From an uncultured Dehalococcoidia bacterium (GTDB lineage: Bacteria > Chloroflexota > Dehalococcoidia > Lucifugimonadales > CAJWER01), in the NCBI GenBank assembly GCA_964608025.1, contig CAZSLO010000023.1, positions 111,312-175,311 of the forward strand: 64,000 nt of DNA, written 5' to 3'. The notes under the pieces were generated by a model that saw only the letters and a list, made by a program, of their open reading frames with translations, had not been told where the DNA came from and searched no databases. This document shows positions 1 to 64,000 of the stretch, piece by piece (within the stretch, counting starts at the first letter, position 1; every line of letters begins with the position of its first letter). The translations under genes and the position numbers were made by a program.

Positions 1-467
1 CCTCAGATTTAGTGCGGATAACTACAGAAGTCCTCCAGGAATTATTAAAACGCGTTTCAGCAGAGGTTACGATCACTCTGAAACAAGCGCACAGAGAAGA
101 TGTTGGTGGCCCGGTATTTGATATTGATGGTGAAGATGCAGGCTTGCTTATCGGTAGACGTGGTGAGACGTTGAGGGCGCTCCAATTTATGGTCAATTCC
201 CTAGTTTCACGCAGGATGGAAGAGCGGGTAAATATCTTAGTTGATGTCGCAGGGTATCAACAACGTCGGCATGATTTTCTTACGACATTGGCTGCAAGGA
301 TCGCTAAAACAGTTGGTTCGAGTGGTCGACCGATAGCACTAGAACCAATGCCACCAAATGAACGTCGGATTGTCCATCTCTCACTTGCAGATTATGGGAG
401 AGTCAAGACCAGCAGTACTGGTGTTGGTGAGGAACGTAAGGTGGTTGTAGAGCCTAATGTTGAATAA
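1..467 (+). CDS. jag: RNA-binding protein Jag/KhpB, KH + R3H part (5' end cut by window edge)
   Basis: Frame is open to position 1 with no upstream stop. KH-like GRRGETLRALQ and R3H-like ERRIVH motifs. Confidence 0.8.
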   Translation, partial: SDLVRITTEVLQELLKRVSAEVTITLKQAHREDVGGPVFDIDGEDAGLLIGRRGETLRALQFMVNSLVSRRMEERVNILVDVAGYQQRRHDFLTTLAARIAKTVGSSGRPIALEPMPPNERRIVHLSLADYGRVKTSSTGVGEERKVVVEPNVE

Positions 468-497
468 CCACTATTATTATAATTAAGGGTTATACAT

Positions 498-1307
498 GTG
501 ACCCCTGAGTTATTGGCTATTGGTCACGTTACCAATGATATTTCCGAAAATCATACAATTATTGGTGGATCATCTTCATATGCGGCAATCACGGCTTCAA
601 GATTAGGACTTACTACCGCTATCGTAACTAGCGCTCGTCCTGATGTGGCAGATAAATTGTCCATTGACTATCACTTAGTCCCATCGGTGTCCACTACTAC
701 CTTTCGCAACGTCTACCAAGATGGGAAAAGAACACAGTCTGTAGAAACCGTTGCGCATCGCATTGGTGTGAATGACGTTCCTGCTGAGTGGCGAACTGCA
801 CCTATTGTTCTCCTCGCACCAGTAGCAGGCGAAATTGATTATGAGGTAGCTCGGATTTTTCCTGAGTCATTGGTGGTGGTTTTACTTCAAGGATGGCTTA
901 GAGATTGGAACGATAAGGGGATAATCTCTCCTCGCCAGTGGAATGGCTTGGAGGTCCTCCCATATGTGGATGCGGCAGTGGTGTCTACAGAGGACCCAGT
1001 TAATTGCCGAGAAATTGATATTTGGGCCCAGACGGTCCCATCTCTTATAGTTACAAATGGAGAAAATGGGGCTAGGCTTCACACAAGGGATATATGGCAC
1101 AAGGTCCCTTCTTTTGATGCCGAAGAGATTGATCCAACGGGAGCAGGTGACGTTTTTGGAACTGCATACGCAGCCAGGTTTTTCGAGACTGGTGATGAAT
1201 TGAAATCAGCTCTGTTTGCCAGTGCTGCTGCGAGTATATCCGTCCGAGGAAAAGGCCTTACTGCGATACCTGTTAGGGAGAAGATTGATCGTTTACTTGG
1301 ACAATAG
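498..1307 (+). CDS. PfkB-family carbohydrate/ribokinase-like kinase
   Basis: GTG start. N-terminal GGSSSYAA pattern and C-terminal DPTGAGDVFGTAY PfkB signature. Confidence 0.75.
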   Translation: MTPELLAIGHVTNDISENHTIIGGSSSYAAITASRLGLTTAIVTSARPDVADKLSIDYHLVPSVSTTTFRNVYQDGKRTQSVETVAHRIGVNDVPAEWRTAPIVLLAPVAGEIDYEVARIFPESLVVVLLQGWLRDWNDKGIISPRQWNGLEVLPYVDAAVVSTEDPVNCREIDIWAQTVPSLIVTNGENGARLHTRDIWHKVPSFDAEEIDPTGAGDVFGTAYAARFFETGDELKSALFASAAASISVRGKGLTAIPVREKIDRLLGQ

Positions 1308-1546
1308 GTAAAAATATCATCTAAGATTTGTCTGGTGACAATATAAAACTCTTTTGGGCCTGTTGCCAATTGGCTTATGAGATGGCCGTGATCAGCAAAG
1401 CTGATTTATAGTCTTATGGAGATCAGAAAGCAGGGTAATATACATACTTCAACATTGGCTAGATCGTATATTGCATCTTACCATGCTGACCGGTCTTTTA
1501 GAGCCGTACAACAGGACTATAGTTCAAGGGATGGAGAATTTAGGAG

Positions 1547-2626
1547 ATGACATCGATGTCGAACAAAGATATCCCATTCGCAGCGGGGGTCGTCGGCAGC
1601 CTGCCTCGACCGCAGGCAGTAGTTGACATGCTGCCTCTCCATCCGGGTGAAGAATCCGCAATAGCAGCAAGATCTAGGCAGATCGATTCGGCTGTTAGTT
1701 ACGCAATTGCTCTCCAAGAAACAGCTGGTTTGGACCAGATAAGCGATGGAGAATGGCGACGCCATGCCTACACACATATCATCGCTGATATTGCCACCGG
1801 TTTCTCGGCCGATGATCGTGAGAAGCCTAGGCGATGGGGTATCACCATAACAGAGCCTATGGAAATTCGCGATTCAGGTCTGGCCGCCCGAGAAGCCCAA
1901 TACTTGGTGAATTCTACTGATCGTATGACCAAGGTATGTCTACCATCCCCATATTTGCTAGGAGAACGGCTTTGGGAGAAGGAGTGGTCTTCTAAGGCGT
2001 ATCCAACGCGGGATTCTTTCATAGATGCGCTTGTCCCTATTTTACGTAGAGAGATAAATGCGCTTGTGGATACTGGTGTGACCGTGATTCAGATAGATGA
2101 GCCTCATCTGTGTGTATTAGTTGACCCGGATATAAGAAATAGATTTGTTGATCCTCAATATGAGATGGATCTGGCTGCGGATAAGATTAACGAGGTCATT
2201 TCCGGCATTAATGGTGTTCGGTTAGCCTTGCATCTTTGCCGCAGAAATTGGGGACGGTCTGGCTGGGGTGCCAGGGGAGGATACGGTCCTATCATAGAGA
2301 CTATGAAGAAGATTGAGGTCGATCAGTATGTGATGGAGTTCAGCATACCGGCTGCAGGGGATGTTGCTATATTAAAAGAGTTGCCCGAAGATTCGCTTAT
2401 CGGTCTTGGTGCTGTTGAGTGTCGATTCGAACATATTGATACTCCTGAAGAGATAGTCGACAGGGTCGAAGAGGCTTTGAAATACATCGAGCCTGAACGG
2501 ATCAGCCTTAATCCTGACTGTGGCTTCTCTCCTGGACGTATAGCATACGCGCCCTTGGAAGAGGCCTATTCCAAGCTAAGGAACGAGACAGAGGCTGCAA
2601 GACGGCTAAGGGATAAGTATGCTTAG
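1547..2626 (+). CDS. Cobalamin-independent methionine synthase catalytic-domain-only protein (core-MetE-like, Meth_synt_2)
   Basis: 359 aa, about half of full MetE. Zn-ligand-like HLC and NPDCGF motifs, plus a DEP motif in IQIDEPHL. Confidence 0.75.
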   Translation: MTSMSNKDIPFAAGVVGSLPRPQAVVDMLPLHPGEESAIAARSRQIDSAVSYAIALQETAGLDQISDGEWRRHAYTHIIADIATGFSADDREKPRRWGITITEPMEIRDSGLAAREAQYLVNSTDRMTKVCLPSPYLLGERLWEKEWSSKAYPTRDSFIDALVPILRREINALVDTGVTVIQIDEPHLCVLVDPDIRNRFVDPQYEMDLAADKINEVISGINGVRLALHLCRRNWGRSGWGARGGYGPIIETMKKIEVDQYVMEFSIPAAGDVAILKELPEDSLIGLGAVECRFEHIDTPEEIVDRVEEALKYIEPERISLNPDCGFSPGRIAYAPLEEAYSKLRNETEAARRLRDKYA

Positions 2627-2822
2627 TAGCGCTCCCTTTATGGCGTCCAGCGATGGAGAAACTAGGAGATCCTTTGCTGGCAAATTTTCAGGATGTGCTG
2701 TTTTTGGATTGACGAAAACTTAAGGCCAAGTTTTAGATTGGTTGGTTATCAAACAGGCTGATTTTGAGAACGACCGTTGGATACCAAACTGGCCTCCCTT
2801 GGGAAATAGGCTTTTTGGGTCG

Positions 2823-3035
2823 TTATCGTGGGCGAGGAGAGTGGTTGGCTCCACTTGCGATCGGTTCGTTGAGATATACATCGCCGTTGCGTATTTTGAT
2901 ATTGAAGCCACAGTCTGGATTACTACAAACCCAGGCCTTGTAGTGTAAAGAAGCTCCTTGGCCTCCGAAATCGGATAGTGGCAATAGGCTTCCATTCTCA
3001 CATCCCCGGCATTCTGGCCAGCTATAGTTCGCCAA
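2823..3035 (-). CDS. Small zinc-ribbon protein (CxxC ... CxxxxC), hypothetical
   Basis: ORF runs 2823..3068. An internal TTG at 3035 is preceded by GGAGGA plus a 6-nt spacer. Cys pairs are PECRGC and CSNPDC. Confidence 0.4.
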   Translation of the reverse strand: MANYSWPECRGCENGSLLPLSDFGGQGASLHYKAWVCSNPDCGFNIKIRNGDVYLNEPIASGANHSPRPR

Positions 3036-3122
3036 TCTAGATCCTCCGATTTTATTTATTGGTTCCAATTATCTAGTATTAAGTTTGCACTAATCACTAA
3101 TATAGTAACAGGAAGACCAATA

Positions 3123-3749
3123 TCAAAGAATCTTGGCGAAGATAGATCTTGATCGAGGTATATATTCAGATCCTCTAGGACTAAGGATACTTTGGACAAG
3201 AGTAATCGATTTTACTGGGATCGCGATCTTGCTGATGGACGTACTTGTGCCAATTTGTTTCAAGCTTTGGAGATGATCAGGTGAAAGTCTATGGGCTTTG
3301 AAACGAGCTATCGTCAGATGTGGGTGATAAGGACGTTTATCAATCGGAAATCCAAGGTTGGCTAGTCCGGAATCGAGGTCTTTCTTGAGGGCTGTAAGTC
3401 GACCTGATTCATCCCTTATTCGAGCCCAGAATATACGAGGTCGTTGGGGATCGGGGAGTGCCATTATATTTCCGGTCATGAGTTCGAATGCCGGATGAGT
3501 TTCTGTAACTTGGTCCATTACCCCAGCTATATCTCCAACTAGAGATTCTGGGGAATTCCCGATGAACTTCAAAGTGAGATGTATGGTACTGGACCTAGCA
3601 ACACGCAATCCGGCAATATCAGCTTGACGAAGATAGCGCAAAGATTTTTCAAGATCTCCAATAATCTCGTCCGACAGGTCTATTGCGATGAAGGCCCTAA
3701 CAACTGGATCTATCGATCGTTCAGTTGGGAGGGACATATTTGATTCCAT
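3123..3749 (-). CDS. thpR: RNA 2',3'-cyclic phosphodiesterase / 2'-5' RNA ligase (2H phosphoesterase, ThpR/LigT)
   Basis: Two HxT motifs, IHLTLKF and HPHLTIARF, at typical spacing. About 200 aa. Confidence 0.8.
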   Translation of the reverse strand: MESNMSLPTERSIDPVVRAFIAIDLSDEIIGDLEKSLRYLRQADIAGLRVARSSTIHLTLKFIGNSPESLVGDIAGVMDQVTETHPAFELMTGNIMALPDPQRPRIFWARIRDESGRLTALKKDLDSGLANLGFPIDKRPYHPHLTIARFKAHRLSPDHLQSLKQIGTSTSISKIAIPVKSITLVQSILSPRGSEYIPRSRSIFAKIL

Positions 3750-3902
3750 AGATCAGTGGCCATTCTTTGATTTTTGGGAAGTAAAAATTGCTGATGCGGG
3801 GAAATAGTCAGGGTGATATTTGTAATGGTCTATTGCTGAGTTGGATCTCCGATGCAATAATTGGACACGATTCTAACGCTTGTTTAACTGGAAAAACAGT
3901 AA

Positions 3903-4163
3903 GTGGCCAACGATGAAATAATCGGCATGCAAGACATGCATGTGATTTATCAGGTAACTGATCTTTTCGGGATCGACCGGGAGACTATCAGTGTCCCTCT
4001 TGATAAAAATGGAGAGGGGTCTATTGTCATGCAGAAAGATGGAATTCTAGAAATCATTGTACCTGTAGAAAAAGCTTTCAGAGATTGGCCAACAAGACTC
4101 AGGGAAGCACTTCTAGACCTCGGGTACACGGAACAGGATGATTTGGAAGAATGGAATAGCTGA
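3903..4163 (+). CDS. Hypothetical 86-aa acidic protein
   Basis: GTG-start ORF. Its stop lies 1 nt before the ATG of the FIST gene. No recognisable motif. Confidence 0.45.
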   Translation: MANDEIIGMQDMHVIYQVTDLFGIDRETISVPLDKNGEGSIVMQKDGILEIIVPVEKAFRDWPTRLREALLDLGYTEQDDLEEWNS

Positions 4164-4164
4164 C

Positions 4165-5331
4165 ATGCGATGGAAATCGGCAGTGTCGGAACTACGATCT
4201 TTACCGGATGCCATTGCTCAGTGTGCAGATGAAGTCGACAGTGATCCTGACCTCGTGGTGGTTTTCGTTTCCGCTCATTTCGAGGCTGTCTTGGACCTCG
4301 TTCCATCACTGATAAGAACGCATATTGGAGACTCAGTAACGTTGGGTTGTTTGGGAGGAGGGGTGATAGGCGCAGGACGGGAAATAGAAGGTCGGCCTGG
4401 TGTAGCTATCTCGACCGCACTTTTCCACGACGTTGGAATAGTCCCATTTTATATCCAAGAAGAGATTCTTCCTGATGGCGATGCTTCCCCGGATGCTTGG
4501 GAAACCCTCGTAGGCGTCGAGGGTTCATCTGGCCCGAGCTTGATGATGCTGACGTCTCCTTTTAATTTTGATACAGATAAACTCATAGCAGGCCTCGATT
4601 TCGCTTTCCCTTCATCTCCCAAAATAGGGGGAATAGCTAGTGGATCGACCGGTACAGGACAGAATCTACTGTTTGATGGAAACCACGTTTATGATCGAGG
4701 TGCCTTAGGGATTGCACTAAAGGGCAACGTGACTATCGATACAGTTGTAGCCCAGGGATGTCGGCCTATTGGCGATGCGATGCAAATAACGGCTTGCCAA
4801 GGTAATGTCCTTTATGAACTCGATGGGGATAGTCCTATCGACATTCTTAATGTTCTTTATCAAAATCTGGGAAAGAGAGATCAACAGTTAGCCCGCCACT
4901 CCTTATTTATCGGCATGGTAATGGATCCATTTAATGACGATCCTAAACTAGGGGACTTCCTGATTCGGAATATCTTAGGCGCTGATAAAGATCAAGGAGC
5001 CTTGGCAATTAGCGAGATGCTTAGCGATGGACAGACAGTGCAATTCCATTTACGTGACGCGGAGGCTTCATCTTATGACCTTGATGCTATGTTGACCAAG
5101 TATGCTATCGAGAAACCAATATATGAAGAAACCGGTGCTATGCTCTTTTCTTGTCTTGGCCGTGGTGAATATCTATATGGTCGTCCGGATCATGACACAG
5201 ATATGTTTAGAGAAAAAATCAACGCAATGCCGCTGACCGGTTTTTTTTGCAATGGTGAGATCGGCCCTGTTGGAGGAACCACATTTATGCACGGGTATAC
5301 TAGTTCTTTTGGTATATTCCGGTCGAGATAA
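4165..5331 (+). CDS. FIST (FIST_N + FIST_C) sensory-domain protein
   Basis: N-terminal LVVVFVSAHF pattern and C-terminal GFFCNGEIGPVGG...FMHGYT FIST_C signature. ATG at 4165 chosen over the upstream in-frame ATG at 4138. Confidence 0.8.
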   Translation: MRWKSAVSELRSLPDAIAQCADEVDSDPDLVVVFVSAHFEAVLDLVPSLIRTHIGDSVTLGCLGGGVIGAGREIEGRPGVAISTALFHDVGIVPFYIQEEILPDGDASPDAWETLVGVEGSSGPSLMMLTSPFNFDTDKLIAGLDFAFPSSPKIGGIASGSTGTGQNLLFDGNHVYDRGALGIALKGNVTIDTVVAQGCRPIGDAMQITACQGNVLYELDGDSPIDILNVLYQNLGKRDQQLARHSLFIGMVMDPFNDDPKLGDFLIRNILGADKDQGALAISEMLSDGQTVQFHLRDAEASSYDLDAMLTKYAIEKPIYEETGAMLFSCLGRGEYLYGRPDHDTDMFREKINAMPLTGFFCNGEIGPVGGTTFMHGYTSSFGIFRSR

Positions 5332-5432
5332 ATCGGCATGACCCATGGAGTGCCTGTCGCAGATATGTTTCCTTCCACCCCAAACACAATCTCAGTTTTT
5401 CTGCCAGGTTCTAGTTGTTTCCTAGCATTGGG

Positions 5433-6296
5433 TTAAATGAAAAATGATTCATTGATTCCCAGTAGCTTGGCTGCATTAGAGCCAATTATCGCGTTGCGGT
5501 CGGGGTCGGATAGGCCAGCTTCTTGGATCTGATCAAGTAGTCGGCCAATTTGGATGATGGGATAGTCGCTCCCAAGCAAGATGCTTCCGGACCCGACTAG
5601 GGACACTCCTGATTTGAAGACCTTAAGGTCATATAGAAACGGAGATGCTGCAGTATCGAAGTAGACATTCGATAGAGCCTCCTTAATCTCCGGCATCAGG
5701 GAGTAAAACAGTAGTCCTCCACCCCAGTGAGCACATACTATTTTCACATCCGGGTATCTTGTGATGAAGCGCATAAGTATCTCGGGTGTTGTCCTGCCTT
5801 TTCCTGGATAAATGTGTCCCACCGGTTCGGATGAATGAGTAGTTACGATTAAATCTCTTTCTTGAACGACCTCCATAAGTGTTCCCATTATGCGATAGTC
5901 TCCAAGATCGAAATCTTGGGAATCTGGGTGCAATTCCCCTATGCCTTTTAATCCCGCTAAGGCACATCGGTCTGCTTCACGTGCCGCCTCTTGGCCCCAC
6001 TTTGGATTCACGCCCGCAAATCCGGTCAACCGGGTCGGGAATCGACGCACGGATTCGATCAGATAATCGTTGACGTCATAGGCAAGGCCGGGATCGGTCC
6101 ACCCTATACCCATCACGACTGCATGGTCTATGCCATCCTCATCCATAGCAAGTATTAGTTCATCGGCAGTAGACATTCGCACATTTCGATCGGGGAATAA
6201 TTGCGCGAATGTATTGTCCCGGCCGAGATATTTTAGACGGTTTTGCTGAAGCCAGTCTGGGTAAATATGGGTATGGAAATCAATGACAGGGGGCAA
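5433..6296 (-). CDS. Amidohydrolase_2-family metal-dependent hydrolase (TIM barrel)
   Basis: N-terminal IDFHTHIYP metal-binding motif, 287 aa. Confidence 0.75.
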   Translation of the reverse strand: MPPVIDFHTHIYPDWLQQNRLKYLGRDNTFAQLFPDRNVRMSTADELILAMDEDGIDHAVVMGIGWTDPGLAYDVNDYLIESVRRFPTRLTGFAGVNPKWGQEAAREADRCALAGLKGIGELHPDSQDFDLGDYRIMGTLMEVVQERDLIVTTHSSEPVGHIYPGKGRTTPEILMRFITRYPDVKIVCAHWGGGLLFYSLMPEIKEALSNVYFDTAASPFLYDLKVFKSGVSLVGSGSILLGSDYPIIQIGRLLDQIQEAGLSDPDRNAIIGSNAAKLLGINESFFI

Positions 6297-6308
6297 AGAT
6301 ATTGGCCA

Positions 6309-7829
6309 TTAGTTGGTGATGGTGTTTCCCCATTCGTCTGAAAGCTTGTCCTCGGACATTTCTTCTTCTGGAGTCTTACGTCTAAATAGGGCGAAAATTG
6401 TCTCAACTAGCGTGAGTAATCGATCCCAGATCCACAAAGCCATAAATGCAGCTGGTGGGGCATAAACTGGCATTAAGGAGAGCCTGTATTCATTTGCTGG
6501 CCAAGTTGCGAAGACGATGACGAGGTATACCAGGACAACCAGAAATAGGTATGCCCAAGGCCTGAGCTCGGCATCACGGAAGAACAATACGAGTCCTCCA
6601 ACGCCGGCAAGCATCACGAGAAAATAAATTAGCTTGAATGCCATGATATGGGCGAAAGCAAGCCGTGGTCCTTTGTCAGAGAAGTGTAATATCAGACTGC
6701 TGTCGGGTCTTAGATCAAGCCCTGTAGGTTTTTTGGTGACTTGCTGAGATAGGAATTCCTCAAGAGAGTTCCTATCCTTATCCCCAAAGAAGACGGCTGC
6801 TGCGGCGTGGGGATAATCGAGAAAAAGGACAGGTATTTGCTGCAGGATGATCACTGCCGCACGTGCTGGATCTTTGAGAACCTGCTGTGTTGAGTCGGAG
6901 ACCGATGGTGATCTCTGGTCTTTCTCCGGCCGGTTCGCCTTATTTTGTTCTAAGTCTAATTGAAGCTGGTCTACTGCTTTTTTGAAATCGGTCCCATCTC
7001 GTTTTGCGATTAGTGCGGGGATAAACCGTTCGTATAAATGAGAGGACATACCCCCGTATTCGTAATGTCCGGATGTTGCATTGTTGCGTGCAACCCACAG
7101 GCCAACCAGTAACATTTGTAGTGAGAAAAAGGCCACAACGATCATGATAATTGCCTTGGTCGGAATCTGCCTGATAGAGAATTTATGTACTGCGATTAAA
7201 GCGATTGAAATCGCAACACCTATATAGAGAGTTGGTCCCCTTGTCAGGGTTGCCAGAGCAAGTAGGATAGATCCGAGCAAAGCGATTTTAAGAGTGGCTC
7301 TTGGTGTGAATAAATTTATTGCTGCGAGGAATGATGATCCAATAAGAAGTGAATAAAGAGCAGCGGGCCCGTTTTTGTTAGCGTTGACAACCCCGGCCGG
7401 GTCGAGTGCAAATATCAATGCTGCAAGAAGACCAACCCTAGGATCTATAGTACGTCCTATAAAATAAACGATGGCGATTGTTAGCCATAACACCAGGTTA
7501 TTAAAAATTAGTGCCATTGCTGGTCGTTCACCAACTATACTGTAGATCACGACTAGTATTGATGCGTAGAATGGTGGACGTTCTGTCTCGCGCTTAATAT
7601 TCGTTTCTTCGCCCAATCCGTAGAGCCCATGGTTTTTGAAATTGGCGGCGAGTTCTGTATAAACATCTGTCGATGATAATCCGTAACTTGCATAACCGGA
7701 CTGGACGTTCGAGAAATATATTATCTGCACAATTAGTGCCAATACCAAAATAGTTATGAGCAACCATGCCTCTAAAGTTGCCAGGAAAGAGCGCAGATTC
7801 GAAATTAGTGTAGGTGAGGTGGTTACCAT
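6309..7829 (-). CDS. Polytopic membrane glycosyltransferase, GT39/ArnT/PMT-like
   Basis: 506 aa with many TM helices. An ERPPFY motif follows the first loop, typical of lipid-phosphate-sugar dependent GT-C enzymes. Confidence 0.55.
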   Translation of the reverse strand: MVTTSPTLISNLRSFLATLEAWLLITILVLALIVQIIYFSNVQSGYASYGLSSTDVYTELAANFKNHGLYGLGEETNIKRETERPPFYASILVVIYSIVGERPAMALIFNNLVLWLTIAIVYFIGRTIDPRVGLLAALIFALDPAGVVNANKNGPAALYSLLIGSSFLAAINLFTPRATLKIALLGSILLALATLTRGPTLYIGVAISIALIAVHKFSIRQIPTKAIIMIVVAFFSLQMLLVGLWVARNNATSGHYEYGGMSSHLYERFIPALIAKRDGTDFKKAVDQLQLDLEQNKANRPEKDQRSPSVSDSTQQVLKDPARAAVIILQQIPVLFLDYPHAAAAVFFGDKDRNSLEEFLSQQVTKKPTGLDLRPDSSLILHFSDKGPRLAFAHIMAFKLIYFLVMLAGVGGLVLFFRDAELRPWAYLFLVVLVYLVIVFATWPANEYRLSLMPVYAPPAAFMALWIWDRLLTLVETIFALFRRKTPEEEMSEDKLSDEWGNTITN

Positions 7830-8103
7830 GATTAATAGGCTAACAGGCTGCAGTTGTTCATAGTGAAATATGGCATGGTTCAGCTATGTGTCGGAATTTC
7901 TCCAAGGATTTGCAAGATTTATTTAGACGGCAGCATTTGTTGTGATCACATCTCAATTCTCTCATATTAATAAACGTGGGAATGCCGTGCACATTTAGAG
8001 AAGATAAAAATTTCCAATAATGTCTGAGACGTTATGATGGTCTCGTGGTTCGGACGGATTCAGAATTATGGGCAATACCCTAGTTGCTGAAACTCTTTCG
8101 TGG

Positions 8104-9240
8104 CTACTCCAATCTTTCGATTCCAAGGATCCCTGGGCCAACACCGTTGATCATCATGTCAACCGCTCGTTCTCCGGCTACTAGTCCCATCGAGTTTCCG
8201 TGGCCAGTAAAGCCTAAACAAAAATAAACACTTGGGTTATGGGGAAGTTTACCTAGGATAGGTAAACCGTCTCTGGTCATTCCATGTATTCCGGCCCACT
8301 GCCTACTAATACCAACATCTGCAGCCTCTGGATAGTAGCGTTGAATAAAATTAGATATGTATTGTTGGACGTTGTCGGTTACCTCGTCTGCCCAAGTGTG
8401 TTCCTGTTTTGCGTGCTGCCATCTTCCGCCACCAACAAGAAATCTACCATCCGGAAGCTGGCGGTAATAAGTTTGGCGATAGTTCATGCACATAACATCT
8501 AGGAATCTGGGTGCGGGTTCGGTTAGAAGGATTTGTCCTCGGGCAGGTGAGACGTAAGGAAGAAAAAATGGATCCACTAATCCGGCATACCCGTTGAGGG
8601 CTAGAATAACCTTCTCACAATAGATCACGTGGCATCGTGTCCGTACTTTTAGTCCAATTCCCTGGTTTTCAATAGCAAACAGCTCATCGTTGGTATATAA
8701 GGAGGCGCCGGAGGTGTCGGCAATTGATTGGGTAAGTTCCGCTGGATGGGTCGCAAAATCGTCCGGTTGATAAGATGCTACCCCGAAACCACGATCTAGG
8801 GGATCTTGTTCATAGAATAAAGTCTTGAACCCGTCACGTTCCAAAAGAGTAACGCTTTGTTTTAAATCTGCGTCTGATTCTGGGGTTCCCCCAAAATAGT
8901 AGGTTCCAATCTCCTCATATTGGACTTGGTGTTTCTTTGAAAGTTCCCGCATACGGCGCACGTTTGTGTCTGTCATGCGCCAAATTTCAAGGGCGGATTT
9001 GTGGCCTAGATTTTCGATAGCCTCGTTGTAGCTGTCTCGTAAGCCAAGTAACACCATGCCAGCATTGCGGCCACTTGCCCCAGATGCAGGGTGCTGTTTT
9101 TCTACGATCGCAACGTCTTTTCCAGAATCTACTAAAAGATTAGCGATGTATGAGCCGATTAGACCAGCACCTACGACGACGACTTCGTGTGTGATACTCG
9201 CTTGGCCTCCAGCGGTTTCTTGCCAGTGTGAAACACTCAT
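8104..9240 (-). CDS. FAD-dependent oxidoreductase (DAO / sarcosine-oxidase-beta-like)
   Basis: Rossmann motif VVVVGAGLIGSYIA. 378 aa. Its start overlaps the stop of the upstream amidohydrolase by 4 nt. Confidence 0.8.
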   Translation of the reverse strand: MSVSHWQETAGGQASITHEVVVVGAGLIGSYIANLLVDSGKDVAIVEKQHPASGASGRNAGMVLLGLRDSYNEAIENLGHKSALEIWRMTDTNVRRMRELSKKHQVQYEEIGTYYFGGTPESDADLKQSVTLLERDGFKTLFYEQDPLDRGFGVASYQPDDFATHPAELTQSIADTSGASLYTNDELFAIENQGIGLKVRTRCHVIYCEKVILALNGYAGLVDPFFLPYVSPARGQILLTEPAPRFLDVMCMNYRQTYYRQLPDGRFLVGGGRWQHAKQEHTWADEVTDNVQQYISNFIQRYYPEAADVGISRQWAGIHGMTRDGLPILGKLPHNPSVYFCLGFTGHGNSMGLVAGERAVDMMINGVGPGILGIERLE

Positions 9241-10370
9241 TCTCGAGATGCTCCTTTTTGAAAGGCTTCTTTAGGGTTCATGAACAACCGAGCCACGTTA
9301 TCCCCACAAATCTTATCCATATCCGTAGAAGTTATGAAATCACAGTGAATTCTTAGGTAGTCTAGGGATTGTTTATATGTACAATGGCGCTCGACGTTTG
9401 GCATATCAGAGGCCCATGCAAGGCGATCCGGGCCTAAACGATTATAATATTCGCGAATTATGGGCTGCGCCTCAATAAATGGGTACTCCCAGATAGCTCC
9501 CTGGAATATTGGTATTAGGATCTCGACAATTAGATTGGGGGCCTCCAGCGGCCTCCATGCCTCGTCTGGAATAGAGATTTTCCCGCCTCGCATAAATCGG
9601 TAAAGAGAAAGACCGTGTGGGTACATCACCGGGATGTCACAATATCGTTGGAGCCAACACTCAAACGCTGCTAGTTGATCAAGATAAGGTTTTGGTCCCG
9701 GGCCAGCTGCTGTCACATTCATGTAAACGGGTATCCCCATGTCTTTCACGCTGTCCCAGAATGGATAAAAAACAGGATCGCATAAATGCTCAGGCCGGCC
9801 ATGTTGTTCCAACGCACTTGTTTGGAACCAAAGCCCGTGTAGACCTAGGTCGGTAATCGCGTTCTCAAGGATTCGAAGCTGGGAAGGAGAGTCAGCTCGC
9901 CATTCATCGATCATGGCTAGGGCCCAGAATCTGTCAGGGAATTTCTTAACTGCCATGGATAGATAACGGTTGAGACGACCGTACAGATGGCCTGTCTGGA
10001 GAACTGCCCTTCCAATACCTACATAATCCATTTGGGCTATCATTAATTCTGCAGAAGCGGAGTTGCCGATGAGGGTTGGTGGTAAGTACTGGAGATAGTG
10101 GTCATCCCCACCCGCGGTCCATGCCAATCGCCCGAAGCCTCCGCCCCGGAAATCGACGTTGGCCAACCCTTCCATCGTTATGTTATTTTCGTCATAAAGA
10201 TTTTGTTCATTGACCACAGAGTGATCTTTCAACCGTCGTACCGGCTGGTGATGGAACATCAATGCATGTTGGGTATATTTGGAGTGCAGGATTTGGGATT
10301 TGAATCCAGAAGGACCTCCCAGCGGTGGAAATATGTGGGCATGGGAATCGATGATCATAGATGACCTCAA
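9237..10370 (-). CDS. Amidohydrolase_2-family protein
   Basis: N-terminal IIDSHAHIFPP motif, 377 aa. Confidence 0.7.
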   Translation of the reverse strand: MRSSMIIDSHAHIFPPLGGPSGFKSQILHSKYTQHALMFHHQPVRRLKDHSVVNEQNLYDENNITMEGLANVDFRGGGFGRLAWTAGGDDHYLQYLPPTLIGNSASAELMIAQMDYVGIGRAVLQTGHLYGRLNRYLSMAVKKFPDRFWALAMIDEWRADSPSQLRILENAITDLGLHGLWFQTSALEQHGRPEHLCDPVFYPFWDSVKDMGIPVYMNVTAAGPGPKPYLDQLAAFECWLQRYCDIPVMYPHGLSLYRFMRGGKISIPDEAWRPLEAPNLIVEILIPIFQGAIWEYPFIEAQPIIREYYNRLGPDRLAWASDMPNVERHCTYKQSLDYLRIHCDFITSTDMDKICGDNVARLFMNPKEAFQKGASRE

Positions 10371-10437
10371 ATGTGAAATTATCCTATTCGTGAACGATAA
10401 ATTTTATGCCAAGTTTTGTAGCGGGATTGACCAATGA

Positions 10438-11208
10438 TTATTGGGCTGTGGTGCCACCGTCAATCACAAGTTCTGTGCCGGTCACATACGAAGCTTCCTC
10501 AGAGGCAAGATAGAGAACGCCGTAGGCTATTTCATCGACGGTGCCAAACCTTTTCATCGGCACGCTTTCTGTACGCGTCTTCAGAAGATCAGGATCTGCG
10601 AACAATTCATGAGTCATAGGGGTATCAACGTAACCGGGGTGGACGGAATTGACCCTGATTCCGTCTTGGGCGTATTGGATAGCAGCAGCTTTTGTGAAAA
10701 TCCGGACAGCCCCTTTTGCTGCGTGGTATGCGGTTGAAGAAGGACTACCTATAATTCCAAATATTGAGGAGATGTTGACTATAGATCCTTTTCCTACATT
10801 CCTCATTTCTGGAACGGCCATTTTTGTTCCTAGGAATGTACCTTTGGCATGAATTTCCATTTGCTCGTCCCACATCTCGACAGTAGTATTCTCAACTGTT
10901 TCTCGAGATGCCGTGCCTGCATTATTAACCAAAACATCGAGTTTCCCAAAATATGACACTGTAGATTGTATTGCGTTAGCCCAGTCTTCCTCACTGGTAA
11001 CATTTAGACGGACAAATATTGCGTCGTGACCTGAAGCGCGGATTTGTTCTGCTGTTGCCTCGCCTTGCTGTTCGTTTATATCTGCGATCACAACCTTGGC
11101 CCCCTCTCGTGCGAAAAGCCAGGCAGTGGCTCCCCCGAACCCAGGGAGTTTCCCGGGTACACCATTGGCCGCACCTGAGATGAGCGCTACATTGTTCTTG
11201 AGTCGCAA
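10438..11208 (-). CDS. Short-chain dehydrogenase/reductase (SDR)
   Basis: NNAG motif, catalytic YHAAKGAV (YxxxK) and PG motif HPGYVDTPM. The Gly-rich loop carries an insert (GAANGVPGKLPGFGG). Confidence 0.85.
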   Translation of the reverse strand: MRLKNNVALISGAANGVPGKLPGFGGATAWLFAREGAKVVIADINEQQGEATAEQIRASGHDAIFVRLNVTSEEDWANAIQSTVSYFGKLDVLVNNAGTASRETVENTTVEMWDEQMEIHAKGTFLGTKMAVPEMRNVGKGSIVNISSIFGIIGSPSSTAYHAAKGAVRIFTKAAAIQYAQDGIRVNSVHPGYVDTPMTHELFADPDLLKTRTESVPMKRFGTVDEIAYGVLYLASEEASYVTGTELVIDGGTTAQ

Positions 11209-11417
11209 TTTTAACCCGATCTTATATGGTAATTATGACTTAGGATTAATTATATCAATAGGTGAACAGAAGATCCTACTAAGTACCAAGGCCTTTCCCA
11301 GGCGACAATTGGAATTTTCTAATTAGATTCTGCCGAGCCAATGGATGCCGTGGAATGAATTTTCCAGTATGGATCCTATGAGATAAAAAGGGAAGGATCT
11401 GGCAAAAAAAGAAGATA

Positions 11418-11921
11418 CTAGCTAGAAGCTTTTAACTCGATGGTTCGCTCGATTATCCGTAATCCGATCCCGCGTACCATCTTCAAATCCTCCAAGGTGT
11501 ATGCTGATGTTCTGGTGGAACATAGTACTATGGCAGCGACGACTTTATTATCAGTTTGGAGCGGAACTGCGAGCATAGAACGAATGCCAGTATCGAGAGT
11601 AGACTTGAGGCGTGGGAAACGTTCGACTAGCTTCTCAGGAGGTTCGTCCCCAATGATTATGCCCTCTCCTAGTTTCATGCCTGCTTCGACGACGGTGTCT
11701 GCTAAAGTACGTTGATGACCTAATACACGGCCCGGCACATTCCGGCCTTTTACGAATGCATCGGTGAAAGAATAATCACCGATATCGATCAATCCTATAT
11801 TTAAACGGTCGATGGGCACGATGAGACTAAGTTCCGACATTAATATTTCGCCAAGCTGAGTGAAGCTAGAAGCTGATCGCACTGAATTTGAAATTCGCAT
11901 GATATCTTGGGGGGAATTCAT
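11418..11921 (-). CDS. Stand-alone GAF-domain protein
   Basis: 167 aa, GAF-like pattern (SMLAVPL ... AAIVL). No output domain. Confidence 0.6.
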   Translation of the reverse strand: MNSPQDIMRISNSVRSASSFTQLGEILMSELSLIVPIDRLNIGLIDIGDYSFTDAFVKGRNVPGRVLGHQRTLADTVVEAGMKLGEGIIIGDEPPEKLVERFPRLKSTLDTGIRSMLAVPLQTDNKVVAAIVLCSTRTSAYTLEDLKMVRGIGLRIIERTIELKASS

Positions 11922-12025
11922 ATCTCAGCACTCCATCAATAAAAAATAGGCCTTACCCTAGCTTACTACGCCACCTGCAAGGCGGTATACTTGGCTGAGT
12001 GGTCCTAAGATTCGTGAGGTAACTG

Positions 12026-13285
12026 TTGTTAGGTATTGATTTAATACGAGATGATCCTGATAAGGTCAGGCGTGCTCTTAAGGTCCGCGGGGACTCTGAG
12101 GATATCGATCAAATACTTCAGCTGGACGAACGACGTCGGCACGTTGTTCATGAGAGTGATGAACTCCGCGCTCACCGAAACGAGGTCAGCCGACGTATTG
12201 GGGTTTCTAAGGACAAACCAGCCGAACTCGTTAATGAAATGCGCCAGGTGGGCCGGAAGATAAAAAACCTTGAGGAATTGACACGTAAATTAGAAAAAAA
12301 TCTGCAGGACCTCTTGTTAATGCTTCCCAACATACCCCATCCGAGTGTACCGGTGGGGGGTGATGAAAATGAAAACGTACTGATAAGAGAGCCTGAAGGT
12401 CTACCGGAATTCGATTTTGAGCCTGCACCCCATTGGGAAATCGGAGAAAATCTGGACATCATAGATCTACAACGTGGTGCTAAGTTAGCCGGGTCCCGAT
12501 TTTACGTGCTCAAGGACAAAGGTGCGATTATACAGAGAGCTCTCATTTCATGGATGCTGGACACTTTAGGACGTGTTCATGGATATCGTGAAATGTATCT
12601 TCCAGATATGGTCACGAGATCGACTGCCATTGGCTCGGGGCAACTGCCCAAATTTATTGACAATATGTACCACGATGACGAAGACGATCTTTGGTTGGTA
12701 CCTACAGCAGAAATACCGATTACTGGTTTATATGCGGGAGAAATTGTTGATCCGGCAATGCTTCCTTTTAAATATGTAGCACATACACCTTGTTTCAGAC
12801 GTGAAAAGGCGGCAGCCGGACGTGATACACGCGGTATCAAGAGGGTACACCAGTTTGAGAAGGTGGAGATGTACAAATTTGTTGAACCAGAACAGTCTGA
12901 AAGTGAACTAGAAAGTATGCTTGCCGATGCTGAAGATCTCTGTAAGAGACTTCGAATACCCCACCGAGTAAAATTGCTTTGCACAGGGGATTTGGGGTTC
13001 GCAGCATCAAAGACATATGACATTGAACTGTGGGCTCCAGGTTCTCAGGAGTGGCTTGAGGTTAGTTCATGTTCGAACTGCGGAGATTTTCAGGCTCGAC
13101 GGACTGATATCCGATATAGACCCGAAGCTGGTGCCCGGCCTCGCTTCGTTCATACTCTCAATGGTTCAGGTCTAGGAGTAGCCCGGGTACTAATCGCGGT
13201 ACTGGAGAATTATCAACAAATGGATGGTTCTGTCGTGGTTCCTGATGTGCTGAGACCGTATACTGGATTTGAAGTGATTGACTAA
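12026..13285 (+). CDS. serS: Seryl-tRNA synthetase
   Basis: TTG start. N-terminal coiled-coil arm, class II motifs (FRRE..., GSGLGVARVLIAVLENYQ). Confidence 0.95.
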   Translation: MLGIDLIRDDPDKVRRALKVRGDSEDIDQILQLDERRRHVVHESDELRAHRNEVSRRIGVSKDKPAELVNEMRQVGRKIKNLEELTRKLEKNLQDLLLMLPNIPHPSVPVGGDENENVLIREPEGLPEFDFEPAPHWEIGENLDIIDLQRGAKLAGSRFYVLKDKGAIIQRALISWMLDTLGRVHGYREMYLPDMVTRSTAIGSGQLPKFIDNMYHDDEDDLWLVPTAEIPITGLYAGEIVDPAMLPFKYVAHTPCFRREKAAAGRDTRGIKRVHQFEKVEMYKFVEPEQSESELESMLADAEDLCKRLRIPHRVKLLCTGDLGFAASKTYDIELWAPGSQEWLEVSSCSNCGDFQARRTDIRYRPEAGARPRFVHTLNGSGLGVARVLIAVLENYQQMDGSVVVPDVLRPYTGFEVID

Positions 13286-13369
13286 CTTCCACCCCCGTGA
13301 TTGGAAGTATGTTCAACTACGGTGGAGTTCTATCTATACTTAGAGATGTAGGAATATAAGGAGGCCATA

Positions 13370-13735
13370 ATGATTGTGATTCGTAACTGGAGAGATGCGA
13401 CGCCGGTAGTGGCTCATGAGAGTGCCATTATCTGGAGACTCTTAGACGAGAAAGGAAAAGAGGGGGTGCCTCATGACGAAGCACCACTCCAAGGCGTACA
13501 GTCTATAACCTTGCACCGCATGCAGTCCGGAAAGCAGGGCGATTATCATTTACATGAGGATCGTGAACAGATCTATTATTTTACGGAAGGTATCGCGAAG
13601 ATGAAGATTGATGACGACATCTATGATGTGAAAGAGGGAGATGCCGTATATGTCCCGCCGATGGCACGGCATCAACTCATAAATGACAGTGATGAATGGG
13701 TCGCACATCTTATTATCTCCGCGTGGGTAAAATAA
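13370..13735 (+). CDS. Cupin-domain protein
   Basis: Cupin motif 1 (GDYHLHEDREQIYYFTEG) and motif 2 (GDAVYVPPMARHQLIN). Confidence 0.7.
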   Translation: MIVIRNWRDATPVVAHESAIIWRLLDEKGKEGVPHDEAPLQGVQSITLHRMQSGKQGDYHLHEDREQIYYFTEGIAKMKIDDDIYDVKEGDAVYVPPMARHQLINDSDEWVAHLIISAWVK

Positions 13736-13809
13736 ACAATTTTGAAATTCGAGCATGGCCGAGAGGATATTGCTGTAAATTAGCTTGATCGAGTAGATAG
13801 GGAATTCCT

Positions 13810-15147
13810 ATGTTTGAGGCGCTATCTGAAAAACTAAACAGAACATTTAGGGTTCTAGGTGACAAGGGCCGGCTTACCGAAAAAGATATCGATGCGGCTC
13901 TACGGGATGTCCGAATGGCCCTGCTTGAAGCGGATGTTAATTTCAAGGTCGTCCGAAATTTTGTAGCTAGCATTCGAGATCGTGCTGTAAGCGAGGACGT
14001 GCTGAAAAGCCTTACTCCTGGCCAACAGGTCGTTAAAATTGCCAATGAGGTATTAACCGACATTCTTGGTGGTGGAAGAGGAGCTATAGGGCTCAAGGCC
14101 GGCTCTAATCCCTTATCTACAATTTTGATGGTAGGACTTAATGGTTCCGGCAAGACTACGACAGCTGCGAAGCTTGCAAGGTATCTGAAACAATCTGGAC
14201 AGCAACCATTAATGATTGCTGCTGATTTACTACGGCCTGCAGCCATAAACCAACTTGAATCCCTAGGGGGACAGATTAATGTTCCGGTGTATAGAGGAGG
14301 CACTAAAGAGGATACATGCGCGGTTGCCATGACAGGGATAAAACAAGCTGAGGCTACGAATGCTTCATGGGCGATAGTTGACACTGCGGGCCGATTTCAA
14401 GCTGATGATGATTTGATGAAAGAACTTGAGGCTGTGAAAAGATCGGTAGATCCCGAAGAAACCATCTTAGTGGTAGATGCGATGACTGGCCAAGATGCTG
14501 TTAACGTGGCAAATGAATTCCATGGACGAATAGGGTTAACAGGCTTAATCCTAACCAAACTAGATGGCGATGCTAGGGGAGGTGCGGCCCTGTCTGTTGT
14601 GTCGGTGACCGGGGTTCCTATCAAATTCATTGGCATCGGAGAGAAATTAGATGCGCTTGAGGAATTCCATCCCGACAGATTAGCCTCGAGGATTCTTGGT
14701 ATGGGCGACATGCTTACGCTTATAGAGAAGGCCGAACAGACCTTTGACCAAGAAGAATCCCTAAATCTACAAAAGAAGATTCGGGAATCTACCTTCGACT
14801 TGGACGATTTCCTTGGACAGCTTCAACAGTTGAGGAATATGGGTTCTCTAAGCCAGATAATGGAAATGATTCCAGGTATGTCGTCGATGAAAGGTCGAAT
14901 ACCAACTGAAGATCTTGATGACAGCCATATTTCGAAAATCGAAGCCATTATTTATTCTATGACCATACCAGAGAGGCGTGCCCCGGGTATCATTAGTGGG
15001 AGCCGGCGGAGGAGAATCGCCCGGGGAAGTGGTACGAAGCCTCAGGATGTTAATCAACTACTCAATCAATTCAGACAGACTCAGAAGCTGATGAAGCAAA
15101 TGAGTTCCGGGAAAGGGATTAAGGACATAGGCAGGATTTTCAGATAA
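13810..15147 (+). CDS. ffh: Signal recognition particle protein Ffh
   Basis: N domain, G domain (GLNGSGKTTT, DTAGR, TKLDGD) and Met-rich M domain. Confidence 0.95.
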   Translation: MFEALSEKLNRTFRVLGDKGRLTEKDIDAALRDVRMALLEADVNFKVVRNFVASIRDRAVSEDVLKSLTPGQQVVKIANEVLTDILGGGRGAIGLKAGSNPLSTILMVGLNGSGKTTTAAKLARYLKQSGQQPLMIAADLLRPAAINQLESLGGQINVPVYRGGTKEDTCAVAMTGIKQAEATNASWAIVDTAGRFQADDDLMKELEAVKRSVDPEETILVVDAMTGQDAVNVANEFHGRIGLTGLILTKLDGDARGGAALSVVSVTGVPIKFIGIGEKLDALEEFHPDRLASRILGMGDMLTLIEKAEQTFDQEESLNLQKKIRESTFDLDDFLGQLQQLRNMGSLSQIMEMIPGMSSMKGRIPTEDLDDSHISKIEAIIYSMTIPERRAPGIISGSRRRRIARGSGTKPQDVNQLLNQFRQTQKLMKQMSSGKGIKDIGRIFR

Positions 15148-15322
15148 TTATAGTTCGTAGGTATTATGTTTGAATTTAAAATCGTTTCGTACTGATCAAA
15201 CCTGATCCTTATCTTGTATTACCCTACTGGTTGATTGCCGATCTAAAGGGCTTGTGGGTAGAATAATCTTCTCGGATATTTACAGAATATTGACTGAAAT
15301 TAAAGTATGGAATTTGTGAATC

Positions 15323-15412
15323 GGAGGGATGGCCGAGTGGTTTAAGGAGCAGGTCTTGAAAACCGGTATACTCGCAAGGGTATCGTGGGTTCGAATCACA
15401 CTCCCTCCGCCA
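15323..15412 (+). tRNA. tRNA-Ser (anticodon UGA), CCA encoded
   Basis: Acceptor GGAGGGA/TCCCTCC, anticodon loop CTTGAAA, long variable arm, TTCGAAT T-loop. One A-G mismatch in the anticodon stem and one G-A mismatch in the T stem. Confidence 0.85.
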
Positions 15413-15521
15413 GCGGGACACAGATATTTGAAATTGATCTGGCTTTTCCTGTAGATTGAAAAATTGTTGATTTGTGTAACGTGTACTAGAAACCTAAAAA
15501 ATAATTGAGAGAGCCGAAAAG

Positions 15522-16679
15522 TTGAAAATTCATGAATATCAGGCCAAGCACATTCTTAACGATGGAGGCGTTCCTATTCCCCGGGGCGAGGTGTCCCGAT
15601 CATCGAGTGAAGCCAAAAATATTGCTGAAAGGATCGGGGGAGTCACTGTTGTAAAAGCTCAAATCCACGCTGGTGGACGCGGCAAGGCAGGTGGAATTAA
15701 GGTTGTATCATCTCCGGACGATGCTGCCCTGCAGGCTGGATGTATGCTAGGAACGAAACTTGTAACTGGGCAAACCGGACCAGAAGGCGTTATTGTCGAT
15801 GTGGTCCTGGTTGAAGAGGCACTTGACATTGAAAGGGAGCTATACCTAGGAATTGTAATTGATGGAGCGGCCCGAGGCCCTGTTATGATAGCCAGTCAAG
15901 CCGGTGGTATGGATATCGAAGATGTGGCAGAAAACACACCAGAAAAAATCGTAAAATTTTCAGTTGATCCTGCTCTTGGTCTCCAGCCATACCAGGCACG
16001 CAAGATTGCATATAGTCTTGGAATAGAACAGGCTCAACTAAGGGCAGTTACGCTAATGATAGAGAACACGTATCGCATCTTTTGTGAGAATGACTGCTCC
16101 CTTGTTGAAATCAACCCACTTGTTGTAGTGAAAGATGGAAGAGTCTTGGCGGCTGATGCCAAGCTGAATTTTGATGACGATGCTCTATTTAAGCATCCTA
16201 GCCTTCAGGAATTACACGATCCTGCCCAGGATGATCCTCTTGAAGCTTTAGCCGCCGATTCCGGAATTAGTTATGTGAAATTGGACGGAGACGTGGGTTG
16301 TATGGTTAATGGTGCTGGATTGGCTATGGCAACTATGGATGTGATTGGACAGTCTGGGTCTGGTCCGGCGAATTTCTTGGATGTAGGTGGTGGTGCTGAT
16401 GAATCAAAAGTCTCTCGTGCCCTGACCATAATTTTCTCAGACCAAAGTGTTAAGGCTGTATTGGTTAATATTTTTGGAGGCATACTTCGCTGCGATGTCG
16501 TCGCGAGGGGCATAATTCAAGCGGTAAATGAAAATCCTGACATTGATCTTCCGATAGTGGTTCGAATGCTTGGCACCAATGCTAATGAAGGGCGTGAGAT
16601 ACTTGCGGCATCTGGGTTAAACGTAATATTGGTTGACAGTCTTGCAGATGCCGCAACAACCATGTCGGACTGGGTCTAG
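15522..16679 (+). CDS. sucC: Succinyl-CoA synthetase beta subunit
   Basis: TTG start. MKIHEYQAK N-terminus, ATP-grasp and CoA-ligase domains. Confidence 0.95.
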   Translation: MKIHEYQAKHILNDGGVPIPRGEVSRSSSEAKNIAERIGGVTVVKAQIHAGGRGKAGGIKVVSSPDDAALQAGCMLGTKLVTGQTGPEGVIVDVVLVEEALDIERELYLGIVIDGAARGPVMIASQAGGMDIEDVAENTPEKIVKFSVDPALGLQPYQARKIAYSLGIEQAQLRAVTLMIENTYRIFCENDCSLVEINPLVVVKDGRVLAADAKLNFDDDALFKHPSLQELHDPAQDDPLEALAADSGISYVKLDGDVGCMVNGAGLAMATMDVIGQSGSGPANFLDVGGGADESKVSRALTIIFSDQSVKAVLVNIFGGILRCDVVARGIIQAVNENPDIDLPIVVRMLGTNANEGREILAASGLNVILVDSLADAATTMSDWV

Positions 16680-16797
16680 TTTTAGTTGGGAAAGGTTAAT
16701 ATATGGCGATTATAGATTTGTGGAGCTACAGCTTTGCGGGTATGAATCACATGGGATTCTATGTTGAAAATCCATTGACATTATATAACGTGAAATC

Positions 16798-17673
16798 TTG
16801 AGCATTCTCGCTGACAATAAAACACGTCTTTTGGTTCAAGGTATTACTGGCAAGGAAGGTAGTTTTCACGCTAGCCGTTGTAAGGAATATGGTACCAATC
16901 TTGTTGCTGGTGTAACTCCTGGTAAAGGCGGAATCTTGTTCGAAGACAAGATACCGATCTATAACACGGTTGAAGAAGCAGTAAGGGAAACGAATGCGAA
17001 CATGTCATTAATTTTTGTCCCTCCACCATTTGCTGCGGATGCAATAGTAGAATCAGTTGACGCTGGGATCCCAACTATAGCGTGTATAACCGAGGGTATC
17101 CCTGTCTCCGATACTATTGGTGTGGCGAATTACATCAAATATAAGGACGTGACAGTTATCGGACCGAATTGTCCTGGTCTGATTTCACCTGTGCATAGAT
17201 GTAAGGTAGGAATCATGCCGGGTGACATTCATTTGGCAGGCCGTGTTGGGGTAGTGTCCCGAAGTGGGACCCTGACCTATGAGGCGGTGGGCCAACTGAC
17301 GGGCCTTGGAATAGGACAATCCACCTGTGTTGGAATTGGTGGTGATCCTGTGAGTGGAACGTCGTTTATAGACATACTGCAAATGTTCAACGAAGATAAC
17401 GAGACGGACGCAGTGGTCTTGATCGGAGAGATCGGGGGATCGAGTGAGCAGGAGGCGGCTGAATTTATCGAGAGAGATTTTAGGAAGCCTATATCTGCTC
17501 TTATCGTTGGGCGCAGTGCTCCACCGGGTCGCCGTATGGGACATGCTGGCGCCATAATTACTGGAAAGGCAGGCCGTGCTGACGAAAAGATAAAGGCTCT
17601 CGCAAGGGCAGGTGCTTCAATCGTACCTACTCCAGCCGACATTGGTATAACTGTCCAAGAATTGATGGCATGA
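16798..17673 (+). CDS. sucD: Succinyl-CoA synthetase alpha subunit
   Basis: TTG start. QGITGKEG motif and the catalytic His loop MGHAGAII. Confidence 0.95.
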
Positions 17674-17722
17674 GATATGCACGAACTAATTTGTACAGTC
17701 TAGGATTTTTCGGAAGGAGTTA

Positions 17723-17751
17723 TTGACACGTTTAGGTACCGGCCCTATACT
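17723..17751 (+). promoter_or_regulatory. Sigma-70-type promoter of pyrG leader (TTGACA-17 nt-TATACT)
   Basis: Perfect -35 at 17723-17728, 17-nt spacer, -10 TATACT at 17746-17751. About 190 nt upstream of the pyrG ATG. Confidence 0.55.
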
Positions 17752-17762
17752 TTTTGGAATCA

Positions 17763-17864
17763 TAGGGGGTGCCAAATGGCGGCACTAATCACGACTTGGT
17801 TTACTTGTAAGGCTGCCAACTAAATGGCGCAACGCGGCGCCACCCGATTACTAGTCAACCCCTA
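17763..17864 (+). promoter_or_regulatory. Structured element in pyrG 5' leader (closing helix plus two hairpins)
   Basis: TAGGGG (17763-68) pairs with CCCCTA (17859-64). Hairpins are GTGCC/GGCAC (17769-85) and TGGCGC/GCGCCA (17825-42). The motif GCCAA..AAATGGCG is repeated. Confidence 0.4.
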
Positions 17865-17945
17865 CTTGAACCATCTCTCTTATTCTTGGACCTTCTGTAC
17901 ATCCTTGCGGATCGCCGCTGCTTCTGAACGAGGGCCTATACTAAT

Positions 17946-19601
17946 ATGACGAGGTTCGTATTTGTAACAGGTGGGGTTGTAAGTTCTGTAGGCAAGGGTA
18001 TTACAGTTGCTTCCCTTGGCCGGATACTCAAGAGCCGTGGATTCTCAGTGTCAGTTCTGAAACTAGATCCATACCTCAATGTCGACCCAGGCACCATGTC
18101 TCCATATCAGCATGGAGAGGTGTTTGTCACAAATGATGGCTGTGAGACTGATCTTGATCTTGGCCATTATGAACGCTTCATAGATATAGATCTCACCGAA
18201 GCTTCGAATGTGACCGCAGGACAGATCTACAGCGATGTGATAGCCCGTGAGCGGCGTGGAGAATTCTTGGGAGGGACGATACAGGCAGTGCCTCATGTGA
18301 CTGATGCAATCAAGGAGCGGATACTCCGCCTGTCCTCCGAGAGCGGTGCAGACGTGATCGTAACCGAGGTGGGAGGCACAGTTGGTGATATAGAAGGCCT
18401 CCCTTTTCTCGAGGCCATACGTCAGATGAGGAACGAGGTCGGCAGGGATAATGTCCTATACATCCACGTGACTTACCTGCCTTATATAAGCGCGACGGGG
18501 GAACTAAAGACCAAGCCGACCCAGCATAGCGTAAGGGAACTTAGAAGTATTGGCATTCAACCGGATGCCATTGTTTGTCGAAGCGAACACCCGGTAGATG
18601 AAGATATCAAGAGTAAGATTGCTGTGCATTGTGATGTTCCAAGGCCAGGCGTGGTCGGACTCCCAACAGTTTCAACAGTATATGAGGTTCCATTGTTACT
18701 CGAGGAGGAAGGACTGGGAGGGCTGATGATCGAAGCGCTGGGCCTAAGAAAATCACCGGCTGACTTATATCCTTGGCGTAAAATGGTAGTTAGGATGCAA
18801 AATCCCAGGGATGTTTTGTCAATAGCCGTTGTAGGTAAATATGTAGATCTTCCAGATTCATATCTATCCGTGAGGGAGGCTCTTAACCACGCGGGGCTAT
18901 TCTATGATTGTAACGTCGATGTTAAGTGGGTACAGGCTGAAAATATTGAAGAAAATGGAGCAGATACTTACCTAGGCAACTCTCAGGGGATTGTTGTGCC
19001 GGGCGGATTTGGTTCGCGGGGCGTTCAAGGAATGATCGATACTGTAAAGTATGCTCGTGAAAACGAAATCCCGTACTTGGGCCTTTGTCTTGGCATGCAA
19101 GTTATGGTTATAGAAGCTGCGCGAACCCTTGCAGGGCTAGGAGATGCTAATTCAACTGAATTTGATGCTCAGACACCAGATTCAGTAATTGATTTGATGC
19201 CCGATCAACGGGACGTGACCGAGATGGGTGGCACCATGCGGCTGGGGATTTATCCTTGTGCGGTAACATCTAACTCTTGGGCCAGTCGGGCATATAACAG
19301 TGAAATGGTTTATGAACGCCATCGTCATCGATATGAGGTAAACAATGCCTATCGAGAGCGTCTCGGTTCAGTCGGCATTTTTCCTACGGGCTTATCACCC
19401 GATGGTAGGTTGGTGGAGATAATGGAACATAAAGATCAGCCTTTTATGGTAGGTGTGCAATTTCACCCTGAGTTTCGGTCAAGGCCTGATCGGCCACATC
19501 CCCTCTTCAGGGAGTTTATAGGAGTGGCATCAGGTACGCTTAGAGAAGGGGGCCAGCATGCCTTCTCTATAGAGTCCGCTGGTCAATCCAACCCAAATTA
19601 A
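17946..19601 (+). CDS. pyrG: CTP synthase
   Basis: N-terminal FVTGGVVSSVGKG synthetase domain and C-terminal glutamine amidotransferase (GLCLGMQ, HRHRYEVN). Confidence 0.95.
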   Translation: MTRFVFVTGGVVSSVGKGITVASLGRILKSRGFSVSVLKLDPYLNVDPGTMSPYQHGEVFVTNDGCETDLDLGHYERFIDIDLTEASNVTAGQIYSDVIARERRGEFLGGTIQAVPHVTDAIKERILRLSSESGADVIVTEVGGTVGDIEGLPFLEAIRQMRNEVGRDNVLYIHVTYLPYISATGELKTKPTQHSVRELRSIGIQPDAIVCRSEHPVDEDIKSKIAVHCDVPRPGVVGLPTVSTVYEVPLLLEEEGLGGLMIEALGLRKSPADLYPWRKMVVRMQNPRDVLSIAVVGKYVDLPDSYLSVREALNHAGLFYDCNVDVKWVQAENIEENGADTYLGNSQGIVVPGGFGSRGVQGMIDTVKYARENEIPYLGLCLGMQVMVIEAARTLAGLGDANSTEFDAQTPDSVIDLMPDQRDVTEMGGTMRLGIYPCAVTSNSWASRAYNSEMVYERHRHRYEVNNAYRERLGSVGIFPTGLSPDGRLVEIMEHKDQPFMVGVQFHPEFRSRPDRPHPLFREFIGVASGTLREGGQHAFSIESAGQSNPN

Positions 19602-20024
19602 GTCTAGACGAACTTCCCGTTGATGTGGTATTGTGTAAGTCGACCCGCCTCTTAAACTACCTCACTATTGCCTGGGCAGCCTAGGGTTTTCCGATTGACG
19701 AACTTGACACCCATAGCTGCGGCCAGCTGGGACTAGGGTTACCAAGTTTTGGCTTTGGCTCAGGAAGCCTAAGCCAAATAGACTCTACTAACCAACATCT
19801 AAGCTATATCAATCTTAGCTCTGTCCCAAACCGAATTGCCCAAATGCATGGTTTGTGAAAGTCGAGGAGTAAAAGGTATACAGTTTTATAGGTTGACAAG
19901 TAAGCATTGTAGAGGCCCAAGCCAAATCAACAATTAAAACAATCGCCTAAGGGGTTATGGGCGATAGTAGCCCAATGATAATTGAAGACAAATATGGCGA
20001 AAGCCATGTACTAGGAGATGAACA

Positions 20025-21245
20025 CTGCCAGAATCAGGATCTGCCAAAAGACGCCGACCACGTTCACAAGACCGATCGGTTGACCAAGAACGTAATTCAA
20101 ATGTAGTAGAACAGAATGGCAATGCGACGACAACAGGCATTCTCTCAAAGACGAATGACGGATACGGATTTATCAAGAATTCGAACGGATTCCGGACCAA
20201 GGCTGGCGATGTCTACGTTTCCCAGTCACAGATCCGTAGATTTGGGTTGCGTACTGGAGATGAGGTGTCTGGACAAGTCAGGCCACCGAAAGACGGAGAG
20301 CGGTATCTTAGCCTTGTGCGGGTCGAAGAGATCAATGGTGTCGAGCCTGAAGAGGCGCGCGAACGCCCTCATTTTGAAAACCTTACACCGATTTTCCCTA
20401 CCGATAGAATTGCTCTAGAAACTGTTCCTAAACAAATGGCTACACGGTTGATTGATTTGGCAGCTCCTATAGGAAGAGGCCAGCGAGGCATGATAGTTTC
20501 ACCACCTAAAGCTGGTAAGACAACTATTCTCAAACAGATAGCCAATGGTGTCACCGAGAATGAGCCCGATATACAGTTGCTTGTGGCACTTATAGGTGAA
20601 CGCCCAGAAGAAGTAACTGATATGACTCGATCAATTAAAGGTGAGGTGTACAGCTCCACCTTTGACGAGCCGGTGGAAGACCACTGTCGGGTAGCTGAAC
20701 TTGTTTTGGAAAGGGCAAAGCGAATGGTAGAGACCGGTCGCCATGTCGTGGTATTGCTCGATAGCCTCACGCGCCTCACGCGCGCATACAATATTGCGAT
20801 GCCTACGAGTGGCAGAACATTGTCGGGTGGTATCGATCCGGTTGCTCTTTATCCACCCAAACGTTTTTTCGGAGCGGCACGTAATACTGAAGATGCTGGT
20901 AGCCTCACTATTCTTGCAGCTTGCTTGGTAGACACCGGCAGTAGAATGGACGATGTGATTTATGAAGAATTTAAAGGTACAGGAAACATGGAAGTTCACC
21001 TGGATCGGAAGTTAGCAGAACGACGAATATTCCCGGCCATAGATATTCCACGTAGTAGCACCAGGCGGGAAGAATTATTGCTCGATGAAGAAACGCTGAG
21101 ACAAGTTTGGCTATTACGTCGAATGGTAAGCATGATTGCGACTGATTCAGTGGGGACGTCTGATGCAACCGAGAAGGTAATAGAACGATTAAGAAAAACC
21201 AAGGATAATGTTGAGTTTTTGTCCAAGCTTGGGAAAGATACCTAG
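20025..21245 (+). CDS. rho: Transcription termination factor Rho (start uncertain; proposed CTG at 20025)
   Basis: OB-fold RNA-binding motifs ([25 protein letters not shown]) lie upstream of the first TTG/ATG (20247) in the same frame. That frame is open back to the TGA at 20019. AGGAG sits 7 nt before CTG 20025. Walker A is PPKAGKTT. Confidence 0.8.
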
Positions 21246-21321
21246 ATTTCAATAATGAAGATGTGTTTATCAGAAATTGTTTGGATGTCCCGAAATGCTG
21301 GGCTTAACACTCCAATGCTTA

Positions 21322-21349
21322 TTGACATTATCGATGGGGCTAATATATA
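21322..21349 (+). promoter_or_regulatory. Candidate distal promoter of S-layer-like gene (TTGACA-16 nt-TATATA)
   Basis: Consensus -35 at 21322-27 and an AT-rich -10 at 21344-49. About 320 nt upstream of the GTG start at 21670. Confidence 0.45.
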
Positions 21350-21459
21350 GTTTCGCGTGTGTATTTGTGTGCTAGATCCTTGTTGGGGATCGGTGAATTT
21401 GGTTTTAGAGAAGGCACACTCGCACTGGAATCGTCCTTAAGAATAGCTTCGAATAGTAC

Positions 21460-21489
21460 TTGACAAGCTATCTGGACGTAGTGTAAAAA
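21460..21489 (+). promoter_or_regulatory. Candidate proximal promoter of S-layer-like gene (TTGACA, TG-extended weak -10)
   Basis: Consensus -35 at 21460-65. TGTAAAAA about 17-18 nt downstream. Confidence 0.3.
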
Positions 21490-21669
21490 CATAGTGCTCG
21501 AAATATAGGAAGTTAGAGAGGCCTGCATGGCGTGTGAAAGCGCCGATAGCAAAAGAGTAAAAAGGCCAACGTCGAACCTGGGATCATGGGAGTCCCGGGA
21601 TTTCGTATGTAAACAAAGTCGAATCAAATCCTAAAGTAACGAAAATCGAGAGACATAAGGGGGTAGGCA

Positions 21670-24624
21670 GTGAAGCATCCAGTTAGAATTCTGTCCATCA
21701 TAGCGGCCTTAGGGTTGTTGGTGGCCATCTTTGCAACGGCTGAACCGGTTCAGGTTGAGGCTGCTGCAGTAACGGTGGCTGAAAACCAGGTTGAATGGGC
21801 CAATAACGATGGCACAGGCGCAAACATAACCCACGTCAAACCTGGGATCACGGCCCACTTCTATATAAGGGACGATGCTCTCCAGACGACCAAGACAGGT
21901 ACGGCCGAATTCGGGTCTTGGAATAGTGACACCGGTGCATACTTTTCGGCCACATACTTCAATATACCGACAGGTGGTGCCTCTACCAGAACACCAATAG
22001 GTCATGGAGTCGGACTAGGCGCAGCTTCGCTACGTACCGTAAACAGAGCGCTGTCTGCGATTGGATACGGTACTACCTTAGACGGACAGGCACTGGCTAC
22101 GACTACAGCGACCTCATCGGCTGTTTACAACGCCAGTTCCACTCCTCTTACGGGAGCACCGACTCTAAAGGACAGTAACAACAACGACATATTGGTAATG
22201 AGTTCCAATACAGCTAGGGGTACATTCCAGCTGGTTGGTTCAGGTGTGACAGCTACGAGTACGGCAACGTTCTCGTATCACGTTGTCGACCAGTATCTGG
22301 GGACAGCCTCTGCATCCCGACGTGCCAAGGTGACCAGCACCTCTGACCCGTCAGGTGAATGGATTACTATCAACGAGGTAGACGGTGTTGGCCTGAGTGG
22401 TCAGTCATCAACCTCGACCGTGTTCCAAGGGACAATCGCTCTTTCTACCGATGCTGCCGTGCAAGGCACTAACAGTGACGGTATCTGGGTGAATGACGGG
22501 GACACGCTTACTACTACGTATTACAAATCTGACGGTACTGTTTTGGACTCCGACACGGTGAAGGTTGACAGTGTCAAGCCGTCCGTAACAGGCATAACAC
22601 CGGCAGATGGTACGGTAACGAATATTGCCAACCCGACAGTACAGTTTGATGTTACCGATACGAACTCCGGGATGGGAGCAACGCCAGCTTCAGTCATATC
22701 TCTAGGTATAGTATCGGCAGCAGGAGCGACCACCACGGTGGCAACCGCTGACATTTCCTACCAGGCTATCGCCGATGGATACCGAGCGATCTTCGCTCAG
22801 GGTGTCGCATGGACGGAGGCGACAGGCAGTGGTGGGTACGCAGTAACAGACAGTACCGAATTCGACATGATTATCACGGCAACAGATGCTGCTGGTAACC
22901 AGGTCGTGGTTCAGCAAAACGACCTGAACTTGACCATTGACAAGACATTGCCGACCATTTCTTCCGCAGCAACCGGTGCGTTAGCGGTGACAGTGACTTT
23001 CAGTGAGAAGATGGATGCAGCTACGATAGCCGCTGCCGACTTTACTGTGGCAGGAACTACCGTGTCTGCGGCCGAAATCCAGACCGATACCACCAAGGTC
23101 AAGCTGACCATTGGAACGTTGGTCGCGGATGCCAAGCCTGAAGTTGCAATCAGCACCGTATCAGACGTGGCTGGCAACGTCATAACAGCCGCATCCAAGG
23201 TAACTGCAACTGACGGTGTGAAAGCTAGCCTCTCTGCCTCAGCGGTAGACAAGGATCTAGCTATCAAGGCCGACAAGATTAACGTAACTACAACGATGGA
23301 CGAGAAGATGGCGACTGGCTGGCCGAAGGCCCAGTTATCTGGACCGGTAGCAGGTAGGACAATAGCAGTTACCTCACCGACTCCTAACAACTACAAGGCA
23401 GCCATTACTGTTAGCGCCGCCGAAACAACGGGTATCTACGGTTTGCTTATACAGGCCAAAGATCTGGGTGCTAATATAAGTAACAACGCTACCAAGGTAT
23501 CGGCAGAGGTACTATCTACGGGTGTCGGGACAAAGATTCTGACTCTGGGTAAAGGCCCGATAGCGGATACCGACCTCGATGGTTCACTAACAGATGAAAT
23601 CACGCTTCTCAGGAATGGAACATCAACCCAGGCCGACTTCCCGACGATCACGGCTGTTGACGGAAGCGCGAGGACAGTGACCCTTAATTCCGTCGCGACG
23701 ACCACCAGTAATATTTGGACAGCGACGTATCACTACATCGCAACAGAGACATATGAGGTGGACACGTCGGCACCGACGGTAACCTTCGACCCTGCTGACG
23801 GCACGTCAGTGGCGAACCAGTCACCGTACGTTCGGTTAGTATTCGATGAAGACGAGTATCCTGGTGACAGCTATAAGACAGTCACCTTGACCAAGGCGTC
23901 CTTGGTGCATCCGAGTGGAACTACTACCGATGCATTGGCTAGCTTCACGACTGCAGACAGCAAGGAATTCATCTGGGCAGCCACGGACCTTGCACTTGGT
24001 AAGTACGAGTTGACTGTGAGTGCCACGGACACGGCCGGCAATAAGCTGACCGATTCGAAGGGTACGTTCACGATCACCAAACGTACGACTACCATTAACT
24101 TGAGGCCAGGTTGGAACCTGATTTCATTGCCTGACTCACCAGCAGCTGGTAAGACAGGGATCAACGATGTAATCACATCGACTCTGGTAGACATCGTACT
24201 TACCTACGATGCAGCAGCCTCGAACTGGTACAGGGCGACACGTCAGACAGATGGAACACTTGGACAGCCGGACAGCGCGCTAGAACTGAAGAATATTACG
24301 TCCGACAAGGCGTACTGGGTCCATTCGACAGGTGTGGTAGCGCTCAAGGTAGACGTTCCTGGACTGGCAGCTGGTGCAGCGGCACTTCCGCCTAGCTTCC
24401 CAGTAGTAGCTGGTTGGAACCTAGTTCCAGTAGCAACAACTGACCTTGCGGTAACGACAAGAGATGCAGACGACTACTTTAGCGGACTATCCTGGTCTAG
24501 GTCGTATAGCTACGATAACCTGACCAACAAGTTCGTTGGACTGTTGCCAGCGACTTCCGATACCGTATCGGTAACAAAGGGATACTGGATCTTTATTAAG
24601 ACCGCAGGTACCTTAGTCCCATAG
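21670..24624 (+). CDS. Secreted 984-aa Ig-like-repeat surface protein, S-layer candidate
   Basis: GGGGG SD plus GTG start. Signal peptide ends VQVEA/AA. No Cys, rich in Thr/Ala/Ser/Val. Recurrent VDxxxPxVT...PADGT and (T/S)DxAGN module borders. Tandem GWNL...YW(V/I) C-terminal repeats. Confidence 0.6.
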   Translation: MKHPVRILSIIAALGLLVAIFATAEPVQVEAAAVTVAENQVEWANNDGTGANITHVKPGITAHFYIRDDALQTTKTGTAEFGSWNSDTGAYFSATYFNIPTGGASTRTPIGHGVGLGAASLRTVNRALSAIGYGTTLDGQALATTTATSSAVYNASSTPLTGAPTLKDSNNNDILVMSSNTARGTFQLVGSGVTATSTATFSYHVVDQYLGTASASRRAKVTSTSDPSGEWITINEVDGVGLSGQSSTSTVFQGTIALSTDAAVQGTNSDGIWVNDGDTLTTTYYKSDGTVLDSDTVKVDSVKPSVTGITPADGTVTNIANPTVQFDVTDTNSGMGATPASVISLGIVSAAGATTTVATADISYQAIADGYRAIFAQGVAWTEATGSGGYAVTDSTEFDMIITATDAAGNQVVVQQNDLNLTIDKTLPTISSAATGALAVTVTFSEKMDAATIAAADFTVAGTTVSAAEIQTDTTKVKLTIGTLVADAKPEVAISTVSDVAGNVITAASKVTATDGVKASLSASAVDKDLAIKADKINVTTTMDEKMATGWPKAQLSGPVAGRTIAVTSPTPNNYKAAITVSAAETTGIYGLLIQAKDLGANISNNATKVSAEVLSTGVGTKILTLGKGPIADTDLDGSLTDEITLLRNGTSTQADFPTITAVDGSARTVTLNSVATTTSNIWTATYHYIATETYEVDTSAPTVTFDPADGTSVANQSPYVRLVFDEDEYPGDSYKTVTLTKASLVHPSGTTTDALASFTTADSKEFIWAATDLALGKYELTVSATDTAGNKLTDSKGTFTITKRTTTINLRPGWNLISLPDSPAAGKTGINDVITSTLVDIVLTYDAAASNWYRATRQTDGTLGQPDSALELKNITSDKAYWVHSTGVVALKVDVPGLAAGAAALPPSFPVVAGWNLVPVATTDLAVTTRDADDYFSGLSWSRSYSYDNLTNKFVGLLPATSDTVSVTKGYWIFIKTAGTLVP

Positions 24625-24654
24625 GCTTGTATCTAAGGTCAAACGAGTAATGAA

Positions 24655-24697
24655 AAGCCTCCCTCCTCAATCAATGGGGAGGGAGGCTTATTCGTTT
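24655..24697 (+). terminator. Rho-independent terminator/attenuator after S-layer-like gene
   Basis: Perfect 12-bp GC-rich stem AAGCCTCCCTCC / GGAGGGAGGCTT (24655-66 / 24678-89), followed by ATTCGTTT. Confidence 0.65.
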
Positions 24698-24712
24698 AGG
24701 GAGTAAAAAGGC

Positions 24713-25978
24713 TTGATCCACTTTTTAAAGAGACTTGCTGTTGCATCAACCATTATATTGACGGTTGGTTTATTTATTGATCGAAACAGCTTTGTCTCAG
24801 CACAGGCAGCTCCACCTGTACCTTCGATATTCTCTGGACCTGCAAAAGCAGGGGGCCAAGGTGTACCAGACGGAATCCCAATTGTTGCCAGGATTGAGGA
24901 TAAATACGAGTCAGAAGCTGTTCGAGTCACTGATGGTCAGTTCAGAGGATTGTTGGTGGGACCAACCGATTCAAAACTAGCGGGCAAAGTGATAACTTTT
25001 TGGTTGGATGGATCTGTCAAGGCCGATCAACAGGTGTACTTTATCCCATCAACGGTTAATCTTAACCTTTTCCTTACGTTTCCTAATTTGCCTATACCTA
25101 CACCTACCCCTACACCCACCCCGACCCTGACACCGACTCCAACACCTATCACACCAACTGCCACACCGACACCGACACCGACACCATCACCTATACCGAC
25201 AGCAACATTAGTTCCTACACAAACTCCGACCCCGGAAAAAGCGCAACCAGCAGTCTACTCTGGTCAGATTATAGTTTCCGGAGGAAATGTGCCTGAAGGA
25301 GCGGAACTCAAAGCTATAATTGGATCTTACGAAACCTTTCCTGTAACGATATCCGGCACCACTTATACCAATTTAGTTGTGGCTCCTAATGATCCATCGT
25401 TTATTGGGCAAACTATAGTGTTCTTGTTAAATGGAGTAGCTGCAACCCAAACCGAAACATATATCAGTGGTAATTTCGTCCAGAACTTTAACCTTATTTT
25501 TATCGGACTGGCGACTCCTACACCGACGGCGACAGCCACACCGACACCTTCATCTACTCCCACGATGACCCCAACAGCGACGGCGACAGCGACAGCGACG
25601 GCGACAGCGACACCAACTTTCACACCCACTGCAACGGCAACTGCGACACCAACACCTAGTCCAGTACCGTCGGCAACGCCGACACCAACCTTAGTGCCTA
25701 CGCCTATCCCTACGGCTACACCAACGGCTGTCCCTACTGCAATCCCTACTGCTACACCAATGCCTACAAAAGAACCTGAACCGACTCCTGAAGCGGTAAT
25801 AACCAATCAACCGATCGGAACTTCTGTAGCGGAAGGCGACGAAACTAATGCCGAAAGCTCCAGTTGTGTTCCATTACCTTCAGTGTCATTGGGTACCGGC
25901 TTGGTAAACACCTTGGTTCTTTTTGGTCCAATTGGATTGATAGCCGGCTATCGGAGTGCAAAGCGTCGACGGATTTGA
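24713..25978 (+). CDS. Secreted 421-aa protein with duplicated ~90-aa domain, TP/TA-rich linkers and PEP-CTERM-like C-terminal anchor
   Basis: TTG start and signal peptide (..SFVSAQA). Two homologous beta-rich domains (VP(D/E)G...F(W/L)L(D/N)G). C-terminus is SSSCVPLPS + hydrophobic helix + KRRRI. Confidence 0.6.
   Translation: MIHFLKRLAVASTIILTVGLFIDRNSFVSAQAAPPVPSIFSGPAKAGGQGVPDGIPIVARIEDKYESEAVRVTDGQFRGLLVGPTDSKLAGKVITFWLDGSVKADQQVYFIPSTVNLNLFLTFPNLPIPTPTPTPTPTLTPTPTPITPTATPTPTPTPSPIPTATLVPTQTPTPEKAQPAVYSGQIIVSGGNVPEGAELKAIIGSYETFPVTISGTTYTNLVVAPNDPSFIGQTIVFLLNGVAATQTETYISGNFVQNFNLIFIGLATPTPTATATPTPSSTPTMTPTATATATATATATPTFTPTATATATPTPSPVPSATPTPTLVPTPIPTATPTAVPTAIPTATPMPTKEPEPTPEAVITNQPIGTSVAEGDETNAESSSCVPLPSVSLGTGLVNTLVLFGPIGLIAGYRSAKRRRI
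25090..25240 (+). repeat. Low-complexity ACN-CCN codon repeat encoding (TP)n linker 1
   Basis: Visible runs of acaccgac / cctacacc units within the CDS. Confidence 0.8.
25510..25795 (+). repeat. Low-complexity repeat encoding (TP)n/(TA)n linker 2, including near-perfect GCGACR hexanucleotide tandem array
   Basis: Run acagcgacggcgacagcgacagcgacggcgacagcgaca around 25571-25612 encoding TATATATATATA. Confidence 0.8.
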
Positions 25979-26128
25979 CCTCCGTAATCTCGAATTAATC
26001 CCTCTTGAACTGGTAACGCCACGTCCACCGATTAAGCGATCCTTGTTATCCTTCAACGGATCTTGAGATCTGGAACTTTTTGGGCTTAACTAAACAACTA
26101 ACCCGTGATCTTTTAGAAATGGTTCTAG

Positions 26129-26158
26129 TTGACATCACGGAAAACACGGTGCTAAATT
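26129..26158 (+). promoter_or_regulatory. Candidate hrcA promoter (TTGACA-18 nt-TAAATT with TGC extended -10)
   Basis: -35 at 26129-34. TGCTAAATT at 26150-58. Confidence 0.4.
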
Positions 26159-26210
26159 CACCGTATAAAAAACTAGATCCAAGGTTTTGCTAGATCACAA
26201 AGAATCAGAG

Positions 26211-27233
26211 ATGCTTACAGACAGATCAACAAACATTCTTAATTTAATTGTGGACGATTACATTAATTCCGGCGCGCCGATCTCTTCTCAAACCCTCGTA
26301 CACACTCATGGTCTTGGAATAAGTTCGGCTACTATAAGGAATGAAGTGGCTGTTCTTGAACAAGGCGGATATATAAAACGTCCTCATACTTCAGCAGGTA
26401 GCGTGCCGTTAGAAAAAGGATACAGAATTTATGTTGAAACTTCTGATCCAACAAATGACGATATAGAATTGTCGGTCCGGCGGTCTATTAAAAATAGCCT
26501 TGTAGAAGTGGAAAGAGATATTGATGAATGGACAGAAGTGGCATCAGCCCTACTAGCAGGCCTTGTTAATAGCATGGCGATAGTCACGTTCCCGAAGGCA
26601 GCAGAATCTCGTGTCAGAACAATCCAGCTGGTAAGGCTCCAGGAATTCTTAACTCTTCTTATAGTAGTTCTTAATGAATCGAAGCTGAGACGTCAACTCG
26701 TACCCCTTAAAAACCGTCTCGCAGATAGTGAGTTGGACAGGTCGGCTAATAGAATTGTCGAAATGGTACGTGGATGTACTTGGAATGAAATTGATACGGA
26801 ACGGGCGAGTCTCACCGTGCTTGAAGAAGAAATATTGGATTCAATTACGGAAATCCTTCGGGAGGAAGACAGAACTAACAAAGCCGATCACTACATGGAT
26901 GGGCTTAGAAATCTCTTTTCACAGCCCGAATTCGCTGATAATGCAGCTGTAGCTGGTTTTGTAGAAGGGATAGAAGATGGCAGCTTGGCGCAGTCAATAC
27001 TACATCAAACTCCGGATTCGGCCGTTGTTAAAGTCGTGATAGGTCATGAAAATCAAGATGATCTACTTCAACCCATGGGCGTGGTAATAGGAAGGTATGG
27101 TGTTCCAGGGGAAATCGCCGGTTCTATTGCAGCTGTTGGTCCTGTCAGAATGCAATATAAGAAAGCAATCTCTAGTATCGAATTAATGTCGGATGTTATG
27201 AGCGAACTTGTCGGGAGCGTCAGCGGTACATAG
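26211..27233 (+). CDS. hrcA: Heat-inducible transcription repressor HrcA
   Basis: N-terminal winged-helix region (ILNLIVDDYINSGAPISSQTL). About 340 aa. ATG 26211 preferred over the upstream TTG at 26187. Confidence 0.9.
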   Translation: MLTDRSTNILNLIVDDYINSGAPISSQTLVHTHGLGISSATIRNEVAVLEQGGYIKRPHTSAGSVPLEKGYRIYVETSDPTNDDIELSVRRSIKNSLVEVERDIDEWTEVASALLAGLVNSMAIVTFPKAAESRVRTIQLVRLQEFLTLLIVVLNESKLRRQLVPLKNRLADSELDRSANRIVEMVRGCTWNEIDTERASLTVLEEEILDSITEILREEDRTNKADHYMDGLRNLFSQPEFADNAAVAGFVEGIEDGSLAQSILHQTPDSAVVKVVIGHENQDDLLQPMGVVIGRYGVPGEIAGSIAAVGPVRMQYKKAISSIELMSDVMSELVGSVSGT

Positions 27234-27458
27234 GTAGTACAGTTAGTATCAAGAAATTTTGCTAAACCACCCTGATCTGTGTGAAAATTCTTGTTAATCC
27301 AGATAAGTTTTATTCGAAGGCCAGAATTTCCATAAAGATCCTGAAAATAAGGACTTTTGTTGTAGGTTTGGGGCCTTTGAAAAACCAAATCTGTACGATT
27401 TCTTGGCCACACCGTATAATTTGAAGTTGATCCTTGATCCTTGGGAATTGGGAAATAA

Positions 27459-28589
27459 ATGACCACTCAAAAAAGAGATTACTACGAGGTACTTGGTGTA
27501 TCGAGTAGTGCTTCAGATGAAGAAATACGTAAAGCGTTCAGGAAGCTCGCCCTTGAGTATCACCCTGATCGTAATAAGGATCCGGATGCGGTAGACCGAT
27601 TCAAAGAGGTAAACGAGGCTTATCAAGTCCTAACAGACTCAGAAAAACGATCCAGATATGATAGATTAGGCCATGCTGGTGTTGACACGAGTGGAACCAC
27701 AGGATTCGAAGGCTTTGAGAATTTTGGAGGATTTGGAGATATATTCGATGCTTTTTTTGGCGGAACGGGATCATCACGATCCCGTTCCCACCCAAGGGCA
27801 GCTGACCTTCATTATTCTCTAACGATCGATTTCGAAGAAGCTGCCTTTGGTGTTGAAAAAGAGTACGAAATCAATCGTACTGAGATATGCGAGGGATGTA
27901 AGGGTACACGAAGTGAACCTGGTAGCAAACCTATCTCATGCTTAAATTGTGGAGGAACTGGGCAAGTACAAAGAGCTTCCCAGAGTGTTTTCGGGCAATT
28001 CATGCAAGTTTCCACGTGTGGTCGGTGTAAAGGTGAAGGCCGGGTTATCACCGATCCATGTTTGCAGTGTAAAGGGATTGGTACCGAAGCCCGTACTCAT
28101 AAGATCGCGATTGCAGTTCCCCCCGGAGTGGAGACAGGTATCCAGATAAGATTGACTGGAGAAGGTGAAGCGGGTATAGAGGGAAGTAAGCCAGGTGATG
28201 TATACGTAGCGATAAATGTTAAAAAACATTCTCTATTTGATAGGATTGGAAATGATGTAATCAGCTCACAACACATCAACATTGCGCAGGCGGCTATGGG
28301 TGCAAAGATAAGTATCCCTACCCTTGAAAGTCTTGCCGATCTGGATATACCGGCTGGTACGCAGACGGGGGATGTATTGAAACTCGATGGTGTGGGCATC
28401 CCGCATTTGAATAATGAGAATCGGCGAGGGGATCATCTTGTTACTATTATCGTAGACGTACCTCGTTCATTGACTGAACGGCAGCGGGAACTTCTAGTAG
28501 AGTTAGGAGAGAGCCTTGAACCCAATACTGATGAGGTTGACCCTAGCTGGTTCGATAGATTCAAGAGCTCACTAGGCGGCGCTGAATAA
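27459..28589 (+). CDS. dnaJ: Molecular chaperone DnaJ
   Basis: J domain with HPD, G/F region and four CxxCxGxG zinc-finger repeats. Confidence 0.95.
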
Positions 28590-28592
28590 GGC

Positions 28593-28620
28593 AAAGCCAG
28601 TGGGTAAAAAAACTGGCTTT
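28593..28620 (+). terminator. Hairpin after dnaJ (possible terminator)
   Basis: 9-bp stem AAAGCCAGT/ACTGGCTTT with a 10-nt loop. The downstream U tract is weak. Confidence 0.35.
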
Positions 28621-28673
28621 AGCTTATTCGGACCAGTCCTGCAGTTTCCATATTAAGGTATTAGGCTTTGTCC

Positions 28674-29588
28674 ATGAAATGGTTAGAACTAACTGTTGAG
28701 GCCACTAGGGAATTTGCGGAACCACTTACAGCGGTTTTTCTTAAATATGGCCATGCTGGAGTTGCGGTAGAGGAGCAAGGGGGATTCAATCCGGATGAAG
28801 GGGAACAACCACCAGAAAACACTTTAGTTAAGATAATGACCTATCTCCCATTGGACAAAACCACCAAATCTCGTGAGAACGGGATTGATGTAGGGGTAAA
28901 ACTCTTGTCCCAGATTGGTCCAGTATCTCCACTTACAAGGCGTGAAGTAGACGAGGCTGATTGGGAACATGCATGGAAAGAGCATTTCCATGTTCTCCGG
29001 GTAGGGACAAGAATAGTAATTGTTCCCACTTGGCGTGAATATACCTCTGGCCCCGGTGATATTATTGTAAAGTTGGACCCGGGTATGGCCTTTGGCACAG
29101 GTCATCATCCTACCACTGCTATGTGTTTGGCTATTCTCGATGAACTTTTACTTCCAGGATGTGCCGTTTTGGATGTTGGTTGTGGATCAGGAATTCTTTC
29201 CATAGCTTCGGCAAAGCTTGGTGCAAAAGAGGTGATAGGCCTAGATATAGATACGGTTGCAGTGAAAGTTGCCAAAACCAATGTCAAACAAAACAATGTT
29301 TCCGATGTCGTCTTGGTACGGCGTGGAACTCTACCATTACCGCGTACCCGACCTAGTGGATATGACTTCGTGGTAGCCAATATATCAGCCGTGGTTATAG
29401 AACAATTGGCTGGAGAGATGGTAAAGGCTTTACGGCCAGGCGGGACTATACTTATATCGGGGTTATTGGTAGAGAAGATTAGACAGGTATTGGATCGGTT
29501 CGAAGAGTTTGGATTCTCTGTATGCCGCCAAGAAATTGATGGAGATTGGGCTGCGGTTAGCTTGATGCAAGGTCCCGGCACGATTTAA
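28674..29588 (+). CDS. prmA: Ribosomal protein L11 methyltransferase
   Basis: MKWLELTV N-terminus. SAM-binding VLDVGCGSGILSI. Confidence 0.9.
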   Translation: MKWLELTVEATREFAEPLTAVFLKYGHAGVAVEEQGGFNPDEGEQPPENTLVKIMTYLPLDKTTKSRENGIDVGVKLLSQIGPVSPLTRREVDEADWEHAWKEHFHVLRVGTRIVIVPTWREYTSGPGDIIVKLDPGMAFGTGHHPTTAMCLAILDELLLPGCAVLDVGCGSGILSIASAKLGAKEVIGLDIDTVAVKVAKTNVKQNNVSDVVLVRRGTLPLPRTRPSGYDFVVANISAVVIEQLAGEMVKALRPGGTILISGLLVEKIRQVLDRFEEFGFSVCRQEIDGDWAAVSLMQGPGTI

Positions 29589-29593
29589 GAACG

Positions 29594-30334
29594 ATGCACC
29601 GATTTTTTGTAGATATAGAAGCTATTTCGGATGGCAGAGTGGAGCTTAGGGACCAAACGGCATTGCAGGTTGCCAAAGTGCTTAGGCTTAGAGCCGGAGA
29701 AAATATCATCGTTTTAGATGATACTGGTTTTGAGTACCTTGTAGAGCTAGATAGAGTTGAGCCCAAATGTGTAATTGGCTTGATCATAAGTCGTAGTCAG
29801 AATCAGAACGAGACGGCAATCAATGTAAATCTCTGCCAAGCGGTATTGAAAGGTGACAGACTGGACTATGTATTCCAAAAATGTACAGAACTAGGTGTTT
29901 TTAATTTCGTCCCGGTTCTCTGTTCACGATCACTATACAGGGGCCCCGGGTGGTCTTCCAACCGAATGGCTAGGTGGCGGACTGTTGTAAAGGAGGCCTC
30001 TGAGCAATCTGAAAGGAGCCATCTTCCGTTAATTAGTGGTGCAGTTGGGTTTGAGGCTGCGTGCGACTTGGTACAAGGGACAGGCATTATTCTTTGGGAA
30101 CGTGAAGAGACAGTTACACTAAAATCGTCCTTGATATGCCCGGAAATATTTACTGATCGACGACTGACGATCTTTGTGGGACCGGAAGGCGGATTCACAG
30201 ATCAAGAAATAGATTACGCCAGGACCGTTGGTATAGCGTCGGTAAGCCTGGGGAAACGCATCTTAAGAGCTGAAACAGCGGCGATATCGGCTGTATCGAT
30301 AGTTATGCATGAATTGGGGGAACTTGATCCGTGA
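29594..30334 (+). CDS. rsmE: 16S rRNA (uracil1498-N3)-methyltransferase RsmE
   Basis: MHRFFV N-terminus. C-terminal GPEGGF...LGKRILRAETAA SPOUT motif. Confidence 0.9.
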   Translation: MHRFFVDIEAISDGRVELRDQTALQVAKVLRLRAGENIIVLDDTGFEYLVELDRVEPKCVIGLIISRSQNQNETAINVNLCQAVLKGDRLDYVFQKCTELGVFNFVPVLCSRSLYRGPGWSSNRMARWRTVVKEASEQSERSHLPLISGAVGFEAACDLVQGTGIILWEREETVTLKSSLICPEIFTDRRLTIFVGPEGGFTDQEIDYARTVGIASVSLGKRILRAETAAISAVSIVMHELGELDP

Positions 30335-30359
30335 ACGTCTTTGGGTGGCACAGGCTAAT

Positions 30360-31385
30360 TCAGTTTTCAATACGCTCTGGGACTGGATCTCTATCCATTA
30401 GATCGGCAATTGCCTGATGGATATCTAGATTGTTAAACAGTACATTGTAGGTAGTCTGGGCTATAGGCATATCAACACTAAGGGATTCGGCTAGTTTTAC
30501 CGTGGCACGTGTAGTATCGACACCTTCTGCAACATGATTCATGGTGGCAACGATTTGTTCTAGGGATTTGCCTTTTGCCAGTTCCCGTCCGACATGGTGA
30601 TTTCGACTCAGTTCACTTGAACATGTTGCTATTAAATCACCTATCCCTGCTAAACCTGCAAATGTCATGGGATCTGCTCCTGCAGCTACACCCAGACGTG
30701 TGATTTCTGCGAGGCCTCGTGTCATGAAGGCCGCCTTGGAATTATCCCCAATGCCGAGACCATCACATACTCCTGCTCCTAAAGCGACAATATTTTTCAG
30801 GGCACCACCTAGCTCAACACCAATAATATCCAAATTCGTATAGAGCCGAAAACTTGAAGATGTAAGTAGTGATTGTACTTGAACAGCTACTGACTGATCA
30901 GGCGATGCTATAACGCTAGACGATGGTTTGTCAGCTACTATTTCAGATACAAGATTTGGACCAGACAGGGCACCTAAATGGATATTCGGTATATCATGTA
31001 ATTCTTCATCAAGTACCTGTGTCATGCGTTTGCCTGAATTGATCTCAAGACCTTTTGTGGCGCTTACGACGATTGTGGAATGCGATATAGAGTCTTTTAC
31101 AGAGCGGATATTTGTTCTCATACTATTTGAAGGCACTGCAATTAGCACCAGATCAGATTCACTGAATGCCTCCGAGGAAGATGAAGTGATATTGATGCGA
31201 GGGGATAATTTTACGTTCGGCAGGAATCGTCGATTTTCACCTTCGGATTGAAGGACAGCTGCCTCACCTTTAGAACGGGCCCAAAGAGCGACATCCGCGC
31301 CAGTCTTTTCGGCAAGTATGGCTAGAGTGGTTCCCCAGCTGGTAGTTCCTACCACACTGATTCTGGCCAATTTAGGGCTTTGCAA
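30360..31385 (-). CDS. gpsA: NAD(P)H-dependent glycerol-3-phosphate dehydrogenase
   Basis: GTTSWGTTLA Rossmann region. GALKN and NHxVG-like motifs. Confidence 0.9.
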   Translation of the reverse strand: MQSPKLARISVVGTTSWGTTLAILAEKTGADVALWARSKGEAAVLQSEGENRRFLPNVKLSPRINITSSSSEAFSESDLVLIAVPSNSMRTNIRSVKDSISHSTIVVSATKGLEINSGKRMTQVLDEELHDIPNIHLGALSGPNLVSEIVADKPSSSVIASPDQSVAVQVQSLLTSSSFRLYTNLDIIGVELGGALKNIVALGAGVCDGLGIGDNSKAAFMTRGLAEITRLGVAAGADPMTFAGLAGIGDLIATCSSELSRNHHVGRELAKGKSLEQIVATMNHVAEGVDTTRATVKLAESLSVDMPIAQTTYNVLFNNLDIHQAIADLMDRDPVPERIEN

Positions 31386-31393
31386 CAGACAAC

Positions 31394-32017
31394 CTACCGT
31401 ATAGTTGGTATACCTTTTGGCATATCGAGGCGACGTTCATTACCCTTGACCAATCTGCTGAGGTTGTCTTTGTGTCTTGCAATAACAATGATGCCACCTA
31501 AAAATCCATACCACGCATAAACACCAGATGTTTGTCCTGCCAAGGATAACACTACAAGAAGACCGGTGCCCGAAATAGCGCCGATGATTGAACCAAGCGA
31601 TACGTAACGTGTCAAAATGATGATTGGTACTCCTACGAGAGTTGCAACGATCCCACATATTGGAGAGAGTGGGAATAATCCACTCCAACCTGGAGCCACA
31701 CCTTTACCGCCTCGGAATCCGGAGAATATGGGCCATATATGTCCGATCATAGAGGCCACCCCTGCTGCCACCTCTATGCTTGGAGATTCGGTTATTAGTC
31801 TTGCTCCCAAGATGGCAATTACTGACTTGCTCATGTCTAGAACAAGGACCAAAATGGCAGCTTTGATTCCCACAGTTCGAAGAACAGTGGTCATCCCAGT
31901 AGCGCCGCTGCCGTGATCTCTTACATCAACGCCTTTAAAAAGTCGCCCAAAGATCAGGCCAAATGGAAGTGAACCTAGTAGATAACCTAATAAGGCGAAT
32001 CCGAGAAACTCTGTCAA
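31394..32017 (-). CDS. plsY: Glycerol-3-phosphate acyltransferase PlsY
   Basis: GSGATG and FRGGKGVA motifs in a small polytopic membrane protein. Confidence 0.9.
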   Translation of the reverse strand: MTEFLGFALLGYLLGSLPFGLIFGRLFKGVDVRDHGSGATGMTTVLRTVGIKAAILVLVLDMSKSVIAILGARLITESPSIEVAAGVASMIGHIWPIFSGFRGGKGVAPGWSGLFPLSPICGIVATLVGVPIIILTRYVSLGSIIGAISGTGLLVVLSLAGQTSGVYAWYGFLGGIIVIARHKDNLSRLVKGNERRLDMPKGIPTIR

Positions 32018-33339
32018 CGGTCTCCCCTGCTTTTAAACCGCATTCTTAACGGAGTTCCTTCGAAGCCATAGGCATTACGTATTGTGTTCTCAAGGTAGCG
32101 CTGATACGAGAAGTGTACCATGTCGGACTTGTTTACGTGGAACGTGAAGCTGGGGGGTTGGGTATTATCCTGAGTCACTCCATATATTTTCAAACGCCGT
32201 CTCCCTGTAGGTGGAGGATGATCGGCAATGGCGTTCAATATCGTTCGCCTTAGATCGTAACGCGGCAGTGTCATTCCCCAATGCTGGTGGGTTTTTGCCG
32301 CTGTGTCCAATAGTTCACCGATGCCGGTATTTTCAAGTGCTGAAATAAAGCAAATGGGTGCATGGTTTGCAAATTTGAATTGCTCACGTACCCTACGTAC
32401 TGCATCATCTTTACTAAGGTCGAGATCTTGGGACCGATCCCATTTATTTATAGCTAATACAATCCCGCGATAGGCTTCTAATACATAACCAGCGATGTGT
32501 GTGTCCTGGGTTGTGGCTAGTTCTGTGGCGTCCATGACCAACACTGCGATTTCAGCACGGTCAATTGCCCTGATAGACCGTAAGGCGCTGAATTGTTCTA
32601 TCCCACGCTCTATCTTGCCTCGTTTACGAATGCCAGCTGTATCGATCAGGAGGATTGTCCTCTCATCCACGGTTACCAGGGAATCTAGCGCGTCGCGGGT
32701 AGTACCGGGTATATCACTTACTATGGCCCGATTTTCCCCCAGTATTGAATTGAGGAGCATAGATTTGCCGACGTTGGCTCTACCCACAATGGCCATCTTG
32801 AAATCTGTCTCGGGGTCCGGTATTGCATCTGTTTTGGGAAGGTGCTTTAGCACTTGTTCCATCAGATCTTCGATACCCTGGTTGTGATATGCACTTATTG
32901 GAATGGGTTCTCCAAGACCTAATTTGTGAAACTCTCCCACTGCTGTCTCTCGCAATTCGTTATCCGCCTTGTTGATGGCAACTACAACCTGTTTCTTAGA
33001 AAGACGTAGGATTTGGGCAACATCCTCATCTGGTGCCGTAAGTCCAGTCACCACATCGGCAAGCATAATGACAACATCCGATCCTTCAATAGCGTGATCA
33101 ATTTGGTCACGTATATTAGTCCAAAGCTCTGTATTTGGAAATTCGTCTAGGCCACCGGTATCTACCAAGGTAATTAATTGCTCGGACCAAGCTACATCGG
33201 CTATCACACGGTCTCTGGTTGTCCCAGGTATATCGGATACAATCGCAGGACGGTCTTCAGTTAATCTGTTAAAAAGCGTCGATTTGCCAACATTAGGTCG
33301 GCCTACTATAGAAACAATCGGCTTCAGGACTGTTGACAT
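32014..33339 (-). CDS. der: Ribosome-associated GTPase Der/EngA
   Basis: Two tandem GTPase domains (GRPNVGKST and GRANVGKSM) plus a KH-like C-terminus. Confidence 0.95.
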   Translation of the reverse strand: MSTVLKPIVSIVGRPNVGKSTLFNRLTEDRPAIVSDIPGTTRDRVIADVAWSEQLITLVDTGGLDEFPNTELWTNIRDQIDHAIEGSDVVIMLADVVTGLTAPDEDVAQILRLSKKQVVVAINKADNELRETAVGEFHKLGLGEPIPISAYHNQGIEDLMEQVLKHLPKTDAIPDPETDFKMAIVGRANVGKSMLLNSILGENRAIVSDIPGTTRDALDSLVTVDERTILLIDTAGIRKRGKIERGIEQFSALRSIRAIDRAEIAVLVMDATELATTQDTHIAGYVLEAYRGIVLAINKWDRSQDLDLSKDDAVRRVREQFKFANHAPICFISALENTGIGELLDTAAKTHQHWGMTLPRYDLRRTILNAIADHPPPTGRRRLKIYGVTQDNTQPPSFTFHVNKSDMVHFSYQRYLENTIRNAYGFEGTPLRMRFKSRGDR

Positions 33340-33422
33340 GAATACCTCGTTTGGGCCATACGAAACCAGGCTACTATGGGCTTAGTTGAGCCAGCGACGG
33401 ATCATGTGTGTGCACTTGGATA

Positions 33423-34337
33423 TTATCGAGTGAAAAGATTTGTCATTATCGCATTTTGAGCATGGAGGCGGTTTTCTGCTTGATCGAAAACTACTGATTG
33501 TGGATGATCTAGCATTCCTGCGGAGATTTCCTCTCCTTCATGTGCAGGCATATCGTGCATAAAAATCGCCGTTGGCTTAGCTAGACTCATAAGGGCAGGA
33601 TTGACCTGATAATTTTTAAAGGCACTCTGCCTCTCTTTAGATTCTGAATCTTGTCCCATGCTGACCCAAACGTCAGTGTAAATAACGTCGGCATCCAGAG
33701 CTGCAATTTCTGGAGATTGAACCCAGGTAACATCGGTTTTATTACGACTCGCTCGGATCTGCGCTTCTTGCCACGTAATATCTTCCATTTGATACGCTGG
33801 AGGAGAAGCTATTACAAATTCTGTACCGACAGATGCACAAGCAAGAGCTAGGCTGCCGGCTACATTGTTACCATCTCCGATGTAAGCTATTCGTTGTCCT
33901 GTGAACGATCCATTGTGTTCAGATATCGTGAGCAGGTCTGCCATTGCCTGGCACGGATGTTCAAGGTCTGACAATGCATTGATCACGGGAATCGACGTGT
34001 TCTCAGCTAGTAAAATCAGATTCTTGTGGGAAAAAACACGGGCAACTATTCCGTCTACCCATCGATCTAGTACACGAGCAACATCCGGTACTGGCTCCCT
34101 TTGTCCTAGGCCTACCTCGGATCCGCCTAGAAAGAAGCACTCACCTCCCAATCGCCGGATTCCAACCTCGAAGCTCGCCCTAGTTCTAAGAGATGGTTTC
34201 TCAAAAAGCAGGGCGATGATTTTGCCTTCCAAGGGGCGTTGTAGCTTACCTTGTTTAATACTCTTTGTCTTATCGATCATAAGGGCAATCGCCTCAGGGT
34301 CTAGGTCTGCGATGGATAGGAAGTCTTTTCCTTTCAC
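33423..34337 (-). CDS. argF: Ornithine carbamoyltransferase-like transcarbamylase (variant active-site motifs)
   Basis: HPCQ and DVWVSMG motifs are present. SLRTR replaces STRTR, and HDMP replaces HCLP. Confidence 0.75.
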   Translation of the reverse strand: MKGKDFLSIADLDPEAIALMIDKTKSIKQGKLQRPLEGKIIALLFEKPSLRTRASFEVGIRRLGGECFFLGGSEVGLGQREPVPDVARVLDRWVDGIVARVFSHKNLILLAENTSIPVINALSDLEHPCQAMADLLTISEHNGSFTGQRIAYIGDGNNVAGSLALACASVGTEFVIASPPAYQMEDITWQEAQIRASRNKTDVTWVQSPEIAALDADVIYTDVWVSMGQDSESKERQSAFKNYQVNPALMSLAKPTAIFMHDMPAHEGEEISAGMLDHPQSVVFDQAENRLHAQNAIMTNLFTR

Positions 34338-34405
34338 GATAACACCTCTAGGGTATGATCATACCTGACGAAAATGGGATGCGGCAACGCAATCATTGCC
34401 ACATC

Positions 34406-37400
34406 TTATCCTAACTCTGTTTTAAGCATACCGCGGTTAATGCGGGAAGATTTTCTTATAAAGATGAGTGTTGTTACTATGAACATTGTGATAAGTGCTG
34501 AATATATGGGAATCATGAGGCTCCAATTGGTGATCAGAACGAAAGGAGGCAAAGCTTCTTGGCCAGTCTCAGTAAAAGAAACTAAAGATACTACAAGCTG
34601 GCTCATTTGAAGCCCGGTGAGTGTCCCTATTGCCATGCCAGTAACGACTATAGTGAAATGTTCAAAACACACGAGCTTGATCAGTTGTCGTTCCGATAGG
34701 CCCATAGAAAGGAGTATTCCTAGTTGTGCATGAATCTTCTTTGCGGATGCAACGAGAAATGATGTATATCCCAATCCCACCGTCGAAATAACAGTAGCTA
34801 TTACAAGCACTACCATAGAATTCCAGCCAGCCGTAGTCATGGGATTTAGACGAGACGACGCTAAAAGAGATTCCCGGTGCTGCACGTTTCCCCAGTACTT
34901 AAACACCGAATCGAGTGCTGTTTTCATTGCCTGTTGTGCAGCAGGTGCTTCTTTAATAAAAAGTTCATTAGGAACACTTATAGGTGTGTGTCCCATGATG
35001 TTAAGGTGGCCGAGGAGGCTGTTAAGATCTGCAAGAATAAATCTTCCTCCTACTGAGTCCATAGTCGGGAAGTAGTCGATGATTTCTCTGATAACCATCG
35101 GGACAAATCGATTGGATATGTTGGCTAGGATAATATCTCCCTTACTGGAAAAAGTTTCCTTAGCGAAAGAGTTACTGACCACTACTGGAACAGGGCCGCC
35201 AGTTGGACTTTGATAGAATCCGCGAATACCGTAGTGGTTTTCTTTGGTAAAAGTGAAAACTCCTGACCGACGGCCCGATTGAGATTCCTGTCTTGTTGTG
35301 GTGATTCGCTCTGGCGATAGCTGGGCTGTCACTATGGGAAACCACCTGAGTTGTCCTTCAAAATCCTCGAGCAACATGATATTGTCAGAGGTGGCAGCTT
35401 TGGTATGTATACTGTCAATCAGTAATTGCCCTGGTGTTTTGTCCGTACCTGTGCCAGGTTCAGAAATTTGTATAGAAACCAAATGAATAGGACCTTTCAT
35501 GGACGGTGGGAGATCTCCTGATAAAAGAGTCCACTCGTCGTTGCTCGGTGTCCCCATCGGGATAGATTTTATAGATCCAAGGCCATCCTCGATCAAAGCC
35601 CATACGACCAACCCTGGAATAAATTCTTGGATTTTAGCCCAAAGCCCAATAGTTGAAGCGGAATCTGGAATAACAACGCGTTCTATCTGTCGGTGGGATG
35701 ACAAGATAGTCATCAGGTTGTTGAATTGGATTCTTGAAAAATCTTGCCGATACCATGACATACTCGAGAAATCCCGTGATTCTATAGCTAGCAGTTGAAT
35801 CGAGACACCTGCAGCACGTGACTCTTCCCTTAAGGCTAATGTAGTTTTTTGAACACCTGGGAGTTCGTCATATCGGGATTTCATAGGATATATTCCTCTC
35901 CCAGCTGTTGACGGGAGGTCTGTGACACGAATATCCGCGCCAACCTGGTAATGGATACGGTCTTCCTGATTTCGTTCAAGCGTAGCTCCAATCGTTGTTG
36001 CTAATACGCCGATGCCGGTAGCTAGAATTATCATGAGGATTAGACCGGTGTATTGGAATGGATTTCGAGCCATTTGGCGTAATCCCATCCAGAGCCATAT
36101 AGGAGTAAGGTTCATCAAGAAAGGTATCAGTCTTGCAACTAGTTGGGCTGGCACTAAACCTATGAGGCTTAGAGCTGGGAGATAAAATAAATCTTTGGAA
36201 TCTAAGGGTTCTGCAAGCAAGATTCCGTATACAAGACCAGATTGGATCAGGAGTCCAACGATAAGATAATGCTTACGCCTAGTCTTGATTGTACCCAAGT
36301 AAATTGCCCAAACAGATATTACTAGTGCGAGAGGGATGGCCCATTCGACCCGATCGCCTATTAGCCCGGTTATTAATAGAGTCGCTGAGGCGCTGGATAG
36401 AATCAATGTGGCCAAAAGATTTAGGAGGAAGAGAGATTCGCCACTAACGAACTGAACCAGTATTGGGAATAGCCTCATGAAAATAAGTGTGATTGCCAGT
36501 AAAAAGAGGACAGGTGTGATTAGTAGTGATTCATTAAGATCAAAACCATTTAACAGGCTACGGGATACAAGGTGGCCTTGGGAGTGGAGTTCCCATAGGA
36601 TAACTCCCCCGATAGAGATTAGGGCAATATCTAGGTAGTAGCGCTGAAAAAACAGCGTATTAACAGGCCGGCCAACCTGTAATTTATAAGCTCGCAGCCC
36701 GCTCCCAGTACTCCCAGTATTCAATAAACCTAAGCAGGCTGTAACAGTGATTGTAAGTATGCCGCTGACAATCGCTGCGATTAATGCCATTGGACTTAGA
36801 TCTGCAGATAGGAAAGTCCCGTTGGTCATGTCGCTGAGATAAGGAAGAAAACCGCTTAGCATTACAAGGGCCATCGCCCCAAAAGGTGCCACAATGATCA
36901 CCAAAAGTGTCATGAGTATAGGTTCCCAGATGTTAAGGCTTATTATGTGAAGAGGACCGAGCCCTCTTGTAATTAGCAAGGCAGTATCTGCTAGGCGGTT
37001 TTGTGCCAAGTACGAAGCAATTATCCCTAGATAGATCAATATCGTCATAAACACAATCGCCAGCATCAGTAACATCGGAATTTTTCCGAAGAAAGTCCTA
37101 TGTTGAAATTTGCGAAAAGTGCTATCCAGGGCAGTAGAAACTTCTGACCCTGGGAGGAGATTTACTAACTGTTTCTCGAACTGATCTAGCTGGGTTCTAG
37201 CCTCACTAGTAGTCCATCTATTGAACCCGTCCTTATTTACCCGAATTATCCATATCGAGTTGATCAAGCTTGTAGGATAGGCAGTGCCTAGACCATCCAC
37301 CATGCCTTTCTGCGTGATGAAAAGAGGCACTGAGGGGAACATTTCTCTGTCTGGGCCGTCTACAGTTGGACCGAGGGTGTTGAAGGGTTCAGGATCTAAG

Positions 37401-38068
37401 AACAAGCTTGGATGTAGAGCCCAGTAGTCTTCCTTAGGATCTGTAGGTGTAATGATACCAACGATATCAACAGATATCGTTGTTGGGTCGTTCGTATCCG
37501 ATGATGTTAATATTGTGTCGCCGATCCGTAGGTCAAACAATCTTGCAGTATTGGCGCTAATAATGGCTTCGATCTTAGTTAGATTAGCTTCACCTCTAAT
37601 GTGGCCGGTGGCCATTCTTCCGCTCTCGAATGTTACATGCTGGGTGATTTCGGAAAGGGTTCTGTAATAGGCGTTAAAGGAATGGGGTGTCAATTCGCTA
37701 AAAAAACCTGGAGGCCTTCTTGGTAGTTCGGCGAGGTACGTCTCCGTCATTAGATAGCGCTGATGAGTGGTATATATAGGAGCAATCTGGTCGCTTATGG
37801 CTTGGCTTAGTTTTTGTTCGACCTTTTGGAGTCGTTCCCGTGTTGGATGAAGATTGAACACCAAAACATTGATATTGGATTCTTGTTTGGTTAATGTTTC
37901 CAAAAGTAGGTTCAACCCGAGTCGTTCTAGGGAAATTGGGTAAATAGGGGCGGCTGCAGCGAGGGTTGTTGCTATCAATATCCCTATAAACACAGCGCTC
38001 ATAAGAGCCCAGCTTGATTTTATGCGCTTGACTACGAGTGTTCTGAACGTCATTGATGAATTGCTCAA
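34406..38068 (-). CDS. Very large (1220 aa) FtsX/MacB-type ABC-permease-like membrane protein with big extracytoplasmic domains
   Basis: N-terminal TM then a large soluble region then a TM cluster, with the pattern repeated. C-terminal 4-TM FtsX-like block. No ATPase gene adjacent. Confidence 0.65.
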   Translation of the reverse strand: MSNSSMTFRTLVVKRIKSSWALMSAVFIGILIATTLAAAAPIYPISLERLGLNLLLETLTKQESNINVLVFNLHPTRERLQKVEQKLSQAISDQIAPIYTTHQRYLMTETYLAELPRRPPGFFSELTPHSFNAYYRTLSEITQHVTFESGRMATGHIRGEANLTKIEAIISANTARLFDLRIGDTILTSSDTNDPTTISVDIVGIITPTDPKEDYWALHPSLFLDPEPFNTLGPTVDGPDREMFPSVPLFITQKGMVDGLGTAYPTSLINSIWIIRVNKDGFNRWTTSEARTQLDQFEKQLVNLLPGSEVSTALDSTFRKFQHRTFFGKIPMLLMLAIVFMTILIYLGIIASYLAQNRLADTALLITRGLGPLHIISLNIWEPILMTLLVIIVAPFGAMALVMLSGFLPYLSDMTNGTFLSADLSPMALIAAIVSGILTITVTACLGLLNTGSTGSGLRAYKLQVGRPVNTLFFQRYYLDIALISIGGVILWELHSQGHLVSRSLLNGFDLNESLLITPVLFLLAITLIFMRLFPILVQFVSGESLFLLNLLATLILSSASATLLITGLIGDRVEWAIPLALVISVWAIYLGTIKTRRKHYLIVGLLIQSGLVYGILLAEPLDSKDLFYLPALSLIGLVPAQLVARLIPFLMNLTPIWLWMGLRQMARNPFQYTGLILMIILATGIGVLATTIGATLERNQEDRIHYQVGADIRVTDLPSTAGRGIYPMKSRYDELPGVQKTTLALREESRAAGVSIQLLAIESRDFSSMSWYRQDFSRIQFNNLMTILSSHRQIERVVIPDSASTIGLWAKIQEFIPGLVVWALIEDGLGSIKSIPMGTPSNDEWTLLSGDLPPSMKGPIHLVSIQISEPGTGTDKTPGQLLIDSIHTKAATSDNIMLLEDFEGQLRWFPIVTAQLSPERITTTRQESQSGRRSGVFTFTKENHYGIRGFYQSPTGGPVPVVVSNSFAKETFSSKGDIILANISNRFVPMVIREIIDYFPTMDSVGGRFILADLNSLLGHLNIMGHTPISVPNELFIKEAPAAQQAMKTALDSVFKYWGNVQHRESLLASSRLNPMTTAGWNSMVVLVIATVISTVGLGYTSFLVASAKKIHAQLGILLSMGLSERQLIKLVCFEHFTIVVTGMAIGTLTGLQMSQLVVSLVSFTETGQEALPPFVLITNWSLMIPIYSALITMFIVTTLIFIRKSSRINRGMLKTELG

Positions 38069-38202
38069 ACTAGATCGATGATATCTGCAATGAATTTGAT
38101 AGATATTTTCTTTTATGGAGCTCTTTTAATCGATTGAATTCAAGTTTCTGTACGGATACCTTGACAATTGATAGGCAAAAATTCAAGGTGGTTTTTTGGG
38201 AT

Positions 38203-40536
38203 CTATGCTGGTAGGAGTTTGAGATTGGACTTCATCTCTTGAAGAACTGACTCGCGATTCCATGGAATGGCCACTCCCTCTCCCCGTATCCATAGAGGTA
38301 GTAGATCATCGTAATGAGGGGACATTGGGTTTCCCGATTGTCCTCCGGGAATTGAGAAGCGCGAGTTTTCCCATTTCCCGATATCGATCACCATGCGCAT
38401 AGATGGAATGGATAGAGGATTCCCGGTGGGGTTGTCTAATGGGGCGGCTGCTTGTGAAATAGTATTAGCGTCACCTCCCAATGGAAAGGGACCACGATTG
38501 AATATATGGCTGAACATCTTGCGTTCGCCAAATGGATGCCGAAGTATTAGCTTTCTGACATCACCCCACGCCCAGTTTTTGTGATCATTGCCATAGCGGA
38601 TTCGAAGTATTCTGATAGTTTCCACTAAGGCTTTTTGTATTACGGTATTCCAGCCCTCATCGAACCAGCCAGTGGGCTGTTCTTTCAATAAACGTATTGT
38701 ATGTCCGGTACGTCTAGCTACAAGTATTGTATAAGGTTTTGCTATGTTCGAAGATTTTCCCATGGACCAGTCAGCCGAGTTAGGGGCTTTGGTTTTCGCA
38801 ATTGTTCTAGTTATCTCGGCCATAAACAATTCAAACACTGTTGCGGGTGCTGAATCGACCCCGATTTGTCCATCCCAAGTGGCTAGAAGATCAAGGGCCT
38901 CCCGTGCGTATTGCTGATCAACAGGAGTGGTCAATAAAATCTCCCGTATTTCTTCCCAGGGCATAGATTTGACGTCCTGAAGAAATGTCATGGTGTTCTG
39001 GATATCCCAGTCGTCGTGTTCACCAAGTGTTTCGAATATACGAGAGATGCGGTAACCATCTAGCCAATCAATGCCTAAATAGGGTCCGTCCCCTTCCTTG
39101 GTGGGACTGTTATTAGCTGTAGCGACAATGCCGGAGGGTGAGTTATTCAAGTATGGCATTTGATCGTGAGGCACGTGGCTATGCTCCCAATCTGCGTCTT
39201 TTTCCCAACCAGGTTTGGGTATAGTGCCCCAGCCACTCTTTCGAACTGGAACCGTCCCTACTAATTGCCAGCCGATGGATCCTGATGTGTCGGCATATAC
39301 CATGTTTAGAGACGAAAGTGGCCAGTCATCACATAGGCTTTGGAATTCGCTAAACGAGCGTGCTTTATGAATTGTTGCTATTCCTTTGATAGGCATGGAA
39401 TCAAGCCAAGTTGCCTTGAGGGAGAAGGCGGTGATGCCCGCGTTTTTGTGGGACGATGTTCCGATAATCGGGCCTCGTGGTGTGATCAACACACGTTCTA
39501 CAAGATCTTTACGACCTCTGATTCGAATAACTTCATCTTTTATTTCACAGGGGATGAAGTTGTCATCTTGACGTACGCTTGTACCGTCGGGACTCAGTTG
39601 TTCTATGAATAAATCGGTTGTATCTACCATGCCTGCGGTTACTCCCCATCCAGCAGTTCCATTATGTCCAGCAGGAAACCCGGGGCCACCAACGAAAGTG
39701 GCTCCTGCTACAGACCATTTGGGCGTAGTTATGTGGGCTAAGTACCAATGTGCTGGCAGGGTAGGTCGTAGATGGGGATCGTTTGACAGCAATGGCCTTC
39801 CCGTGGATGTTTTTTCGGGGGCAAGGGCCCAATTGTTCGAGCCCCCGACGTATCCAACGGCTTCCCGGAGCGCGGAGATATCATCCACAAGCCGATCCAT
39901 GATTGGGCCTTGTGGAGAGCCAGCTGGCTTGGATACAGGGTGCCATTCTGCATAGGCAGGATCAAGCGCTTTCACTGCATCTGGTCCATCTTCTACCAAG
40001 ATCTGGTACCGAGCTATCTCTATATCCCAATTTGACGCTAGGACGAATGCCTGTAGTTTAGCTGATGCAATGACATCTGTGATCGTATAGGGTGTTGGTC
40101 TTGCACGTAGAATCGCAAATTCATGTGGGACTCGTGGAATGCCAAGTTGCACCCCATCGGATATTCCTTTGGCAAACGAAGTTGTATTGGCATGCATCTC
40201 CGGGTCTAGGGCATTTATCTGGTCCTCAGCATTGCGAGCGAAACCTATCTGGCGCGAGAATCGATCTATTTTGATGCCAGCAGGGCCCAAGAGCTCGCTA
40301 AGTGAACCTCTGGCTATGCGGAGCATTACTTCGAGCTGAAACGCCCTGTCTTGTCCTTGGCAGAAACCTATTCCATACCACGCGTCTCGATCATCCTGGG
40401 CTTTAATATGTGGTATGCCGTTATGGTCTCGGATGATAGTTATAGGGTTGGTAAGATACGGGACATTGATCACACCAGATGTGATAGGAAGCCGTTTGCC
40501 CAAAAGGCCTCGTAACAGCCAGCGTGGCATTTTCAT
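38203..40536 (-). CDS. Penicillin/AHL-acylase family Ntn hydrolase (peptidase S45)
   Basis: Alpha-subunit start pattern IIRDHNGIPHIKA...QDRAFQLE. Autoprocessing and nucleophile site GGSNNWA. 777 aa. Confidence 0.85.
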   Translation of the reverse strand: MKMPRWLLRGLLGKRLPITSGVINVPYLTNPITIIRDHNGIPHIKAQDDRDAWYGIGFCQGQDRAFQLEVMLRIARGSLSELLGPAGIKIDRFSRQIGFARNAEDQINALDPEMHANTTSFAKGISDGVQLGIPRVPHEFAILRARPTPYTITDVIASAKLQAFVLASNWDIEIARYQILVEDGPDAVKALDPAYAEWHPVSKPAGSPQGPIMDRLVDDISALREAVGYVGGSNNWALAPEKTSTGRPLLSNDPHLRPTLPAHWYLAHITTPKWSVAGATFVGGPGFPAGHNGTAGWGVTAGMVDTTDLFIEQLSPDGTSVRQDDNFIPCEIKDEVIRIRGRKDLVERVLITPRGPIIGTSSHKNAGITAFSLKATWLDSMPIKGIATIHKARSFSEFQSLCDDWPLSSLNMVYADTSGSIGWQLVGTVPVRKSGWGTIPKPGWEKDADWEHSHVPHDQMPYLNNSPSGIVATANNSPTKEGDGPYLGIDWLDGYRISRIFETLGEHDDWDIQNTMTFLQDVKSMPWEEIREILLTTPVDQQYAREALDLLATWDGQIGVDSAPATVFELFMAEITRTIAKTKAPNSADWSMGKSSNIAKPYTILVARRTGHTIRLLKEQPTGWFDEGWNTVIQKALVETIRILRIRYGNDHKNWAWGDVRKLILRHPFGERKMFSHIFNRGPFPLGGDANTISQAAAPLDNPTGNPLSIPSMRMVIDIGKWENSRFSIPGGQSGNPMSPHYDDLLPLWIRGEGVAIPWNRESVLQEMKSNLKLLPA

Positions 40537-41246
40537 GTTTTTGTTGCTGAAGCAATTGCCATACTGTCTACATCAACTAGAGAAGACTGCTTGATCTTAA
40601 AGCCGAAATGTTGTCTGAAGTTCTTAATCAAACTTGATGTGACCTTATCAAGCTTAACTGGACCGGTTTCAGCAGTTACAGAAGTTATTCTGCACTCCGG
40701 CATTCCACATGGAACTATATGGTCAAAATAATTTAGATCAGGTGCAACATTCAATGCGAATCCGTGTGTAGTAACTCCACGGCTGACTCTTACACCTATT
40801 GCGGCGATCTTTGCCCCACCTGTCCAGACTCCTGTGGGATGCCCTTCACTTTCTGCCGGAATTCCAAACTCTGCGAGCGTATTGATTAAAATCTGCTCAA
40901 GCCCGCGTATATACAACATCGGACCAATACCTAGTTGTTTCAAGTTAATTATGGGATATGCGACTATCTGTCCTGGTCCGTGGTAGGTAACCTGCCCTCC
41001 ACGGCCCGTCTGGTGGATTTCAACGCCTAGTTCGATAAGTTTCTTTGGAGACAGGTGGATATCTTCTGAATTACCACGACGGCCAATCGTATAAATATGT
41101 GGGTGATTCAACAGGAGAAGTACGGCAGGGAGTTCCCCATTGGCAACTCTTGAGTGCAAACGCTCTTGGATTTCTAGGGCTGTAACGTACTCTGTCAGTC
41201 CTAATCGTATGACAGGAACCATGTAAGAGCTCTCATAGGGACACAA
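40533..41246 (-). CDS. lipB: Octanoyl-[ACP]:protein N-octanoyltransferase LipB
   Basis: RGGQVTYHGPGQ motif. Catalytic-region pattern and KIAAIGVRV. Stop overlaps the acylase ATG (ATGA). Confidence 0.9.
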   Translation of the reverse strand: MCPYESSYMVPVIRLGLTEYVTALEIQERLHSRVANGELPAVLLLLNHPHIYTIGRRGNSEDIHLSPKKLIELGVEIHQTGRGGQVTYHGPGQIVAYPIINLKQLGIGPMLYIRGLEQILINTLAEFGIPAESEGHPTGVWTGGAKIAAIGVRVSRGVTTHGFALNVAPDLNYFDHIVPCGMPECRITSVTAETGPVKLDKVTSSLIKNFRQHFGFKIKQSSLVDVDSMAIASATKT

Positions 41247-41249
41247 CTG

Positions 41250-42488
41250 TTACACCTCGAGGTTTGGATCTATTGCCTCTAGCCTTCGTTTCACGTCCCC
41301 AATGAATGCGCCTGCTTCGGCACCGTCAAGGATCCTGTGGTCGAATGTTAGACAGAGATTCATCATTGATCGGATGGTAATGGTGTTATCGATCACAACG
41401 GGTCTATTGACGATAGATTCCGTGTTTAGGATAGCTGCTTCCGGAGAGTTTATTATTGCCTTGCCTATTATTGAGCCTAGGGCACCAGTGTTGTTTATCG
41501 TGAATGTACCACCTTGTACATCTTTTAGTGAGAGCTTGCCGGAACGGGCGCGATTTGCAAGGTCTTGGATAGATTTTGCCAAGTCAGATACATCAAGCCG
41601 ATCGGCGTCGTGTACTACGGGTACCACAAGGCCGCCTGGGGCAGCTACGGCGACTCCTATGTTTACTCGTTTTTTTAGAATGATCGTGTTGTCATTCCAG
41701 GAAGCGTTTACCATCTGGTGTTCCTTCAGGCAGTCCGCGACTATTTTGACGATAAAAGCGAGGTAGGTTAAGTTAGCGTTCTCTCTTTTGAAGAATGCTG
41801 TTTTTGTCTGTTCTCTAAGCTGTACCAAGTTCGTTACATCGGCCTCTACTAGGGTCCAGGCTTCTGGAATTGTTCTAGTGCTGTTGGCCATATTTTCAGC
41901 GATCATTCTACGTATAGGAGTGAGTTGGACTAGTTCTTCGTTTTCATTCAGGTTGCCGGGCTGTTGTTCTTGTGAATCGATGAAGGCTTGGACATCGTTA
42001 CGGGTGACTCTTCCGTTAATACCTGTACCTATTACCATGGAGAGATCTACGTTTTGCTGATCCGCAAGTCGTAGCACCGCAGGGGAATATCGACTCGTTT
42101 GACTTGGTGGTCTACCGGGGTTGGTAGTAATTGGTCCCCCAGATCCTGTAGGCCCAACAGGTGCCACATCTTTCATCAATGAGCCGACACGGTCCATAGG
42201 AGGAGAGTTTTTGGATGTGGGTTTAGGTGAAGCCGTATTATCGATAGCATCTTCATCTGGGGCCGACATTTCTGCAATCGCCGTACCCATAGGTACTGTA
42301 GAGCCCTCTTCAACCAATATATTCGTTATTATCCCTGTTGCTGGAGCGGGCACTTCCATATTCACTTTGTCAGTAATCACTTCAACGATTGGTTCGTACT
42401 TCTCGACCGGGTCTCCAACATGTTTTAGCCATCGTCCAATGATTCCTTCAGTGACTGACTCTCCCACGTGTGGCAGATCGATTTTCAT
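41250..42488 (-). CDS. 2-oxoacid dehydrogenase E2 (dihydrolipoamide acyltransferase)
   Basis: Lipoyl domain with VITDKV lipoyl-Lys, peripheral subunit-binding domain, catalytic DHRILDG motif. Confidence 0.9.
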   Translation of the reverse strand: MKIDLPHVGESVTEGIIGRWLKHVGDPVEKYEPIVEVITDKVNMEVPAPATGIITNILVEEGSTVPMGTAIAEMSAPDEDAIDNTASPKPTSKNSPPMDRVGSLMKDVAPVGPTGSGGPITTNPGRPPSQTSRYSPAVLRLADQQNVDLSMVIGTGINGRVTRNDVQAFIDSQEQQPGNLNENEELVQLTPIRRMIAENMANSTRTIPEAWTLVEADVTNLVQLREQTKTAFFKRENANLTYLAFIVKIVADCLKEHQMVNASWNDNTIILKKRVNIGVAVAAPGGLVVPVVHDADRLDVSDLAKSIQDLANRARSGKLSLKDVQGGTFTINNTGALGSIIGKAIINSPEAAILNTESIVNRPVVIDNTITIRSMMNLCLTFDHRILDGAEAGAFIGDVKRRLEAIDPNLEV

Positions 42489-42497
42489 GGATGTCCC

Positions 42498-43442
42498 TCA
42501 GTACTGTATCAATTTACGCATGGCATTCCCGATGCGCTCCGTGTCCGGCAAGAACATTGCCTCTAGATCTGGGCTGAAAGGCATTGCTGGGATCTCTGGT
42601 CCAGCGATGCGCATAATTGGACCGTCGAGATACTCGAAGGCATCCTCAGATATAATAGCTGATACTTCACTGCCGATTCCGAGAGCCTTAGTATCTTCAT
42701 GGACTATAAGTACTTTGCCGGTTTTGCGTGCAGTTGACAGGATTGCTTCGGAGTCTAGTGGCCTTAATGTTCGAAGATCCAGAACTTCAACGCTTATTCC
42801 TTCATCGATGAGATCTTGGGCGGCCTCTATACAGAGATGTAACATGAGTCCGTAAGAGATTACACTTATGTCAGTGCCCTCCACCTTAACATCGGCATTC
42901 CCAATTGGAAGGGTATATTCATTTTCTGGTACATCACCCCGGACTAGGCGATAGGTCCGCTTGTGTTCTAGGAAAATCACAGGATCATCATCCCGGATAG
43001 CACTCTTAAGCAGTCCCTTTGTATCGTAAGGTGTGGCTGGTGCAACAACTTTCAGTCCCGGTGTATGTGAAAAATAGGCTTCTGGGCTTTGGGAATGGTA
43101 GAGTCCGCCGCGGACGCCTCCGCCGTAAGGAGCCCTTAGGACCATTGGCACGCTGAGAGATCCTGCTGTTCCATATCGTACCCTTGCTGCCTCACCTATA
43201 ATTTGGTTGAATGTTGGCCAGATAAAGTCTGCGAATTCTATTTCCGCGATGGGGCGCATACCGTTCATTGCTGATCCTACAGCTATACCGGCAATTGATG
43301 ATTCGGCTAGAGGGGTGTCTATCACACGCTCTTCGCCGAATTGTTCCAGGAACCCATCGGTAGCAAGGAACACCCCGCCCCTGGAACCTATATCCTCTCC
43401 CATTACGAAGACGCTATCATCTCTCATCATTTCTTCATACAT
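42498..43442 (-). CDS. 2-oxoacid dehydrogenase E1 beta subunit (N-terminus probably extends to an ATC codon at 43481)
   Basis: Transketolase-like pyrimidine-binding and C-terminal domains. Homology continues 13 codons upstream of the first ATG. Confidence 0.9.
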   Translation of the reverse strand: MYEEMMRDDSVFVMGEDIGSRGGVFLATDGFLEQFGEERVIDTPLAESSIAGIAVGSAMNGMRPIAEIEFADFIWPTFNQIIGEAARVRYGTAGSLSVPMVLRAPYGGGVRGGLYHSQSPEAYFSHTPGLKVVAPATPYDTKGLLKSAIRDDDPVIFLEHKRTYRLVRGDVPENEYTLPIGNADVKVEGTDISVISYGLMLHLCIEAAQDLIDEGISVEVLDLRTLRPLDSEAILSTARKTGKVLIVHEDTKALGIGSEVSAIISEDAFEYLDGPIMRIAGPEIPAMPFSPDLEAMFLPDTERIGNAMRKLIQY

Positions 43443-43471
43443 GGCATCTCGGACGGCGTCGATAACTGATA

Positions 43472-44512
43472 TTACGGCGATGGTTTCTCTCCCATTGTAG
43501 AAGCGTACACGTGTTTGTAGAAACTGGATGTGTCTGGATGCCGGGCGGCCTCTACTTTTTCTGTTGCTTCATTGATAGATTTCTTTGTATCAGATACAAA
43601 GGTCTCCTCGATCTGGTCATCTACTATTCCCGATGCAAATAGGTGTTCTTTTAACATGCTTAGAGGATCGTGTTTCCTCGCGTTTTCTATATCCTCACTG
43701 GGGCGGTATCGGGTATCGTCGTCATCACTTGTATGTGGAAGATAACGTTCGACCATTGCTTCTATCAATGTAGGTCCACCTCCGCCACGCGCCCTTTTAG
43801 AAGCCTCGGACGTAGCTTCATACACGGCTGTGATATCGGTGCCATCGACTACAATTCCTGGCATGCCATAGCCTTCGGCCCTGCTAGCGATGCTTTCAAT
43901 AGCCATTTGCTTGGAGAGTGGCACAGAGATTGCATACTTGTTGTTCTCACAAAAGAATATAACAGGAAGCTTGTGAATAGCCGCGAAGTTCATTCCTTCA
44001 TGGCAATCTCCAACGCTCGCAGCTCCGTCTCCAAAATACACGATTGTTACATTGTCTCCTCCCCGCATTTTTGACGCGAGGGAATTTCCAACAGCTTGTG
44101 GAATCTGAGTGCCAACTACATTAGATAAATTCACAATCTTTAGATCCTGATCTGCACCGTGGGTGGGAAACTGCCTTGCGTCACTCAAAGGCTCCCCTGT
44201 CTTTGCAAGGAATCCTGACATAATTTGAATTGGGGTTAGGCCAAGGCTTAACAATACGGCCAAGTCTCGGTAATAAATAAAGAAGTGGTCGTGGCCCTTA
44301 CGAAGTGCGGCCACACTTCCTATTTGTGCAGCCTCGTGACCTTGCGCTGATGCAACAATAGCGGCTTTACCTTGACGATTCAGCAGCCACACACGTTCGT
44401 CCAATGCTCTACAAAGGACCATCTGTCGATACATTTCCAGAAGTTGTTCGTCAGTTGGACCGTCATTGGGCCTACTTAACCCATCTTTTGTTAACGGAGA
44501 ATCTTTTTTCAT
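43472..44512 (-). CDS. 2-oxoacid dehydrogenase E1 alpha subunit (ThDP-dependent)
   Basis: ThDP motif GDGA...(N). YRxxxHS-like region (RYLPHTSDDD). Confidence 0.9.
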   Translation of the reverse strand: MKKDSPLTKDGLSRPNDGPTDEQLLEMYRQMVLCRALDERVWLLNRQGKAAIVASAQGHEAAQIGSVAALRKGHDHFFIYYRDLAVLLSLGLTPIQIMSGFLAKTGEPLSDARQFPTHGADQDLKIVNLSNVVGTQIPQAVGNSLASKMRGGDNVTIVYFGDGAASVGDCHEGMNFAAIHKLPVIFFCENNKYAISVPLSKQMAIESIASRAEGYGMPGIVVDGTDITAVYEATSEASKRARGGGGPTLIEAMVERYLPHTSDDDDTRYRPSEDIENARKHDPLSMLKEHLFASGIVDDQIEETFVSDTKKSINEATEKVEAARHPDTSSFYKHVYASTMGEKPSP

Positions 44513-44710
44513 AGGTAGTTAATATATCTTGAAAGAATGCTTAGTGCGATGAATCAGAATTATATTGGCGGCTCGATTGGACAGTCAAAGAAATGAAAAA
44601 CTCGAGAAGGATTCATTAATTAGATTTGGATAGGATGCCTGTATCCCAATATTTTCTTGGTGTTCTACTTTACATGTACTCGGAGGTTGAGTTACTTACC
44701 GGAGGTTACT

Positions 44711-45610
44711 CTAGAGCCGAGATAAATATTGTTCTACAACATCAATTCCTACTAGTCCACTATAAGCTTTTTGAAGTCTATCTGTGACAGGTCCGGGTGA
44801 AGCGCCGTTTCCAACTACTGTTCCATTTATGGTCGAAACTTGGCAGATACAGAAACTGGTAGATGTGACAAATGCTTCATCCGCTGTGTAGGCATCGAAC
44901 AGATCGATATCCGTTTGATGGACATCTATCCCGATTTCTTCTGCCAGATCAATCACAGTGGAGCGGCTGATGCCTGCCAGAATATATTGCTCTTTAGGAG
45001 TAAATATGGCACCGTCCTTGACTAGGAAAATATTACTGCCTTGCCCTTCACAGAGATTTCCATTGATGTCGAGCATTATTGCCCATGCTTCGGGGTTCTG
45101 GGCTTTAATCTCTAGTTCTGCTTGTATCATGTTGATGTAGTTATGCATCTTCGCTCTTGGGCTCATAGATTGAGGAGGGGTGCGCCTTATTGAAGGCGTT
45201 GCGATCGGCAGCCCGTCTCGATAGAACCGTGCACGCTCTTCAAAGGGTAGTGGATAACATTCGACGATTACCGTGGGATTAGACCCGGAGTCTCCTCGCA
45301 TTCCGCGGGTGAATCTCTGTGTTATCCAGTAGTCTTCGTTTTCAGCTAGTAATGGCAGATTGGCTTCAAATATTTTCGTTGTTAATTCTGAAAGTTCTAT
45401 TTTTGTCATGCCAGGATCTATTCGCATGTACTTAAGCGAGTTATAAAGCCTATCTAGATGTTCCTCCAGCCTGAAAATACGATGCCCGAAGCTGCGCGTA
45501 GTGTCGAATACTGCATCACCATAAAGGAAGCCTGTGTCTCCGATTGAAATCTTGGCCTCATTTTCAGGTACTACCTGACCATTGACGTACGCTACCCTTT
45601 CTTGTGTCAT
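44711..45610 (-). CDS. Class IV (BCAT/DAAT-fold) aminotransferase
   Basis: FLYGDAVFDT N-terminal motif. Catalytic Lys context PRAKMHNY. EGQGSNIF motif. Confidence 0.85.
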   Translation of the reverse strand: MTQERVAYVNGQVVPENEAKISIGDTGFLYGDAVFDTTRSFGHRIFRLEEHLDRLYNSLKYMRIDPGMTKIELSELTTKIFEANLPLLAENEDYWITQRFTRGMRGDSGSNPTVIVECYPLPFEERARFYRDGLPIATPSIRRTPPQSMSPRAKMHNYINMIQAELEIKAQNPEAWAIMLDINGNLCEGQGSNIFLVKDGAIFTPKEQYILAGISRSTVIDLAEEIGIDVHQTDIDLFDAYTADEAFVTSTSFCICQVSTINGTVVGNGASPGPVTDRLQKAYSGLVGIDVVEQYLSRL

Positions 45611-45637
45611 TGTAACTTCCTTTGACTAGGCTATCTA

Positions 45638-46300
45638 TTAATTCAACGGCTTGAAACGGTAACCAACCTGCCATACCGTTTCGATAAAAGTATGATCAGC
45701 GTCCTCTATCTTACTCCGAAGTCTCCTTATATGTACGTCAACGGTTCGTGTCCCTCCAAGGTATTCGTATCCCCAAATCTGGTTTAGTAGCGTATCTCTG
45801 GAGAATACCCTTCCTGGATTACTTGCCATTAACAAGAGCAATTCGTATTCCTTATATCTTAGTGAAATGCGCTTCCCGTTCACTGTAACCTCGAAGTTCG
45901 CCGTGTTTATCAGCAAATCTCCGATACATATGGAGTTCTGGTCTTTTACTGCCTTTAGTTTACCGACCAACCGAGATGCCCGTAGCTCCAATTCTTCTGT
46001 CCGGGGAGGACCTATTATGAAATCGTCCAACTCTATTGAATCATACAGGTGATCTAATTTTGCATTTGGTAAAAAGATTGCAATTGCAGGGATCGACAGA
46101 TCCCTGCAATGTTGTACGCATTGCCGTAGATCTTGGATCGACATGGCGGATGTGTCGATTAAGGCAATGTCAGGGAACTTGTGAGCAGAGATCGCGTTTA
46201 ACGAAATAACGGAGGATACCAAGACGCAATCTATCCCACGATTCTTCAGATGAGTTACGTATTCAAGTTCATTTTGAAAAGGCAATGGACCGATTGTCAT
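45638..46300 (-). CDS. OmpR/PhoB-family winged-helix regulator with degenerate (atypical) receiver domain
   Basis: C-terminal trans_reg_C (LRYKEYELLLLM...VDVHIRRLRSKI...VGYRF). The receiver keeps D in IALID but lacks the N-terminal acidic pair, the conserved T/S and the conserved K. Confidence 0.8.
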   Translation of the reverse strand: MTIGPLPFQNELEYVTHLKNRGIDCVLVSSVISLNAISAHKFPDIALIDTSAMSIQDLRQCVQHCRDLSIPAIAIFLPNAKLDHLYDSIELDDFIIGPPRTEELELRASRLVGKLKAVKDQNSICIGDLLINTANFEVTVNGKRISLRYKEYELLLLMASNPGRVFSRDTLLNQIWGYEYLGGTRTVDVHIRRLRSKIEDADHTFIETVWQVGYRFKPLN

Positions 46301-46354
46301 CAGGGTTCCTGTGGGATTTTATCCAAGCCCCAAGATTTTACTAGGGGTTTTGTT

Positions 46355-47224
46355 CTATTCGGTTCTGGGTTCATCTGAATCAACAGGAACTCCTACAGAA
46401 TTCCCCCACTCAGTCCAAGATCCATCGTAGTTTCGTACTCTTGGGTAGCCCAGCAGGTATTTGAGCACGAACCATGAATAAGATGCACGGACACCTAATC
46501 TACAGTAGGGAACAATCTCGTCGGAGGATGACACGTCTTGTTCCTCGTATAGTTTGCGAAGTTCCTCGACTGGACGGAACGAACCGTCCAGCGAAACCGC
46601 ATCATCCCATGCTATATGTATAGCTCCAGGGATCCGGCCATTCCGGTATATTCCCGACTGATGTGTTTCTGGCGCTGAGGGTAATTCGCCGGTGAACTCT
46701 TCAATTGTCCGGGTGTCGAGCAGTTTGAAGCCTTGCTTGCCTAGATTTGTGATGATATAGTCCTGCATCGCTCGAATCGATCGATCCGGTGTAGATACTT
46801 GATAATGTGATGGTACCCGGTTTAGTGAATCTGTAGACAATTCCCGACCTTCTTCCAACCATTTTCGTCGGCCTCCATCCATGATTCGAACGTCTTGGTG
46901 GCGGTAGATCTTTAATATCCAAAATGCCCATGTTGCCGATCGATTATTTCCGTCACCGTAGAGGACAATTGTTGTCTCTTTACTAATGCCAGCCATTCTT
47001 AAAAGTGATTCTATTTGTTCAATTTTTGGGATATCCCGCCTTACTTGATCTTCAAGATCTACATGAAGACTCCAGCCTACTGAATTTGGCACATGGCCAG
47101 TGTCATATCCTTCAATAAGATTGGTGTTGATCTCTACTATGACAACGGATGGATCATTAAGATGTGAGGCAACCCAATCAGTTGATACGATGACTTCGGG
47201 ATATGCGTATGGTGGTGACATCAT
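46355..47224 (-). CDS. Two-domain rhodanese sulfurtransferase (thiosulfate/3-mercaptopyruvate type)
   Basis: Active-site loop CRLGVRAS in the C-terminal rhodanese domain. Start set at the MMSPPY Met to avoid overlapping the upstream gene. Confidence 0.85.
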   Translation of the reverse strand: MMSPPYAYPEVIVSTDWVASHLNDPSVVIVEINTNLIEGYDTGHVPNSVGWSLHVDLEDQVRRDIPKIEQIESLLRMAGISKETTIVLYGDGNNRSATWAFWILKIYRHQDVRIMDGGRRKWLEEGRELSTDSLNRVPSHYQVSTPDRSIRAMQDYIITNLGKQGFKLLDTRTIEEFTGELPSAPETHQSGIYRNGRIPGAIHIAWDDAVSLDGSFRPVEELRKLYEEQDVSSSDEIVPYCRLGVRASYSWFVLKYLLGYPRVRNYDGSWTEWGNSVGVPVDSDEPRTE

Positions 47225-47244
47225 TTCTCCTGACCGGACGTCAA

Positions 47245-48351
47245 CTATATAGACCATCTCTCTACGGCATAAGGATCTAATTCTAACCCTAGACCTGGTC
47301 GGTCTGGGAATGGAGACCACATTCCGTTCCGTTGCTGCGGAATTTCCTTATACCACTCTGTTTCGCACTCATGTATATGGCCTAGGTATTCGACGACCTT
47401 GAGATTCGGTGTTGCGCATGCCAGATGCAAATGAACAGACTGATAAGCATGAGGCGCTACCATCAAGTTGAAGGCGTGGGCTAGATGCGCAACTTTCATC
47501 CATTCGGTTATCCCTCCAACTCTGCCGACATCGGGCTGAGCAATATCCACAGCACCTCCGGCGATTAAATCTCGGAATTTATATTTGCCAGAATCAAGCT
47601 CTCCTGCAGCTATAGGAATCGAGGTGTTTCTCCTCACTTCAGCCATGCCTACAACGTCATCGGTTAGGACAGGCTCCTCGATCCAGCCGACCTGAAACTG
47701 TTCGAATTCCTTAGCCATGTAAATAGCCTGTTTGGGATAGTAGCCGTAGTTAGCGTCGATATAGAGTGAGACGTTGTCACCCAACGCTTTACGAACTGCC
47801 TCGACTCGCGCCAAGTCTTCCCTTTCCGACATGCCGAAGTCCTTGGCGACCTTCATTTTCACACGTGGAATGCCATTTTCTACATATCCACTCATTTCGG
47901 ATAAGAGGCCTTCTTCGCTGAGGTTAGTCCATCCCCCACTTCCATATATTGGAATAGAATCCGTATAGGCGCCTAGGAGTTTATATAGTGGGAGACCGAC
48001 TGCCTTCGCCTTTAGATCCCAAAGACCTACATCTACAGCAGATAGTGCAGAAAAACCAATACCCTTATTCCCATAGCTTCGGAGCCTCCAATACATGTCG
48101 TTCCAAAGTCTTTCTATATCGAATGGATCCTGGTCTATCAGTAGTTCCTTGAAGGATGATTCAATGATTTCCTGGACCCCCGGGGATAGTGCTCCAATGC
48201 CAAGCCCTTCTATTCCTTCATCTGTGACGATGTGTACAAAGAGCTGGCTGCGCCCCGAGCTTTTGGGGATACTTAATGTGGAGTCCTGAACTGCTGGGAT
48301 GTGAGGGTAGCGCAGTGATGTAGTTGTAATGTCGATGATCTTCATCGACAC
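47245..48351 (-). CDS. Enolase-superfamily enzyme (mandelate racemase / muconate lactonizing family)
   Basis: KxK motif (VKMKV). Metal ligands in DANYGY, EEP and a downstream acidic position. 368 aa. Confidence 0.85.
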   Translation of the reverse strand: MSMKIIDITTTSLRYPHIPAVQDSTLSIPKSSGRSQLFVHIVTDEGIEGLGIGALSPGVQEIIESSFKELLIDQDPFDIERLWNDMYWRLRSYGNKGIGFSALSAVDVGLWDLKAKAVGLPLYKLLGAYTDSIPIYGSGGWTNLSEEGLLSEMSGYVENGIPRVKMKVAKDFGMSEREDLARVEAVRKALGDNVSLYIDANYGYYPKQAIYMAKEFEQFQVGWIEEPVLTDDVVGMAEVRRNTSIPIAAGELDSGKYKFRDLIAGGAVDIAQPDVGRVGGITEWMKVAHLAHAFNLMVAPHAYQSVHLHLACATPNLKVVEYLGHIHECETEWYKEIPQQRNGMWSPFPDRPGLGLELDPYAVERWSI

Positions 48352-48494
48352 CTCCGGATTTAATGGAAGACTTGATCGGATCCAGTGTAGATTCGACTAG
48401 CTGGGTAGTCAATCGCTATCATACACCGGATGAATCGTGGACTTGACATCCACGCCATCATAACTAGAGAGCCCTACGACAGTTCAGGAGGCAA

Positions 48495-49475
48495 TTGGTG
48501 GAGACGATGACCGCCGCCGTGGTACATGCACTGGGACAAGTACGTTGCGACCTTGTTGATATGCCTGAACCTCGTGATGGCAGTGTTCTTGTGCGGTCAA
48601 TACTTTCTTCTATATGTGGCAGCGATCTACATATTGCCTATCAGGGTTGGGGAGTCACTGAATTTCCTCTAGCCCCGGGCCATCCCGGACATGAAGGGGT
48701 AGGTGAGGTAGTGGATGGGGGAAGGACGGGATTCCAGCCAGGGGACTTGGTGCTAACAGTGCCGTATATTTCAAAATCTAAAACGTTTGCTGAGTATCAA
48801 TTAATCGGACCCCAAAACATCTTAAGAATACCGGCGACTAAGCCGATATCCCATTTGGTAATGGCTCAACAATTAGGCACGGTAATATTTGGTTGCCACC
48901 AGCTCCCTCATGTTGAAGGAAAGACGGTAGTCGTGATTGGACAGGGTCCAGTAGGACTTCTTCACAATTTTGTACTACGAAACCTAGGTGCAGAACGCAT
49001 AATCGGGATCGAACCAATTTATCACCGTTTGCGAGAGGCCAAGAAAATGGGTATTGATGAAGCTATATCAGAAATAGGCCCTACCGCTACTAGTGCTGTG
49101 ATGGATATCACAGATGGTCATGGTGCTGATATAGTAGTGGATGCAGTTGGTAGTATTGAAACTCTCAATCAAGCAGTGGCTATGTCTGGGAAATCTGGTC
49201 GGGTAGCGGCCTTTGGATTACCCACAACTATGGAGATGGTGCCATTCGACTGGGCTGCCTTCTTTCGTAAAAGCCTATCTATGCACGCGGTGCATGGTGC
49301 CCAGGAAGTGCCTGGGTTACCTGATTTTCAGACAGCAGTTGATTTGATCATAGGTGATAAAATTGATACTTCTATGTTTATTACCCACCAATTCAATATA
49401 GAACAGATAGATAAAGCTTTTGAAGTGGCAGATTCGAAGCCTGATGGAGTTATGAAGGTCTCTGTCACCTTTTAA
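48495..49475 (+). CDS. Zn-dependent medium-chain alcohol/threonine-dehydrogenase-like oxidoreductase
   Basis: GTG start. CGSDLH and GHEGVGEV zinc motifs. GQGPVGL Rossmann. Confidence 0.85.
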   Translation: MVETMTAAVVHALGQVRCDLVDMPEPRDGSVLVRSILSSICGSDLHIAYQGWGVTEFPLAPGHPGHEGVGEVVDGGRTGFQPGDLVLTVPYISKSKTFAEYQLIGPQNILRIPATKPISHLVMAQQLGTVIFGCHQLPHVEGKTVVVIGQGPVGLLHNFVLRNLGAERIIGIEPIYHRLREAKKMGIDEAISEIGPTATSAVMDITDGHGADIVVDAVGSIETLNQAVAMSGKSGRVAAFGLPTTMEMVPFDWAAFFRKSLSMHAVHGAQEVPGLPDFQTAVDLIIGDKIDTSMFITHQFNIEQIDKAFEVADSKPDGVMKVSVTF

Positions 49476-49622
49476 ATACTTGTTTTTGTTGGAATATTCT
49501 TGGTGATTACTATGCCTGCATATGGTTGGAATACTTTATTAAGACTAGACGTTGTTTAGTGTATGAATACCTTTAAACAGTAAACAGTTTCTAGTTAGCG
49601 GTTTGATAAATGAGGAACGCAG

Positions 49623-50981
49623 ATGTCTGAATTGCATGAAATGACAATTGTTGAGGCTGCAAAGGCAATCAGGACAGGGAATATATCACCTGTAGACCTG
49701 ATGGAATGTCTACTCAATCGGTCTCGCAATATGGATTCACAGCTACGTGTCTGGGAAACCTTGGATGAAGAATTGGCTCTTGATTCAGCCCGGGCCCGCC
49801 AGTTGGAAATCGAAAGAAGCGGCCCCCAGGGCGCTCTGCACGGTATCCCTATTGGGGTAAAGGATATATTCAACACGAAAGATCTACGGACCACTTCCGG
49901 CTCCCCTATATATGAAAACTTCGTACCCGATTTTGATTCCACGGTAGTAGGCCGACTCCGTAAGGCAGGCGCTATCGTTATGGGGAAGACCATCACAACT
50001 GAATTTGCCTCTTTTGACCCTCCCCCAACTCGCAACCCGTGGAATTATGAACATACACCAGGTGGTTCCAGCAGTGGTTCTGCTGTAGGGGTGGCGGCCA
50101 GATTGTTCCCTGCTGCATTGGGTTCACAGACATCGGGTTCCGTTCTTAGGCCTGCTTCTTATAACGGTGTAATTGGAGTAAAGCCGACCTTTGGTCGCAT
50201 AAGCCGTTATGGTGTTACCCCAGTTGCGTGGTCTCTAGACACGATCGGCTACTTCACGAGGTCCCTGGAAGATGCTGCCTTAGTACTTGAGGTAATCTCT
50301 GGTCATGATAAGAACGATCCCGAGTCGTCAAGAGAACCTGTATATGGCTACACTGAAGCTATCGCTTCTGTAGGCTTGGCACCTAGGATAGGCGTCGTAC
50401 GAGGCTTCTTTTCCAACATGGCTAATGATGAAGTGAGTACCCATACAGAGAATGTTGTGGAAAACCTTGGTATGGCTGGTGCAGATATTGAAGAAGCGGT
50501 GCTGGTTTCAGATTTTGATGCTCTCCTAGAGGCCCATACAGTGGTTATGAATGTAGAGTCTGCTGTATCGCGCGAAAAGGAATTTGCCTCAAGGCCTGGC
50601 GATTTTTCCCCGAATGTTCTTGGTTCTATAGAATCAGGCATGTCAGTTCCAGGGACAGTATACGTTAAAGCTCAACAGACTCGAGCTAGCTTTAGACGAG
50701 AGATCACTGAACTCGCTGAAAGATTTGACATACTCCTCACGCCCTCTACATTGACACAAGCTCCACGTGATCTCACCACGACGGGCGATCCATCATTCCA
50801 AGCCCCTTGGACAACAGCAGGATTACCAACCATTTCCATACCATCTGGGCTGACCAATGCTGGATTACCTTTGGGGATCCAGTTAGCAGCGGCACCGTTC
50901 GCGGAGGCAAAGTTACTGTCCTCGGCTCTCTGGTGCGTGAATTCTCTAGATGTTTCTTTAGGTACACCTACAGAACTGTAA
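49623..50981 (+). CDS. Amidase-signature family amidase (GatA-like)
   Basis: GGSSSGSAVGVAA signature, Ser-cisSer-Lys context. 452 aa. Confidence 0.85.
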   Translation: MSELHEMTIVEAAKAIRTGNISPVDLMECLLNRSRNMDSQLRVWETLDEELALDSARARQLEIERSGPQGALHGIPIGVKDIFNTKDLRTTSGSPIYENFVPDFDSTVVGRLRKAGAIVMGKTITTEFASFDPPPTRNPWNYEHTPGGSSSGSAVGVAARLFPAALGSQTSGSVLRPASYNGVIGVKPTFGRISRYGVTPVAWSLDTIGYFTRSLEDAALVLEVISGHDKNDPESSREPVYGYTEAIASVGLAPRIGVVRGFFSNMANDEVSTHTENVVENLGMAGADIEEAVLVSDFDALLEAHTVVMNVESAVSREKEFASRPGDFSPNVLGSIESGMSVPGTVYVKAQQTRASFRREITELAERFDILLTPSTLTQAPRDLTTTGDPSFQAPWTTAGLPTISIPSGLTNAGLPLGIQLAAAPFAEAKLLSSALWCVNSLDVSLGTPTEL

Positions 50982-51009
50982 CCTGCAGTGGTCCGTTGGT
51001 TTGTGTGAC

Positions 51010-51040
51010 AGCTTCAATTCAAGCTTTTTGTTGTTATTTT
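51010..51040 (+). terminator. Weak hairpin + T-run after amidase gene
   Basis: AGCTT/AAGCT 5-bp stem followed by TTTTTGTTGTTATTTT. Confidence 0.3.
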
Positions 51041-51106
51041 GGTTGTAGGATTTATTGTTATCGGCACGGTGCTCCGTGATATAATTCATTTCACTGTACC
51101 GAGCTT

Positions 51107-52489
51107 ATGACTACTCTGGAGAACTGTGTGAAGGTAACCCAAGAAGAGGTAGTGGATCGCCAAGCTGTTCTTCTAGTCGAATTAGACGATGATGATGTGG
51201 CGCCCTATCTCGACCAAGCTTATAGAAGAGTGGTCCAAAAAACTGCCATTCCTGGTTTTCGCAAGGGGAAAGCCCCACGATCAATAATTGAGAGTTTTCT
51301 TGGTAAGGAGAGACTGGTATCCGAATCTTTGGATAACATGCTTCCTGCTGTAACACAAAAGGCAATAGAAAATCAGGAACTTGAAACATCTGGTACACCC
51401 CGCCTGGAGTTGTTGGATCTAGACCCTGTCACGGTAAAGGCGACTGTTCCGCTAAAACCGTTGGTTGATCTTGGTAGTTATTTGGATATACGTGTTGACG
51501 AGGAAGTGAGTGATATTACTGATGATTTGATTGATGAACGTCTTGAGGATCTTAGGGTTCGCGATGCAGCTTGGGAGCCAGTAGAACGGCCAGTCAACTA
51601 CGGCGATCGTGTAATAATGCAGGTTGTTGGACATGTTGGAGATGACACAATCCTTGATAGTGAAGATGCCGAATATTTAGTTGACGAAGAGGGCAATCTT
51701 CCATTTGAAGGCTTTTCTGAAAACCTTGTGAAAGCTGAATGTGGAACGCCGATCGAATTCCATTTGGCCATACCAGATGACTATGCGGATGCCCGAATGG
51801 CCGGGAAAGATGTTCACTTCCGGGTTATTGTCAAAGAAATCAAAGAACGTAAATTGCCGGAACTTAATGATGAATTTGCGAAGGGAATAGGTGATGGCTT
51901 CGAAACCTTGGCTGACCTGAGAAAAAATACAGAGAGTGATTTGAGAACAGAAGCTGAGCGTGCCAGCGAGACGAAATATCGAGAAAATGCATTAGATGAA
52001 CTGGTAGCTGGGGCAAACTTCGAATTCCCGCCCTTGCTTATTGAACATGAAATTGAACACATGGTTGAACGGAGAGACCAGTTTGCAGCTCAGATGAATT
52101 TTACCTTGGAAGAGTATTTTAAATTCACTGGCAAGTCGGAAGAAGAACATCAAGAAGAGATGCGGGGACATGCGATTGAGCGCTTCAGCCGGTCTTATGC
52201 TCTATCGACACTTTCTGAAAATGAAGAATTAGTTATCTCAGACGAAGAAATTCAGGAAAAAGTTCAACAATTACGTGATACTGAAACTCAGGATGGCGGA
52301 AAAGTGAAGGAGAGTGATCTCACTAGACCTGAAGTCCAAGCATCTATCCGTGAATCTCTGTTGGTTGAAAAGGCTATGGAAAGATTATTAGAAATAACCA
52401 AGGACCAGATGGATAGTAAGATTGACAATGAGAGTGAAGTTCCCGGAGATGAACCAGAAAAATTGGATGAAGAATCTGATGATTCCTAG
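51107..52489 (+). CDS. tig: Trigger factor
   Basis: Ribosome-binding GFRKGKAP motif, PPIase-like middle domain and acidic C-terminus. Confidence 0.95.
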
Positions 52490-53102
52490 GCTCGAAAACA
52501 TTATCCCAATGGTTGTGGAGAGCGGCGCCAGGGGTGAACGGGCGTATGATATTTATTCGCTACTTTTGAAGGAACGGATAATCTTTTTGGGCACCCCCAT
52601 CAATGACCAAGTGGCCAATGCCATTATTGCTCAACTGCTGTTTCTTGAACGTGAAGATCCGGACAGGGACATAAATTTCTACATTAATTCACCTGGAGGG
52701 TCTGTATACGCCGGACTCGCAATATACGATGCTATGCAGATGATCCGGCCAGATGTAGCTACCTATTGCGTTGGGCTTGCTGCGAGTTTTGGAACCGTTT
52801 TACTTTGTTCAGGTGCCAAGGGAAAACGCTATGCTCTTCCAAACGCTACTATCCATATGCACCAAGTTATATCGGGTGCACAAGGCCAAGCCTCCGACAT
52901 AGAGATCCATGCTCGAGAGGCCTTACGGAACCAAGACACAGTGCGCAAGATAATTGCCGATAATACTGGACAGGCTTATGATAAAGTCGCGACGGACTCT
53001 GATCGTGACTATTTCCTGACCGCTGAGGATTCCAAGGAATATGGTCTTATTGATGAGGTTCTTGTAAGTAGAATAGATCAGGAAGAAGACGCTTCAGACT
53101 GA
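52479..53102 (+). CDS. clpP: ATP-dependent Clp protease proteolytic subunit
   Basis: [27 protein letters not shown]. Catalytic Ser in GLAASFG and His in MHQ. ATG 52479 overlaps the tig stop by 11 nt. Confidence 0.95.
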
Positions 53103-53136
53103 ACGTCTCTATCGGGAGGAGTCCAACAAGAAGAAT

Positions 53137-54435
53137 ATGACAGCAACCAAGACAGGACAGACCACCTACCACTGTTCCTTTTGCGGTAAGGCCCAGGGCC
53201 AGGTAAAAAGATTAATTGCCGGTCCGGACCGTGTATTCATATGTGATGAATGCGTTGCTTTGTGTGGACAAATTATCACTGAAGAGAGTCCTGCGTCGGT
53301 TTCTCGTGACTCCTCTGGGATAATGTCAAAGGAAGTTAATCCCAAATGGCTGTACCAGAGACTGGATGAATACGTTGTAGGTCAAGATCGTGCCAAGAAA
53401 GTGCTTAGTGTTGCTGTCTACAATCATTACAAGAGGATCTGGTCAAATCAAAAAGCAATCGATGTAGAGTTACACAAATCGAATATATTGCTGGTTGGCC
53501 CTGCTGGGTCTGGCAAAACACTACTGGCACAAACTCTGGCCAAGGTTCTAGATGTTCCATTTGCTATTGCGGATGCTACCTCTCTTACTGAAGCTGGATA
53601 TGTTGGTGAAGATGTAGAAAATATTCTACTACGCTTAATTCAGGCAGCTGACTTTGATGTATCTCGCGCTGAACAAGGGATCATATACATTGATGAGATA
53701 GACAAAATTGCTCGAAAGAGCCCTAATCCTTCTATTACGCGTGATGTGTCGGGGGAAGGTGTACAACAAGCCTTGCTCAAGATTATTGAAGGATGTGTAG
53801 CGAATGTTCCTCCACAGGGTGGCCGAAAGCATCCACATCAGGATTTTCTTCAGATCAAGACTGACAACATACTATTCATGTGTGGAGGGGCCTTCGAGGG
53901 TCTCGAAGACATGGTCGAGTGGCGAGTCACAAAAGACAGTACCAAGATCGGATTTAATTCTAAAGAAACTACTAACGGAAAAGATAAAGCCGCCGACGAT
54001 ATTCTGGAACAACTGACCGCAGATGACCTTTTAAATTATGGTTTTATCCCAGAGCTTGTAGGTAGATTACCTGTCACCGTAGGTTTATCGAAATTGAATT
54101 TGGAAGCATTGGTTAAAGTACTTAAAGATCCCAAAGATGCTTTGATAAAGCAGTATCAAGCGTTGTTCAAAATTGATGATGTAGATCTTGAATTCACCGA
54201 CGAAGCACTAAATGCCGTAGCTAATGAGGCTCTTAAGTTAAAAACAGGTGCCAGGGGTCTTCGGTCTATCCTTGAGGACACCCTTTTGGATGTGATGTAC
54301 GAACTCCCGTCTTTGAAAGAGATCATACGTTGTACGGTGGATGAGGATTCAATTCTTGAGAACGCACCGGTTTCATTGGTCACTGCCGATGCTGAACTTA
54401 TCCACTTGCCTACACAGCAACAAAAGACAGCATAA
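53137..54435 (+). CDS. clpX: ATP-dependent Clp protease ATP-binding subunit ClpX
   Basis: N-terminal zinc-binding CSFCGK...CDEC. Walker [12 protein letters not shown]-type loop (KIGFN). Confidence 0.95.
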
Positions 54436-54500
54436 TTTTCTGACAATAAATTCTGATTTCTTATCTTGCTGCCAATGTTTTGTTGTCTAGAATTACTATC

Positions 54501-54529
54501 TTGCTGTCTGATCTGGTGATCACTACAAT
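54501..54529 (+). promoter_or_regulatory. Candidate tRNA-Pro promoter (TTGCTG-17 nt-TACAAT)
   Basis: -10 ends 11 nt before the mature tRNA 5' end. A second similar ATCTTGCTG box with TAGAAT lies 35 nt upstream (54466-54493). Confidence 0.45.
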
Positions 54530-54539
54530 GAGGTATTGT

Positions 54540-54615
54540 CGGGGTGTGGCGCAGTTGGAAGCGCGCGTCGTTCGGGACGACGAGGTCGCTGGTTCAAGTC
54601 CAGTCACCCCGACCA
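54540..54615 (+). tRNA. tRNA-Pro (anticodon CGG), CCA encoded
   Basis: Acceptor CGGGGTG/CACCCCG, D stem GCGC/GCGC, anticodon stem CGTCG/CGACG with loop TTCGGGA, T arm GCTGG-TTCAAGT-CCAGT. Confidence 0.9.
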
Positions 54616-54738
54616 AAACCCTCTACTCTAATCAACTACTTTGCATAACTGGTCCTACGAACCCGTCTTTTAATCGATCACGTCTAATAACTTTTGATTG
54701 GGCCTTGTGAGCCAACCACGGGCGATGAAAACCAGAAG

Positions 54739-55161
54739 CTAATCCAATGTAGGCCGCGAAATTATGTAAACAGTACCCACCAGGGCCAGTATTATAATGG
54801 GCACGTCGAACATCCAATCGTATGGTGCGAAGAGGACCGATATGATGGAGAAAATCCACATTGAACCTAGAGATAATAGCTTAGCTCTCCTGCGCATCGA
54901 ACCTGTTTCAAGAAACTCACGTACCTGTTGTCCGAATAGCTTGTTTTGAATCACCCAATTATAGAGTCGGTCTGAAGAACGAACAAACAGTGTAGCTGCA
55001 ATGATAAGCCAGATAGTACCTGGTAGGCCTGGCATTACGTACCCGACAATGCCTAAAACGAGACATACTAACCCAAGAGAAACTAGAATCAGATTTTTAG
55101 ATTTACGTATGATAACTTGGACAACCGTTCTTATAATTTGAATTGACGACAATAATTTCAT
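54739..55161 (-). CDS. DUF454/YbaN-family small inner-membrane protein
   Basis: MPGLPGTIWLIIAATLFVRSSDRLYNWV motif typical of the YbaN family. 140 aa with 3-4 TM helices. Confidence 0.7.
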   Translation of the reverse strand: MKLLSSIQIIRTVVQVIIRKSKNLILVSLGLVCLVLGIVGYVMPGLPGTIWLIIAATLFVRSSDRLYNWVIQNKLFGQQVREFLETGSMRRRAKLLSLGSMWIFSIISVLFAPYDWMFDVPIIILALVGTVYIISRPTLD

Positions 55162-55931
55162 TCCTTATTCAGATCTTGGTTACCTAGTCTGATTATCTTA
55201 CGAAGGTCTTCATATCAACCAATATCATTATTGTATTCTCGATGAATAATAGATGTGGGTCCAGAATTTTTGGGCCAAATTAGTCTAATATCTTCTAGTA
55301 AAATAGTGTTTTTCTAAAAGGTTAAAGTCTTTCAAGCGTACTGCGTATTTCAGTTTAGTACCAGTGTTGGTTTGATGCTCTTGTTTCCCAAATCTTGAAA
55401 GAAATTTCGCGGGCCACATGTATTTTTAGAGACGCAGTTTTAAAAATTACGAGTAAATTAGATTGGGTAAGTTAATTGCAATATAAAAAAGCGATTTTGA
55501 CGGATGTGGATTCTGGGTTATGTTTTGCAGGACTATATTTATATAACCATGGAGATTTGCCAGATCTTTATGTTTTTTAAGCCCCTCAGGTATACTTGAA
55601 TAGTCGGTATGCTTGATCGTGTCGTTTCTAAACTCAGCTTGTCCGAAATTAGACTGACATTCAGATTGAGATGTCTTTAAATAAAGACTTTAATAGGTGA
55701 ATCTGTGGAAATGTCTGCCATGCGACAATTCCTAATAACGAAGCTTGATTGGTGCTCAGAAGGCTATGTGCTAACGATTGTTAATTCACAAAGATCCTGA
55801 AAATTAAGCTGGGTGATTCAGATCACAAAGAATAAATCAATATACGAAACTATCTACCCTAATATGAACTCTCCCATCATTGAACTGTTGCAATTGTTTA
55901 ATGGCAAAGATGCAGCCATGATTTTGATTAA

Positions 55932-56426
55932 ATGAGCATATCCTTAGCATTATTCTATGTGGCAGCGACCATAACGGTAGGTGCTGCTATTGCTGTAGTA
56001 GTTACACGGAATATTGTTTACGCGGCTTTTGGGTTACTGATTTCATTGATCGGGGCTGCAGCACTATTTCTAATTGCCTTCGCTGAATTCCTCGCACTGG
56101 TGCAGGTCTTGATATACGGAGGGGCAATTGTTGTTGTACTACTGTTCACCTTAATGCTTACAAGAATCGAGGATTTTGAACACCTTACAGACAATATACA
56201 GTGGCCCTTTTCAATCGTGGTATCGCTGATTTTATTTGGATTAATATCAACGTCAGCGATACTTACTGATATCTCGACTAGCGATCAGAAGGCTGTCGAT
56301 TTTGAGGTTTTAGGCAGGGTCCTATTTGTTGACTGGGCTGTACCTTTCGAGATCGCATCACTTGTACTCCTGGTCGCGCTGGTTGGCGCGATTATAATGG
56401 TGAGATCTACTGGGGGGCGCCAGTGA
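55932..56426 (+). CDS. nuoJ: NADH-quinone oxidoreductase subunit J
   Basis: 164-aa hydrophobic protein directly upstream of and overlapping nuoK. VQVLIYGGAIVVLLLF motif. Confidence 0.9.
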   Translation: MSISLALFYVAATITVGAAIAVVVTRNIVYAAFGLLISLIGAAALFLIAFAEFLALVQVLIYGGAIVVVLLFTLMLTRIEDFEHLTDNIQWPFSIVVSLILFGLISTSAILTDISTSDQKAVDFEVLGRVLFVDWAVPFEIASLVLLVALVGAIIMVRSTGGRQ

Positions 56427-56740
56427 TAGAGTTGGTTCACTTTCAGATAGTAAGTGCAGCATTGTTATCAATAGGTGTCTATGGAGTGCTGGCTAGGCGC
56501 AGTGCTGTATTGGTCTTAATGTCCATAGAGTTGATGCTGAATGCAGTAAACATAAATCTTATCGGGTACGCGGCCTTCGTCGATTTTACGGAATCCCAGA
56601 GGGCCTTTGGGCAGGTGCTTGTCATATTTGTTATTACGATTGCTGCCGCAGAGCTTGCTCTTGCCGTGGCTATCATTCTCCGACTCTACAGAAACAGGTC
56701 ATCTGTTAATCTCGACCAGATTGATATGATGAAATGGTGA
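56423..56740 (+). CDS. nuoK: NADH-quinone oxidoreductase subunit K
   Basis: About 100 aa with 3 TM helices. SIELMLNAVN motif containing the conserved Glu. Confidence 0.9.
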   Translation: MIELVHFQIVSAALLSIGVYGVLARRSAVLVLMSIELMLNAVNINLIGYAAFVDFTESQRAFGQVLVIFVITIAAAELALAVAIILRLYRNRSSVNLDQIDMMKW

Positions 56741-56766
56741 CATCAATAGTGAGGGTAGCTAGGTAG

Positions 56767-58647
56767 ATGCCGTTTGCGGATATCATTGGAGTAGAGTGGG
56801 CTTGGGTAATTCCAGCGTTAAGCGCCGTAGCCTTCACGTTAATAGTATTGGTAGGAAGGTGGCTTCCAGGTAAAGGTAGTTTCTTGGCTTTAGCCGCCAT
56901 TTTTATGGGTTTTGTGATCTTCTGGTACATCCTGGCAGATCTTCTTAACAATGGGGATAGAACACTTAGTATCGATTGGTTGGTATTAGGTGACACGACA
57001 ATAACTTGGGGTGTGGCCGTAGATCGCTTGTCTGTAACAATGGTCGGATTGATAACGTTTATTGCCCTGTTAGTCCAGATATATTCCATTGAATATATGC
57101 GGGGCGATCCCCGATTTGGTTGGTACTTCGGATCACACGCCCTCTTTTGTGCTGCGATGCTTACCTTAGTACTCGCGGATAATCTAGTGTTTCTTTATCT
57201 AGCATGGGAACTTGTAGGATTGGGTTCGTATTTGCTAATAGGTTTTTGGTACGAGAAAAGATCGGCGGCGGAGGCTGCTAAAAAAGCATTTCTTACAACT
57301 AGAATAGGTGATGTTGGTCTTCTCATTGGCATAATCATCCTATACAAAGCCACAGGTACCTTTAGTATCAGTGGTGTTATCCATGCAGTGGAGAATGGAT
57401 TAGCCTCCGGTGTTATATCACAGACCACAGTCAATGTTGCTTCATTTCTGATATTTCTTGGGGCGATGGGAAAATCTGCTCAATTTCCGTTTCATGTTTG
57501 GTTACCTGATGCGATGGAAGGTCCGACGCCTGTCAGCGCACTAATTCATGCTGCAACGATGGTCGCAGCAGGTGTGTTTCTTGTCGCCAGATTGATGCCT
57601 CTCTTTGAGATGGCCCCGGACGTCTTACTCATCGTTGCAACCGTTGGTTTATTCACATTCATGTTTGCTGGGACGCTTGCGTTGGTCATGACAGACCTAA
57701 AACGTGTCTTAGCCTACTCGACTATTAGTCACCTAGGCTTGATGATGCTTTCTCTAGGTGCGTTTGGTATGGCGGCAGCGATATTCCATCTATTGGTTCA
57801 TGGAATATCGAAAGCCCTACTTTTTCTTGCCGCTGGCAATATCACGCATGGAACTAATGAAACCGATATTAGGAGAATGGGTGGTCTTTGGCGAAAAATG
57901 CCCGTGACGGCGACGGTTTTCGTAATAGGAGCGGCTTCCCTATCCGGCTTAGTGCCGCTGAGTGGTTTCTTTAGTAAGGACGAAATCCTATTGGCCGTTT
58001 TAGAAAATCGAAATCCTGTATTCATCGTGATTACCTTGGTGACAGTGGCTCTCAGTGCTCTTTATATGGCTCGGGTAACATGCCTAGTATTTTTTAGCCC
58101 GAGACAAGTTGAATACGAGGGAGTCCACGAGCCTTCATGGATAATGAGATTCCCATTAATAATCTTGGCGTTTCTTGCCGTGATCATAGGGGGGATAGCG
58201 GTTAGTTGGGGAGATGGTTATCTCGGCTTCAACAACTTCCTTGGTGGCAAGGGCGAGTTCCACATTGAGCCTTGGCTGACCACTGTTTCTCTGGCATGTG
58301 TGGCGGGAGGGATTGCTGTTGCCTGGGCCATTTATGTTTACGAGAATACCCGCATGGCTAAGATGGTAAATTGGCCATCGTTCGCCCATAAGTTGCTAGT
58401 TAATAAATATTACATCGATGAAGTATATCAATGGCTGATTGATAAATTGGTAATGCGACTGGCCTTTTTTATAGCCCTGTTTGACCGTATTGTGGTAAAC
58501 GACACGGGTGTTGATGGGACTGCCTTTTCTGTCCGGGCATCAGCAGATGTGATTCGATATATTCAAACAGGCCGAATGTTTACCTATGCCATGGCTATGG
58601 TTATAGGGATCGTGTGTCTCGTATCGATCTGGTGGCTGGCCCTGTGA
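56767..58647 (+). CDS. nuoL: NADH-quinone oxidoreductase subunit L
   Basis: 626-aa antiporter-like subunit (WLPDAMEGPTPVSALIHAATMV) with a C-terminal extension. Confidence 0.9.
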   Translation: MPFADIIGVEWAWVIPALSAVAFTLIVLVGRWLPGKGSFLALAAIFMGFVIFWYILADLLNNGDRTLSIDWLVLGDTTITWGVAVDRLSVTMVGLITFIALLVQIYSIEYMRGDPRFGWYFGSHALFCAAMLTLVLADNLVFLYLAWELVGLGSYLLIGFWYEKRSAAEAAKKAFLTTRIGDVGLLIGIIILYKATGTFSISGVIHAVENGLASGVISQTTVNVASFLIFLGAMGKSAQFPFHVWLPDAMEGPTPVSALIHAATMVAAGVFLVARLMPLFEMAPDVLLIVATVGLFTFMFAGTLALVMTDLKRVLAYSTISHLGLMMLSLGAFGMAAAIFHLLVHGISKALLFLAAGNITHGTNETDIRRMGGLWRKMPVTATVFVIGAASLSGLVPLSGFFSKDEILLAVLENRNPVFIVITLVTVALSALYMARVTCLVFFSPRQVEYEGVHEPSWIMRFPLIILAFLAVIIGGIAVSWGDGYLGFNNFLGGKGEFHIEPWLTTVSLACVAGGIAVAWAIYVYENTRMAKMVNWPSFAHKLLVNKYYIDEVYQWLIDKLVMRLAFFIALFDRIVVNDTGVDGTAFSVRASADVIRYIQTGRMFTYAMAMVIGIVCLVSIWWLAL

Positions 58648-60188
58648 TGGAAACTGGATCTGGATTTCTGGACTCTAATTTACTGGTTGGGATTGTTGTG
58701 ATCCCGTTGGCTGCTGCTGCCTCATTCTTAGTGGTGCCTGTACAGCAACGCCAGACTATCAGAGTTATTGCTATAGTCGCGGCAACTGTCACGATGGCCC
58801 TCTCTTTTTACGTCTTTGGTCTTTATAGTCATGAAGAAGGCGGTTTTCAATTCCAGCGTTCATGGAATTGGCTAGAGTTGCCTGGGACATGGTTGCTTGG
58901 AGACCGTGGAATCACATTGTCTCTCGGGATTGATGGGATCTCGGCCTTGATGGTTTTGCTGACAGGAATAGTGATGTTCGCGGGCGTTATTGTCTCTTGG
59001 AACATTGGGCCCCGCAACAAAGACTTCTTCATACTATATTTTCTCCTAATTGCAGGAGTATTTGGAGTATTCGTAAGCCTAGATCTATTTTTCTTCTTCT
59101 TCTTTTATGAATTAGCAGTGCTGCCCATGTATCTCCTAATTGGAATTTGGGGTAGCAGTTCGGATTTCCGGATCTTTGTGCGCACCAAAGAATATAGCGC
59201 AATGAAGCTCATGTTATACCTGGTTGCTGGCAGCGTATTGATTTGGATAGCTTTGGTCGCTATTTTTGCGAAAGCTGATTTGGGGACTTTCAACTACGTA
59301 GCAATAATGAACGGTACTTCCTTTTCGCCTGAGTTCCAGCGATTTGTTTTTCCATTACTTATGGTTGGGTTTGGGGTTCTGGCGGGTATGTGGCCTTTTC
59401 ATACTTGGTCGCCGGATGGACATGTTGCGGCTCCAACTGCAGTTAGCATGGTACACGCTGGGGTACTCATGAAGCTTGGTGCTTATGGCATATTGAGGAT
59501 TGGTATAGGCCTGTTTCCTAGTGGTGCAGAAGATTGGATCCCGGTACTGATTGGACTGGGCACAGTTAATGTGATCTACGGTGCTATTTCTGCCATGGGA
59601 CAGCGTGATTTGAAGTACGTTGTCGGTTATTCCAGTGTTAGCCACATGGGATATGTGTTAATGGGGATTGCGACCCTTAACCATCTGGGTGTTACCGGTG
59701 CTGTGTTGCAGATGTTTTCCCATGGAATCATGACAGCCCTATTCTTCGCTGTCGTTGGTGCTATATATGATAGGACCCACACCCGTGAAGTGGCAGTGTT
59801 GGAAGGTATGGCGAAACGCATGGGTACCATCGCGGCCTTCTTTGTAATAGCAGGATTGACTTCGATCGGCCTCCCCGGACTAAGCGGCTTTGTTGCAGAG
59901 CTACTTGTATTTCTTGGGCTATTCCAAGTCTATCCGGTACTTGGTGTACTTGGGATTATAGGTGCTGCAATTACCGCGGTATATATTTTGCGTCTGATCG
60001 CGAAGGTATTTTTCGGTACGTTAGATGAACGGTGGGCTGCAAAAAGTGATTTTTCTAAGCCAGAAATTTTCTCCTCCTCGGTTCTTGTAGTATTCCTATT
60101 GTTGATGGGATTATTGCCGTTCCCATTCATAAGTACTATTGATGCTAGCGTTTTAACTTTGATCGGAGCTGTTACTGGATCAGGATGA
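58647..60188 (+). CDS. nuoM: NADH-quinone oxidoreductase subunit M
   Basis: Antiporter-like subunit (HTWSPDGHVAAPTAVSMVHAGVLMKLG). ATG shares 1 nt with the nuoL TGA. Confidence 0.9.
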   Translation: METGSGFLDSNLLVGIVVIPLAAAASFLVVPVQQRQTIRVIAIVAATVTMALSFYVFGLYSHEEGGFQFQRSWNWLELPGTWLLGDRGITLSLGIDGISALMVLLTGIVMFAGVIVSWNIGPRNKDFFILYFLLIAGVFGVFVSLDLFFFFFFYELAVLPMYLLIGIWGSSSDFRIFVRTKEYSAMKLMLYLVAGSVLIWIALVAIFAKADLGTFNYVAIMNGTSFSPEFQRFVFPLLMVGFGVLAGMWPFHTWSPDGHVAAPTAVSMVHAGVLMKLGAYGILRIGIGLFPSGAEDWIPVLIGLGTVNVIYGAISAMGQRDLKYVVGYSSVSHMGYVLMGIATLNHLGVTGAVLQMFSHGIMTALFFAVVGAIYDRTHTREVAVLEGMAKRMGTIAAFFVIAGLTSIGLPGLSGFVAELLVFLGLFQVYPVLGVLGIIGAAITAVYILRLIAKVFFGTLDERWAAKSDFSKPEIFSSSVLVVFLLLMGLLPFPFISTIDASVLTLIGAVTGSG

Positions 60189-61687
60189 ACGACCTTACTT
60201 TGTTACTTCCGGAGTTCCTTCTTGCAGCACTTGCGATCGCGGTGCTTTCTGCGGACTTGGGATTTCCGAACCGAATGAAATTAATGCTGCCGATTATGGC
60301 GGTAATTGGGCTCATTGCATTGTTTGGATTCTCACTGATATTCCTTTGGGGCACTACGGATTCGCTATATGGAGGATCGCTTGTTGTTGATGGATATTCG
60401 GTATTTTTTAAGGCATTTGCCATATTACTGGGAATAGTTGTGGTGCTCTCGAGTATGGAGTACGTAAAACGCCACCTGGAACACCCAGGTGAATACTATG
60501 GGATATTGCTGTTTACTGTTTTGGCAATGATGCTCATGGCAGCTTCTGGGGAGCTACTTACAGCATACATTTCTCTAGAACTCCTTAGCTTCGGCTTATA
60601 CGTCCTTGTATCGTTTGACCGCTACAACCCTAAATCTAACGAAGCTGGTGTCAAATACATACTCCTCGGTGCTTTCTCATCTGCATTACTACTGTATGGC
60701 ATCAGCCAGATATATGGCCAACTAGGCACAACTCGATTCAAGGAAATCAGCGAAGTAATCATGTCACTTCCCGACCAAAATCTTGGTTTACAGGTCGGGC
60801 TTGTTTTCTTAATTGCTGGCCTTGGATTCAAGGTAGCGGCAGTACCTTTCCATATGTGGGCCCCCGATGTTTACGAGGGTGCTCCTGTGCCAGTCACAGC
60901 ATACTTGTCTGTGGGATCAAAAGCCGCCGCGTTTGTCTTGGTGATTCGGATCTTTATCGAGGCATTGCTCCCGGCCATTGAGGACTGGCAGATCATAATG
61001 GCTGTAGGTGCCGCGCTTACGATGATGCTAGGTAACATAGTGGCCGTTGTGCAAACTAACATAAAACGCCTTCTTGCATATTCAAGCATTGGGCATGTTG
61101 GATATTTGCTCCTAGGGGTGGCTGCCTTGGCATCAGTTGATGGTAATGGCGATATTTCAGTCGAACTGTCTCGTTTGGCTATCAGTGGGATTTTGTTTCA
61201 TATTGTTGCCTATGCCATTGCAAATATGGCAGCCTTCTTATGTATTGGAACCGTATACAATATTTCTGGCAAGGACGGAATCGAGGATTTCACAGGTCTT
61301 GCTAAGAGATCCCCAGGCATGGCAATGGTAATGACCGCCGCCCTTTTTTCCTTAGCTGGCCTGCCGATATTCGCTGGCTTCACGAGTAAGTTTTACTTGT
61401 TCAACGTTGCTGCTGTACAGGGCCTGCTCTGGCTAGCAGGGATTGCTATATTTACAAGCCTGATTTCTCTTTATTACTACTTAATGGTAATTAGGCGTAT
61501 GTATATTGAGTCGACAGAAGACGAATTGCCTATTCAGTTGTCGAGACTCACATCGAGTCTCCTTGCTGTACTATTTTTGGGTATAGTGCTTCTTGGAATT
61601 TACCCGGCACCGTTAATGGACGTTATCTACTATGCTAGCGATGCGGTATTGTCTTCTGAAAGCGTTGTCGGATTGATATCTAATTAA
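60185..61687 (+). CDS. nuoN: NADH-quinone oxidoreductase subunit N
   Basis: Antiporter-like subunit (HMWAPDVYEGAPVPVTAYLSVGSK). ATGA overlap with nuoM. Confidence 0.9.
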   Translation: MNDLTLLLPEFLLAALAIAVLSADLGFPNRMKLMLPIMAVIGLIALFGFSLIFLWGTTDSLYGGSLVVDGYSVFFKAFAILLGIVVVLSSMEYVKRHLEHPGEYYGILLFTVLAMMLMAASGELLTAYISLELLSFGLYVLVSFDRYNPKSNEAGVKYILLGAFSSALLLYGISQIYGQLGTTRFKEISEVIMSLPDQNLGLQVGLVFLIAGLGFKVAAVPFHMWAPDVYEGAPVPVTAYLSVGSKAAAFVLVIRIFIEALLPAIEDWQIIMAVGAALTMMLGNIVAVVQTNIKRLLAYSSIGHVGYLLLGVAALASVDGNGDISVELSRLAISGILFHIVAYAIANMAAFLCIGTVYNISGKDGIEDFTGLAKRSPGMAMVMTAALFSLAGLPIFAGFTSKFYLFNVAAVQGLLWLAGIAIFTSLISLYYYLMVIRRMYIESTEDELPIQLSRLTSSLLAVLFLGIVLLGIYPAPLMDVIYYASDAVLSSESVVGLISN

Positions 61688-61908
61688 CAAGATCATTGAT
61701 AAAAATGAAGTTTGCGGCGTGAATGTATAGAAGCTAAGGGATTAGATATGATCCTTTAATAATTAAGTGATTCTAATCTCGACAATGGTTTTCGCCCACC
61801 GATTACATATCGGTGGACTTAATGCTCTATTGATGGACACTTGAGTCAGTCCTAGATACCATTGATCTGAATTACAGGAAAATATTCACAGGCAGGTATG
61901 TAAACAGA

Positions 61909-62676
61909 ATGGTTGATGAAACACGCGATGAGATGACATTAGAACGAGCCATGGTTGTGGTAGCCCATGCTGATGATGCCGAGTTTGGTTGCTCGGGAAC
62001 TGTTGCGAAATGGTGCGCTGAAGGTGTAGAGGTTGTCTACGTGCTTTGTACAGATGGTAGCAAGGGTTCCGAAGACCGTGATATTACGTCTGAAGAATTG
62101 GCTAATACTCGGAAAATTGAACAGATTGCAGCTGGGGAAGTGCTGGGTCTCAAGGATATTGCATTCTTGGGATACCCGGACGCATATCTTCAGCCTACAC
62201 TTGAGCTTAGGCGTGATATTGCTCGCGAGATACGGCGACATCGCCCTGATGTTGTGATCTGTATGTATCCTGCACGAAATCTTGATGGAGGCTGGGGTGT
62301 AGGCCATCCTGACCATATTGCATCTGGCGAGGCTACGCTGGCAGCTATATTCCCGACGGCGCGTGACCACCTAACCTTTCCTGAACTTCTTAAAGAGGGA
62401 CTGGAGCCTCACAAGGTGTCCGAAGCTTGGATCATGGGTCACCCAGAGCCTGATCATTGGATTGACGTAACAGAGCATTTGGAAACATCAATCAATGCCC
62501 TTGCTGAGCATACTTCTCAGATTGGTGGTAGAGATGAGGACATGATTAGTAAGTCCATGAAACAAGGGCGTAGGGATCGAGCTAAAGGTAAAGGAATGCT
62601 GTATGCAGAATCGTTTCGACGCATCTCATTCCAGCGCGGGCGGCCGGCTATACCTCCCTCTGCAACCAAGCCATAA
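61909..62676 (+). CDS. PIG-L/LmbE-family N-acetylglucosaminyl deacetylase
   Basis: AHADDAEFG zinc-binding motif and HPDH motif. 255 aa. Confidence 0.8.
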   Translation: MVDETRDEMTLERAMVVVAHADDAEFGCSGTVAKWCAEGVEVVYVLCTDGSKGSEDRDITSEELANTRKIEQIAAGEVLGLKDIAFLGYPDAYLQPTLELRRDIAREIRRHRPDVVICMYPARNLDGGWGVGHPDHIASGEATLAAIFPTARDHLTFPELLKEGLEPHKVSEAWIMGHPEPDHWIDVTEHLETSINALAEHTSQIGGRDEDMISKSMKQGRRDRAKGKGMLYAESFRRISFQRGRPAIPPSATKP

Positions 62677-62735
62677 CTCGGTCAGGCCATAAGATTCCTA
62701 GTGTCACTGGGTATCCAAAGTGGGAGTAGTGGAGG

Positions 62736-63518
62736 ATGATTTTGAGCAACACCGTTAGGCAAAAACTGAAATCGGGGGATGCAGTTGTAGGTACCCTCGC
62801 AGGTTTGGATCTCCCTGCCGCAAATCGCATCTTGGCCGAGTCTGGGTTCGACTTTATACTCATTGATACCCAGCATAGCTTCATAGACCCTACTATGCTG
62901 AGCCGTATGGTTCTTCAGATGGGCCATAAAGACATAATTGTACGCGTTATTTCCAACGAACCATGGCTTATAGGTCAGGCCCTCGATATTGGGGCCGATG
63001 GAGTCGTCGTTCCAATGACCGAAACTGCTGAAGATGTCGAACGGGCGATTCATGCGGCGAAATATCCACCGAGAGGGATGAGGAGTTGGGGTAGCTCGGC
63101 ACGTGCTGACAAATACGACGGAGTAGGCAGATATGCGGAGATTGCAAACGATGAAACACTGGTTTGGCCTCAGATAGAATCGGTTACTGCTGTAGAGAAC
63201 ATTGACGAAATTTTAGCTATTGATGGCGTGGATGGAATTATGATAGGACCTGCCGATCTTGGATTGACCATGGGGATTTTGCCCCATCAATGGAATGACG
63301 AACATGAAGCTATGATTCAACACATACTCGATAAATGTAATGAACATGGAATACCGTGGGGCATGTTCACCTCAACATATGAAATAGCAACAAAATGGTT
63401 GGAGCGTGGCGGGAAGATAGCCACTGTTGGGAATGAATTGGGTTTCCTGCAATCCGGCCTTACCGAAATAGACGCTAATATTCGATCCCTATTGGCGAGA
63501 ATCAATACCACAACATGA
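62736..63518 (+). CDS. HpcH/HpaI-family class II aldolase
   Basis: FDFILIDTQHS, VVVPM and GPADL motifs. 260 aa. Confidence 0.85.
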   Translation: MILSNTVRQKLKSGDAVVGTLAGLDLPAANRILAESGFDFILIDTQHSFIDPTMLSRMVLQMGHKDIIVRVISNEPWLIGQALDIGADGVVVPMTETAEDVERAIHAAKYPPRGMRSWGSSARADKYDGVGRYAEIANDETLVWPQIESVTAVENIDEILAIDGVDGIMIGPADLGLTMGILPHQWNDEHEAMIQHILDKCNEHGIPWGMFTSTYEIATKWLERGGKIATVGNELGFLQSGLTEIDANIRSLLARINTTT

Positions 63519-63674
63519 TTTTATAGCGATTTGCCCATTTCGTATGCTCAATAGATTGATTTATTCCCTGCTACCTTAATCGCAATAGCTTTAATTACAC
63601 CCTTACCACTACGGTCTCAATTGGCGCATCAAATTGCTTGCAAATTATAAAAAAAAGAATTATTTGTGAACAAT

Positions 63675-64000
63675 TCATTTGCGGAGCTCTAACATCAGCT
63701 TGATTGCTTTTGTCCGCGTTTCACTGTTGGTAAACTGTCCGTATCTAACAGCATATCCCAACTCTGATATAGCATCGGAGATATGGCCTTGTTCAGCCAA
63801 TATTACTCCGCGAAGGTAGTAAGCATCCGATAGGGATCGTTCCAACTCTAGGGCCTTGTTAAGTTCAATAAGTGCATCGCTCTGATTGCCTTCTGCGATA
63901 TATTCTTGTGCTTTGAATAAGCGTGTGTAGCCATTGTCAGGTAGGCGGGTGATACCAGCCAGGGATCCGATAAACAGGAATGCAATCAAAAACAGGATCA
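63675..64000 (-). CDS. Membrane-anchored TPR-repeat protein (5' end may lie beyond window)
   Basis: N-terminal hydrophobic helix then TPR-like repeats (AYYLRGVILAEQGHISDAISEL). Frame is open to the window edge. Confidence 0.55.
   Translation of the reverse strand, partial: ILFLIAFLFIGSLAGITRLPDNGYTRLFKAQEYIAEGNQSDALIELNKALELERSLSDAYYLRGVILAEQGHISDAISELGYAVRYGQFTNSETRTKAIKLMLELRK

Follow-up and report, generated by a model that had tools for sequence, protein, structure and literature searches.

A predicted signal-less S45 Ntn hydrolase encoded next to lipB in a conserved Chloroflexota gene block

The gene that follows lipB in a 2-oxoacid dehydrogenase operon of an uncultured Dehalococcoidia bacterium encodes, in a reading that I hold with somewhat more confidence than doubt, an intact, self-processing S45 hydrolase without a signal peptide, which is likely cytoplasmic and probably acts on a hydrophobic acyl group; as the next cistron after lipB, it would belong to an old pairing carried in a vertically inherited block of genes. 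It is a member of a large, uncharacterised clade of ∼775-amino-acid proteins spanning several phyla, whose relatives, to judge from sequence comparison, include D-succinylase as well as the class III cephalosporin acylases. The window is the whole 64,000-nucleotide stretch of contig CAZSLO010000023.1 that was analysed; all coordinates are in window numbering, and WIN designates the window's own locus in comparisons between loci.

Gene organization of the locus

The genes are arranged on the minus strand in the order regulator, branched-chain aminotransferase (BCAT), E1alpha, E1beta, E2, lipB, acylase and FtsX-like permease (Table 1), and the ORFs and their coordinates agree with the E1alpha-to-acylase order reported in a preliminary description of this DNA. 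The acylase would close a BCKDH/PDH-type E1alpha-E1beta-E2-lipB operon, in which the intergenic spacings are -4, 3, 9 and 29 nt and the GC content of the genes is even (0.43–0.49). E2 possesses a single lipoyl domain (TDKV motif, lipoyl-lysine K41) alongside E3-binding and catalytic domains. Homologues of E1beta carry the JGI name 2-oxoisovalerate dehydrogenase E1 beta, and a relative at 77% belongs to the SAR202 cluster. The best promoter-like site lies just 5' of E1alpha, and the strongest terminator-like hairpin directly 3' of the FtsX gene; the latter is located 134 nt downstream of the acylase, and a scan of the interval between the two identified no terminator-like site. The transcription unit probably ends with the FtsX-like permease, and the acylase is probably co-transcribed from the lipB side on to this permease.

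Table 1. Features of the lipB-acylase locus, in window coordinates.
Feature	Coordinates	Strand	Evidence
OmpR-type winged-helix regulator	45638..46300	-	PF00486; recognised part is the C-terminal DNA-binding domain only
Class IV (branched-chain) aminotransferase	44711..45610	-	PF01063, E 5e-43
Sigma-70-like promoter match (best)	44559..44588	-	TTGACT-18-TATAAT, 11/12, consensus match only
E1 alpha subunit	43472..44512	-	PF00676, E 3e-88
E1 beta subunit	42498..43442	-	PF02779, PF02780
E2 dihydrolipoyl acyltransferase	41250..42488	-	PF00364, PF02817, PF00198
lipB (octanoyltransferase)	40533..41246	-	PF21948, E 4e-45
ATGA, lipB stop/acylase start overlap	40533..40536	-	Sequence
Acylase CDS, 777 aa	38203..40536	-	PF01804, E 3e-178, residues 31–764
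Conserved short N-terminus, residues 1–21	40474..40536	-	Pattern in homologues, AF2
GGSNNWA autoprocessing/nucleophile site	39826..39846	-	Translation
FtsX-like (MacB/LolCE-type) permease, 1220 aa	34406..38068	-	PF02687
Terminator-like hairpin	34378..34405	-	12-bp stem, 6 GC pairs, T-rich tail

The identity of lipB is indicated by the NCBIfam LipB equivalog NF010925 (183 bits, cutoff 155), and the protein has both catalytic residues, a Lys (K146, in KIAAIG) and a Cys (C180, in PCG). Its true start is likely the ATG at 41222, though the ORF opens at a TTG at 41246. At the other end, the junction with the acylase reads aaaacATGAaaatg on the minus strand; the overlap of the acylase ATG with the lipB TGA, pointed out previously, can be seen directly in the sequence, and homologues of the acylase begin at this same Met.

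Fold and catalytic residues

The acylase sequence is that of an intact Ntn hydrolase of family S45/PF01804. It matches the family profile over its full length (595 bits, cutoff 21.3, profile positions 1–673 of 675), and its AF2 model (mean pLDDT 80.6, pTM 0.86) has the alpha-beta-beta-alpha Ntn-hydrolase fold of S45 enzymes, as judged with Foldseek. The best structural match is D-succinylase (7EA4/7EBY, TM 0.82–0.84, E 3e-42 to 7EA4), and the target-normalised TM to 4HSR_B is 0.88.

The nucleophile site proposed in the preliminary description is borne out: the motif VGGSNNWA occupies residues 230–237, and GGSNNWA is matched to residue 1 in the beta chain of both 4HSR and penicillin G acylase, which makes Ser233 the predicted nucleophile and, as Ser1, the first residue of its own beta chain. 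Across 30 diverse homologues S233, N234 and W236 of this motif never vary, and neither do H255, N475 and R496 outside it. Alignment to the N176 acylase and to penicillin G acylase places these three as the equivalent of His23beta, the oxyanion-hole Asn and the equivalent of Arg263beta, respectively, in penicillin G acylase numbering. By analogy with the family, the precursor would cleave itself between Gly232 and Ser233, and Ser233 would then attack the amide carbonyl of the substrate.

N-terminus and cellular location

The acylase N-terminus reads MKMPRWLLRGLLGKRLPITSG. No in-frame start exists further upstream: between the preceding stop codon and the start of the ORF there is none. The pattern MNIPRLLFRLLLGRRLPxTSG is common to all 120 of 120 homologues, with R15, P17 and G21 invariant, and this short, Arg-interrupted N-terminus is kept across phyla. 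It contains no uninterrupted hydrophobic core, only hydrophobic runs of 3–4 residues split by Arg, and there is no Tat h-region: what comes after the RR pair already forms part of the fold. About 13 residues precede this domain; in the AF2 model residues 3–12 form a low-confidence helix and the confident fold starts from about residue 20, while the 4HSR alpha chain aligns from residue 9 to residue 9 (9–221 on 9–227 of the acylase).

The longest uncharged N-terminal run is mostly 4–10 residues in the clade, versus 18–21 in homologues at 31–33% identity. Homologues at 26–33% identity have membrane anchors of ∼20 residues in the equivalent position, and in those at 31–33% the anchor precedes a homologous ARRPLP motif. 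The N-terminus of the acylase looks like a vestige of such an anchor and, to judge from these comparisons, does not seem to be a signal peptide, in this protein or in the clade as a whole. With only ∼13 Arg-interrupted residues ahead of the fold, the acylase is most likely cytoplasmic, and may perhaps rest on the inner membrane face through its short conserved N-terminal helix. There is precedent in a cephalosporin C acylase of Bosea, which is described as intracellular and without a signal peptide (PMC13049609). The earlier observations that a hydrophobic core and a twin-Arg signal are missing thus hold up and can be extended to the clade, and the cytoplasmic location proposed with them appears reasonable.

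The predicted acyl pocket

In the N176 acylase, the substrate is bound by R24beta, H57beta, F58beta and H70beta (PMC6712217). L256, A289 and A301 of the window acylase align to R24beta, H57beta and H70beta, the carboxylate-binding residues of class III enzymes, none of which it retains, and the position of F58beta corresponds to a one-residue deletion. D-succinylase likewise has an Arg at beta24, and a further Arg of this enzyme aligns to W264; both L256 and W264 are fixed throughout the clade. Where the solved relatives use Arg and His to bind the carboxylate, the acylase thus appears to have invariant Leu, Trp and Ala, which predicts a hydrophobic acyl pocket. The acyl group removed would then probably be hydrophobic, either aryl or a fatty acyl of medium chain length; octanoyl and lipoyl groups would be allowed on chemical grounds, and dicarboxylyl-amide specificity is not expected given that the side-chain-holding residues of N176 are replaced.

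Such a pocket would also be compatible with AHL hydrolysis. With the NCBIfam equivalog model for PvdQ the acylase reaches 36 bits, far short of the cutoff of 950.

Conservation of the lipB-acylase pair

lipB is present upstream of the acylase, on the same strand, in 11 loci (WIN, L002, L003, L004, L011, L012, L089, L090, L091, L092 and L093; acylase identity 51–75%). Of 12 long-contig look-ups 8 showed the pairing, and all-against-all clustering of flanking ORFs identifies it as the commonest recurring neighbour. The junction is overlapping or near-abutting in 7 of the 11: the 4-nt overlap of the window is found identically in L002, L003 and L091, L011 has a 1-nt overlap, and the genes are separated by 1 nt in L092 and by 12 nt in L089. 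These stop/start overlaps are kept at 51–64% acylase identity to the window. In L012, L090 and L093 other genes stand between the two.

All 11 lipB-positive loci lie within one syntenic block that includes unrelated housekeeping genes, in the shared order MR_MLE, Rhodanese, Reg, E1a, E1b, E2, lipB, ACY, FtsX, OTC, Der, PlsY and GpsA, extending past GpsA to PrmA, DnaJ and HrcA. E1/E2, FtsX and inserted genes vary within the block: FtsX is found downstream of the acylase in WIN, L002, L003, L004, L013, L089, L092 and L093 (with a similar N-terminal FtsX ORF in L012), the OmpR-type regulator is also upstream of the operon in L004, L089, L090, L091 and L092, and the class IV aminotransferase family precedes E1alpha in L093 too. 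The lipB-acylase adjacency is the most persistent of the block, outlasting the loss of E1/E2 in L002, L003 and L089, the loss of FtsX in L090 and L091, and an altered downstream context in L011.

Upstream sequence of 2.5 kb or more is available for 35 clade loci; 24 of them have neither lipB nor E2, and these keep the same pocket residues; acylase contexts outside the lipB lineage are heterogeneous. L005 is ambiguous, with E2 and the acylase on either side of a 100-N gap. A search for lipB-acylase fusion proteins found none.

Within a single deep lineage of Chloroflexota, the pairing is genuine and old. The preliminary description had made its proposal depend on the adjacency recurring in relatives, which it does in these 11 divergent loci, and had known of no account of such a pairing; none was found in the literature here either. 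Persistence of the pair and its overlaps are what selection for co-expression would produce, which counts against a view based on synteny only, but vertical inheritance of a stable chromosomal block explains the pairing at least as well.

Alternative explanations

It had been suggested previously that the acylase could act as a lipoamidase-like regulator. In this proposal, it would be a cytoplasmic octanoyl- or lipoyl-lysine amidohydrolase with the lipoyl domain of E2 or wrongly acylated proteins as its target, co-expressed with LipB for proofreading or regulation. The tight junction in 7 of 11 divergent loci, the survival of the pair without E1/E2, the rank of lipB as top recurrent neighbour, an apparently intracellular enzyme and a predicted hydrophobic pocket that would suit a C8 chain are all in keeping with this, and no rival published explanation was found in the literature. 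However, the adjacency is confined to a single lineage with long-range synteny of unrelated genes, and even there is interrupted by insertions in three loci; orthologues that share the pocket residues occur at 24 loci where lipoylation genes are absent from the vicinity, and no fusion was found. Co-expression with LipB would create a futile cycle unless the enzyme is an editing one, the freed lipoate or octanoate could not be reused by LipB, and the known lipoamidases (Lpa; CobB, SIRT4) have unrelated folds. The idea is chemically plausible yet unsupported, and I consider it unlikely. A related scheme, in which a LipB-coupled Ntn hydrolase strips wrong or surplus acyl groups from E2, or works as an amidotransferase that shuttles acyl groups via the acyl-enzyme, is a rather remote prospect.

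A catabolic function, with an N-acyl-amino-acid (or similar) amidohydrolase feeding branched-chain amino acids or fatty acids to the BCAT and BCKDH of the operon, would account for the aminotransferase at the operon head in the window and L093, the 2-oxoisovalerate dehydrogenase name of the E1beta homologues and an intracellular location, and D-succinylase, the closest solved relative, does hydrolyse N-acyl amino acids. This too seems unlikely, since the operon lacks BCAT in L004, L090, L091 and L092, the acylase remains with lipB after E1/E2 loss, and no substrate uptake system is encoded beside it. The downstream permease raises another prospect, processing and export of an acylated lipid or lipopeptide, loosely as with PvdQ and PvdRT-OpmQ: FtsX is downstream in 8–9 loci with no terminator-like site between, in L016 a 47% orthologue has an unrelated MacB-type permease downstream, and the conserved amphipathic N-terminal helix could bring the acylase to the membrane. 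Yet FtsX is gone from L090, L091 and L011, does not directly adjoin the acylase in L002, L003 and L092, where other genes intervene, and is lacking in almost all remaining loci of the clade; neither an ATPase partner nor biosynthetic genes lie alongside, and enzyme and exported substrate would sit on opposite sides of the membrane, so that such a role would be quite improbable. Export is usual among characterised members of the family (PMC5474475, PMC11241749), and distant homologues have anchors in the equivalent position, so the acylase might be a conventional AHL or beta-lactam acylase that is exported, its odd N-terminus still serving as the signal. With hydrophobic runs of 3–4 residues broken by Arg in place of a core, folded residues where a Tat h-region should be, an N-terminal conservation too strong to be typical of signal peptides, and class III and Bosea acylases with a like N-terminus that stay inside the cell or are synthesised with no signal peptide, this is very hard to credit.

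Implications

Members of the cephalosporin-acylase-like S45 branch have been engineered industrially for decades, and I know of no physiological substrate for its signal-less members. The conserved, tightly coupled lipB-acylase pair is a concrete lead on what these substrates may be. If the acylase acts on octanoyl- or lipoyl-lysine, it would represent a new lipoamidase class and a new control layer over 2-oxoacid dehydrogenases; a LipB-coupled deacylase would be a third solution to delipoylation, structurally unrelated to Lpa and the sirtuins, and would give the class-III-like acylase clade its first physiological role. Even if it is not a lipoamidase, the analysis documents a widespread, apparently intracellular S45 clade, with a conserved short N-terminal helix that may be the vestige of an anchor, and a predicted hydrophobic pocket that would set it apart from its succinyl- and glutaryl-specific relatives.

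Comparison with known systems

The lipoamidases Lpa of Enterococcus faecalis, CobB and SIRT4 remove lipoyl- or octanoyl-lysine modifications from E2 and H proteins, but their folds and mechanisms are unrelated to those of the window acylase: Lpa is an amidase-signature Ser-Ser-Lys enzyme, and CobB and SIRT4 are sirtuins, NAD-dependent deacylases. No S45 enzyme is known as a lipoamidase.

The exported acylases (PvdQ, MacQ, and the penicillin G acylases of E. coli and Kluyvera) belong to the same family and have the same catalytic apparatus, as well as a hydrophobic acyl pocket of the type predicted here, and the VTAGM and GFPAGHNG motifs of the window acylase resemble STAGF and LVFGHNG in penicillin G acylase. 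However, they are only 16–21% identical to it, and are periplasmic proteins with cleavable Sec signal peptides, which the window acylase lacks.

Closer similarity is seen to the class III acylases (Pseudomonas sp. N176, SE83 AcyII; 4HSR/4HST), which share the S45 fold (beta-chain E 1e-56), the GG/SNNWA processing site and a short N-terminus with an LPxxSG motif and no hydrophobic signal. These enzymes, for which I am likewise aware of no physiological substrate, are only ∼26% identical to the window acylase, and R24beta, H57beta, F58beta and H70beta of N176 are replaced by Leu, Ala, a deletion and Ala. D-succinylase from Cupriavidus sp. P4-10-C is the best match by sequence (E 5e-69, full-length, 25% identity) as well as by structure. 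It is longer (824 amino acids), with ∼16 extra residues before the domain, and its Arg residues at beta24 and in the SLRY motif correspond to L256 and W264, the two invariant pocket residues of the acylase clade.

The lipB–acylase operon

The gene order, the lipB–acylase overlap and the GGSNNWA site reported in the preliminary description are all present in the window. The overlap is an ATGA at 40533–40536, in which the lipB TGA overlaps the acylase ATG, and the GGSNNWA site spans acylase residues 231–237. Going from E1alpha towards the acylase, consecutive genes are spaced by 29, 9, 3 and −4 nt. The acylase ORF opens at the first start codon following a stop, so a longer N-terminus is impossible. 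The catalytic Lys and Cys of LipB are retained, and E2 carries the TDKV lipoyl-lysine motif. Homologues of E1beta bear the JGI name 2-oxoisovalerate dehydrogenase, with one 77% relative coming from SAR202.

Genes of the operon and its surroundings in the window
Gene	Position	Strand	Match or remark
OmpR-type regulator	45638-46300	-	PF00486
Class IV aminotransferase (BCAT)	44711-45610	-	PF01063
E1alpha	43472-44512	-	PF00676
E1beta	42498-43442	-	PF02779/PF02780
E2	41250-42488	-	lipoyl, E3-binding and catalytic domains
lipB	40533-41246	-	NCBIfam LipB equivalog, score above cutoff
Acylase, 777 aa	38203-40536	-	PF01804, E 3e-178
FtsX-like permease, 1220 aa	34406-38068	-	several FtsX-domain matches; next gene after acylase

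By consensus matching only, the best promoter-like match lies just 5' of E1alpha and the strongest terminator-like hairpin 3' of the FtsX-like permease gene, with no terminator-like site found between this gene and the acylase; the permease gene probably shares the acylase's transcription unit. An Rfam scan of window positions 33000–48500 (E ≤ 0.1) detected no riboswitch or leader. GC content is even over the operon genes, and horizontal acquisition of the acylase was rejected on this uniformity and on the parallel identity matrices of LipB and acylase.

No ABC ATPase gene lies next to the window's permease gene. In the OmpR-type regulator, only the C-terminal DNA-binding domain (residues 142–216) was matched, and the first 140 residues gave no match to a receiver domain. 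The regulator gene precedes the operon not only in the window but also in L004 and L089–L092, always adjoined by a rhodanese gene.

Family, fold and acyl pocket

More than 1400 acylase homologues came out of a database search at E ≤ 1e-20. Of these, the top 120 are 51–65% identical to the window protein, nearly all ∼770–790 amino acids long, and originate from Chloroflexota, Bipolaricaulia, Fidelibacterota, Nitrospirota and Pseudomonadota MAGs; where named, they are called only 'penicillin acylase family protein' or 'penicillin amidase'. The family is already known, and the protein itself is without prior characterisation. Homologues were grouped by UPGMA on p-distances, which is good for groups and is not a reliable phylogeny.

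The closest solved structure is D-succinylase (7EA4/7EBY; E 5e-69, Foldseek TM 0.82–0.84, 25% identity). Also among the closest is 4HSR/4HST, the glutaryl-7-ACA/cephalosporin acylase (class III) of Pseudomonas N176, whose beta chain matches at E 1e-56; it is followed, at 16–22% identity, by penicillin G acylases, class I cephalosporin acylases, MacQ and PvdQ. A recent 'Penicillin acylase family protein' entry, PDB 35sz (chains A and C), is the fifth-best match to the beta-chain N-terminus (E 1.9e-19), and has an Arg at beta24 like the glutaryl and succinyl enzymes. The AF2 model of the acylase is confident (mean pLDDT 80.6, pTM 0.86), and an alignment of 30 sequences shows no variation at the nucleophile Ser233, His255, Asn475 or Arg496; with this fold and these residues, the acylase looks active.

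MD of the N176 acylase identified seven active-site residues stabilising cephalosporin C, namely R24beta, Y32beta, H57beta, H70beta, H178beta, N242beta and Y467beta (PMC6712217). In a residue-by-residue alignment, R24beta, likewise Arg in D-succinylase, corresponds to L256 of the window protein, and Y32beta, aligned to the Arg of the D-succinylase SLRY motif, to W264. H57beta-F58beta is replaced by A289 and a one-residue deletion, and H70beta by A301. Neither L256 nor W264 varies within the clade of ∼775-residue acylases to which the window protein belongs. I infer that the acyl pocket is hydrophobic, resembling that of penicillin G acylase and the AHL acylases more than those of the enzyme's closest relatives, which are specific for succinyl and glutaryl groups. 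Such a pocket would admit octanoyl or lipoyl groups, and equally AHLs, N-acyl amino acids and lipopeptides. Specificity for dicarboxylyl groups, succinyl or glutaryl, was considered because the closest relatives have it, and would have suggested an E2-linked desuccinylase; it was rejected, the Arg and His positions being now invariant hydrophobic residues. The pocket residues are identical in lipB-linked and unlinked orthologues, and the substrate is presumably the same whether or not lipB adjoins.

Conservation of the lipB–acylase pair

Twelve long contigs encoding homologues and 80 metagenome loci were annotated by tblastn with the window's proteins. This survey revealed that the lipB adjacency is conserved in relatives: a co-oriented lipB lies 5' of the acylase in 11 loci (the window, L002, L003, L004, L011, L012, L089, L090, L091, L092 and L093). 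Pairwise identity among these is 51–75% for the acylase and 51–75% for LipB, which marks the pairing as old. The two genes overlap by 4 nt in the window, L002, L003 and L091, and by 1 nt in L011; they are 1 nt apart in L092, 12 nt in L089 and 148 nt in L004, and a gene or about 1.2 kb separates them in L090 (DAGK), L012 and L093 (DUF2652, opposite strand). The pair is kept where E1/E2 are absent (L002, L003, L089) and where FtsX is missing (L090, L091, L011), and all-against-all clustering of flanking ORFs identified lipB as the clade's most recurrent neighbour. Indirect support for this conservation comes from five further acylases (P0025, P0027, P0031, P0039, P0057), whose longest contigs equal those of E1beta homologues in length, two of these contigs being only 18 kb and 26 kb.

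Among clade loci with at least 2.5 kb upstream, 10 of 35 are lipB-positive (11 of 36 with L011), 24 are negative, and a single locus, L005, is ambiguous. Among the 24 are Nitrospirota L006, further Chloroflexota (L007 and L088, with the order SHMT-EamA-acylase-EamA) and Acidimicrobiia-type loci, such as L001, the one locus found by a contig scan with the single protein, with a 45% identical acylase and no lipB. Elsewhere in the negative set the acylase neighbours FabF-Fmt, an R-M methylase with SerA, an alpha-amylase, and a kinase-WD40 protein. All lipB-positive loci extending far enough share the long-range order MR_MLE, Rhodanese, regulator, E1alpha, E1beta, E2, lipB, acylase, FtsX, OTCase, Der, PlsY, GpsA, continuing to PrmA, DnaJ and HrcA. 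This order marks a chromosomal backbone that has been inherited vertically and contains many genes of unrelated function. A search with a chimeric LipB plus acylase query turned up no protein that spans the two halves, nor any that combines PF21948 with PF01804. Adjacency thus falls short of showing that lipB and the acylase are functionally connected, and with one syntenic lineage, 24 negative loci and no fusion, the step previously suggested from adjacency to a lipoamidase role is not supported.

One apparently independent E2–acylase association, in Fidelibacterota (L005, CP070656.1), was left uncounted. Runs of N occur at 7681–7780 (exactly 100, between E2 and acylase) and around 4700–4900 (E1beta region); the E2–acylase adjacency may be a scaffolding artefact, and gene adjacency in this locus is untrustworthy.

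The high-GC Acidimicrobiia-type branch, at 44–48% identity (L001 9782–12285, L021 11738–14257, L020, L040, L058), has two same-strand genes downstream of the acylase. The first encodes a predicted lipoprotein of about 390 aa, and the second is a homologue of the window ORF at 49623–50981 (+), an ORF with a match to the PF01425 amidase gene in L007. This arrangement is a second lineage-specific context of the clade.

An FtsX gene lies downstream of the acylase in the window, L002, L003, L004, L013, L089, L092 and L093, the last with two in tandem. A general FtsX association was tested with a home-built FtsX HMM, which matched only the syntenic lineage and L016. In L016, the only such association outside this lineage, the acylase has 47% identity, and next to it come the gene of an unrelated 425-aa MacB-type permease (FtsX and MacB_PCD; 12818–14095, +) and a 230-aa ORF. 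In L013, from a marine metagenome (ENA UPTF01; also L044), the acylase, FtsX and OTCase are 97–100% identical to those of the window, which places the organism of the window, or one very closely related to it, in the sea.

N-terminus and location

The proposed absence of a signal peptide holds clade-wide. The longest run without charged or strongly polar residues upstream of the RDxxGIPHI motif is mostly 4–10 residues in the window's clade, and 18–21 residues in homologues at 31–33% identity, where a membrane-anchor-like segment precedes an ARRPLPxxxG motif; homologues at 26–29% identity have classical N-terminal anchors. The clade consensus of the first 21 residues, MNIPRLLFRLLLGRRLPxTSG, is conserved across phyla, with R15, P17 and G21 invariant, and unlike signal peptides it does not vary. 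In the AF2 model residues 3–12 form a low-confidence helix (pLDDT 50–66) and the confident fold starts with strand 20–23, leaving only ∼13 residues outside the folded domain, too few for an export signal. The N-terminus looks like the vestige of an ancestral anchor, and the anchors of more distant homologues make the window clade look like an anchor-loss derivative.

In L047–L069 (e.g., L047 around 10001) and L071–L087, the uncharged anchor-like segment, of ∼21 residues, abuts ARRPLPxxxG, which is homologous to GRRLPxTSG of the window clade. The L037 acylase (from about 2399) has a perfect triple tandem repeat of GTLRLP directly after the conserved RLPITQG. The repeat may reflect either a short duplication in frame or an artefact of the assembly.

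Probable role of the acylase

On balance, the acylase is probably an intracellular, possibly membrane-associated, self-processing S45 enzyme acting on a hydrophobic N-acyl amide, encoded by the next cistron after lipB in a BCKDH/PDH-type operon of one Chloroflexota lineage. The previously proposed role, as an octanoyl- or lipoyl-lysine amidohydrolase or editor, is unlikely: a lipoamidase co-translated with LipB would undo the product of LipB, unless it were an editing enzyme, and LipB could not reuse the salvaged free acid, since its substrate is octanoyl-ACP. As an enzyme type, an Ntn-hydrolase lipoamidase or editing enzyme is quite improbable. An N-acyl-amino-acid acylase feeding BCAT and BCKDH would fit the BCAT gene heading the operon in the window and L093, and is similarly doubtful. 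A partnership with the FtsX-like permease is most unlikely, FtsX being absent from L090, L091 and L011, and export through a cryptic signal, for which the N-terminus seems too short, is hardly credible.

The coupling to lipB had been thought undescribed, and appears to be so: nothing relevant on a lipB–acylase pairing or an S45 lipoamidase was found in the searchable literature. Conserved within its lineage, this coupling is a reasonable experimental lead, not a discovery.

The lack of a signal peptide already has precedent. Reviews still count a signal peptide among the standard elements of the S45 family (PMC11241749, PMC5474475), and a 'redundant bacterial signal peptide' is mentioned for an SE83-derived construct (PMC9144927). 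No explicit statement that the SE83 and N176 acylases have no signal peptide was found in the literature searched, so the precedent rests on two other observations. In the class III acylase alpha chain (4HSR), residue 9 aligns to residue 9 of the window acylase, and both have an LPxxSG motif; and a Bosea cephalosporin C acylase is explicitly described as intracellular and without a signal peptide (PMC13049609). Together with the clade N-terminus, these suggest that a signal-less intracellular S45 enzyme is real for this clade, and not unprecedented.
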